A DNA stretch of 53,220 nucleotides, filler included, from Jimgerdemannia flammicorona (taxonomy: Eukaryota), in NCBI GenBank assembly GCA_003990765.1. It is 3 parts of 3 records of this genome, joined end to end, with 100 filler letters (N's around TTAATTAATTAA, not from the genome) between each part and the next. Parts side by side here need not be neighbours in the genome. Positions count along the whole stretch, not along the records: positions 1 to 17,677 come from RBNJ01002455.1; 2 more parts are not named here. One strand, 5' to 3'. The notes beneath the pieces were generated by a model. It was not told where the DNA came from. It did not search any database and saw only the letters and a list, made by a program, of their open reading frames with translations. Numbering within the stretch: the first letter of the stretch is position 1; the number at the start of each line of letters is the position of its first letter. Shown here in pieces: positions 1 through 53,220 of the stretch. Position numbers and translations under genes: made by a program.

Positions 1-474
1 TTAAAAAAAAAAAATAAAAAAAATCTAAATTATATATTAAATATTAGATTATACTTATCTAGAGAGACTATTTCTATTAATTTATCTTTAATCTCCTTAG
101 TTATATCTTTCAACTTAATAAAACTAAACTTATAGTTCTTTTAGTAAATAACATCTTTAATAATTTTAAAAACTTATAGAAGATCTTATAATTATTAATA
201 CTATTTTTATTTATTAACTTTAAAATAAATAAGTAAAATAATATCAGTAGTACAGAAAGTAATGGTAGTAGCTATAGTAGTAAGCTCAAATAGAAGTTAC
301 ACTATTATAAGAAGTAGTAAGTGATAGTGTAATAGTGATCTCAGAATGATGATATCAGTATAAGAGACAGTCTTTTCTTATAAGTTATAAGATCAAAGCA
401 CAAGAAGATTATATAGTATAATCACTCAGACTATAAGATAAGCAATGATGACCAACTATAAGTATCTTAAGGAA

Positions 475-482
475 TATAAAAG
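475..482 (+). promoter_or_regulatory. Putative TATA box in LTR (TATAAAAG)
   Basis: TATAAAAG is present at the same position in all four LTR copies (475, 7681, ~25119, reverse at ~17214-17221), about 80 bp upstream of the LTR ORF start. Confidence 0.5.
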
Positions 483-560
483 AAGGATCAGAAAACTACA
501 GTAACAGTAATCAATAAGACCCACCAATACCAAAATAGCTCAAAGACTTATATAAACAAA

Positions 561-1385
561 ATACTTACTGCTTACCAAACCTCAAGGTTAAGGAATTATT
601 AAGGCCACTTAGTTAAAGAAATGATATTCCAAGACATCAGCAAAGCTATGAGGACCTACATAAGAAGAACTCCTAGTATTAATCTAGGTACTAGTGACCC
701 TTATCATTATATCCTTTACCACTATGAAATGGAAACAAGAATCACCATTGCCACCAAATATCTCCAAATGTGGCAGGAGTATGAAATAGAAAATCTTCTC
801 TGCTAGAAGTTCTCACAGACTAGCTCTCAAGAGTTATAAGATACCACTTCTATAGATATATATAAAGCAAGGACAGCTAAGAAGATCTATCAGATCTTCA
901 GGCATATACTATGGTCAATCTCCAACTTAGAGTATATTAGAGTCTCAGACTTCAGAGATCTATCAGTCCACTATATCAATATACTAGAAGCCAGGGTAGC
1001 AATAGAAGTCCAGTTCACTATCACTCTTGATAGTGATGAGGTAGAAGACTTCTGGCATCCCATCCTTCAGAACAACCTAGATCAATTCTTGCAAGGATTG
1101 ATCTCAGTATTCCAAAGCCCAAGTATCCAGATTAGACCTCCCCAAGACCTCACATTTGTTCTCTATTTTGTAGAAGAGAACCTCATAGATTGGAGAGCTC
1201 TTGATTTCTCTGCTAAATATAATGATATCATCAGTAATGATGTCATCCCATGTGATATATGTGAAACATGCAATCTATATAATGATGACAAGATAGATGA
1301 GACATTCATAGACCTCATCTCCTTTGAAAACATTCTGATCTCTAATAAGGATGAACCCCCCATGGTTCTGAACTTTTTGCTTTAA
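561..1385 (+). pseudogene. LTR-embedded ORF, copy 1 (275 codons; ATG mutated to ATA, in-frame stops)
   Basis: ORF-track pieces 621-806 and 1089-1385 are in one frame with 561; homologous to the copies at 13488, 17133(-) and 25206. Confidence 0.8.
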
Positions 1386-1874
1386 GTTATACTGAATTAT
1401 GCCAGCATTCTTTTCCTATATAACAGCTATTTCTCTACTGGCATTCTGATCTTATATAACTCAGAATTATTTTAGCACTATTTTCCTATATCACTGAAAT
1501 TATACCAGTATCCTGAACCTATGCAATCATCTGTACCAATACTAGAACTTGGTAGTTCTAGTATTTTATTTGGTTATTGGAATTTATATTTAGCTTTATA
1601 TCTTAGCAACCATTGAATTATATTTTGTATAAATATTCTTCTTATTTCCTCTGAAATAAAGTCAGTTCTAGTTCCAGTTTACTTACTCTCAATTCTATAT
1701 AAACAATTTAAGAAATAATAAGATAGTTTAAAGATAAGAAGTTTGAGAACTATAAGACCTTAAAAAGGCACTCCAATAAGAACTTGCTTATAATAAACTT
1801 GAGTTAGTCTAAGAGATATACCTTGAAGAGGATCTGATGTATTTGAAGGACTCAGAAACCACTATGTGATAACT

Positions 1875-1890
1875 TGGTACTCATTGGCTA
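1875..1890 (+). other. Putative primer-binding site
   Basis: TGGTACTCATTGGC begins 3 nt after the 5' LTR end; the TGG start is typical of a tRNA-CCA complement. Cognate tRNA not identified. Confidence 0.55.
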
Positions 1891-1927
1891 GTGATTCAAG
1901 GTGAATCTCTCACTTTCAAGCTAAAAA

Positions 1928-4900
1928 ATGAACAACTACCATAACAACTACTCTGACTACAAGAGTCACCCCTGTAAGAATTCAAGATAAGATAGAAATG
2001 TGTCTCTCTACATTCTATGGATATATTACTGAAGAGTCAATCCTGACCTTTATTGAAGACTTTGAACAATTCACTGCTATATGAGTCCTTGGTGTAGATG
2101 CACAATTTGCCCTTCTACTAGTCAGTCTCAGAGGACCCACTAGAGATAAGTTCAATATAGCCACTATTGCTGATAATGGTGTAGCCAAACTTGTCAACAT
2201 AAAGGCCTTTCTCAGAACAATATACTATACTGAAGAGATCAAGCAAGCTCTCAAGAATCAACTCAATACTATCTGCCAGAGACTCAGTGAAGATCCCAAC
2301 TCATTCTATACCCAAATCTGCTATCAAATTATCTTGGCTGGCTATAATGATGCCCTCAAGGAACAAATAGTAGATTCAACCTTTCTCAAAGGAGTTTACT
2401 CTGAAATTACCCTAGTAATCCGGTCTATCCCAGCTATACTGACTCTTGATTAGAAAGTGATCTTTATACAGAGATATTGGACTACCAGACATCTTGCTGA
2501 ATACTCAATAAAGAAAATAACTGGCATTAAGATAGAGCCATCAAAGCCAACCAGTATCATACCTGTCACAGTTGTAAACAGATAACCATCCCCACCTACC
2601 CCCAAGACAGCCAAAGCTGACCTAGTAGAGGAACTTGCCAAATAGTTTACTGAGATAACTATACACCTTAGTGATGTTGTTAGAGAAGTCTGAAGTATCA
2701 ACAGGAGACCAGTGCAGAGATTTGCAGCTACTATAGAAGAATAAAACATCATATACTTTAGATATAGAGAAGAAGACCACTATACAAAGAATTGTATGAC
2801 TGAAACAAGACACAAAGCTCAACCAAGCAATGCTAGTAGAACTAGAGAACAAACCAATATAGTAGTCATCAAGGAGATTGGTGATACTGATGATAAAGAA
2901 TACTATGAGAAGTCTAAATTCTATCCTGTTACTGAAGATACTAGAACTCAGTCCAAGCTCTATGATAAGAAGACCAACAGCAAGCCAGTTGGAAGACCAA
3001 AGAAGACCCTAACTGTCACTATTCAAAGCAAGACCCAACCCAAGGAGATTGATCAAGACATGGAGCTAGATGAAGCTACTTACCAAATTATTAAAGGCAC
3101 TACTCCAGTCTCAGGAGAAAGTAAAAGCAAGAAGGAACAGAAGCTGTACAAGACCAAGATCCACCAGTATGATATCTACAAGGATCTCAAGAAATAGAAG
3201 GTCAATACTACTTTTGGACAACTAGCCAAAGTCTCTGCCTTCAGACAGCAGTTGAGAGTAGGACTTGTAACAACTGCTAAAAATTAAGAGTATAAGATTG
3301 TAAAAGCTCACAATGCACAAGAAGAATCTGAAGACTCAGGCAAAGAATCTGAAGACCTATACAAGACATCAGCCTATACCCCATACCAGATTAAAGATTA
3401 TATCTTTGATGCTATCATTGATACTGGTGCTGGAGGATACCTTATGAGCAAGAAGACAATTGACCATCTAGGCTGGGATATTGAAGAGTCTACCAAGATA
3501 GTCTATATTACAGCAGATAGTATATGAGCTACCCTTCTTGGCAAAATCTGAGAAGTCTCCATCAAGATAGGAAGAGCTACTATCCTAGTAGATGTGATTG
3601 TTACAAGTACTACTAACTATAACATCCTTATTGACAATCAATGGCTTCACAAGACCAAGGCCATCATTGACCTCAATGTCTACAAAGGAGTTCTATCAGA
3701 TATGGAGGAAGAAGATAAAGAAGATACAGAAGTCTTCATATACTCAGTAAACAAGAATAAGAATAAGACACCCAAGCTCACAGATGAGCAGTGGTATAAC
3801 AAGATCATTGATGGCTATGTCCCACAAGAAAGATGTCCCCATGATACTAGGATATATCACTCTGAACACCTGAATGACTGCTGGTCCTATATAAGTGAAG
3901 TCAGGAAAATCTATCAATAGAAACATGAGCAAGAAGCTACCAAAGCAAAAAGAAAAGCTAAAGAAGATGACCAGTCCCCAGAGCTGCAAAATAACAGTGA
4001 TGATGAGAAGAAATGAGAACCAGACATTACTCTCAAGGTCAAAAAGTTTCACCCTGAAGCCAAGATTCCAGAATACAAGACTGAAGGAGCCATAGGAATA
4101 GACCTTGTCAGCATTCAAGATACTACCCTCAAACCACAGATCACTACCCTACTTGGCACTGGAATTGGAGTCAAGTTGTCAGAGAACTATACTGGAATTA
4201 TTAAGACCAGGAGCAGTCTGGCCAAAAGCAAAATCTCAGTTAAAGGAGGAGTAATTGACCCTAATTACACTGGTGAGATCTTCCTCATAGTCAGGAATCA
4301 CAACCCCACCACCCCATTTAAAGTCAAGAAGTATGATAGGATTGACCAGATGCTAATCCACAAAATCAAGAAGCCCAAAATCACTGAAGCCATCAAACTC
4401 ATCAAGACCAAAAGAGAAGAATAAGGTTTTGGATCTACTGGAAGAGGAGCCTATGCTACTACCAAGATTACTAAACTTGAGTATAAGAAAGATAGAGATC
4501 AGAATAAGCACACATATACTATTGGAGAAAACTTCTCTCTGGAAGAACAACTTCTCAAGATTCTATACCAGAATGAAGGAGTACTTACTACAGACTTCAG
4601 AGATATCTACAATCAAAAACCCAAGTACTATCATGAAGTTGATACTAGTGATACCAAGCCCATTTATCAGAAAGTCAGACCTATACTACCTACCTACAGA
4701 GAATGGCTATGAGCAGAACTCAAGGAAATAGAAGAGACCAGAATCATTAAACAAGCTATCAGTCCCTGGGCTTTACCTATTGTCCTTGCTCCAAAGAAAG
4801 AAAGCAAGCCTGGAGAGTTTATGTCAAAACTCTGCATTGACTACAGAAAGCTCAATACAATTATCAAGAAAGATAGACAGCTCTTATCAAATATTCAAGA

Positions 4901-7151
4901 AATCCTTACTACCCTTGGAAGTGAAGCCAAATACTACACCATCCTGAATCTGTTCTCAGACTTTCATCAGATTGGTCTCACTCAAGATGCCAGTGAGAAA
5001 TCAGCCTTCATCATATCTGATGCCACCTATATCTATCTACAAATGTCATTTGAAATGTGTAATGCCCCAGTAAGTTTTCAGCAAATAATAAATAGAGTCT
5101 TTAGCAATAAAATTGGAAAATAGCTCTTTGTTTATATTGATGATGTAATTATCTTCAGCAATACTATACAAGAACATGTCAACCATATACAACTAGCTCT
5201 CAAGAGACTCAAGGAGTATGGCCTCTATATCAAGCCCAAGAAGTACAAGTTTGTAGCTCAGGAAATCACCTACCTAGGACATCTCATCAACCAGACTAGA
5301 ATCCATACAGACTCTATAAAGATTGAGGCTGTTGCAGCCTACCTAAAACCCAGGACAACTACTGAAGTCCATGCCTTCCTTGGACTGGTCTCCTACTATA
5401 GAAGATTCATCAAAAGATACTCCAACATTACAACATCTATCTATGAGCTACTGAAGAAGGAAACCAATTTTGAATAAACCAAGGAATACTAAGAAATCTT
5501 CAATAAACTCAAGACTAGGTTGACCCAAGCACCCATCCTCAGAAGACCAGATTGGAACCTAGAGTTCATCCTGTAGATAGATGCAAGTACTTTAGGACTT
5601 AGAGCAGTCCTAGCTTAGAAGAAAGATAGATATAAATATGATATCTCCTATATAAGCTAAGGTACCCATGGAGCAGAACAGAACTATGAGTTATGTAAGC
5701 TTGAATACTTAGCAGTAGTTTGGATAGTAGACAAGTTCCACTGCTATCTAGCTAGAAAACACTTCACTATTCAAACAGACCATTCTGCTCTTGCCTGGCT
5801 ATTCCACACTCTGAACTCTAAAGAAATATATGCCAGATAGATCTACAGGCTGTAAGAATATGACTGTACTGTCAAGCTCCACTCAGGAAGAATCAATGCC
5901 AATGCTGATATACTCTCAAGGACATCTCAAAATATCTCCATCAAGACTATTCAACATGAATAAGGAGTTATACTATAGATTAATCAGCTACCTTGGGCAG
6001 CAGAAGATGCTCAATCACCTTGAACTCTAGACTATTACTATTATCAACTAGACTTGGAAACAGTTTGAACTAGACAATACCATACTTAGAAAAGGAGGAA
6101 AATTATAATACCTAAATACAAGAAGTATCAAGTAATGAAGGAAGTACACAAACAAGAACATCTAGGAGGAACCAATATATATAACAAGGCAAGAAGAACT
6201 ATATAGTGGCCCAAAATGGAAGAAGACCTACACCAATTTGTCAAAGAGTATGATAAGTGCCAAAAATAGAAATAAGATCAGCAAGACCAAGCACTTGGAT
6301 TATCAAGAATTGAGCCTATCTCCTTCTACTATATTGTAATAGATATCATTAGACCACTACTAGTGACACTATTAGGAAACTACTATATTATAGTTATTAT
6401 AGACCTCTTTATCAAATAGATAGAAGCAGGAGCATTATAAGAAGCCAATGCCCTCTCTATAGCCAACTTCCTGTATCAAGAAATCATCTGCTGCTACAAG
6501 ACACCAAAGCAAATCACTACAGACCATGATATAGAATTTATCAATAGATTCCATGAGATAATATATCAGAAATACAAGATTTAGCATATCAAGATCACTG
6601 CATACTATCCTCAAGAAAATAGACAGACAGAGAGAACCAACAAGACCCTTAAGAACATACTGGCAAAGATCTCAGACACATATGAGAATTGGGATAACTA
6701 CCTCCCAACTATCCTCTCTATCCTACAAAATATATGGTTATAAAGTATACACTTTACTCTAAGAGAACTGCTCTTCAGAGAAGAAGATTCTGATAGAACC
6801 TCAGTTACAAATCTAGACCTAACTTAAAGACAGATTGACTCAGAAATTCATAGACTACACCAAATCAGGAAGAAGGCTGAAGATTACATTATCAAGTCAC
6901 AAGTACTGACAAGGAAGAATACAGAAAAGAATTACAAAACCCTAGAACTCATCCAAATTGGAGAAAAGGTTCTATTGTATCAAAATATAATAGAAGTCTT
7001 ATGGTTGTAAAAACTGAAGCCCAAATAGGAAGGACCCTTCTATGTGCAAGATATTAAGAGAACTACCTTCTGGCTTAGAAAAAATTCAGAAACTATACTG
7101 CCTACCACAGTACATAGGAACAGACTCAAGAAGTATCATAAACCTATATAA
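1928..7151 (+). pseudogene. gag-pol of G1 (gag, aspartic protease, dUTPase, RT, RNase H, integrase), inactivated by many stops
   Basis: Protease AIIDTGAG (~3410); RT LCIDYRKLN (~4830) and FVYIDDVIIFS (~5130); RNase H QTDHSALAWL (~5775); integrase IDIIRPL, TTDHDIEF, QTERTNKTLK (6340-6650). Start coordinate approximate. Confidence 0.9.
4032..4442 (+). pseudogene. Trimeric dUTPase domain inside G1 pol (between protease and RT)
   Basis: All five dUTPase motifs are readable: AIGIDL, TRSSLA, GGVIDPNYTGEI, DRIDQML, RE(E*)GFGSTG. Confidence 0.92.
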
Positions 7152-7213
7152 GAGAAGCAAAATTTGATAACTACCTACAAGATTCTAGTCTGTGAATTAT
7201 AACAATATGTCTT

Positions 7214-7685
7214 ATGACCAGCAGGCTATCTGTCTGGACTATTCTCTAAGAGATACAGCACCAGCAACTACTTATCCATAAGACTTTTAAAGCCAGAGGA
7301 GTTTGAACCATCAACTAATTGGTCAAGATCAGAATCAGGCCCTTGCTCTATATGAAGGAAGTGACTCTTTACCATTATATCAAAATACAAAAAGAAGATG
7401 CTAGCCCATAAACACTACTTTTCAACCCCCTGCCAGAGGTTATGGGATCAGCAAATTTTTCAGAATTGGATCAATAAATAAGGATGTTTAAGAAGATCCT
7501 TATTTAGAAAGAAGATATAACAGTGATCTCAGAATGATGACATCAGTACAAAAGACAGCCTTTTCTTGCAAGCTATAAGATTAGAGTATAAGATCATATG
7601 GCATGACCACCCAGGCTATAAGATGAGTAATAATAACTAACTATGAGTCATTATGACCACAGTATGAGTATCTTGAGGATTATAA
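7214..7685 (+). pseudogene. Accessory ORF between pol and the 3' LTR, running into U3 (ORF-A)
   Basis: Frame reads ...LLIHKTFKARGV*TIN*LVKIRIRPLLYMKEVTL...PEVMGSANFSELDQ*IRMFKKILI..., with stops explicable as CGA/CAA/CAG->TGA/TAA/TAG. The same frame is conserved in the minus-strand copy at ~17217-17541. Boundaries approximate. Confidence 0.55.
7506..7515 (+). other. Polypurine tract
   Basis: AGAAAGAAGA immediately 5' of the 3' LTR; the minus-strand copy has AGGAGAAAGA at the equivalent site. Confidence 0.65.
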
Positions 7686-7733
7686 AAGAAGAATCAAGGA
7701 ACTGCAGTAGCAGCAACTAACAAGACCCACTAA

Positions 7734-10700
7734 AGGACTTCTTTTGCTCAAAACACTCAGAGCAAGCTAAGCTACACAGATATCCTTTTATGAAAAGCAA
7801 TATGTTTTCAAGTTTTCACTTTACCTATATGGGTATACTAGGTGCAATAGAAGTCTGGCAACAGTTCACTATAAGTTTCATTAAAATATGTCAAGTTTCT
7901 GTCAAATAGTGACTCAGGATTCATTAAGCTCAGAGTGCTTAGAGAGGAGGCCTGGCCTGGATCTCCCCAAGAGTTTTACAGCAATGGCAGGGGCCAGTGC
8001 TGCTGCTGGAGGGACAGGTGGTCAGCAGTGATCAGCTGGTATTGAAGGCTAGCATACAGTGATGGGGAATAGGAGGACTACTACTAGGCCCATAGGGGTA
8101 GAGTAGAGGAGATGTAGTATTGACAGAGAGAGGAGTCAGGTGACTGGTCAGATGGCAGGTCAGATTACTGCCAGGGGACATGGGTCTAGAGGTGGGATAT
8201 ATTCCTAGGGCTGGGCTGGTGGCTGGGCCAGTGGCTGGGGGTGGGATAGCTGGTGGGCTTCCTGGGGCTGGTGGAGTGACTGCTAGTGTCTCAGAAAGTA
8301 AGGAGAAGGTGACAATGGTAGCTGGCTTTGGAGAACTAGTGGTGTATCCTTTTTTCTACAAATTGGTATCAACATGGGCGATCTTGGTGAACTTTCTGAG
8401 ACTGGACTTGTCTGCCAGAGAGGTTTTGAGGCTAGTGAGAGAGAAGATTGCTGGTGCAGAGTCCCTGAAGTTTATTCTGTCAGTAGAGGCAGTGGAGATT
8501 GGCTTTGTAGAGAAGGAGGAGATGATGAAGGCCCTGGAGAAAGGGTTGGTAGTCAAGGGCATCAAGATTGGAATAGTGAGGTGTCTGAGGTAAGATCTAC
8601 ATACAGTACAACTGGTAGTAGAAGAGCTGCCAACTCTTGGAAGACAGGAGATGAAGAGGATAGTGGCAGAGATACTGGTAGGATTTGGTAAGATGGTCAA
8701 CTTTAGATTTATGTTCTGGGAGGGGACTAAGCTGAGGAATGGCAACTGTGAGATCATGGTGAGGCTGGAGGGCAAGGAGGCCACAGGGCTAGGGAGGGAC
8801 TGGCCAGAGGTGATTATGTTGGAAAATAGGAGTGTAAGGTATAGAGAAGGAAAGAATCTGAACAGGAAGAGGAGGAATTTTTGCTTGCTCTAAAGGAGAG
8901 AGAGACTGCAAAGGAACTATATAAGAGGAGATGGGAGGAGTTTGTCAAGGACTGGATCTGGATTCTGACAGATGGGAGGAGGAAGAGATAGCAGAAGGTG
9001 AACTGAGAGTACCTGCAGACAGTCCTCTAAAGTATAAGAATAGAGAAGGAAGTGTGGGTGGAAATAGCCAAGAGTCAGATAGAGGAGATAGAGACAGCCA
9101 AGGTGTCCTTTTCACAACTAGGGGGTGTGGAGAATTCTACTCATATACCAGTTAAGGGAAAGTGGACTGATAAGGAGGAGATAGGTAAAGAGGGCTTTGA
9201 GGATGTTGTTGAGATAGTACCAGAGATCCAGTTGGAGGATGTTTGTATGGCAGGAGCAGCAAATGTTCATTGGAAATATCTAGAGACTGGCAAGATAGTG
9301 TGGCTGGAGAAGGATACTGAGGAGGATGATCTGGTAGATGTAGCCTCTGATGTATCAGCAGACAGAGAGATGCTTTAGGAGCTAATTACTGCTGATGATT
9401 GGTATTAGGTAGTGCTTGAAGAGCTGGTAGAGAAGGATATCAAAGAAGTGGATATATTCAATGAATCTCAGAAGACTTGGAAAAGATTCCTCAATATTGT
9501 ATTGCAGGAGCCAAAACTGATGATGGCAATAGTGGTAGCATTTCTAGATGATGAAGGATATGTGGTTGATGAGGTCCAGATGGCTGATATCAGGAAAGTA
9601 GTAGCTGAGAGAGTAGATATCTTTTGTGGTGGTATGGATGGTACCTATATCTGGAGAACCATTTGTGAAGAATGAAAGGAAATTATCCTTAGTAAGACTG
9701 AGAAAGTGGTAGCAATTCCGGCAGAGCTTTAAACATTCTTCTCAATGATGATGAACAATCTGCATATATTATCACTAAATATCAATGGTCTACATGATGG
9801 AGTGAAGAGGAGGTAGTTATTTTATTGACTAAAGGTCAGGAGGTATAATGTGGTATTTCTTCAGGATATTTGAGCCTATAGTGAGCAGGATTATATAGAA
9901 TAGAGCAAAGAATGGTATGGTAGTATAGAGTAGAATGAGCAGGTAGAGATCTTGATTGGTTTGAAGAGAGGTGAGCTGGTGGAGATTGCAGTTTATAGTA
10001 ATTGATTGGTTTGGGGGAGATTAAAAAGAGGAGCTGGCAATGGGCTTATTATAGGCTCTGCTTACTTACCAGTAGTTGGCAGAGAGCAAAACCAATGGGT
10101 GGAGGGCTGGCTGGCTTGGGAAGGCCAAGAAGGAATTAGGCTAGACATTCTGGGGGGGGGGATTTTAATATGGTACATAACAGAACACTGGATAGATCTG
10201 ATAGTAAGGTGGGTATGGCTGTATCAGTCAGACTCTCACAATGGAGTGGGATATGAGATTAGTTGATGGAGTATAGCAATATCAAGAAGAGTAACCAGGG
10301 CTCTTTACTAGGTGGCATTCAGTTGGTGAGGACTTGGTGGGAACAAGGATTGATTGGATTCTGGTGGCAGAATGCTAGGGTAATGTTAGAAATACAGTAG
10401 TGTCCTTGGTCAGACCACTGGGGAGTTGAGGTGCAGGGGAGGTTTTAGGCAATAGGTGGAGGTAGAGGTCAATGGAAACTTAATGTGGCTCTGCTCAAAA
10501 GGCAGGCTGAGCAGGAATAGTTTGTGGCAATTGCAAGGCAGGAAGTATTGCAGTGAAAGAACAGTAGACAGACAATAGAGCAGTGGTGGAGTAAATTTAA
10601 ACATTTAGCAGGTACTTACTGGTGTGATGTTGGGGAGGTAGCAGGGAGAGAGCAGAAGGATAGAGAGAGGAGAGTGGAGTGGAGACTCTAATAGCAGCTG

Positions 10701-13440
10701 AGGCTGTTGGAAGGAGTGGAGTTATCAGGAGAGTGGTGCTGCCAGTTGACCAAGGAGATGGTTGAGTTGAAATTGAATTTGAGGGCAGCTAAAGGTAGGA
10801 TAATAGATAGTCTGTTAGCAAGATTGTAGGCAAGGCACTTAGAGGAAGGAGAGTAGCCCACTAAATATTTATCAGGAATCTTGAAAGCCTGGAGAGTGCA
10901 GCACAGCTGGGCATCAGTTTTGCAGGAGGATGGGGTTAAGGTTACTGACATTACTGAGATACTTGGTGAGATATCTGGCCAATAGCATGCTCTCTGGCAG
11001 GATGAGGGAGGGCTAGTAGAGAGTGAGGATTCACAGGGGGATAATGATGACTTGGTTGACAGCTGGCCAGTGGTGGCAGTACCTAAGATAGATAGAGCAG
11101 TGATGGGTATGGTAGCTCTTGAAGAGATATTGGAGGTACTGAGGAATATGTAGGCTGGCTTATCACCAGGGGAGGATGGGCTGTCTTGAGAGTTCTAGAG
11201 GAAATTCTGAGCTGAGTTTAGTGAATGGCTAGTCAAGATAGTGAACTTTGTGTTGAGAGAAGATTGCTGGATCAGTAATAGTTCTTTGGGGTTAGTCTCC
11301 CTGTTATATAAGGAGAAAGGAGACCAACATGTATAGAGGAACTGGTGGTCAATTATGTTACTGAATGTGGACAGGAAGCTGGTGTCCAAAATTTTGGCAA
11401 AAAGGATGCAGAGGTGGATTGGCCAATTGGTGGGTGAGGATCAGCAAGGTTTCATTAAGGAGAGGCAGATTCAGGATAGTACTGTCTGAGTGCAAAATGT
11501 TTTGGAGAGCTGTAGAAGTCAACAAATAGATGAACAGATGGTCTTTCTGGATCAAGAAAAGATGTATGACAGAGTAAGATAGAACTACTTGGAGGCAGTA
11601 CTATGGAGAGTTGGGTTCAGTATGATAGAGGCTCAAACCTTGATGGGCCTGGTACATGAGTGTTGAGTGGCAGTACTGATGAATAGATGGTGTGGCCCAG
11701 AGTTTATCTTGAGAAGAGGTGTACTACAGGGGGATTCTCTTTCACCCCTGCTTTATATTTTGTCCTTAGAGTCTTTATTGGTCTGGCTGAAGAAGAGGCT
11801 GACTGGATTATAGATGGAAGATGTGGTCTGGAAGTTGGGGACCTTTGCTGATGATATGGTAGTTGGGTTAGGTTACATGGAGAATTTTGAAAGCCTACAG
11901 GAAGGGGTTGGACAATATGAGAGGCTGACAGGGGTGAAATTGAATTGGGGCAAGTGTGAGATCATGGAACTAGGGGCTGGACTTAGAGAGAATAGATGAT
12001 TTGGATGAACAGTTGGTACAGAAGAGGTAGTCCAATACTTTGGTATCTGGTTTTCAATATATGAAATAGTGCTATCAAAGGAGTGGTAGTGTAGTATGAT
12101 ATAGAAGTAGGAGAGTGCTTTGACAGGATGGTCAGAGAGGGACTTTTCCTTAGTTGGTAGGGTTGTAGTACTAAATATATACTGGTTGCCTAAGCTGTGG
12201 TATCTTGGGTACCATTTGGACTTCCCAGATTAGGTGATATAGCATCTGAAGAAGGTAGTGGAAGGATGGCTGTGGCAAAGAAGATGGCCATAGATTAGTT
12301 GGGAGATAGTAGTAATGAGGACATTGGATGGTGGTCTGGGGCTGGTGGACTTTCAGAGGTGGTTGAAGGCACTTCAAGACTGGTGGAGTTATTGATTGAC
12401 TGAACTAGGTATAGATGATTGGGGCAGACTGGCTATGGACAATTGAGAGGTCAGGTTCTACCCATGTGGTGAGGCAAGGAAGAATATGTGGAGGTTGTTT
12501 CAGATGAGAAGGATCAGTAGATTATATTACAAGGGGTTCTAGTGGGGCATTGTAGAGGCCTGACTGGTGATGAGACTTACTGGTATAGAGCTAGATAATG
12601 AGAAGGACCCAGAGCAGAAATGGTGGTGACTAGGAGATCTTTGTATTGATGGCCACCAGTTGGCAGAATACTCTCTGTCTGGAGCAATAGAATGGATCAG
12701 GACCAGCCTGCTAGAGAGGTGGCCAGTTGGTTGGTAGAAGGTTGGGTTTGGTAAAGATTGGAAGTAGGGTCCAATATAGTAATTAGGGGACTCCTTACAT
12801 AAGGTGGTTCTACCAAAGTTTTGGGTAATATAGTGGAGATTCTTGAGGAGAAATATAATATTGGAGTACTGGACAGAATGGATGGATGCAGAAGATATAA
12901 GAGAATGTGAGTGGTGTTGTGAGGTGGATAGCAGTATAGTGCAGATATCAGAATATATATTGGTTGCTTGTCTGGGGGTTGAAGAGTATTGGCAGACATT
13001 GGAAGGATATTGGGATCATGAGGGTAGATGACTAAGGGACTCTACTGGTCAGGTGATCAAGCAGTGACTGATGGGAGAGACTGGGGACATGTGGGGGGAC
13101 TTGGGCCATATCCTTAGCATCTGGGTCCTGATGGTAGTACATTGGAGATAGGTATTCAAGAAAGATCTCTGGATGGGAATTGGTGAATTGGTAGAATGGT
13201 GGAGATGGTTACTTCTGGAAGTGGTGCAAGGGTGGTGGTTTCAGGGAAGAGACACCAGCTAGGAGCCATAAGGAAGGTACAGGACATTGTGCAGAGGAGT
13301 CACAGGCACCTAGTACTAAATAACAAAGGGGTACAGTGGAGAGAAGGTGTGAGCTGATGGGCCCTGCTCTGTACTTTAGATATATAGTAATTTTCAGATG
13401 AAGTTATTATTATATTAGATATTTGGATAAAAAAAAAAAA
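7734..13440 (+). mobile_element. Full-length L1/Tx1-type non-LTR retrotransposon (family LA), decayed; ORF1 ~7900-9732, ORF2 9745-~13356
   Basis: Poly(A) at 13429-13440; TSD CAAGACCCACTAA (7721-7733) / CAAAACCCACTAA (13441-13453); APE motifs SLNINGL, GGDFN, WSDH; RT motifs FLDQEK.YDRV, QGDSLSP, FADDMVV; C-terminal CEWC...C zinc-knuckle remnant. Confidence 0.92.
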
Positions 13441-14815
13441 CAAAACCCACTAATCCCAAAATAGCTCAAAGACTTACCACAAACAAAATGCCTGCTGCTT
13501 GCCAAACCTCAAGGTCAAGGAATCACCAAGGCCACTCAGTTGAAGAAAGAATATTCCAAGACATCAGAAGAGCCATGAGGACTCATATAAGAAGGACTCC
13601 TAGTGTCAACCTGGATACTAGTGACCCTTATTATTATATCTACTATGAAATGGAAACAAGGATCACCATTGCCACCAAATGCTTCCAAATGTGGCAGGAG
13701 TATGAAATAGGAAACCTCCTCTATCAGGAGTTTCCACAGGCCAGCTCTTAAGAGTTATAAGATACCACTCTCATGGATATATGTGAAGTAAGGACAGTTA
13801 AGAAGATCTATCAGATCTTCAGGCATGCACCATAGTTGATTTCTAACTTAGAGTATATTAGAGTCTCAGACTTCAGAGACCTGTCAGCCTGCTGTATCAA
13901 TATACTAGAAGCTAGAGTAGTAACAGAAGCCCAGTCTACTATCACCCTTGATAGTGATGAGATAGAAGACTTCTGGCATCTCATTCTTCAGGACAACTCA
14001 GATCAATTCCTGTAAGGATTGATCTCAGTATTCCAAGACCTAAGCATCCAGGTTAGACCTCTCCAAGACCCCACATTTTTTCTCTATTTTGTAGAAGAGA
14101 ACCTCATAGATTGGAGAGCCCCCAATTTCTCCACTGAATATAATGATATCATTGGCAATGACATCATCCCATACAACATATGCAAAATATGTGACCTATA
14201 TGATGACAATGAGATAGACAAGATATTCATGGACCTCATCTCTTTTGAAGACATCCTGACCTCTAATGAGGATGAACCCCCTATGGTTCTGAACTTTTTG
14301 CTCTAAGTTATACTGAATTATGCCAGCATCCTTTTTCTGTGTAATAACTATTCCTCTATCAGCATTCTGATCTTGTGTAACTCAGAATTATTCCAGCACC
14401 ATTTTCCTGTATTACTGAAATTATATCAATATCCTGAATCTATGCAACTATCTGTGCCAATACTGGAACTTGGCAGTTCTAGCATTTTATTTGGTTATTG
14501 GAATTTATATTTAGCTTTATATCTTAGCAACCATTGAATTATATTTTATATAAATACCCTTCTTATTTCTTCTGAAATAAAGTCAGTTCTAGTTCCAGTT
14601 CACTTATTCTCAATTCCATACAAGCAATCTAAGAGATAACAAGACAGTTTAAAGATAAGAAACAAGACAGTTTAAAGATAAGAAGTTTGAGGACTATAAG
14701 ACCTTAAGAAGGCACTCCAATAAGAACTTGCTTATAACAAACTTAAGTTAGTTTAAGAGATATATCTTGAAGAGGATCTGATGTATTTGAAGGACTCAGC
14801 GACTACTCCATGACA
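13441..14815 (+). repeat. Distal part of the G1 3' LTR (proximal part 7516-7733)
   Basis: Resumes the LTR sequence exactly where it was interrupted at 7733. Confidence 0.92.
13488..14306 (+). pseudogene. LTR-embedded ORF, copy 2 (273 codons)
   Basis: ORF pieces 13488-13751 and 14019-14306 are in the same frame; MPAACQTSRSRN...EPPMVLNFLL*. Confidence 0.82.
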
Positions 14816-15411
14816 ACAGATATAGTTGATCTCTTTCTTTACTAATAAGATTTAATAGATAATCTTCTGAGTTTACTTTTCCCAACTTTTACTTTTTCTA
14901 TCTCAGATTGGTTTATTATACCTATTACAGAGTAATAGAAGAGAGACAATGATAATAAGTTGCCTCTTTATCAATATCTAATCAGTACTTTCTCTACTTT
15001 TTTATAGTTTCTAGTATCTCTGGCTATATCTGAGATATACTTATTTTGGTACAGCATCTTCTTCCTTTTGCTATTATCAATAAGTTATTATTTGATATAT
15101 CATAAGCTATATATGGAGTTAGCTAACCTTAGATATCAAATATTAGTATAGATTATATATAGATCTCTGGTATCTATAGTAGGGCTCTCTGAGCTTTAGC
15201 AAGCTTCCTAGTAAATATGGTTTTGATATAGATGACAGCTTTTTGGGTAGAGTTAGGATGGAAGAAGAGATAGCTACTATAGATAAGTAGAAGAATAATA
15301 ATAGTAGATTAGTAAAATACTAGACTGGAAGCAGTTATCAGAGTTAATATAGACATTATCTTGGTAGGAGCTAACAGAGAGTAGAGTGATATAGGAACTA
15401 GTGTTCTGGCT

Positions 15412-15560
15412 ATATCCAACTAGAACTAAGAGTTGATACAGCAATGTGATCAAGGCCCACAGACTTATAAAGTGAGATCTCTCTCATTTAGTAATATCTA
15501 ACTAGAACTAGAAGTTGATATAGTAATATAATTGAGATCTGTAGGCTTGAAAAGTAAGAG
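15412..15560. repeat. Degenerate ~81-bp tandem duplication
   Basis: ATCCAACTAGAACTAAGAGTTGATACAGCAATG recurs as ATCTAACTAGAACTAGAAGTTGATATAGTAATA about 81 bp later. Confidence 0.55.
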
Positions 15561-15834
15561 TGGGGCTTTTTTAAGTCTTAGTCCATATATCAGTTCTTTT
15601 GAGAGAGTCCTATATATAAGTTCTTTACTCACTTATTTTGAATTTATTTTATCTTCTATTGACTAGTTAGAGGGTTTTCTTTATATCAGATCTTTGTTTG
15701 GAGTTCAGAAGACTATTCCTTATTTAATCTCAGTGTTGCTAGATCTAATATATAAGTATACTCTCATATGTAGTTATGATGATCTAGTTCTGATAAACAG
15801 ATAAGTCTAGTCTATATAGTAAGAGTCAGTATAT

Positions 15835-17542
15835 TGTCACATAGTGGTCACTGAGTCCTTCAAATATGTCAGATTCTCTTCAAGGTATATCTTTTAGACT
15901 AACTCAAGTTTGTTATAAGCAAGTTCTTATTAGAGTGTCTTCTCAAGGTCTTATAGTCCTGAAACTTCTTATCTTTAACTATCTTGTTATCTCTTAGATT
16001 GCTTGTAAGAAAGTGTGTATATTGCACTGAGTTGACTGAGTTTATTTTAGAAGAAATAAGAGGGGTATTTATACAAAATATAATTCAATAGTTGCTAAGA
16101 TATAAAGCTAAATATAAATTCCAATAATTAAAATAAAATGCCAGAACAGAAAAAACTGCTAAGTTCCAGGGTCAGCACTGATGGTTGTATAGGTTCAGGA
16201 TACTGGTATAATTTGGTGTCACATCAAAATACTGGTGCTGGCATTATTTGGTGTTATATCAAAATACTGGTACTGGCATTATTCAGTGTTATATCAAAAT
16301 ACCAGTACTGGCATTACTCAGTATAACCAAGGGACTTAGAGCAGAATGTTCAAGACTATAGGGGCTTTGTTATCAGAGGTCAGGATGTCTTCAAAGAAGA
16401 TGAGGTCTACAAATTCATCATCATCACATAGGTCATGCAGGATGATGTCATCGTCAATGACATCATTATATTTGGTGACAGGAAGGAGGTCTAGAGCTCT
16501 CCAGTCTATGAGGTTCTCTTCTACAAAATAGGGAACAAATGTAGGGTCTTGGAGAGGTCTAACCTGGATGCTTGGATCTTGGAATACTGAGATCAATCCT
16601 TACAGGAATTGGTCTGGGTTGTCCTGAAGAATAGGATGTCAGAAGTCTTCTACTTCATCACTATTGAGGGTGATAGTAGACTGGGCTTCTGTAGCCACCC
16701 TGGCTTCTAGTGCATTAATATGGCAGAATAACAGATCTCTGAAATCTGAGACTCTAACATACTCCAAGTTGGGGATTGACTATAGTGCATGCTTGAAGAT
16801 CTGATGGATCTTCTTAGCCATCCTTGCCTCACATATATCCATGGGAGTGACATCTTGTAGCTCTTAAGGGCTGGCCTGTGGGAACTTCTGGCAGAGGAGG
16901 TTTCCTATCTCATACTCCTGCCACATTTGGAGGTATTCAGTAGCAATAGAGATCCTTATTTCCATTTTACAGTAGTAGAGGATATAGTGATAAAGGTCAC
17001 CAGTACCCAGGTTGACACTAGGAGTCCTTCTTGAGCTGATTCTCATGACTCTTCTGATGTCTTGGAACATCCTCTCTTCAACTGAGATACCTTGGTAGTT
17101 CCTTGACCTTGAGGTTTGGTGAGCAGCAGGCATTTTGTTTGTAGTAAGTCTTTGAGATATTTTGAAATTTAGTGAGTCTTATTGGTTGCTGCTACTGTGG
17201 TTCCTTAATCCTTCTTTTATATTCCTTAGGATGCTTGTACTGTGATCACAATGACTCACAGTTGGTCATCATTGCTCATCTCATATACCATATGATCTTC
17301 ATATGCTTCAATCTAGTGGCTTGCAAAGAAAGACTGTCTTCTGTACTGATGTTATCATTCTGGGGTCACTATTACATCTTTCTCCTGAATAAGGATCTTC
17401 TCAAGCATCCTTATTCATTGGTCTAGCCCTGAAAAATTTGCTGATCCCATAACTTCTAGCAAGGGGTTGAAAAGTGGTATTTATGGGCTAGTATCTTCCC
17501 TTTGTATTTTGGTATGATGGTGAAGAGTCACTCTCTTCATAT
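15835..17542 (-). mobile_element. Truncated G1-family element: 3' LTR (15835-17376) plus ~165 bp of internal 3' sequence
   Basis: Reverse-complement LTR with intact TG (17376) and CA (15835) ends; 17377-17542 matches the reverse complement of ~7350-7515, including the PPT. Confidence 0.9.
16336..17133 (-). pseudogene. LTR-embedded ORF, copy 3 (266 codons)
   Basis: ORF pieces 16864-17133 and 16336-16596 are in the same frame. Confidence 0.82.
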
Positions 17543-17677
17543 CCCTTTGATTGTTTTGCACCTATATTTAGAGGCAAGATTTTAAAAGTTTATAACTTTT
17601 AAAATCATAATAGCTTTTAAAAAAAAAATTATCAATAATTTTTTATATAATAATTCTACCTTTGGTAAAAATTTTAC

Positions 17678-17777
17678 NNNNNNNNNNNNNNNNNNNNNNN
17701 NNNNNNNNNNNNNNNNNNNNNTTAATTAATTAANNNNNNNNNNNNNNNNNNNNNNNNNNNNNNNNNNNNNNNNNNNN
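17678..17777. other. Artificial contig linker (N44-TTAATTAATTAA-N44)
   Basis: Exactly 100 bp; the 12-mer places stops in all six frames. Confidence 0.98.
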
Positions 17778-17837
17778 TTTTTTTTTTTTTATCTTCAATA
17801 CAATAGTATACCCATCGATCTATCAGGGACGTCATCA

Positions 17838-18152
17838 ATGACGAGCCAAGACGACGGCGACGATATCGAAATCACTTCACACCCGAAATCTTTTTCGCCA
17901 CATCTCCAAGACTCGTCCCCAATCCCAATCGAAATCCCTCCTACGACTCCATATTTGTTGCCACCACACCCCTCAACAGATGACGTTATCAACGTCAGTG
18001 CGGTGGTGGATACAATCACCGTAGACACTGGTAGCGGTACTCAGATCACGTCCCAAAGCGAACTACCAACACGTACCGTTTGGCCTGTAGGCCTTGGTGC
18101 CAAATTCCACAAGGCGTTTAGCCGGAAGACCAGATTCGAGCGCAACAGGTGA
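17838..18152 (+). CDS. Possible 5' part of a host gene or pseudogene, Pro/Ser/Thr-rich, unknown function
   Basis: 104-aa ORF in CpG-retaining sequence with plausible composition and candidate splice signals downstream; no recognisable domain. Confidence 0.3.
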   Translation: MTSQDDGDDIEITSHPKSFSPHLQDSSPIPIEIPPTTPYLLPPHPSTDDVINVSAVVDTITVDTGSGTQITSQSELPTRTVWPVGLGAKFHKAFSRKTRFERNR

Positions 18153-19202
18153 AAATGACGGCCCCGCCGTTTTTCGTGGTAGCGTAAGGGATGTTGAGCA
18201 AAAACAATACTGTGTGGGGTTTGTGGCACGGTCGCCGGTGGCGATTGCACCTATGTATGGTCCATGATCTCTATCTATCAAGTGTATTTTTGGCTTATCA
18301 GTTTCTAATCAGATACATACCTGTTGGTATACCGCGTGTTCTCACTTTCAGACTTTCCGTTTCTGAGACACATTATCTAAAGTGACCCTTGCAGGGGATA
18401 CGGTAGTGGGGAGGAGCTCGAGTAGGATAGCCTGGCGAAGCGGAGAAGAGTGGCATTGTTGAGACGTGTGGTGAATGAAGAAAGTTGGGGGAGATGAGAA
18501 GCTAAGGACCCATCAACGTAAATCCTCTCCACTTGCCAATTTCCAAACCCTCTGGAGTCAGGACTTGACTTCACTAACTGATTGCAAAACCGCGGACACA
18601 CTAAATTCTAATACTGCTTAAGGATTTCTGGCTAATGATCCCGTTGGCTTCGAAATGAAAACCGATAGCGACTGTAGTACGCAAACTCTCCCCTGATGCA
18701 CACACCATTCCCCATCAACTCTCCTCGTCGCCAAATCTTCCACGACCACAAGCCTGCCGCTCCAACCATATACTTTCCCCACGAGCCCCTGCGTATATCG
18801 ACCTTTGGGATCATGAGAATCGTCAGGGACAGCGACTTCCGGCTGAGCCCGATCCAGAAAGGTTTAGGCAAGTGAGCAGGAAAGATTAAAGCCGTGACCT
18901 GGATTTATTCTTTCTTTTGGGGGGCGGGTGCTTGTAAATACAATATCGTAATGTTAGAGTATCCCCGTAGGATCAGATCAGGAGGCCAGCCACCAACAGT
19001 ATTAATATGCAAATGGCATAGGCACGAAGACTCGGAACATTAATAAACTAAAAGCATGTACATCGGCAATTTATTTACATAAACTCTGAGATCTACCCCA
19101 CACAGGAAACACGACACCCATCCCACCGAACGTAAGCCAGTAGGACGCCCAAAGCACGGGACCTCAGATGCGGTCGAAAAGTAGTCATAAGCGAAATATT
19201 GA

Positions 19203-19372
19203 CAAGAAATGGAGAATGCAAAGAGAAGAGAAATGCTAGAGGATTACAAGAAATGTTGAGAATGCAAAGAGAAGAAAAATGCTAGAGGATTAGAAGAAAT
19301 GTTGAGAATGCAAAGGGAAGAAAATGCTAGAGGATTAGAAGAAATGTTGAGAAGAAAAATGCTAGAATATTA
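19203..19372. repeat. ~45-46-bp purine-rich minisatellite, about 3.7 units
   Basis: Unit AAGAAATGTTGAGAATGCAAAGAGAAGAAAAATGCTAGAGGATTA(G/C); only one unit is present in the paralogous flank at ~22223-22266. Confidence 0.85.
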
Positions 19373-19434
19373 GGGAAACGCCGTGCCAATTGCTACATTT
19401 ATCGGGGGGTTCGCCCATATGCAAATCATCAGTG

Positions 19435-20112
19435 CTACTCCATCACGAGCTGTTCATCTTCAAGAAACCTAAACTCGCGAGCGCGCAAGGAGTTTAGGAC
19501 TTTTACTAACGAGGTCGCGTCTTTCAGGACATGGCTTCGGACGCCCTGTGCGCGAAGTATCTCGGCCACGTTCCAGACACCGATGTCAGCAGAGACCACG
19601 AAACAGGTCTTCCCGAGGAATTGCTTGGTGACTAACCAGCGCGTGGCGTGCAGATTCATCTCGTAATCTGCGGCATCCGCGTATGGGCGGCTCGTATGAA
19701 TGACGTGGATCTTCTTCAAGAATATTTCGTGAATTTTGGGGCCGGCTGGCCCGTAAAACGCGACCGTCTCAAAGATTGTTGGGTCGGGATAGGTAGCGCA
19801 AATTTTAACACAATCACCACGGTTGTCACCATCAATCAGGAAGACAATCGGCGTCTGGCGGTTGAGGTCGACTAATGTGGTGGTGGTGGTGGTGACGGCG
19901 GCGGTGGTGGCGGCAGCGGTAGCGGCGGTAGCGATGGTAGCGGCGGCGGAGGCGGCGACGGCGGCGGCGGCAGCGGTAGCAGTGGCGGCGGCGGTGACGG
20001 CAGCGGCGGTGGCGGCAGGTGCTTCTTGTCGAAACACTTGGGCCAATGTCCTCTGGCGTGGCCTGTGGTTGGGCTGGAGCTTCAAAGCAACCTTGGTGTG
20101 TTTCGAGTCCAT
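19435..20112 (-). CDS. Intronless NYN/PIN-fold putative ribonuclease with N-terminal poly-Ala/Thr tract (225 aa from ATG at 20112)
   Basis: IVFLIDGDN ... AFYG ... ADAADYEM ... FVVSADIG ... AEILRAQG matches the NYN/LabA-DUF88-like PIN pattern (DxxN, central D, SxD); frame is open. Confidence 0.72.
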   Translation of the reverse strand: MDSKHTKVALKLQPNHRPRQRTLAQVFRQEAPAATAAAVTAAATATAAAAAVAASAAATIATAATAAATTAAVTTTTTTLVDLNRQTPIVFLIDGDNRGDCVKICATYPDPTIFETVAFYGPAGPKIHEIFLKKIHVIHTSRPYADAADYEMNLHATRWLVTKQFLGKTCFVVSADIGVWNVAEILRAQGVRSHVLKDATSLVKVLNSLRAREFRFLEDEQLVME

Positions 20113-22322
20113 GGACAGGAACTGTGACGCGTAAACTATTGAACTATTCAGTGATGTCACGTGGCATGACAGACACGTGGCCACAATTTCCTATGCTTCT
20201 TCCACACAACCACGTAATGGTGCTGGTTCGTGAGCTTGAAAATCTTACGTCGTTCGAGCTTTCGTAAGGCGCGGAGGATGAGTACGTTATAATTACTATT
20301 CGTCCGCGTATGGTCATCAGGAAGGGGTTTTGTCAGTATTTCTGATAACTCTGTATGAGGTTCGCATGGTTGCTGATCTTTCGTCGTTCTTTCAGGTGGC
20401 CTGTACGTTGCTGGTATCAGAGCCCTCTTGCATGGGGTCGGGACGCCGCCGCGCAGGTGGGTCGTCGTCAGGTAGTGAGTCTTCGTTGTGACATGTGGGG
20501 CCAATTGTTTCGTAGGGGAGCATCGTACCATTAGGTTGCTTATCGTTATCTTTGTCCCGTAGGTCAGAGGGGGAATACGGTAGAAAGCTACGAACACTGT
20601 GCATGCATATAAACAGAGAGGATCGACAGATTATTCTGGATATTCTGGATCCATCTTCTCGGCCGTTATTTGAGATTTCGGGCTGAGCCTTGCTACTACC
20701 CCCGAATAACTTATCCTGCAAGCACAATAACCGTCGGTGTCCTACGGGCACGGCCCCGGCCCGGCCCGGTAAGTGCTCTTCAATACCTTTATCCGACAAG
20801 CATAAAGAACACTGTTATCATCTCTCTCATTGCGAATGAGATATATATAAAAAAAAAAAAAAAAAGAGTAAGGGATATGTCTGCCTGTCCAAAGAGAGTG
20901 GTTGGGAGGGTAGGTTGCGTGGCATGACACGGAAGGAGGGCTATGACTATCTATCGAGCATTGCTAATTGTTGCTGACTACGGTGCCCATATGTCGTTAT
21001 TTGGAATGCATTCGTGCAATGCTTTCGCTTAGATTTTCATGGCAGAATGTCCGAACACTACAACAAGCCGCAATGATCTGAAATATATGGATGTAAGTTG
21101 GCGTCTTATTGATACATCTGTACCGTATTTACGGATATGTATATACATTGTTTGGTTATGTTTGAGATGGTTGTTATAAACAATGCAAATGGATCCCAAT
21201 TCCTCTTTTCACGGACCTCGTCTTACTAATAATTTTTTTCTTTTCACTCATGAACAGAAAAATCGACTTCATTACGGCAGACAACCGTCCGGACAGCACG
21301 ACCTGAAACCCACGTAAACCCCTTTCTCTCGAGTTTCTTACCTATCGTAGTAATAATCTAGTTGATAACATGGTAAGAAAGGCACAGGGTCATTCCTTTG
21401 ACTGTGCCCTCCTTGATACAACACTTTATCTTACACGGCCCCACTGTACCGCTCATTTTTCTCACTTGGACGATCTGAAGACCAACGAGGTTGTGATACA
21501 ATTTACGGAGGTCGGCATTGCTTCTATTATTACCAGCATAATTGACTCGAGAGTTTCTAATGTTAAAAATTGTATTAATCACACAGATCACTCGCACGTT
21601 CTAATGAACACTTCTCGCGGTGCACCCACCTCACTAGGAAAATCAACTTCGCACAGGAATTCCGGATGTAAGCAAAATGCCGCTGTAAGTTTCTAAACTC
21701 ACTTGTGATCTCCTACGGCAACCGGAATTACCCCCCTTCTCGTCCTTTCCCTTCCGCCATTTGCTTGTTGGTGAACATCCGTATCGCCCATGGCTTACCT
21801 GTTGTTGTTACTTACATGTTGGCTGCTCCGTCGCCCATTACTTACCATCGCCTATTGCTTGCCGCCGGCCCCCGTGGCATTGGTGTGTTACCGACACCAA
21901 TGACTCGATCCTGCCATGGTTAACTATCCCAGTGGCCCTCCATCGTCTGGAGGTAAAATTTGGCGGCATTGGGGGGTCACCGTCAACAATGGCTCGATCT
22001 TGCAAGATTAGGCGCCGTGGTTGACGGCCCGCAATGGCCCTCCATCACATGGAGGTATAATTTGGCGGCACAAACTAAAAGTATGCACATCGGCAATTTG
22101 TTTTACATAAACTCTGAGATCCACCTCACACAGAAAACATGACATCCACCGAACGTAAGCCAGTAGGACGGCCAAAGCACGGGACCTGAGATGCGGTCGA
22201 ATAGTCATAAGCGAAATGTTGACAAGAAATGGAGAATGCAAAGAGAAGAAAAATGCTAGAAGATTAGAAAAACGCCGTGCCATTTGCTACGGGAGGGTTT
22301 CCGCCCATACACAAATCAGTGC

Positions 22323-22709
22323 GCACGGACCGTAAAAAGCGACGGCCTCGAAAATCGGCGTGATATGCAGAAGAATTTCGTAGTCGGCAGCATCCGGGTA
22401 CGGACGTAGCGTTTGGACGACATGCATCCTACTCCAAAAGGCCTCCATCCTCTGTGAAGCGTATGGACCGTAAAACGCTAGTCTCGAAGCTCGGATTGGC
22501 ATGTCTAGCACAATGTCCGTGGTTGTCGCTATCGATAATAAAGAGGATGGGCTTCCTGCGGTCGAGTTTGAAAAATTGGGCGGCGGTGGCGGCAGCGGCG
22601 GCGGCGGTTGGTAATGGCCTATGGCATGGCCTGTGGTTGGGATGGGACTTTTAAGACAAACTGGCGTTACCTTATCCCAAACAACTAAAGATAAGCTGGC
22701 GCTTTTCAT
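22323..22709 (-). pseudogene. Frameshifted, truncated paralog of the NYN/PIN-like gene
   Basis: An alternative frame gives KLDRRKPILFIIDSDNHGHC (vs DLNRQTPIVFLIDGDNRGDC), then AFYGP...RPYPDAADYEI; flank 22072-22322 duplicates 19045-19434. Confidence 0.78.
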
Positions 22710-24297
22710 ATGCTATCAACTTGGTGGATTCTCTTAGTTTTTTATTAATATATATATATATAGCAAAGAAGCGTTGGTATTAGGGCTCGAGTCCATGTGG
22801 TTCAGTGAAAGGGACGGGATTCAAAAAAAAAAAAAAGTGTGATGCAAATATGCGACGTCACTCTTTACGCCCCCATCAGCATTAGAGAGTTCCACGTGGA
22901 TGATCCAGATCGCGTCACGATAGGGAGGTACTTAAGAAGTTGTCCTCGAGAAAGTTGTATAGGTCCTTGTCCTGGATTGTGAGATGAGGCTGGAGGGATC
23001 TCAGAGGAAGGGGCGATGGCGTAGTGATGCATACGATATTTATATTCACACGTATCATTTCGCTTACTGCTTCCGTGCAGTACACCCTGACCTAGAACAG
23101 TCAACACCACGAGGTAAACGCTTAGTTTTCCTTCTTATCAACCTTAGCTCGCCTTTTGAACACATACATTCATGTTATGTATTTTATCCGTCAGCCTTGC
23201 GTGCATGTTCCCAAAATCCAAGGCACTGCCAAACCCTCCCGTTTCCACACAACCTCTTCGCATACCAGTTCGATCGCTCGCATCACTGGCTCCACCCTTT
23301 CCTTGAACCTATGTTGATGAAACCGAAATCATCCTTCTTTGACATGTCCAATGGCGAACTCAACGAGTAGCTCAAAAAACTTGGGTATAATTTTACTGAT
23401 TGCGTGTTCTTGTCTGATCACTTGGAATCCTAGTTTATCGCTCTTTCTTCCTCCTGTTCTTAAACCCAAAGAACACGCACCGATTCCTTTTCTGTTTCTT
23501 AAATCCAGAGAACATGCATCAATTGGTATTCGCCGGTTTCTTAGGCTGGATAGATAGCATCTCTATATAAGATACTGGCAAAGAGTGTTGATGTCTGAAT
23601 TAACCATCTGAAGAGGGTTGGAAATTCATTAGCAACCAGCAACTCATAAAGGCAATGCATCAAATAAAAGTAAGTCTAAAATCACATCTGTTTCTCATCT
23701 TTATATATCAACTCTCTCTTATTAATAAGCTATATAGTCTATTCTCAATAATGTACTTAACATAAGATATGTATAATAATACTGCAAAAATAGAGCTAGT
23801 TATTTACAAATTAAGTCATCAGAATGTTCTATAGAATAATGAGATAAATAATAAAAGATAGTCTGAAAAATATATTTTTATAAAAACTATAGTTTGAAAT
23901 ATATATCTATTACTCATTAATCTTATAAAAAAAGAGATAAATTTTTTATCTTTTCTTTATATTTTTCTCTTAACTCTTTAATAACTTTCTTTTATATAAT
24001 TATATATAATTTTAATCTTATTTATGGTAAATAATCTCTCAATTTATATTATATTATACTGTATAAAGTCTAAATAGTATAATATATAATAATAATATAT
24101 ATAAGAGTTTTATAAATTTTTAAATATAAAAAAGATTATAAAATAATAATAATTTTAGTAATATATATTATATTATTCATTTTTATCTTCTAGTTTATAA
24201 TTTATATAATTTATATATTTCTTACTCTATAGTATAGGTAAATTTATCTACAAAAATATTCAATATAAAATATCTCACTCTATACTATACATATCTA

Positions 24298-24806
24298 TAG
24301 TATTCCAAATAAGATAATCTGGATCAATTCAAAGTAGCTTATAAGTGATATAATTTGATATATTAATATCATTGTTTTGATTTTCAAATTAGACAATTAA
24401 ATATTTATATCAATAACTTGATAAAATATCATCTAATTTTAATGATTATAGTATTATTTAAAAGCTCTTAATAAGGTCTTTCTAATGATATTAATAATAT
24501 TGAAATTAGATAATATATTGCTAAGTTATTAAGAAAAATATCCTATTTGCTAATTGTGAAAATATTGATAACTTAGTAATATATTATTCAATTTTAATAT
24601 TCTTGATATTATTAGAAAGATCTCTTTAAGGACTTTCAAATGATACTATATATAATCATTAAAATTAGATAATTTTTCATTAAGTTATTAATATAAAATT
24701 TAATTATTTAATTTGGAAATTAAAACAATAATATTGATATATCAAATTATACTATCTACATATAAGCTATTTTGAATTGATTCGGATTGGCTTATTTAGA
24801 GCACTA
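24298..24806. mobile_element. AT-rich foldback/MITE-like element with ~235-bp inverted arms
   Basis: The left arm TAGTATTCCAAATAAGATAATCTGGATCAATTCAAAGTAGCTTATA... matches the reverse complement of the right end ...TATAAGCTATTTTGAATTGATTCGGATTGGCTTATTTAGAGCACTA along nearly the whole length. Confidence 0.75.
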
Positions 24807-25205
24807 CTATCTATAATATAAATATATATACTATAATTCTAATATAGGTAAATATCTATAAAGTTTAGAGTAAAATACTATAGTTTATACTTTATAATAT
24901 TTATAAGTATAAATTATATATAACTAAAATATAGATAAATATATATATCTACTAGCTATTTATTATAATAGTGACTCCAGAATAATGACATCAGCATAGG
25001 AGACAGCCTTTCCTTGCAAGCCACCAGATCAGAGTACAAGAAGATTATATGGCATATGAGATGAGTAATGATGACCAACTGTGAGTTATTGTGACCACAG
25101 CATAAGTATTTTGAGGAATATAAAAGAAGGATCAAGGAACTACAGTAGCAGCAATTAACAAGACTCATCAATCCCAAAATAGCTCAAAGACTTACTACAA
25201 ATGAA

Positions 25206-26063
25206 ATGCCTGCTGCCCACCAAACCTCAAGGTCAAGGAACTACCAAGATACCTCAGTCAAAGAAAGGATATTCCAAGACATTAGAAGAGCTATAAGGAC
25301 CTGCTCAAGAAGAACTCCTAGTATCAACCTGGATACTGGTGACCCTTATTACTATATTCTCTACTGCTATAAAATGGAAACTAGGATCACTATTGCTACC
25401 GAATACCTCCAAATATGGCAGAAGTATGAAATAGGAAACCTCCTCTGCCAGGAGTTCCTATAGGCCAGCACTCAAGAGCTACAAGATACTACTTCCATAG
25501 ATATATGCGAAATGAAGATAGCTAAAAATATTCATCAGATCTTCAGACATACACCATAATTGATCCCCAACTTGGAATATGTTAGAGTCTCAGATTTCAG
25601 AGACCTATCATCTCACCATATTAATGCACTAGAAGTCAGGGTGGCTATAGAAGTCCAGTCCACTATCACCCTCAATAGTGATGAAGTAGAAGACTTCTGG
25701 CATCCTATCCTCCAGGACAACTCAGACCAATTCCTACAAGGATTGATCTCAGTATTCTAAGGCCCAAGTATCCAGGTTAGACCTCTCCAAGACCCCACAT
25801 TTGTCCCCTATTTTGTGGAAGAGAACCTCATAGACTGGAGAGCTCCAGATCTCCTTATTTCTACTGCTACTGAATGTGATGACATCATTAGTGATGACGT
25901 CATCCTGCACAACTTTGACATATGTAAAATGCACGACGAAGTATGCAAAGTATGCAAAATATACAACCTATACAACAAATTTACAGACCTCATCTCCTTT
26001 GAAGATATCCTGACCTCTGATGACAAGGATGAAGCCCCCATGATCCTGAACATTCTGCTCTAA
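25206..26063 (+). pseudogene. LTR-embedded ORF, copy 4 (286 codons)
   Basis: Three ORF-track pieces (25206, 25560, 25815) are all in one frame. Confidence 0.82.
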
Positions 26064-26087
26064 GTCCCTTGTTATATTATACTGAAT

Positions 26088-26175
26088 AATGCCAGTACTG
26101 GCATTCTGAGGTGATATGAAATTATTTCAGCACTAGTATTTTGAGGTAATACTGAATAATGCCAGCATCAGTATT
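26088..26175. repeat. 35-bp-period array with 18-bp palindromic core inside the LTR
   Basis: Perfect palindrome AATGCCAGTACTGGCATT at 26088-26105, degenerate copies at 26123 and 26158; same array at 16228/16263/16298. Confidence 0.8.
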
Positions 26176-26550
26176 CTGATGTAAAACTGAATTATACTAG
26201 CATTCTGAACCTGTACAACTATCAGTACCAACCCTGGAACTTAGTAGTTTTAGTTATTGAAATTTATGTTTAGCTTTATATCTTAGCAACCATTGAATTA
26301 TATTTTGTATAAATACTCCTTTTATTTCCTCTGAAATAAAGTCAGTCTTCTTAGTATAATATATACACTTCCTTATAAGCAATCTAAGAGATAACAAGAC
26401 AGTTAAAGATAAGAAGTTTGAGGACTATAAAACCTTGAGAAGGCACTCCAATAAGAACTTGCTTATAACAAACTTGAGTTAGTCTAAGAGATACATTTTG
26501 AAGAGAATCTGGCATATTTGAAGGACTCAGCAACTACTATGTAACATTAT

Positions 26551-26655
26551 ATACTAGCTAGGATCAACCTATTTATACTAGCTAGAATAAATCTATCTAT
26601 ATTAGTTAGGGTCTATTTATCTATACTAGTTAAAGTCTATCTATATTAGTCAGAC
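26551..26655. repeat. Degenerate ~20-24-bp minisatellite
   Basis: TCTATACTAGYTAG-like unit repeated about five times. Confidence 0.6.
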
Positions 26656-27185
26656 AGTTATTGTCTGAAAATATCAGTTCTTTTATAATATTATTATTAA
26701 TAAATTCTCTATATAAAGTATTGAAATAAAATCTATTAAAGCTGAAAATATATTAAAGTTATAGATTACTAATGTGAAAGATAATCAAAGAACAGTTATT
26801 ATATATCTAAAAATATCAGATCTTTTATAATATTTACTAATAAATTTCCTGTATAAATATTATACTATAATCTATTGAAATTTACTAAAAGATAATATAA
26901 TAAAGAAAAATAATATAAGAATAATAATATATATAATATAAAATATAGTACAAACTAGATACTAAAATCTCTCATCTATATATCTGCCTTATCTCTATAT
27001 ATTACTGAAGATGAAGCTAATAAAAAAGGTCAAAACTCTAAAGGTTAAAATATATCTACTACTCTATTTATTATATATAAAAATATATATATAAAGACCT
27101 AAAGCCAGAGCTTTATTAGAAAATAACCAGTCTTAATAGCTATGACTACTCTTAAAAGTAGTAGATATACATAGAAGGAGTGTAT

Positions 27186-27315
27186 TTTTTAATACTATTT
27201 AAGATAGTATATAGTATATATTTTAATATTGCTTAAGACAGTATATAAAATATTTTTCAATTGCTCAAGATGATATACAATATGTTTTTCTATACTACTC
27301 AAGATAGTATATAGT
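27186..27315. repeat. Degenerate ~32-bp minisatellite, about 4 units
   Basis: ...TCAAGATAGTATATAGTA(T)ATTTTT... unit repeated. Confidence 0.6.
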
Positions 27316-27329
27316 AAATAATAAATTAA

Positions 27330-28249
27330 AGTCATATACTAGAAGAAAGTAGCTTTGAATAAATTATATTATAGAAGAAAAAGTCTATCTTTAATACTTT
27401 CTAAAATCAGTACATATAGAACCAGTCTCCTTTGCCTATATAGTGATAGATATAATTGACTCTCTACTCTTGACTTTGACTGGCAACTGATATATCATCA
27501 TTATTATAGATCTTTTCACAAAATAGATAGAGACAAGATCTCTCAAAGAAGCTAATACATAGTCAATTACTGATTTCTTCTACAAAGAAATCATCTACTG
27601 ATTCAAGACTCCATCATAAGTAACTACAGATAGAGGAATAGAATTCATGAATCAGTTCTTTAAAGTTCTCTATAAGAAGTACAGGATTTAGTATATTCAG
27701 ACTACAGCCTATCACTCTTAGAAAAATAGACAAGTAGAAAGGATCAATAAGACTCTCAAGAATGTCTTTACCAAGATCTGTGATAACTACAAAAACTATA
27801 ATTATTATCTGCCAATAGCATTATCTGCTCTTTGGGATATCTGATCACAAAGCACCTATTTTATTCCTTGAGAGATATTATTTGGAGAAAAAAGTTCTCA
27901 AGAAACCTTATTGTTCAATAGAGATACTATAGAAATATATAGATACAGAGATATAAAGACTATACCAAATCAGAAAAAAGGCTAAGAATTACATAACCAA
28001 GATACAGATACTACATATAATAGAATAATATAGAAAAGATTCATAAGTCTCTAAAGATTATCAAGATAGAAGACAAAGTCCTGATATATTAGAACATAGT
28101 AGAAGCTTCATGATCACAAAAGCTAGAGCCTAAGTAAGAAGGATCTTGGTACAAGATATAAAAGAAACTACCTTTTGGCTATAAAAACTCTCAGATATAA
28201 TCATCTCTAATACTATTTACCAAAACTAACTCAAGAAGTATCATAGCTA
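27330..28249 (+). pseudogene. Gypsy integrase fragment related to G1
   Basis: IEPVSFAYIVIDII...IDLFTK*IE...TTDRGIEF...TTAYH...QVERINKTLKN, colinear with ~6310-7140. Confidence 0.82.
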
Positions 28250-28276
28250 ATTAACAAAGTACTATAGTCTTTTTCT

Positions 28277-30512
28277 GATAATATTTAGATTACACAAACT
28301 TCTGACAATACTCAAGACTTCATTTTTGGAGAAAAGATACTAGCAATATAGTGACTGATGAGTATTCTGAGATATATGCTGAGCAGGGTGACCCTAGTAT
28401 ATTCAACTAACAGCATATAAGGAGAAGTCATGACTTGGGAAGAAGCATGAGGGGCTTGCTAGCTGGAGGATATAGAAGAGGAAGAGGTAGTGCCGGGGGA
28501 CAGAAGATGGGGAGAATGAGCTTCACAGACAAGGTGAAGGATAGTTGACTAATGACAGCAACTAGACTGAAGGACTAGCTAAAGAAAGACAAAGAGACAG
28601 TAAAGACTGTAGGTTCTAGAGGAGTAGCCTATGGAGACAAGAGCAATAGGGCTAAGAGAGTAGTGGCTGAGAGGAGTGGGACTGCTGATAGTATGAAGAC
28701 TACTAATTTGGAAAAAAAATCCAGATATAACTATTGATAGTGAATCTAGACAGAGGGTGGACATGAGACCTGGGGACCTGGCAGATGGTATAATGGGACT
28801 GATGGTGGTACTATTACTCAAGAAGTCAAGATTGGAATTTACTATTACATTATGTTTCTAAGGCTTGGTAGTAATAGTAAGGATGATTCTAGGGCTTCTG
28901 GCCTAGAAGGTAAAGGGGGCTGCTTCAGTAAAGTTTTTGAAGAGACTAAAAGGAGTGAAGATAGGCTTTGAGAAGGAGAAGGTACTATTGGAGGCTGTGG
29001 AGAAAGGAGTAGTAGTGGGGGGAGTGGTGATCTCTATAGCCCAGTACTTATACTAGAACCCCTGAGTAGTATAGCTGATAGTACTGAATATTCTTATAAT
29101 GTCAAAGGAAATGGCCAGGGGGCTGATTGTAGAGACTGTTAAGGAGTACAGAGAGATCATGGATATTGTGTTTAGGGTCTAGGAGAGTACTGAATTCAGG
29201 ATTGAGGATGTAGACATTAGGGTATAGCTAGTATGTAAGGAGAATATGAGAAAAGCAAGGGACTGACCAGCAGTTCTTAAGTAGGAACCTGTGAAGTATA
29301 AGGTCTCACAAGTGAAAGGGATGCTGAAGAAAGAAGAGGACTTACTAGAGGCATTAGAGAACTTGGCTAGAGTTGTGAAGAGGAGGAGATTGATCTGAAA
29401 GGAGTATGAGGCCAAAATGGTTATAGAGATTGTCAATGGTAAGAAGATACAGATAGATTAGGCAGTCTGGGAGTGGGTGTAGGGGAGGCAGATTTAGAAT
29501 GACCTGTTGGTAAAGTTGAGAGAGAGAACAGTAGAGGGGCCTATTGCTGAAGATGCTGGATCACAAGTAAGTATCTGGATAGAAGAGAAAGAGGTGACTC
29601 CTGAGGTAGTTCAGAGAGAGAGAGGTGGCTCTGGGTTAAGTATCATCATAGAAGATACAGAGATGATCAAGAGGGGGTACCCTCAGTATAGAGTACTGGG
29701 CAGGACTACTGGTGAGAAGAAACTGAAGAAAGATTGGAATAAGTCAGCAAGAGGAAATACTGAGGGAGAGCAGATAGAAGGGGTGAAGAGAGTGGCCCAG
29801 AGAGTTGAGAAGATTGTGGATGAGGAGAAGTGGCTGTGGAAAATACTTGAGAATGTGGTAGCTGAGGAGCTAGAGAGAGAGGATTTTTGAGTACTAAGTA
29901 AGAGGGGAGATTCTGCATGATAAGAAGGTGCTAAGGAAAATCTATAATGAGATAATGGCAGTACTGCTGGAGGCTGAGGTTTATCAAGTGAATGATAACA
30001 GAGAGGCAGTATTTAGAGTAATTGTGAATGATTGAGCAGCTTATATGTGAGGTCTGAGGAAGAGACTGGAAAAGTGTCAGATAGTATGTAAGAAGTATCA
30101 GTCAGAGATAGAGATTGTGAATAGGGTAGATTGTTAGGAGATCTTGGCAATACTGGATGCTTAGTAGGAAGTAGTAGATGAGCTTGAGGCAGAAAGAAAC
30201 TTAGATCTTATGGGTGATAGAATGAGCATAAAATTGTAGGGTGAGCATATCTTCTTAAAAAACATTATTCAATATAAATAGTATAACTAGAATATTTTCT
30301 TTGAATATCAATAGACTGTGAGGTACAATGAGATATCAGAATCTCTTTAGTTGATTGAAGGAGTTGAATATAGACCTTTTCTTATTGCAGAATGTAAGCT
30401 ATAATATAGACTTAGACTTACTGGACTGGACAAGAGAATAGAGAGATATGGTAGTATGATAGAATTGAGTAGAGGATATTGGGGATATTGGACATTGGGG
30501 GAGCAGATTGGT
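28277..30512 (+). mobile_element. Old L1/Tx1-type LINE (family LB), 5' part (5'UTR, ORF1, start of ORF2), interrupted by a younger copy
   Basis: Colinear with 39994-42240 and with the young copy at 30513; CpG-depleted with many stops. Confidence 0.85.
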
Positions 30513-30598
30513 ACGTCCCTTTTCACCAGTAACATTCGGGTGACACAAGACTCAGACAACACTTTTTACAACGTTTTTGGTGTCCGACGACTAATAAC

Positions 30599-32514
30599 AT
30601 GGACGGCAACAATCGATCTGGTGAGCGTACTGGCCAGGGGAGTGATGGCGCCTTTGGCTGGCAGCAGGTGGGGAGGAGGGGAGATGGTTTGGGGATGCCA
30701 GGGGCCTCAATGGCTGGCTGTGGCCCCAGCGGCGGAGGAAGGAGCGGTCTGCGGCAGAGAGGAGGGGAGAGGACGACCTTTGCTGACAAGGTCAGGATGG
30801 GGAAGATGGCGTCTGGGCTGGATAGTTGGCTGGGCCTGGGGAAGGCGTCAATGGCTACTGATGGGGGTTAGGGAGGTGCATCCCAGGGTGCTTATGGTGG
30901 TAGGGAAGGGGCCGGAGTAGGGGCTGGAGATGTGACTGTTGATGGGGCTGTGACTGGGGATCTGGCAAAAAATCTAGATATGACGGTGGTTGGCAATTCG
31001 GGACTTGGAGGGGGCACGAGGCCTGGGGACCTGGCGGATGGGGTGACAGGCATGGTGTCGGCCCCGTTACTCAAGAAGTCAAGGTCCGAATTCGCAGTCA
31101 CAATGTGCTTCTGGGGCTTAGCAGTGACGGCGAGGATGATTTTAGGGCTGGTGGCGCAGGAGGCTAAGGGGGCAGCGTCGGTGAAGTTCTTGAGAGGAAA
31201 GGAAGGGGTCAAAGTGGGGTTTGAGGAGGAAGACGCCTTGTTGGCAGCCATGGAGAAAAGGGTGATGGTTGGCGGGGTTGTGGTCCCTATGGCCCAGTTA
31301 TGCGCTGAGACCCCCAGGTGGTGCAGTTGACAGTATTGGACCTTCCCACAGTGTCGAAGGAAAGGACCAGGGAGTTGGTTGTGGAGGCAATCAAGGAGTA
31401 TGGTGAGATTGTGGATGTTGGGTTCAAGGTCTGGGAGGGCATGGAGCTTAGAACTGGAGACGTTGATGTCAGGGTGAGACTGGCTGGAAAGGAGAATACG
31501 GGGAAGTCGAGGGACTGGCCGGTGGTGCTGAGGTGGGGACAGGTGGAGTGTAAGGTTGCTAGGGTGAAGGGGACTCAGGAGGAGGAGGAGGATCTGTTGG
31601 AGGCTCTTGAGGATCTGGAAGGGGCAGTTGTGAGGAGGAGATTAGCCTGGAAGGAGTTTGAGGCCAGGACGGTGGTGGGGGAGGTGGATGGAAAGAGGGT
31701 TCAGATGGAGAAGGGGGCCTGGGAGAAGATGCAGGGGAGGAGGATCCAGAAGGAGTTGTTGGCGAAGATGGGTGGAGGTAGGGTGGGTGGAAGCTCTGGG
31801 GAGGGGGCCACAGGGTTGCAGGAGAGTACCTGGGCTGAAGGGGGTGAGTTGGCCCAGGGCGGGGCTCAGATTAGAGTCAGGGAGGGGAGGGAGGATAACT
31901 TGGAGGTAGATGCTGAAATGGGTGAAGGTGGACGCCCTCAGTATAGTGTTCCGAATGGGGCAGGAGGCGAAGAGGAGCTGATGGATGTGCCGGATGAAGA
32001 GTGGGATGAGTCGGTGAGGAGGAGCACACTGGTGGACCCCGAGGTGGATGGGGGATGAATTGCTCAGGGGGCGGCGGAGGCGGTAGATGAGGAGAAATGG
32101 ATGTGGATGACTCTGGAAGGAGTAGCGGCTGAGGAGCTAGGGGGTGAGAACTTCAGAGTGATGGAGGAGAGGTATTGGGAAGAGATTCTACGTGGGGAAG
32201 AGGTACTGAGGAAGATGAGGAATGAGATCCTGGCTGTCCTCCTGGAGTCTGTTGAGTATCAGGTTGATGATCAGCGAGAGGAGGAGCTTAGAAGGATTGC
32301 GAGCGATAGGGCACTTGTCTTGTGGAACTCGAGGAAGGGACTGGAGAAGTGGCGCGCGGTCTGCTTGGACTACAGGGCAGATATAGAGGAGGTGGACAGG
32401 GTGGAGTGTCAGGAAATCTTGGGGGCACTGGATGCTCGGGATATTGCGGAGGGTGAATTGGAAGCTGAGCGGCTCTTGGACTTGGCGAGAGATGAGATGA
32501 GCATGGAATTATAG
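30599..32514 (+). pseudogene. LINE LB ORF1 (RRM-like region; 2 stops, 1 frameshift near 31318)
   Basis: ORF pieces 30599, 30932, 31318, 32101; VQLTVLDLP...AIKEYGEIVDVGF...RTGDVDVRVRL resembles the RRM segment of L1/Tx1 ORF1 proteins. Confidence 0.75.
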
Positions 32515-32545
32515 ATTGGGGTCTCTTCTACAATATCTACTCAAT

Positions 32546-35452
32546 ATGAACAGTACAACTAGGGTATTCTCATTGAATGTTAATGGACTACGGGGGGTGG
32601 CTAGGAGGAAGTATATTTTTGGTTGACTTCAGGATCTGGATGCGGACCTCTTCTTGTTACAGGATGTTCGGTATGAGGCAGATGTGGATTTACAGGATTG
32701 GACTAAGGAATGGGGGAGTGCGGCAGTTTGGAGAGGGAAAGTGGGTATTCTTGTTCGGAAAGGGATGGGGGACATTGGGGACATTGGACATTGGGGGTCG
32801 CATGTGGTGTGGGGAGTATGTAAAAGGCCTGGATGGGGCTCACTGATGGTTGGGTCTTGCTACTGCTCAGCTGAAAGAGGGGAGAGGGTGGATTGGATTT
32901 GCAGATTGAAAGAGGCTGGATTATTGGGAGAAGTTGGGTTTGACTATATGGGGGGGGACTTCAACATGGTGTGAGATAAGGAGTTGGACAGAACTGATGG
33001 AGGGAGAGGCATGCAAGGTGAGAGTGGTGGGCTGGCAGACTGGTTGGAGACGGAAAGGTTGTGCTCCTTAGTGGACTCCGGGAGACATTTTTGGGCAGAT
33101 TGGCAGGTGTATACCCATTGGGCAGCAGGATTGGGCTCTAGGATTGACTGGGTGCTAACAGCCGAGTGTTGGGGAGTGGATGTCTGGACAGTACTGGGAG
33201 TCATATGGTGTCCATGGTCTGATCACTGGGGGTTGCTTGGAGGGGGGAGGTTTGGGGGAAATGAGGATGGGCCTGGACATTGGCGGCTAAACTCTTCCTT
33301 GTTGGAGGATAGGACATTATGGGAGGGTTGGGAAACAGAGGTGGTTGGAAATATCAGTAGGTGGCGGGATCGAGGCCTGGCAATTGGGGACTGCTGGAGG
33401 AGGTTGAAGGTGAAGGCTCAGGGGTATTGGAGGGAAGCGGGGAAAGGTAAGAGTGCTCAGCGAAGGCAGTGGGTGATGTGGGCCTCGCAGCGTTTGGCGG
33501 TGCTCATGGAAAGATGGGCAGGTGTGCTGGAGGATAGGGCTGAGGCTGATTGGCGTATCGCGAGAATCCGGCAGGAGGTGGAGGAACTTAAGGGGGTGTT
33601 TCGGAGGGAGGAAGAGGAACAACTACAGGGGATGGTGGCCCACTTGCAGTGGCAGGGGCTGGAGGAAGGAGAGAGGCCTACCAGATTCTTGTCCCAGTTG
33701 TTACAAGCACGACGAATGAGGCAGCAGTGGGAGGGAGTTTTGGATGATGATGACGAGCTGGTGGTGGGGACCCCAGTGATTTTGGAACTATTGCGAACCC
33801 AGTGGGGGAACCTTTGGAGTGAGGATGAAGGGGGACTGGATGCTCTGGACATTGAAAGGCAGCTGGGGGATTGGCACCCGGACTCAGCCATGGGACTTGG
33901 GGCATTGGGGGACCCAGTGAGCAGCGAGGAGATTTGCAAGGTGGTGGCATCTATGAGTAAAGGGACAGCCCTGGGAGAGGATGGACTCCCCTGGGATTTT
34001 TGGCGGAAGATGACAGGGGTGCATGAGGTACTGGAGGAAATGAGGGCTATGTGTGATGAAGTTCTTCGGTCTGGTGCCTGGATTGGGGGACAGCACTTGG
34101 GGCTGGTCTCCTTGCTTTATAAGAACAAGGGCAGAAGGGAGGAATGGAAGAACTGGAGGCCAATCATACTTCTGGACATAGACCGCAAACTGGTGACGAA
34201 GATCGTGGTGTTGCGGTTGCAAGGGATCACGCAGCAGGTGCTTGGAGTGGAGCAACGTGGGTTTGTCGGAGGTCGGTTGATTCGAGATGGGACGGCCTGA
34301 GTTCATGGAGTGATTGAAGGTGCTCGGGCTACAGGGGTGGATGGCAGATTGGTATTTCTGGACCAGGAGAAGGCCTATGATAGAGTGCGGAGGATATGGC
34401 TGGAGGGAGTGCTGAAGCGGATTGGTATCCCCCCGGGGTTCCGAGGGTCGTTGGTCAGCCTCTTGGAGGACAGTCAGGCGGCATTGGTCATCAATGGCCA
34501 CCGGGGGGTGATCTTTCCCCTGGGCCATGGGGTGCCACAAGGGGACCCCTTGTCACCCATATTGTATGCCCTTTCCCTGGAGCCACTACTAGACAGGATT
34601 CGGCATAGGATTGGTGGATTGGACATTTTAGGGGTGAACTGGAAGGTGGGGGCCTTTGCTGATGACATGGTGGTCGGCCTGGGTTCCTTGGGGGATGTTG
34701 GAGAGTTGCAGAGGACAGTGGAATGGTATGAGCGAGGTTCTGGTGCTAAACTGAACTGGCACAAATGTGAGATGCTGGTGCTGGGCACTGGGATCATTGG
34801 TGGTGATGTCATTGGGACAGTGGTTCTGGCTGGTGAGCCAGTACACTACTTGGAGATCTACTTTTCGGTGTTCGGATCTCTTCTTCCCCGGGCATGGTGG
34901 GACCGTAAACTGCTGGAGTGGGGTGATGTCTTGATGTGATGGGGAGGCCGGCATATGTCCCTTGCTGGAAGGGTGATGGTGTTGAATGTGTACTGGATGC
35001 CGAAACTGTGGTATGTTGGGTATCATTTGGATTTCCCACCAAGGGTGGTTAAGAGGTTGTTGAAGATGGCGAGGTCATGGATCTGGGGAGGGCGGCGGAG
35101 CCAGGTTGGTTGGGAGGTGCTCACATTGCCCTTGGAAAGAGGTGGACTGGGCTTAGTGGACTTTACTAAGCAGCTTTTATGTCTGAGGGCCTGGTGGCTA
35201 AGGAGGGCGAGTGAGCTTCGAGGTCGGGAGTGGGTGCCACTCATGCAGAGGTTGTGGGAGGTTCGATACTCCCCACGTGGTGGCTCCGGTGACTTGCTTG
35301 CAATGGTGGCCATGGAAGGGAGCTGGAGGATGCGGTTTACAGGCTTTTGGTGGGGAGCAGTGGATGGTGCTAAAAAAATCGGCCTTCGGTGGCGAGGTGA
35401 CGAGGCCGAGGAGGTTTGGGGACCGCAGATGTGGAAATGGGACAGACTTCTA
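32546..35452 (+). pseudogene. LINE LB ORF2 (APE endonuclease + reverse transcriptase), four in-frame TGA stops
   Basis: SLNVNGL, LLQD, GGDFN, SRIDW, WSDH, WRLNSSLL; NWRPIILLDIDRK, QRGF, FLDQEKAYDRV, GVPQGDPLSP, FADD, GAKLNWHKC, SLAGRV, GGLGL. Confidence 0.95.
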
Positions 35453-35552
35453 NNNNNNNNNNNNNNNNNNNNNNNNNNNNNNNNNNNNNNNNNNNNTTAA
35501 TTAATTAANNNNNNNNNNNNNNNNNNNNNNNNNNNNNNNNNNNNNNNNNNNN
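35453..35552. other. Artificial contig linker (N44-TTAATTAATTAA-N44)
   Basis: Identical structure to 17678-17777. Confidence 0.98.
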
Positions 35553-37369
35553 AAGAGCACCGTGAGCAAGTCAGTCCCGACGAAATAATATCCGTTCTGG
35601 AGACCTGCAATTATAAATCAGACATGCTCAAAAACAGGCACGCATCCGCATCAGACACCGCATCCCGAGTCCAACCCCACACGGCGAATGCTTCCAACCT
35701 CTCCAGCATTGAATTATCTCCTACTAGCCCGACGCGCGAAAGGATATCTCCGAATAAACATTGACCTTGATTTCGCGCGAGATCCACATGACCCAAGATC
35801 GCTGGTTGGCCATCATAAATATCCGCCTTTGTTCGAAACTAGACATTATGGTGGAAATATCTTTTAGCATAAAATATGGCGAACGTGCTTCATATAAAGT
35901 CATTGAGCCCCCGTTTGTTATATGAATGCATAATTCCTTCGAATATAATTGACCAAACCGTTCCCGCGATTTAGCAAGATAGACTGTTTAATCTCATCGT
36001 TCTTGACATACTGAAAAAAAAAAAAAAAAAAAAAAAAAATGAAACATTGAATACTGAATGCGATGAAGGTGTCTATTTGAGAAATGATATCAGGTCAAGT
36101 GCCACCAGAGAGCCATCAACCTCATGGTTACCAAATCTCAATTGCCAGGGATGTAATTACAAATGACAGCAAGCATATGGTGCAAGAATGACAACAAAAG
36201 GAGCGAGGAATATAGCGTATATATATTCCGGCCTGCACAAGCTCACCGCCGAGGAGACCCAGCGGACAGGACCGATCGTCGACCATTGGCTGGCTAAGGC
36301 AAATCAGTGGGGCAGGACAATCTCCTTCTGGATGACCACCTCGACGGCGTGGACGAAATTTTGAGAATACTTCACGGTCAGGCAGGGGTTCGGCCGGTAT
36401 CTCTGAAACACCAATATGATCGTGTTCGTCAAGGCGTTGAACCAAAAAAACGCGTGCATTCCAGGTTTTTAGAGAGAAGACGGTGGACGAACTAAGGAAA
36501 AAATACACGGGAAGGGCATTCGGTTGGATCATCAGCACCTCCTCTATTGTTGCCTACAAGTTCTCCACGAGGTCAACATCCATCTGAACCTCTCGTTTGC
36601 CTGTTTGTTGATATGAGCAAAATCAAGGAACACAAAACAAAAGACTGATCAAACGAAGCGCTCACTTGGAGAGTCGAAATGCCCGTTGGATCTTCGAAGG
36701 TGTATTTATTGCGAAATACAGCCAACATTTGAAATGGGACATGCCAAAATTATTATTTTCCCTCTGCTAAATGAAGATAAAAATAAAAAATAAAAATGAA
36801 AATAAAAGTAGTGATCGGATTACATCAAGCACGCCACCCTGCTACAGAAAATGTGGCAATAGAATTATGACAAGCAATGTCATCATTGGATCAACAATAA
36901 AATTGTCGACGATAGCAAACAAATAACAATCAGAGGGAAAACAACGAAGCAACCAGCCGCGGCATCTGCAATTATAATAAGTCCCTATTAAGAATCATCG
37001 TCAGCGAGTGACTTTAGTGTCCGCGTCACCATCCCAAGACCCACCTTCCACGACGACAGCATGACAGATGACCCGCCCCTTCTCCAGCGGTTTGGAAGAA
37101 GGCATAAAAACTACAGTACAAAATGGAAAACCTCAAAAAAAAAAAAAATCCGAAATGGAAAACAGTGATTGCAGAGAAGTTCTCTGCATCCACCCCTACG
37201 GCCAATAAGTCGATAGAAGGAAGGAATCGAGGACGAAGACACAAACCATAACAAAAGCATCCAAAGGACCATCATTTTCGACAGTAAAATTAACCAACTG
37301 GTGATCCCCGAAAGACTGTGTCATGCCTGTTAAGAAGAGTGTTCCTGGATACTAAATTCAGAAGAAGAA

Positions 37370-38120
37370 GAGAGTGCACCAGGATCTATGGGGGGAGCAA
37401 GGGGAGCAAACTCAAAGCCAAAGTCAAAAATGTGAAATAGGTGGAAAAAAGGCAGTAGAAAGGATGAGCAAAGAATAAGGGAGAAATTATATCAGCTGTT
37501 TATTACTGTATAAAAGCATACAAATATAAAGTCCTAAAAAGGAATAATATATCACAATATAGAGATAATTACATTAAAAACTAAATATCATACAAGGAGT
37601 CAATCTTAGAGTAAGAATAAAAAACAAACCAAATAAAATCAAAATTGAGATTAAAAAACATTCTGGCCCCCTCTGGGGTCTTATATTTGCTCTGAAGTAT
37701 TTAGTCTTTACTTTGCTCCTCTCTGCTGTCTTCAGTCCCTTGACTTCACCTCAGGTTCACTATAGCTCCCTTTGCTTGAACTATATTTCTTATTCTTACT
37801 CACTCCTCCAGAGTCTGCAGATGTTTTTTAATTTTGATTTTGATTTGTTTTGTTATTTTTTATTCTTATTCTGAGATTATCTCCTCATATAACATTTGGT
37901 TTCTAATGTAGTTATCTCTGTATTATAATATATTATTTCTTTTTAGGACTTCATATTTATATATTAGGATTATGCTTTTATATAGCAATAAACAGTTAAT
38001 GTAATTTCTGCCTCTTTCTTTGCTCATTCTTTTTACTATCTTTTTTTCACATATCTCATATTTTTGACTCTGGCTTTGGGGTTGCTCTCCTTACTTCCTC
38101 TATAGCTCTCAGTGTGTTCT
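37370..38120. mobile_element. Foldback/MITE-like element with ~300-bp inverted arms and ~130-bp spacer
   Basis: CAAAGCCAAAGTCAAAAATGTGAAATAGGTG (~37413) pairs with CACATATCTCATATTTTTGACTCTGGCTTTG (~38050); GATTAAAAAACAT pairs with ATGTTTTTTAAT; the arms are colinear. Termini approximate; no TSD resolved. Confidence 0.72.
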
Positions 38121-38419
38121 TATCTTTTTCTACTATATTACCTATCTTTAGAGCCCCTGTCACTTCTATAGTTATTGATGAGAATATTTCTCTTCCCTCC
38201 ACTCTTCCTATTTTTATCTCTACTACTGTCTTATTTGATATTAATATATCAACTACTGTCCTCTCTCTCTCTCTTGATCTTTATCTCTCTAGATACCCTC
38301 TTCTCTCTCAATTCTGCTCAGTTCTTATCCTCTCCTCTAAGAAGGCTTATTTTTATTATAATATTGATACCATTGTTCTACATATTATCAAGTTTTCTGT
38401 TCTTAAGGACTATCATCAA

Positions 38420-38711
38420 GTCTTCTCTAAAGAGATTTGTGCTCAGTCCTGATCATCTGTAGGCCAGTGGAGTTCCTAATGTAGGTTAGGTCTGGGGCTG
38501 AAAGATTCTGCAACTGTTCTCTAATTACATAGTAGGTCTATAGTTGGTAGACTTGTAGTAGGTATCTGGCCAAGGTGAGGTTCTTCTGATAGATCTGGAT
38601 TCATTGGAGGGGATTTCCATTGGCTTGGTGAAATTGTGGTAGGGGAACTGGAAGTGATTGGAATGAACTCAGAACAAGGATTTGGAGATACTGGTCAATT
38701 GTCTGATTCAT
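38420..38711 (-). pseudogene. Possible accessory ORF immediately downstream of G2 pol
   Basis: ATG at 38711 overlaps the last pol codons; reads MNQTIDQYLQILVLSSFQ...LARYLLQVYQL*TYYVIREQLQNLSAPDLTYIR with few stops. Confidence 0.4.
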
Positions 38712-39993
38712 GATATAGAGAGAGATATATCTTGAGATAGTTGATATATACTGATATCTTCAGGGTTTGTCTATCCATACTTCTTAAATAGATGCTGATT
38801 CCTCTGATATTGTATACAAGATCCATCTCATTTGGGCTCCAGCTTAGTAATAAAGTTTATTTTAATTATGCTTCTCCAAACTAGTACTTGATCTTCAATC
38901 TTGATCTTCTGATCCTTCTGCTTCTGATTATAGTTATTCTTGGGCCTTGATAACCTGAACTCAGGCTTGATTACATAACTGTTCTGCCTTCTTGAGGAGG
39001 TCTCTGAGGTTCTTATGATCAGCAGTTCTGGTTTCCTTAACAAACATTATCTTGAATAGCTTTTGTTTAGTAGAGGCAGCAGGAGTGTTCTGAATTTCCT
39101 ATAGAATCTCAGATAAGCAGAGGTCCTAGTTAATAGGATTGACTTGAGTAAGTTCTTTCTTAATGGTCTGGTTCATTCATTCTGTTATACTATTAGTCTG
39201 AGAGTAATATAATATAGTTTATTAGAGATGGATCTTGTAAATTCAGATATAACTTGTAATTATATTATTGATGAACTCTGTGTCTTTATTAGAGATAAGT
39301 TCTTCTGGGGGTCCATATCTGAGTGTGAGTTTATGGAGGAGATCAACAATGGTCAAGACATCTGTAATTTCCATTGAGAAGGCTTTAGACCACTTGGTTA
39401 GATATTCTACAAATACTAGAATATACTTATTTCTTTTTGATGTAACTAGTAAGAGTCTAATTATGTCTATTTTCTATCTTTGAAAGATGTTGTCTGGTAG
39501 TGTGATTGGTTGTAATAGTGCTTGATAATTTCCTTCCTTAGCACTTCTGGTAGATGTTATATTTTCTGAGTATATCTTGGACTTACGTATATTCTAAGGT
39601 TGGGCCAATATTGATATGTTATTTGTAGCTTTTCATCTATATTTACCTATCCTTGATGAGCTTTTTAGTATTCTTTTCAGATGAGATCTTCTTGTACCTT
39701 AATAGTCAGGAGAGCTTTCTTTAGGATGCAGTTTCTCAGTATACTCTTCTTCTAGTTCATTGAGATTGATAGGAAAGTATATCAACATTGTTGTAAGCTT
39801 TTCTTACTTTGTAAATGATGGTGATTTTGTAATCCTGAAGGATGAGAATCCAGTGAGCAAGAATTCCAGTAGATTTCTTATTATTGAATAGCTATTTAAG
39901 AGCTATATAGTCAGTTATCAGAGTGAACCTTTTTCTGATGAGATAATGCTTGAACAGAGTAACTGTCTATATAACTGTAAGATATTCCAGTTT

Positions 39994-42900
39994 GATAACA
40001 TTTGGGTTATACAAACTTCTACAATGCTTAAGACATTGTTTTTGGAGAAAAGGTACTAATAATATAGCAACTAATGAGTATTCCAAAGTATGTACTAGGC
40101 AGGGTGGCCCTAGTGCATTTGACTGACAGTATGTGAAGAGGAGTTATAGCTTGGGGGGAAGTATGTAGGGCTTGCTGGCTGGGGGTCATGGAAGGGGAGA
40201 AGACAGTACTGGGAGATAAGGGACTGAGAGAATAAGCTTTGCAGATAAAGTGAAGGAGAGTTATCTGATGACTAGACTAGAGAGCTGATTAAAGAAGGGT
40301 AAGGAGATAGCAAGGACTATAGGGACTGGTGGAGTGGCTTATGATAGTAAGAGCAGTAGGACTCAGAGAGTAGTGGCTGGGGAGAGTGAGACTGCTGATG
40401 GCAAGAGGACTGCTAATTTGGAAAAAAAAATCCAGATATAATGGCTGATGGTAGATCTGGACAAGGGGGGGTACAAGGCCTGGGGATCTGACAGATAGTA
40501 TAATGGACCTGGTGGCAATACTATTACTCAAGAAATCAAGGTCAGAATTCATTATTATATTGTATTTCTAAGGCTAGGCAGTGACAGCTAGGATAATTCT
40601 GGAGCTTCTGGCTCAGGAGATGAAAGGAGCAGTATTGGTGAAGTTTTTGAAGAGTCTGGAAGGGGTGGAGGTGGGCTTTGAGAAAGAGGATGTGCTGTTG
40701 GAAGTGATGAAGAAAGAAGTGATAGTGAGAGGGATAGTGATCTCTATAGGCTAGTGCTTATACTGGAATCTCTAAGTAGTACAGCTGATGGTACTGGATA
40801 TTCCTATAGTATCAAAGGAAATGGTCAAGGGGTTGATTGTCAGGGCCATCAAGAAGTATGGGGAAATTATATATATTGGGTTTTGGGTCTGGAAGGACAC
40901 TGAATTCAGGACTGTTGATGTAGACATCAGGGTGCAGCTGGTGGGTAGGGAGAATATAGAGATGGTGAGAGACTGGCTGACAGTTCTCAAATGGAGATCT
41001 GTAGAGTACAAGGTCTCAAGAGATATTGGAGGAAGAAAAGGACTTACTGGAGGCAGGAAGGATCTGGCTGGAGCCATAGAGAGGAGAAGATTGGCATGGA
41101 AGAAGTTTGAGGTCAAGACAGTTGTGGAGATCATAAATGATAAGGTGTGACTGAACTGGGCAGCCTGGAAGAGAGTATAGGGAAGGTACATTTAGAAGAA
41201 TTTGTTGGCTAAGTTGGAAGAGGGGGCAGCCAAGGGGACTACTGCTGAAGAAGCTAGATAAAGGGCAAGTGCTTGGGCAGAAGAGAAGAGAGCAGTACCA
41301 GAGGGGACTCCAGGGGAGAGAAAGCACAGAACTGAACATTGTGGTAGAGAATATTGAGATGGCAGAAGAGGAGGGCCCCCAGTATAGAGTGCCAGGTGGG
41401 ACTGAAGGAGATGATAAATTGCAGGATGTGCTAGAGGAGGATTGGGATGAGTCAGCATAGAGGAATGCAGAGGGTGGGCAGGAGGAAAGAGGGAAGAGGA
41501 TGGCTCATGAAGTGGCAGAGACTGAGGTCAAGGAGAAATAGTTGTGAAAAATACTTGAGAATGTGGCAGCTGAGGAGCTAGAGGGAGAGGACTTCTGGGT
41601 ACTAAGTAAGAAGTACTGGGGTAAAATTCTGCATAGTGAGGAGGTGTCAAGAAAACTCTGGGATGAGATAATGGTAATATTGTTGGAGACTGAGAATGAT
41701 AACAGAGAGGCAGTACTTCTGGCAATTGCAAATAACAGGGCTATATATATGTAGGGCCTGAGAAAAGGACTAGCAAAGTAGCAGGTAGTGTATAAGGAGT
41801 ACTGAACAGAGATAGAGACTGTGGATGGTGTGAATTGTCAGGAGATCTTAGAGGTACTAGAAGCTCAGCAGAGAGAGGTAAATGACCTAAAGACTGAGAG
41901 GAATCTTGATATTGCTGGTGATACAGTAAGTATAGAATTGTAGAGTAGATGGCTGTTTTTCAAATAACATTATTCAATATAAATAGTATAACTAAAATAT
42001 TATCTTTGAATATCAATGGACTACAGGGAGTGGTGAGGTATCAAAATATCTTTAGATGGCTGAAGGGGATAAAATCAGATCTATTCCTACTGTAGAATAT
42101 TGGTATAATAGAGACTTGGATATTCTGGACTAGATAAAGAAATGGGGTGGTGTGGCTGTTTAGTAAGGACATGTGGGCATTCTGGTTAGGAAGGGTAAGG
42201 GAGACATTAGAGACATTGGACACTGGGGGGACAGGGTAGTGTAGGGAGTTTGGAAGAGGTCTGGCTGAATGTTCTTGATGGTTGGGTCTTGTTATTGTCC
42301 AGCTGAGAGAGGGGAGAAAGTGGAATAGATTCAAGGGCTACAAGAGTCTGGAGTGTTGGTGGAGGCTGATATTTATTGTCTAGGAGGGGACTTTAATATA
42401 GTATATAATGGAAAGATAGACAGAACTGATGTGGGAAGGGGAATGGCTGGAAGGAGTGGTGGTATAGAAGCCTGGGAGGAAGTTGAATATCTGAGCTCTT
42501 TAATAGATGCCAGGAGGCTTGGATGTGGGGATTATAGGATTTTTACCCACTGGGTGATAGGGCTGGACTCAAGGATTGACTGAATATTGACTGCTGATTA
42601 CTGGGGAGTTGATATCTGGAGGACTTTGAAAACTGTTTGGTGTCTGTTATCAGATCACTGGGGTCTTCTAGGAGGGGGGTGTTTTGGGGGAAGTGGAGAG
42701 GGGCCTGGACATTGGCAACTGAATACCTCTTTGCTAGAAGAGATCTCTCTATAAGAGATATACATATATAGTAGATATTAGCTTCAGAGTTTTTGGTTGG
42801 TGAGCAGAGGGGCTGGAAATTGAGAATTATTAAATAAGATTGAAATCTGAGGTACAACAGTATTGGGGGGAGGCAGAAAGGATATAGGGTACTCAGAGGA

Positions 42901-45693
42901 AGAAGTAAGTGAGGTGGGCCTCTCAGAGGTTGGCAGGGTTATTGGCAACTTGGGCAGATCTGCTGAAGAATGGTGAGAAAGGAGATTGGTAAGTACAGTA
43001 GATCAGGCTAGAGATGAAGGAGCTGATGAATATACTGAGGCAAGAGGAGGACCTACAGATTAAGGACTGACTGTGATAGTAGAGATTGGAGGAGAGAGAA
43101 AGGCCAACCAAGTTTTTGTCACAGCTTTTGCAGACAAAGAGGGTAAGACAGCAGTGGGAGGGGGTTTTGGATGAGGCTGGGGAGTTGGTTGTTAGGGTAC
43201 TGGAGATTCTGGATCAGTTGAGCAAGTGGTAGAGATATCTATAGAGTGAGGAGAATGGAGGGGTGGGAGTGATAGACATTGATAGGTACTTGGAGAAATG
43301 GCACCCAGATCCAGCAGCAGGCTTAGATGATCTTGGTACTACTGTCTAAGAGAAAGAGATTTGACAGGTTCTGATGATGACAAGCTCTGAGGATGGCTTG
43401 CAGTAAGACTTTTGGAAGAAGATGGTAGGAGTCAAGTTAATTCTAGAGAAAATAATAACAATGTGTGATGAAGTGATAGACTCAGGGGCTTGGATTGAAG
43501 GGCAGAATTTGGGTCTTATAGCTCCATTTAAGAATAAGAGGAGGAGGGAGGAGTGGAAGAACTGGAGGCCAATAATACTTCTGGATATGGATTGCAAACT
43601 GGTCATAAAGATCCTAGTGACTAGACTACAGGAAGTGGCTCAACAGGTTCTGGGGGCTTAGCAGAGAGGATTTGTAGAGAGACATCTGATTAGAGATAGG
43701 ACAGCATGGATACATGATATCATCAAGAGAGCCTACATAGTAGGAGTAGATAGCTGGCTGGTTTTCTTGGACCAAGTGAAGGCCTATGATAGAGTCTGGA
43801 AAGTGTGGTTAGATGGAGTGCTAAAGCATATTGGGGTCTCTCCTAGAGTTCAGTGGGTCTTAGTGGGTCTGCTGGAAGGAAGTTGGGCAGTAATTATAGT
43901 GAATAGACATTGAGGAGTTTCATTCTCTCTGGGCAAAGGAGTGCTACAGGGGGATCCACTGTTATTGATTCTGTATATACTGTCCCTGGAGTCTCTTTTG
44001 GATAGAATATAGTAAAATATAGGAGGGTTGAACATTCTGGAGGTTAATTGAGAGGTGGTGGTCTTTGTTAATAATATAGTAGTTAGGCTGGAATAAGTTG
44101 AGAATTTTGCAATACTGAAAGGTGCAGAGAGTGGTATTAAGAGTACTTAGGTGCTAAGCTCAACTGGCATAAGTGTGAGATATTGATATTGGGGAGAGGA
44201 ATAGTAGATGAGAACATCATTGGAACAATTATCTCTATGGGAGAGGCTGTATACTATCTGGAGATCTACTTCTTGGTATATAGTTCTTTGCTACCATATA
44301 GATGGTAGAAGCAGTGGTTGGCAGAGTAGGGAAGCACTCTCTTGGAGTAGGGTGGTCACTTTATATCTCTGATAGGAAGAGTGATAGTGTTGAATATTTA
44401 CTAGTTGCCTAAGCAGTAGTATCTAGAATACCACTTGAACTTCCCAGTGTAGATGGTCAAGTGATTGTTGAAGATGGCCAGAACCTGGATATAGGCAGAG
44501 TATCAGAGTTAGATTGGTTGAGAGATATTGACCTAGTAAGTAGACTGGAGAGATCTGGGTCTGGTGGATTTTCCCAAACATCTTCACCACTTAAGGGCAT
44601 GGTGGCTGAAGTGAGCAAGCAAGTTGAGAGGTAGAGAGTGGGTTCCTCTCATGCAGATGGTATGAGAGGCCTGGTTCTCCTCCCAGAGTATGACTGGGGA
44701 TCTTATATCTCTGGTAGCATTAGAGAAAAGTCAGAGGATGTATTATAAGAGATTTTGGTAGGGAGTGGCTGATGGAGTACACTGTATTGGTCTCTGATAG
44801 CAGGATAATGAGGGGGAGGAGGAATGGCCCAGATGTAGAGGTGGGACTGCTTTCTGTTGGGCAGGGTGCTGGTTGATTATTTCTACTTAGAGGATGATAT
44901 GGAGTACCTTCAGGAATACAGGAGAGATCTGTGGTCTGAGATATGGCAGGGGATGGGAATTGGAGAGGTGTGGGACTGGAACAGTATCTGGTGGTGGAGC
45001 AAGCAGGTGGCAAGATAGATTGCCCCCAAGTTCTTAATGATATGGTGGAGATTTCTATGGTATAATGTCATATTGAACTACTGGATGGATCACTTGATAG
45101 AAGGCAGTACCCAGGAGTGTGAGGAGTGTCTGAATGTTGGGCAGGAGGGAGGGGTGGTGCAGACTCCTGAATATTAGTTAGGAGAGTATAAGGTGATGAG
45201 TGACTTTTGGAAAGAGATTGAGGTACAGCTGGGAGAGTACCCACCAGAGTTGGTGGCAGGCAGGAGGTGGGGTGATCTCTAGAGAAGGTTGGTGAGGGGT
45301 TTGAAAGATGAGTGATTGATATTAGGATGAGTGTTGGCAATTTGAGTTGAGCTTGCAGAACATTGGCTATATGTATTTGAGGAGGGTCAATGGTTGTCTT
45401 TGGGGGTGTGAGTAGCTAGATTGGAGTAACTGGTAATGGATATGTTGACTGGGTAGTAGAGGAGTTGGAGTGCTGGTGGAGAATATTAGAGGCAATTGGT
45501 AGAGATGATCTGTAGAAAGAGTGGGGAGAGAATTGGGGTGGCCAGGGAGTCAGTAGTGTTTTGGAAGAATGGTGAGAGAGAGAGAGAGATTCCAAGTGGG
45601 ATTGAGTGAGGGGGTTCATTTGTATTAGTATTTTATAGATAGTTTGATAATAAAGGGGAAGTCCTTATGACTATAAAAAAAAAAAAAAAAAAA
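39994..45693 (+). mobile_element. Full-length old LINE (family LB) inserted in the RNase H region of G2
   Basis: Poly(A) at 45675-45693; TSD GATATTCCAGTTT (39981-39993) / GATATTTCAGTTT (45694-45706); EN and RT motifs (GGDFN, NWRPIILLD, QGDPL); CEEC knuckle at ~45118. Confidence 0.92.
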
Positions 45694-46407
45694 GATATTT
45701 CAGTTTAGTGCTGCTATAGTTAGTTTGCTGCTGATTGGTTGCTCAGTTTGTATAAGCTATCTTATGGTGCTGTTGGTCAGGTCCTTCTTGGGCTAGAACT
45801 ACTCTGAGGCTATCTTTGGAGACATTTGTATACAAAATAAATAACTTCTATAGATTGGGCCAGATTAGGATTGGTGCTGTAGTTATACAGTACTTGAGAT
45901 TCTTGAAGGCTTTCTCTTGTAATTCTGTCTATTTGTAAGATACTTCTTTCTTGAGAAAAATTTGAATTGGAGCAACAATTTGGGCTAAGTTCTTGATAAA
46001 TCTTCTGTAATAGGACACTAGTACCAGAAATAATAGTATTTCCTTTAAGGTCTTGAGTACTGGCCAATTGTTGATCTTCTCAGTTTTCTTTAAATCTGTA
46101 TGAGTTCTTTCTTTTAAAACTGTAAATCCAAGAAATTCAAGTTTCTGTTTTCCAAAGTAGCATTTCCTAATATTGAGTCTCAGATAGTTCTTGTAGGTGA
46201 GCTTTAAGAATTCCTCTAAGTGGTATAGATATTTCTCAAAATTTCCATATATACAATCAGGCAGTGGTAGATTAGAGAGCTATAGACTGATTTCATCATT
46301 CTCTAGAAGGTGAAAGGTGTATTACAAAGTCCAAAGGGTATTCAGAGGTATTCAGTCAGTTTTTCTAGAGCAAAAAAGACTGTTTTCTGAATGTCCTTAG
46401 GGTCTAT

Positions 46408-47297
46408 TTTTTTTTTTTTTTTTTTGAAGTTACTTGGACTACTACTTTATTACCATATTCTATATTATATTATAATACAATATCCAAACCAACCTACTAC
46501 CCAATCCCCCTAGGAGAGACCTCACTAATTCCTACTCATTTTAAAACTATGTGGCCCTCAATCACCTCTATTCAACCCCTACTCTGCATATAGACCCCTT
46601 CAACAAGCTTGTAGTAGCAGCCACTCTGAGGCCTCCAGCTCACCCACCAGCCAGTCAAGAGATCCTTCATCAGCCCATCCCATCTCAACAGTCTCTCTGT
46701 AAGGCTCAACTACCATTCTTCCTCAAATACAAAAAGCCAATACCTAGCCAGCCCCACTTAAATTGCTAAGACCCAACTATATATAAGTTACTCATTCTCT
46801 ACCCCCCCTACAAGCTGCTCCTTCAAATCCTCCCAATGGCCCCTCACCTCATCTCCCCTCCTATATACCCCCAGATGCTCATCTATAGTAATTTAGAAAT
46901 TACCAAACACCTCATACTCTCCCAGCTAATGTTCAGGCAACTGTACAAAACCTCCTTCCTATCCCACATTAAGGCAGTCCTCACACTCAAACTCCCCACC
47001 CTCAATCAAATGTCCAGAGTAGAAGTTCAGCATGATATTCCTCCTTAACATATGCCATCATACCACCCAGAACTTGGGGGGAAGCTACTTCTTAATCTTA
47101 GTACTCCAGGACCAAACTTCGGTCCAGTCTTACTTCTCACCTATATTAACACCCTGCCAACCCACTGGCCATATGTCCAACCCCATCTCCCTCTGATACT
47201 CAATCCCATCCCAATATCAAACTCAATAAGGAGAGAGCCCCCAAGCAGGAGTCTATCTCAGTGCCACATTACTGACCCCCAATGCACTTTCCCCTCA
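46408..47297 (-). mobile_element. 5'-truncated L1/Tx1-type LINE inserted in the G2 RT
   Basis: Poly(T) at 46407-46425; C-rich plus strand; shares the CCCCCAAGTTCT segment with the LB 3' region (~45022); imperfect TSD TCCTTAGGGTCTAT (46394-46407) / TCCTTGGATCTAT (47298-47310). Confidence 0.8.
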
Positions 47298-48159
47298 TCC
47301 TTGGATCTATAGAGATCTTGTAAAAAGGTCTATACTGCTGAAGTATCTGGCATCTTGTAACTAGTCTAAGAGATCATCAATTCTGGGCAAAGGATAGACA
47401 TTATTTTTAGTTACTGAGTTGAGTTTCCTATAGTCTATATAGAGTCTCTATCCTCCTTTCTTTGATACAATAAGTATAGGGCTGGCCCAAGGGCTAGTAG
47501 AGGGTTATATAACTCTATTGTCTAAGAATAAATGTATTCCTTTTTAAATGTTTTTAGGTTATGGGGTATTCTATAGAGTTTCTGTCAGATAGATGTTGTA
47601 TTTTCTGCATTTATACTATAGTGATATAATAGGTTATATGGTAGGTTGCCATAATCAGTAGTGAAGATATCTTGATATTTGTAGAGGAGTTCCACTAATT
47701 GTTATCATTATTGAGATATCAATTCTTCTCCAATATTAGTGGAAGACTTTACTGTCTCCTGGGTTGCAGAGGGGCCTTTCCTTTCTTCTGAAACCTTTTG
47801 CCATTTCCCAATAAGTTTAGCTTATAAACTTCTTTGTGGGTTTAGTTGAGGAAGGGCTCTAGATATCCTACAATAGTTCCTTTTGGCAAGATGATACATT
47901 CCCAGCTCTGGTTGGTTGCTTGGGAGTGCACTGGATTCATCTTGTCAGATAATATATATTCCTTGATGTCCAGGTTTGGGATGTCTTCATTGGGTTCGAA
48001 GAAGAGGTTCCTGGGGTTGGGTGGTACAAAGATTTCGAAAATGGTTTGCTCTCCAGGCTCCAGGATGAGGTTCTTGTGAAATTTGACTAGTTGATAATAT
48101 ACTTACTGAGGGGCATCCTTCTTGAGGTGATTGACCTAGAGGAGGTATACTTCCTTCTT

Positions 48160-48567
48160 ATCTGAGCTTCCAAATCCTTCAACTTATCTTGTTTCTTCAG
48201 TCAGTTTGGAGACTTTTTATAATTGAGGAGTCTTGACTTTCATGAAGACTGCTTGAGCAATCTTCTGTCCTCTAAGGATTTAGTACTATTTTATACCACT
48301 GTTATATAGGATAATCTTGATTTTGCCTGTATATTCTGGATCTATAGTTCCTCCTTCTACAGTTACTTCTTATCTGGCAAGTCCAGACCTTGAGGTCAGT
48401 TAAATATAAGTTCCTCTGGACAGCTGCATGACTAGTTCAGTTCTGAATACTAATATTCTTTCTGGTCTGATGGATTCATCCTCCAGACTATAGAGGTCCT
48501 ACTCTATATCTTCTTGGTGAGCTTTGGTTAAGGGTTTGGCCTTAGGATGTAGTAGGATATACTGGAA
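48160..48567 (-). pseudogene. dUTPase domain in G2 pol
   Basis: Minus-strand motifs TSRSGLA, GGTIDPEYTGKI, QKIAQAV, GFGSS. Confidence 0.88.
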
Positions 48568-51500
48568 AATATCTTTGCTGAGTTTGGACTGTCTTTGGAC
48601 TGAAGCTCTACTAGTAAGAAGTCTCTATACTCTGAGATTAAGGTGTGGCCATCTGGCTCCAGTAGAGGGATCTTAGAGATAATTGATTCCTCTTTTTCCT
48701 ATAAGGTCTAGGGCTTCCATGAAGTTGATGGTATCTTCTACTCATTCTTGGCAAGTTGCATATCTGATAAAAGCTAAGATATCTTCTCTTAAATTATAGA
48801 TCTTAAGGGTCCTTTTTTCTGATTTCTTGGTTTGACTTCTTCAGATCTGAGTTCTGTTGTATTCTCTCATTAGAGTGTAAACTACAAAATCCTGGCTGAG
48901 GTGAATCTTCTGGTGTCTGCAGTCTTGGCAGTCTGGGTGTCTTCTATGGTTATAATATCTCATTGCTTGAAAATACTGTTCTCAGTTGTTGTCTTGAGAA
49001 TTAGTATCTATCTTGATCATAGGTTGGGGGAAGGGTGGCCAAGAGATATACTTCTGTTCAGATATAGAGACCTTATCCTCTGGCTCAGCTTTGCAATTTA
49101 GTAGTGACTTCTTGAAAGATAGTTAACTGTGTAACTGTAATTAGAAGTTCTGATCTGTGGGGTCTCTATCTTTCTTATTGATCCAGTAGATAGTATTGAT
49201 AGCAGTAGTCTTGGAGAGAGTAGAAGACTATTTGATGTGGACATCTTCCTAGCTGGAAGGCTCTTTCTTGCTGTGTTTCCTGCTTCAGAATAATAAGAAT
49301 TATACTTAATCCTTTTTTGAGGTTCCAGGGATCATTGTCTTCTAATGGAGTCTAGTGGGGGTCATCCTAGAGAATGAGTTTAAAGATCTCTTCTTTTTTA
49401 GATCCTTTTTGTTCAGGAATCTCCTATGCAGAGGTTTCTTCTTCCTCAGATAATTCTTGACTCCAGATTGTTTATACTTCTGCAGTTTAGCTGCAGGTGT
49501 TTCTGGAACATATCTGTATTCCTTCTTTTTCCTTCTATACTCAGAGCAGACTGTGCCAGATGAATTCCTTGTCCAAATAATCTTAAAGGAGGGTCCAGAG
49601 CACTTGTGTCTTTTGAGTTAGATAGGGCATCCTTTGATCTATCCTGCAATGACTCCAATTGTATTAGAGATAGTATTTCTGGTCCATACATTGTCTTCTG
49701 GCCTGTTATCTACTATATTGATTCAGGAATTAAGTCTGGGATTACTTCTATCTTCAGATTCTTCTTCCTCTTTTATGGTAGACTCTTTACTACTGGTATA
49801 TTCTTCCTGAATGATAATCTTCTTTTTCTTCTTTGATTGCTCATAGCTGGTTACCTTAACTCTGTACCTCTTTCCTCAGTAATCAAACTTGAGTACTTAT
49901 TGACTGATATCAACCACTATATTCATTTCCTTCATCCAGTTGATACCAAGGATTATATCATAGGTACATAATAGCTTCAGTTATAATAGCTTTTAAAATG
50001 GAAAACTGAATGTGTCCCAGGAAGATAGTGATATTTCATACTTCTCCAAGAGGTTGGATTCAGGATTCATCTGTTACTATGATACTGAGATTAGATAGTC
50101 CATCAATGGGCTATTAGAGTGTGTCCAGGAATTATTTAGCAATAACACAGACTGCTGCTCCTATATCTATGAGAATTTTTGCCTTTTGTCCTCTAATATC
50201 TCTATATAAATAGGTGCTGACATATCTCTCTATAGCTTTAATAGGAGTGGGAGCTGGTTCTTGCTGTGGGATTGGGACCCAGCCAGTGCTAGATTTGATA
50301 GTTCTTAATAACTTGTTTCAGACTCCAGCTAGTCTCAGTTGTAGAAACTGCAAGAGAGATATATCTATCTTGGCTTCTTGAATCTTTTGCCAGGCTTCAT
50401 TGTAGATATCTCTGGACATAATCTTTAGGGTATACTTCTTCTTGGGTTTTGGGACAATAGGCTTCTATTCTTCTTACTTCATTTCTTTATTCTCTAGAGA
50501 TAGTTCATTTATTTCAGGAACAAAAGGTGAGGGAGACTGGAGAGGTGTTTCTACTTGCTCCTCTTCTCATTCTTCATCTTCTTCTTATATGATTCTTCTA
50601 CTGGTATTCCTGGATAGTCTTCCTATAGGTCTTTTCCTTCTCTCTGCTAGATAGACTGTTTTTCTGATGATAACTTTGGCTAGTTATGACTGAATAGCAT
50701 ACTGTTAGACCAGTAGAAGAGAAGAAGATAGAAGGGCTGAGTATAGAAGAAACAAGACCTAGAGAAGAAGAATAATATATAGAGTACCCACTAGTTTCTA
50801 TATAATATTAAAGTAGTGTTCTTTTGAAAGGAGTCTATTTTGGAGAAAGGGATTATAAAGATAATGTATATCACATAGAAGATCAATGGCAAGAATAGTA
50901 CTAATAAGTGAGAGAGATATATATGGGGGTTAAAAGATAGATCCTATATAAATTTACCAGACCAAAGGAATCCAAAATATATATGTATGAAAGTTGTGAC
51001 AAAAGTCAAATAATCTGCTATCAATAGGTCCAATAGAGGAAGAATCTATAATAAAATAGAGATAGTAATGAGAAGGTGGAACTGGGAGAATAAGTCTCCA
51101 AGTTAGTATTTGATATCTTACAGAATATAGAGTAGCTGAAGTAAGCTCTCAAAGAGGTTAGAGATATCTATATCAATGTGAAGAGAGTAGACTACTGATA
51201 GGTATAACTTGATAGATAAATAGCAGAGATATTAAAGAGTGAGAGAATATACTCACTGAATTAAATACTACTCAGAAATAGGCAAAATGGACTCATTATC
51301 ATTATAGAGATTATTGAGAGTATAGAATTTATAGAACCTATATTGTCTTATATTATATGACTATTATGTAGAGTTTGCCAAACCAAACTATAAGAAGAAA
51401 TCAGTAAGAGACAGAAGATATATATGGAGAGAGAGCCAGATATTGTCAGGATCTATTTGGTATAAGAGATAAGAGAGTGGAACTGAGGAAGGTCAAGATG

Positions 51501-52961
51501 AGCTAGTATATTAGTAATAACATTAAGATATAAAGAGATGTATAAGACCTGAAGTTAGAAAGAGTATTAGGCACTAAGAAAGAAAAGATATCATAGAAGC
51601 TTGAGTAGTTTAGAGTTGTGAGATATGCCAGAGTTAATATAGAAAACTATAGTCTGATTATTAATATATATAGATATAGTAAACTATTAGTAGGAGTTCC
51701 AGAACAATGACTATATATAGTTTTTGAATTGAATGTTCTCAAGAAGAAAGTCAGTTTTGAACTATAGTATAGAAAACTATATATTATTAAAAAAGGTAGC
51801 AAAGCCTAGCATACTATTAGTATTGGTCTAAAATGGATTATCAGTGACTTTCTCTACAGAATTGATAATGGCTATCTCATTCTAACTAGTGTAATGAGCA
51901 GTAGAATCATACTGTCAAAATCATAAATTAGCCACATACTATATCTAGTATACTTGGCAATCAAGACTGCTTTACTGTACCAATCTGTATAATTAGCCAG
52001 AGATACCAGAATAAGTATGTTTACTTATATCAGTTTAGTATACTATACTGTTTAGGAATACTTACCATAGATAGTAATCTATAATTAATAATATCGTAAT
52101 CAGGTAGCAACCACAACTATATAAAATATTCCAGAGATAAGAGTGAATAAACTTTAGTCTGAAAATTAAAGCAAAAGGCAAGTCTGCCTACTATACTTCA
52201 AGGGATATATCTGCTAAAAGCCAATTGATCTAAGAAGAATTATAATACTTAGAAGAAATATTCACTCTAAAGCTACTACTAGGAGATTGTGGGCTTACTT
52301 TTTCAGTTTACTTTTTAATATAAAGAATGAGTCTGTTTTTCAAGAGAAGTTTATTTTTGGTTTACTTTCAGATAAGTCTGAAGAATCTGAGAAATCTGTT
52401 AAGTTCAAGTGAAGAACTTTGCTGCTATTTGAGAAATTCACTATTCTCAGAGAGCCTGTTATAAGAAATCTTGCCTCAAGCCAGTCTTCTAATACAACTT
52501 TTCAGTAGAGCCAGTCTATAATGTAGACTCATATAAACAAAGCCAGTCTTTGATATAACTTACTAAAAATCTGCTATCTGAGCTATTCAAGTTATTTAAG
52601 TTATCTACCATTATTCAAGAGACTAGCTGATTCAGAAGAATCCATATCAAATCAAGTTATCCACATCTATATAAGAAATATTGCCAAGATTATTATATAG
52701 AATTTATATACTTTTGAAGATTATTGTGCTATATAGAGATTATCATACTATACAAGAGATTGTTATATCAGAAATTGTATACTTTTGGAGAATATCCACA
52801 CTATATATAAATCACTACTATATCTAGAAAACTATTCCAATAAGGAAATCACAAAAATTACTTACAGATATCCAGCTTTAACTATTATACTACTAAATAT
52901 CAATAAGGAATCTTAGAATATTTTATTGCTTTTGACAAAGTAACTGGAGACTCACAGACAT

Positions 52962-53220
52962 TGCACCTTTCTCCGGTAACATTCAGGTTACACAAGACTC
53001 AGACAACACTTCTACAACGTTTTTGGTGTCCGACAACTAACAACATGGATGGCAACGATCGATCTGGTGAGCGTACTGGTCAGGGGGGCGGCGGCGCCTT
53101 TGGCTGGCAGCAGGTGGGGAGGAGGGGAGATGGTTTGGGGATGCCAGGGGCCTCGATGGCTAGCCGGGGCCCCAGCGGCGGAGGGAGGGGAGGTCTGAGG
53201 CAGAGAGGAGGGGAGAGGAC
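52962..53220 (+). mobile_element. 5' end of a young LB LINE (5'UTR and ORF1 start, ATG 53045), cut by window end
   Basis: Closely similar to 30518-30775 (GTAACATTCRGGTKACACAAGACTCAGACAACAC...ATGGAYGGCAAC); CpG retained. Confidence 0.9.

Follow-up and report, generated by a model that had tools for sequence, protein, structure and literature searches.

Each of the four copies of a ~1.54 kb long terminal repeat (LTR) found in a 53,220-nt stretch of Jimgerdemannia flammicorona DNA (the window, filler included) carries the same reading frame of 265–285 codons. This frame is very probably a genuine accessory gene, a third ORF borne in the U3 region of the LTR, whose window copies are dead, whose relatives remain open elsewhere, and of which less decayed copies are apparently transcribed. 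Taken as a whole, the observations are best explained, as we consider likely, by a U3 accessory gene of a dUTPase-bearing, non-chromodomain Ty3/gypsy element.

RESULTS

The repeat is the LTR of a Ty3/gypsy element

A repeat with TG..CA ends emerged when the four copies were aligned (Table 1). Copy c1 is followed by ACTTGGTAC.., in which a TGG.. starting two bases past the LTR is the whole of the primer binding site (PBS)-like reading, and then by gag-pol; copy c3 is preceded by a pol end and a polypurine tract (PPT), and the pol end and PPT region of element 1 align with copy c3 and with an undecayed metagenomic contig, L001 (see below). On these grounds the repeat is a Ty3/gypsy LTR, as proposed in the preliminary description of this DNA, and the pol order together with the direct TG..CA LTRs, PBS-like site and PPT are those of Ty3/gypsy elements (Metaviridae). 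Pfam analysis of the gag-pol protein (P0011) identified an aspartyl protease (residues 505–605), a dUTPase (729–857, E 2e-25), RVT_1 (984–1137), RT_RNaseH (1203–1330), Integrase_H2C2 (1413–1468) and rve (1489–1579), with the dUTPase domain mapping to ~4056–4442 of the window, between protease and RT. No chromodomain was matched by Pfam at E ≤ 0.001 in P0011 or in the intact integrase ORF of L001. The element is a non-chromodomain Ty3/gypsy element with the order PR-dUTPase-RT-RNaseH-INT; on this Pfam search, a place in the chromovirus branch of Ty3/gypsy was not supported.

A single insertion accounts for c1 and c2, its two LTRs: their ORFs are separated by 123 transitions and just 3 transversions, a pattern expected of such a pair. 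A 4-bp duplication (ATAG/ACAG) fits if one C>T change is allowed. Copy c2 lacks the LTR start because a nested insertion of ~5.7 kb, separate from the gene, splits the 3′ LTR of element 1. Copy c4 is apparently a solo LTR; directly upstream of it lies an extremely AT-rich tract (24001–24960, GC 0.16), and TACTAGCTA is present on both of its flanks.

The nested insertion belongs to a family with a very strong G-over-C skew (0.43–0.53 per kb, sense strand), present as three + strand copies (7732–13444, 28300–35500 and 40000–46000). The middle copy, a sister of the nested one, bears RVT_1 on the + strand (34301–34936, E 4e-19), and the first, with its A12 end and 7-bp duplication, resembles a non-LTR retrotransposon. 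The least decayed copy (GC 0.52–0.58, CpG observed/expected 0.4) shows the skew too, which suggests that it is an original trait of the family. Other gypsy remnants in the window are a second, distant one at 45695–48552 (−), which also matches the dUTPase part (48552–48163), and integrase/RNase H fragments of other gypsy families at 27416–28244 (+) and 39033–40008 (−), 33–51% identical to the element pol. The strings N44-TTAATTAATTAA-N44 at 17678–17777 and 35453–35552 were read as assembly gaps, the first of which interrupts the minus-strand element bearing c3, within its internal region.

Table 1. Positions of the LTR copies, reading frames and associated features in the window
Feature	Position	Strand	Description
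LTR copy c1, 5′ LTR of element 1	328..1871	+	1544 bp, TGTAATAG to TGTGATA; from the alignment of the four copies and end motifs
TATA-like box 1	471..485	+	GGAATATAAAAGAAG; U3, 86 nt upstream of the c1 ORF start; candidate ORF promoter
ORF copy c1	561..1385	+	825 nt, 274 codons + stop; start decayed to ATA; internal stops 600, 804, 837
TATA box 2 and AATAAA	1627..1660	+	GTATAAATA at 1627–1635, AATAAA at 1655–1660; motifs conserved in copies
Internal region of element 1	1872..7516	+	one gag-pol frame: PR, dUTPase, RT, RNase H, integrase
3′ LTR of element 1, first 215 bp	7517..7731	+	interrupted by the nested insertion
Nested insertion, G-rich family	7732..13444	+	A12 end; flanking duplicate ACCCACT at 7725–7731 and 13445–13451
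LTR copy c2, rest of element-1 3′ LTR	13452..14815	+	
ORF copy c2	13488..14306	+	819 nt, 272 codons + stop; ATG intact; internal stops 13749, 13758, 13833, 14013
LTR copy c3, 3′ LTR of a minus-strand element	15835..17376	−	internal part meets gap 17678–17777
35-bp tandem repeat, c3	16201..16316	−	3.3 units; just past the ORF stop, U3; candidate enhancer
ORF copy c3	16336..17133	−	798 nt, 265 codons + stop; internal stops 16866, 16782, 16641, 16602
LTR copy c4	24964..26546	+	AT-rich surroundings; TATA box 1 25115–25129, TATA box 2 26307–26315, AATAAA 26335–26340
ORF copy c4	25206..26063	+	858 nt, 285 codons + stop; internal stops 25461, 25557, 25758
35-bp tandem repeat, c4	26079..26192	+	3.3 units; past the ORF stop

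Four copies share one frame

The preliminary description had placed the same ORF, in one shared frame, in all four LTR copies, and both points held: all four lengths are multiples of three (Table 1), and the intact relative P0006 matched each copy over its full length, in a single frame and a single tblastn HSP (60–67% identity, E 1e-104 to 1e-115). Frame 0 contains 3, 4, 4 and 3 internal stops in c1 to c4, versus 13–32 when the same stretches are read in either of the other frames. These 14 stops occupy 9 alignment columns, each being one C>T or G>A step from a CAA, CAG or TGG of another copy; their attribution to C-to-T decay thus stood for CAA, CAG and TGG (14 of 14), and failed for CGA, from which none was derived. 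The closer relatives (P0005–P0010 and P0013) mostly carry Q or W in the stop columns, and the distant ones are variable there. With 1.1–1.5 stops per 100 codons, the frame is no denser in stops than the element's own gag-pol (41 within its first 1777 codons).

Indel phase, named as a check in the preliminary description, was scored on a MAFFT alignment of the four LTRs. The gap events within the frame measure 6, 12, 6, 6, 12, 42, 3 and 6 nt, all eight multiples of three (chance about 1.5e-4 at one in three each), compared with 7 of 21 elsewhere in the LTR, a comparison weakened on the 5′ side by the non-homology of copy c2 there.

Decay of the window copies and signals of selection

CpG observed/expected was 0.00–0.03 in nearly all transposon-derived 2-kb bins versus 0.98–1.04 in a gene island at 18001–24000, which points to a repeat-targeted C-to-T hypermutation, either RIP-like or methylation-driven. 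All four window copies are dead, their 3–4 stops each being the product of this transition-driven, CpG-erasing decay. The synonymous share of changes among them was 0.34–0.50, versus a neutral expectation for transitions of 0.33–0.38; since the substitutions look like neutral post-insertion decay, the window copies are uninformative on selection. They also often carry Cys, His or Tyr where relatives carry Arg, and the Cys-containing tail described earlier turned out to be an artefact of CpG decay (Arg to Cys/His/Tyr), because the intact relatives have Arg at those positions.

Transversions were also counted. By codon position, the transversion columns numbered 14/4/11, a weak skew. Between lineages, 0.019–0.029 transversions per site were counted in the ORF, about three-fold fewer than in the adjacent downstream non-coding U3 (0.072–0.081); the non-coding 5′ part of U3, at 0.008–0.018, lies below the frame's own value. 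The case for selection on the frame would accordingly be built from four points read off the sequences: the phase of the indels, the frames that stay open in diverged relatives, conservation in blocks, and the lower number of transversions relative to the adjacent non-coding U3.

Open relatives and an undecayed integrase-PPT-LTR-ATG layout

With the four window translations as the query (X at each stop), a profile search returned six database proteins, HMMER run exhaustively over 1.84 billion representatives gave six matches of which five were new, and a third search added one more. The resulting 12 relatives (P0005–P0010 and P0013–P0018) are about 90–340 aa long, lie on contigs of 600–1625 nt and are ~20–79% identical to P0006; several are open over their full length, in a sample drawn from called proteins and hence biased toward open frames. 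P0006 itself, at 271 aa, has no interruption between its MPAAR.. start and its ..ILNFLL end. P0014 and P0015, 47% and 40% identical to it, both have an MPxxR start, so that at 40–47% identity the start codon is conserved and the frame open; P0015 (342 aa) matches profile positions 11–275 and also has the near-terminal LNF motif. Frames of 247–342 codons remain open in the diverged relatives. P0016 is clearly related (E 9e-14) and P0017 marginally (E 6e-4), and P0010 and P0014 are among the relatives shortened or deviating at the end.

Conservation across the family is blockwise (W.EYEI; AKKIHQIFRH.P; WNP.LQDNPDQ.LQGL; PYF..E...I.WR), and the conserved core is followed by a variable acidic tail that contains DLISF and P..LNFLL.

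A metagenome scan detected one locus, L001, containing the first 40 codons of the ORF; no member of the family was detected in the viral contigs scanned. L001 contains, in order, an open integrase ORF (47–1420), a spacer of ~300 nt, AGGAGGAAGA, the LTR start TGTAATGGTGACC at 1738 and an ATG at 1989, with the PPT followed by the LTR start (TGTAATGG) and the ATG 251 nt into the LTR. Its ORF, separate from pol and in a different frame, is 88% identical to P0006 across the 40 codons up to the contig end. The integrase-PPT-LTR-ATG layout seen in the window thus recurs in one undecayed contig.

Putative signals around the frame

The ATG lies 233–251 nt past the LTR start. A GGAATATAAA(A/G)GAAGG block, TATA-like box 1, precedes it by 83–88 nt and is nearly invariant in the five sequences compared (c1, c3, c4, the start of the element-1 3′ LTR, with one A>T, and L001), with exact pattern matches in c1, c3 and c4. 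Between this box and the start codon there is no ATG in three of the four sequences examined, including the undecayed L001, which has none in the 83 nt after the TATA-like block versus 10 in the 168 nt before it.

Downstream, GTATAAATA (TATA box 2) lies ~240 nt past the stop codon and AATAAA 27 nt further, a spacing that would put AATAAA at the expected transcription start. We infer that these are the genomic promoter and the poly(A) signal, together marking the U3/R boundary. As both follow the stop codon, the whole ORF would belong to U3, and the earlier statement that the frame lies wholly inside the LTR, here between the LTR start and TATA box 2/AATAAA, was confirmed. Just past the stop, the 35-bp tandem repeats contain a 14-bp palindrome (TGCCAGTACTGGCA) that is perfect in c4 only (26090–26103) and has 1–3 mismatches elsewhere, with one in the palindrome-like core of c3 (16300–16313); it is a weak lead. 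Near LTR position 50, a run of pyrimidines precedes an AG.

Contigs of probable RNA cover the LTR

Two public runs from the same organism (X1 and X2) contain parts of the window, and their contigs were compared with it. Both appear to behave as RNA, a status guessed from software; their contigs contain six GT..AG joints in a neighbouring gene (21092–22160). Contigs 80–90% like copy c4 cover the LTR; most of their differences from c4 are T>C or A>G, which marks them as products of less decayed copies. At the c4 stop 25461 they read C (TAG to CAG; 835 of 835 depth in X1 and 383.8 of 383.8 in X2), and at the stop 25557 they read G at 25558 and 25559 (TAA to TGG), with 835 of 835 at both positions in X1 and 5.45 of 16.7 and 16.7 of 16.7, respectively, in X2. 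Sense codons were thus found at two of the three premature stops of c4, in rows that cover 25461 and 25557 and leave out 25758 as well as parts of the LTR tail; the in-frame indels among these rows are −1/+1 pairs. RNA coverage, another of the checks named beforehand, therefore came out positive, with contigs (RNA by software guess) over the LTR, and the source organism appears to transcribe less decayed copies, in which both of these stops are sense codons. Because U3 is also part of the 3′ end of the genomic RNA, such coverage shows neither a separate mRNA nor translation.

The neighbouring gene (20768–22160, +) is spliced, the contigs skipping GT..AG introns of 76–248 nt with joints at 21092–21258, 21313–21481, 21508–21585/21636, 21684–21933 and 22080–22160; Pfam assigned no family to the ORFs tried near it. 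Two paralogous ORFs at 19435–20190 (−) and 22287–22712 (−) share the motifs P.LF.ID.DN.G.C and RPY.DAADYE, one of them has a long Ala/Thr-rich run, and neither matched Pfam. Links between 19689 and 22521 and between 19917 and 22588 in the contigs probably reflect collapse of the paralogues during assembly.

The product is an orphan protein with a basic N-terminus and an acidic tail

The protein of ~270 residues is an orphan family. Its first 60 residues carry a net charge of +8 and its last 90 one of about −17 (pI 4.5), in agreement with the basic N-terminus and acidic variable tail described earlier, and no signal or membrane segment is visible in the product. An AF2 model built with 15 sequences reached a mean pLDDT of 53 and a pTM of 0.46 (pLDDT 40 in an earlier model with 10 sequences), with helices at residues 14–33 and 100–160 (pLDDT 70–92) and a tail below 50; a homodimer prediction returned a score of 0.00 and no verdict.

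Pfam, searched to E ≤ 1, gave no family at its cut-off in any of the 15 members, and the family profile had no match among PDB sequences at E ≤ 10. Fold searches with the model (mean pLDDT 53) gave best Foldseek E-values of 1.2 against PDB and 0.14 against BFVD and a best VIA Z of 4.0; about 10 of 50 VIA rows were winged-helix regulators at a noise-level Z of about 3, and the Foldseek (PDB, BFVD) and VIA searches yielded no DNA-binding fold. The ESM Atlas gave no lead (best feature score 0.83, best TM 0.33). The structure check proposed for the consensus (AF2 and Foldseek) thus returned nothing above noise, agreeing with the absence of a named family. Two Pfam candidates were rejected: HECT (PF00632), matched in one of 15 members (P0002, residues 169–225, E 0.001, 19.2 bits versus a cut-off of 23.9), and ATG5_HBR, matched in four of 15 at E ≥ 0.028, far below cut-off. 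Sequence similarity to Sag, Nef or Bet/Tas was likewise not detected (Pfam, 15 members; PDB sequences), and no longer protein holding the domain was found at 600–2000 residues, nor at about 500–600 residues, a range covered by one search. The open relatives, the L001 layout and the lack of a Pfam, PDB-sequence or fold match together support the earlier view of an accessory gene outside any named family.

DISCUSSION

A working model of the U3-borne gene

We propose that the PPT came to lie upstream of an ORF at the 3′ end of the element, by which the ORF would have been absorbed into U3; the unusual length of the 1.54 kb LTR would follow from this. Being wholly inside U3 and copied by reverse transcription, the ORF is present at both ends of the element and kept by solo LTRs. 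For its expression, TATA-like box 1 and the ATG-free leader may start an mRNA of ~1.1–1.2 kb that would end at the LTR's own AATAAA, about 270 nt past the stop codon, and TATA box 2, 27 nt before AATAAA, would start the genomic RNA. Each LTR would then be a gene complete in itself. In this model TATA boxes, poly(A) signal and start are motif readings, and we rate the chances of expression from such an own promoter as even.

As to function, the basic N-terminal ~60 residues could serve nuclear or nucleic-acid targeting, the helical core binding, and the acidic, probably disordered C-terminal ~90 residues, with DLISF and the terminal L-N-F/I-L-L, could be a recruitment or activation module. The protein might then be a nuclear transactivator-type regulator or adaptor that recruits host machinery, like foamy-virus Tas or HTLV Tax. 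This reading, drawn from charge and from short motifs, is a tentative one, to which we give roughly one chance in three. Still more doubtful is its extension, that every LTR, solo ones included, is an autonomous gene (TATA box, ATG-free leader, ORF of ~270 codons and the LTR's own poly(A) signal) whose transactivator-like product regulates through that LTR's enhancer repeats. If true, a fungus would harbour a 'complex' retrotransposon that has acquired a Tas/Tax-like feedback loop independently of retroviruses, and whose solo LTRs scatter copies of the regulator gene through the genome.

Alternative explanations

About as likely as the regulator role is that the same U3 gene encodes a host-defence antagonist or a trafficking adaptor, like Nef or Bet, perhaps by way of a subgenomic RNA that starts at the genomic promoter and is spliced; on its own this reading is possible and less than probable. 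An antagonist would suit a host that wipes CpG from its repeats (observed/expected 0.00 versus about 1.0 in the gene island) and in which the c1/c2 pair has diverged almost wholly by transitions, and the element already encodes one anti-uracil function, the dUTPase; yet no similarity to known antagonists was detected with Pfam, PDB sequences or fold searches. For an adaptor, the acidic cluster and the L-I-S-F-E motif bear a possible likeness to clathrin-box/acidic-cluster sorting signals. The pyrimidine tract and AG near LTR position 50 offer a candidate acceptor for the spliced RNA, but several ATGs lie between it and the start codon, and no splice joint into the LTR was seen, in contigs bearing on the solo LTR only.

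It is improbable that TATA box 1 is instead the promoter of the genomic RNA, which would place the ORF in a very long R (about 1.15 kb), as the first ORF of that RNA rather than a U3 gene. The conservation of the box, the ATG-free leader after it and an X2 contig (26254–26513) that crosses TATA box 2 into U5 would agree with this, but the AATAAA in such a 5′ R, 1.15 kb from the cap, would terminate the RNA ahead of gag, and the 27-nt spacing between TATA box 2 and AATAAA suits the usual design with the signal in U3. The summed contig depth in X1 was also higher over R-U5 (5020) than over the ORF (286–1221), though depth is unfit to rank the parts.

Less probable again is a transduced fragment of a host gene, carried in the LTR as a passenger without benefit to the element. 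The weak HECT match to P0002 would be its trace, but this falls short of the cut-off and is confined to a single member, the domain was found in no protein of 600–2000 residues, the relatives found are short (about 90–340 aa, on contigs of 600–1625 nt), and start codon and open frame persist at 40–47% identity. That the frame is non-coding, and arose by chance or as a side effect of constraint on the U3 DNA, is scarcely credible, for although the 5′ non-coding U3 is even more conserved in transversions than the frame, the frame has exclusively in-phase indels, stops that are few and all decay-derived, and long open counterparts in diverged relatives.

Comparison with known systems

In mouse mammary tumour virus (MMTV), sag is a complete frame of ~300 codons inside U3, present in both LTRs, and the LTR is unusually long. 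The gene preferred here, an accessory gene in U3, resembles it in all three respects, a complete U3 frame, its presence in both LTRs and a long LTR, but shows no sequence or Pfam relation to it; its product is acidic with a basic N-terminus and no visible signal or membrane segment, and it resides in a Ty3/gypsy retrotransposon without env, in a fungus-like host genome. The foamy-virus bel/tas/bet genes are accessory genes 3′ of pol that reach into U3 and have their own internal promoter, and Tas, of ~300 residues, has an acidic C-terminal activation domain. They are the nearest functional analogy to the regulator model, and differ in that homology was not detected, that the promoter here is a motif reading and that the ORF sits entirely within the LTR rather than straddling the LTR boundary. 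HIV/SIV nef lies at the 3′ end, overlaps U3 in part and depends on spliced RNA; its product is an adaptor acting via acidic-cluster and leucine motifs; the likeness is that of a 3′ accessory gene at U3, and the differences are the partial overlap, the spliced RNA and the lack of detected sequence or fold similarity (model pLDDT 53).

Among Ty3/gypsy elements, extra ORFs beside gag-pol are described, in the portions of two papers available to us, as env-like in plant Athila/Tat elements, in bdelloid rotifers and as fungal 'add. ORF', with function unknown (PMC2864245, PMC5408684). The present ORF likewise stands beside gag-pol without an assigned function, but those are internal and this one lies behind the PPT, inside the LTR (same portions of PMC2864245 and PMC5408684). 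According to the available part of PMC2864245, PosPlaTy3-5 of Postia placenta has a dUTPase between PR and RT, and dUTPase-bearing gypsy elements occur in basidiomycetes and Tuber. They share the order PR-dUTPase-RT with element 1, but were surveyed as chromodomain-containing, whereas none was detected here, and the same part of that survey mentions no LTR-borne ORF (PMC2864245). Together with the short GT..AG introns and a loss of CpG confined to repeats, the dUTPase-bearing gypsy element suggests that the host is a fungus. A full-text literature search covering journals outside subscription returned LTR-borne ORFs for MMTV and foamy viruses, and none for a fungal LTR retrotransposon. With U3 genes known in MMTV and, in part, in lentiviruses and foamy viruses, and extra Ty3/gypsy ORFs known internally, what appears to be new, on that search, is the location in a fungal LTR.

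Significance

LTRs are normally deemed non-coding and masked ahead of gene calling, which may explain why just 12 relatives were found among billions of predicted proteins. The finding calls for caution in transposon annotation and in LTR-based ages, the latter because coding constraint has shaped part of the LTR. In addition, it would establish an orphan protein family, with self-activation, host-defence evasion and targeting as candidate roles, would make solo LTRs possible protein-coding loci, and would extend the sag/nef/bel-like design from a few complex retroviruses to the mobile elements of fungi.

Follow-up and report, generated by a model that had tools for sequence, protein, structure and literature searches.

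The window analysed here, a stretch of 53,220 nucleotides of Jimgerdemannia flammicorona DNA with its filler letters included, contains four copies of one long terminal repeat (LTR) of about 1.55 kb, labelled A, B, C and D (Table 1). A and B are the two LTRs of a decayed Ty3/gypsy element with pol domains for a dUTPase (E 1.2e-25), a reverse transcriptase (RT), an RNase H and an integrase. The copies fell into two subfamilies, A/B and C/D, with identities of about 86% inside each pair and about 80-83% across the pairs, and all four of them are dead. Read in the sense direction, the same order was found in 4/4 copies: a TGT start, about 240 nt, a decayed open reading frame (ORF), a tandem array, the block TATAAATA-N19-AATAAA, about 200 nt and an ACA end. 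The ORF comprises about 285 codons and ends in ...LNxLL followed by TAA. Array and signal block are about 115-130 nt apart. In C and D, the array begins 15-19 nt after the ORF stop and ends 116-127 nt upstream of TATAAATA; for D, the distances to TATAAATA are 229 nt from the start of the array and 116 nt from its end.

Table 1. Coordinates of the LTR copies, their arrays and their signal blocks in the window.
Feature	Position	Strand	Remarks
LTR A	328-1871	+	5' LTR of the dUTPase-bearing Ty3/gypsy element; internal part 1872-7515
Rearranged array of A	1390-1522	+	direct units, spacings 36, 34, 33; half sites only
Signal block of A	TATAAATA 1628-1635; AATAAA 1655-1660	+	
LTR B, first part	7516-7733	+	3' LTR of A's element; interrupted by nested insertion 7734-13438
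LTR B, remainder	13439-14815	+	array about 14310-14443; TATAAATA 14549-14556; AATAAA 14576-14581
LTR C	15835-17376	-	3' LTR of an element on the minus strand; inner side (17377 onwards) with a purine-rich tract, then internal sequence
Signal block of C	16041-16073	-	TATAAATA 16073-16066; AATAAA 16046-16041
Array of C	16201-16316	-	TRF: period 35, 3.3 copies, 87% matches, score 169; ORF stop codon 16336-16338
LTR D	24964-26546	+	solo LTR; perfect 4-nt duplication TTAT at 24960-24963 and 26547-26550
Decayed ORF of D	25206-26063	+	3 in-frame stops; end ...ILNILL then TAA
Array of D	26079-26208	+	three 35-nt units and a shortened fourth; anchors GYATTYTGA start at 26100, 26135, 26170, 26199
Palindrome of D	26088-26105		AATGCCAGTACTGGCATT, sole perfect 18-nt palindrome in the window
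Signal block of D	26308-26340	+	TATAAATA 26308-26315, 19 nt, AATAAA 26335-26340; putative promoter and poly(A) signals

Other features were seen around these copies. The regions 28276-36039, 39993-45693 and 7734-13438 carry RT and terminal A runs (36014-36039, 45675-45693 and 13430-13441) and look like non-LTR retrotransposons; the G-over-C skew of their sense strand is extreme (0.43-0.53 per kb), an RVT_1 match (E 4.2e-19) lies at 34301-34936 inside the first of them, and the one nested in LTR B shows an apparent target duplication of about 11 nt (ACAAGACCCAC / ACAAAACCCAC). The solo LTR D is embedded in DNA of 16% G+C; its surroundings (24281-24820, 26550-26644) include a stretch of 540 nt that is self-complementary at 78% identity, as well as a repeat of 155 nt, and a 24-nt x 4 tandem repeat begins directly at its downstream flank. 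The DNA between C and D is richer in G+C, with a 46-nt x 3.3 tandem array of 93% matches (19204-19353), a 209-nt direct repeat of 88.5% (19045-19252 versus 22072-22272) and GGC/CGG-rich runs at 19877-20018. Two pairs of 44-nt N runs, 12 nt apart within each pair (17678-17721/17734-17777 and 35453-35496/35509-35552), were read as assembly gaps or masked stretches, one of the pairs interrupting the internal region of LTR C's element.

The array of the C/D subfamily had been picked out by a sequence-only reading, which placed unit starts at 16228, 16263 and 16298 in C and at 26088, 26123 and 26158 in D, with a period of 35. Both TRF and a repeat search reproduced these units: start-to-start spacing was 35 and 35 in either copy by the repeat search, and for D the TRF interval was 26079-26192, with a period of 35, 3.3 copies, 75% matches and a score of 128. 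The same reading had described a perfect palindrome among the units, and this was found for one unit only, the 18-mer AATGCCAGTACTGGCATT at 26088, which shows 9/9 complementary pairs and is the single such case among the 52,969 18-mers of the window. Seventeen others, mostly A+T-rich, reached 8/9 pairs, a score that is also that of the 18-mer at 16298. Matches to AATGCCAGTACTGGCATT with up to three mismatches numbered 3, against 0.02 expected, and this number was reached in 0/100 shuffles. The half-site 7-mer ATGCCAG/CTGGCAT was present 23 times in the window when both orientations were counted, against about 4.5 expected, with 9 of the 23 falling within the four arrays.

When the six C/D units were compared at base level, they showed 5, 6, 8, 9, 4 and 4 of 9 pairs. 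In purine/pyrimidine space, the corresponding values were 9, 9, 9, 9, 7 and 9 of 9, a full score being reached by 84 of the 52,969 18-mers that form the background. As five of the six units are perfect in purine/pyrimidine terms, they go back to a single palindrome that was multiplied and then decayed, with hardly any changes other than transitions, and they do not count as six independent events. Within the units, the core was not visibly better conserved than the spacer; as every copy is decayed, conservation cannot be judged from this comparison.

The rearranged array that had been proposed for A and B is also real, and is made of direct units with half sites only. TRF reported no array in either copy, and the repeat search yielded three direct units (spacings of 36 and 34) and a fourth at 33; inverted pairs of at least 10 nt were absent from these arrays. 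In the first and fourth units, a core of 10 nt (ATGCCAGCAT and ATACCAGTAT) forms a palindrome when bases are compared as purines and pyrimidines. Common to both subfamilies is the anchor GYATTYTGA, which is found in four direct copies per LTR, each preceded by CCRG/CYGG. The 18-nt palindrome is confined to C/D, and the A/B element was complete and devoid of it at insertion. Therefore, the palindrome is not essential to the family.

Per 50 alignment columns, those with a transversion or gap numbered 13-15 in the array and 13-35 over the acidic ORF tail; the ORF core had 0-2 and the TATA block 0. The array is a fast-turnover module between conserved blocks, and in a related contig of a public run (X2), the segment corresponding to 16133-16333 is swapped for other sequence. 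The array and the ORF tail had been said to vary together by subfamily; this holds in the weak sense that both are hypervariable, but co-variation is not demonstrable with two subfamilies.

A neutral origin of the array was also considered. A segment of about 35 bp with a chance palindrome may have been duplicated by replication slippage in a non-coding LTR spacer, without any function, a possibility that we rate as real but rather unlikely. It would fit with the abundance of tandem arrays in the window (87 TRF rows), with the array being the most indel- and transversion-rich non-coding part of the LTR, with the lack of the palindrome in A and B, whose element inserted all the same, and with the six palindromic units being one evolutionary event that was then copied. 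Slippage does not readily explain, however, why the period of about 35 and the four direct anchors were kept in both subfamilies despite 20% divergence and a different unit content, nor why the array is placed where LTR enhancers usually sit, and a G+C-rich palindrome of 18 nt is itself rare by the counts given above (one perfect and 17 at 8/9).

The state of the units before decay was approached from the substitution pattern. The observed/expected ratio of CpG was 0.0-0.09 in the LTR copies versus 0.28 in the whole window. Between A and B, which are LTRs of one insertion and now diverge by 14%, 212 transitions and 7 transversions were counted, and the decay of this pair is hypermutation-like, unlike ordinary drift. 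Polarised singleton changes were 98 C>T and 66 G>A versus 34 T>C and 38 A>G. In the A/B pair, C>T changes were seen before A, C and T, and the CpG dinucleotides remaining were 0 and 1.

Unit alignment showed that the alternation of CTGG and CCAG, from which an ancestral, methylatable CCGG had been proposed, is real. At one homologous unit, A has CTGG and B has TCAG; both LTRs were identical at insertion, and if only C-to-T and G-to-A changes are allowed, the two variants resolve solely to CCGG. The right half sites of C and D (CTGG, CCAG, CTAG and TCAG) point to a CCGG ancestor too. The proposal is thus supported for the right half but not for the left one, which is CCAG in five of the six C/D units and in the first unit of A and of B, and is never CTGG. 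The left half was probably already CCAG when the units multiplied. In that case, the ancestor would have been an 8/9 palindrome, and the last matching pair of the D unit would have been gained by CpG decay of the right half. All these statements on the pre-decay motif refer to four dead copies.

Less decayed relatives were present in two small public runs (X1 and X2), in contigs that were 82-99% alike to the window, none of them reaching 99%. They depart from the window mostly by G or C in place of A or T, with A>G and T>C as the most frequent changes in X1; differences near contig ends within the array were left out of the listing. Among the short contigs of these runs, those 90-95% alike to LTR C (15832-17350) showed a k-mer depth of 600-10,000 in a run of 35 million letters, so that the family of LTR C, or a less decayed relative, would be very abundant or highly expressed there. 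That X1 and X2 are RNA runs is a guess, as none of the runs listed was on record as RNA; their contigs cannot show RNA ends, and differences in depth along the LTR are not interpretable. An exact 21-nt pattern taken from the conserved promoter block had 0 matches in metagenome contigs. Protein-guided scans returned 543 pattern stretches in metagenome contigs and 125 in viral contigs, with 0 confirmed in both cases, and in genome contigs one 15-residue match within a bacterial MAG (L001), which was regarded as spurious.

The TATAAATA-N19-AATAAA block was conserved in 4/4 LTR copies. Judging by these consensus signals, TATAAATA would be a TATA-box promoter and the array would belong to U3. If TATAAATA is the promoter, the start site would be located approximately at AATAAA, R would be short, and both the ORF and the array would lie within U3. 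Alternatively, TGTATAAATA could presumably be a poly(A) efficiency element of the fungal type. The array was also considered for such an efficiency role and set aside, as it is found 150-260 nt upstream of AATAAA. In C, an extra half site (CTGGCAT, sense) was noticed between the array and the TATA box at 16138-16144, about 60 nt upstream of TATAAATA; its homologues near 1573 (A) and 14495 (B) are decayed, and in D it is deleted.

Our preferred reading, on which our confidence is evenly balanced, is that the array may be a cluster of sites for a sequence-specific factor controlling LTR transcription. It is based on traits of the array that agree with those of U3 enhancer or response repeats: it lies upstream of the TATA box, is directly repeated, has a G+C-rich palindromic core in A+T-rich surroundings and turns over between subfamilies. 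The array would act as a hypervariable upstream module of U3, its three to four direct repeats of about 35 bp lying between the ORF stop and the TATA box, some 115-230 nt ahead of the latter. Before decay, each unit would have had a CpG-containing core, CCGG followed by CATTCTGA, which in the C/D subfamily was presumably extended to the 18-nt palindrome. The units would be candidate binding sites, and the factor recognising them may have driven or tuned transcription of the element, as the enhancer or response repeats of retroviral and plant LTRs do; on the palindromic version, this factor was probably a dimer. Short direct repeats of two units or more, as expected of enhancer repeats, were present in both subfamilies (35 nt x 3.3 in C/D; 36/34 in A/B).

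The U3 of Tnt1 also holds tandem boxes. In the Tnt1 superfamily, U3 is a fast-evolving regulatory module that distinguishes LTR subfamilies and, as in the LTRs described here, the coding sequence is common to the subfamilies and indels and substitutions are concentrated in U3, according to the part of PMC1838419 that deals with these elements. In contrast to the present family, that of Tnt1 belongs to Ty1/copia and has no LTR-borne ORF.

With respect to the protein that would occupy these sites, the ORF product of the element is a less likely candidate than a transcription factor of the host. A CCGG core would suit a fungal zinc-cluster factor, and we mention this as a lead, for which the supported part is the CGG pair of the right half. 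According to passages of PMC10954478, Zn2Cys6 proteins recognise CGG triplets in inverted, direct or everted arrangement, such as CCG-N4-CGG for Leu3, and Gsm1 needs CCGG. The likeness lies in the right half, the putative pre-decay form of which includes CCGG; a left half of CCGG would turn the core into CCGG-TA-CCGG, an everted CCG-N4-CGG repeat. The array departs from such sites in that the second triplet is unsupported, the left half being CCAG.

The location of the array is also compatible with a role in RNA. As it lies 15-19 nt past the ORF stop and upstream of AATAAA, it would be transcribed from the 3' LTR, and the palindromes could form hairpins in the 3' untranslated region of the genomic RNA, and of an ORF mRNA if there is one, that serve nuclear export, stability or packaging, possibly bound by the ORF protein in a Rev/RRE- or CERV-type manner. 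There is a precedent in the accessory protein CERV of the Ty3/gypsy element Cer1, which is needed for export of the genomic RNA, as stated in a part of PMC10309623. The fold energy of the array was somewhat lower than that of shuffled sequences, with a z of -2.19 for D (4/200 shuffles as good) and of -1.96 for C (7/200). Nevertheless, C and D were predicted to fold differently, and in neither minimum-energy structure do the 18-mers form a local hairpin; a palindrome without spacer leaves a stem of only 7 bp, and inverted arms are lacking in A and B. Rfam gave no match at the gathering level in this search, the sole hit being snoRNA-like (E 0.31) and outside the array. For these sequences, we consider an RNA element distinctly unlikely.

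The ORF itself was analysed through its intact relatives. Four relatives with E values of 1e-3 or lower were obtained among 243 candidates, and five representatives in 1.84 billion proteins. They share an arginine-rich, basic N-terminus, a conserved core that is helical for the most part and, at the C-terminus, a tail that is acidic and hydrophobic (...DLISFEDI...EAPxILNFLL). Pfam returned 0 families for the relative P0001 at E values up to 1 and, when eight relatives (P0001-P0008) were searched, a weak ATG5_HBR match in 2/8 (best E 0.088); the sequences of PDB chains gave 0 matches to the ORF protein at E values up to 1. An AlphaFold2 model built from eight sequences was poor (pLDDT 49.6), and a wide structural search with VIA-align on this model gave a best Z of 5.0, for a single long helix. 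The ESM Atlas gave a top feature score of 0.83 and a model of its own with a pLDDT of 0.35. The Pfam, PDB, Atlas and model searches neither support nor exclude DNA binding by the ORF protein.

These data bear on the proposal that the LTR encodes both the reader and the target, that is, that the ORF protein would bind the units in its own U3 and either transactivate, like Tax on its TRE or the Tas of foamy viruses, or remove silencing like VANC, with binding sensitive to methylation through the CCGG core. In favour of it, every LTR, the solo copy included, carries the ORF and the array side by side, a CCGG is supported for the pre-decay units, and the basic N-terminus, helical core and acidic hydrophobic tail follow a layout common in activators. 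The direct anchors, all in one orientation, also resemble the arrangement of VANC motifs as described in part of PMC5735166. Against this, neither a domain nor a fold for DNA binding was detected in the searches above (Pfam, 0 families for P0001; PDB, 0 matches; pLDDT 49.6; best Z 5.0), the array changed between the subfamilies and the ORF core hardly did, and variation in the ORF falls in its acidic tail, an unlikely reader of DNA. We regard self-recognition of this kind as quite improbable, the least probable of the readings considered.

The VANC precedent on which that proposal was modelled had been cited accurately: VANC21 binds a 9-nt motif that accumulated in the non-coding tandem repeats of VANDAL21 (from sections of PMC5735166). 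The likeness is structural, and consists of a short motif in one orientation, multiplied in non-coding tandem repeats with fast turnover, and of an accessory protein, as far as the VANDAL side is covered in those sections (PMC5735166); on our side, the motif corresponds to the four direct GYATTYTGA anchors per LTR in both subfamilies. By contrast, VANDALs are DNA transposons, and the 9-mer recognised by VANC21 is not palindromic and is scattered over several non-coding regions; moreover, binding and loss of methylation were demonstrated for VANC (same sections of PMC5735166), whereas the units described here are putative binding sites.

The retroviral systems offer a second comparison. In a part of PMC7601775, the U3 of HTLV-1 and BLV is described as containing three 21-bp TREs with imperfect CRE palindromes, and that of FeLV a 21-bp triplication. 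As in HTLV-1 and BLV, the element studied here has an accessory protein gene at its 3' end, so that the combination of a 3' accessory ORF with U3 repeats seen in Tax/TRE and Tas is reproduced as a layout only, with the ORF ending 15-19 nt before the array. The retroviral core is, however, a CRE (TGACGTCA) to which CREB/ATF of the host binds, Tax being a cofactor (same part of PMC7601775), and the motif found here is different. In the present case, the LTR contains the whole ORF and the host is probably fungal, and the Pfam and PDB sequence searches detected no homology. The ORF0 of Retrosat2 was considered as a parallel and rejected, as it lies upstream of gag-pol and outside the LTR according to the part of PMC3485330 that describes it. 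Among the titles and abstracts surveyed, none described an equivalent, either as a transactivator encoded by an LTR retrotransposon and acting on its own LTR or as an ORF within a fungal LTR.

Repeated upstream elements in U3 are the usual route by which LTR elements gain or change expression control, and the array alone is therefore ordinary. Its setting makes it slightly more than that, as it follows immediately on a protein gene located within the LTR, and its units held a methylatable CCGG in repeats that are now stripped of essentially all CpG. Should intact copies be obtainable, the array would provide a short and concrete candidate target for probing the LTR-borne protein. If self-recognition were true, each LTR, even a solo one, would be a self-contained pair of regulator and response element, and the family would have either a retrovirus-like positive feedback or a VANC-like escape from silencing by cytosine methylation, in a genome where repeats are destroyed through C-to-T mutation.
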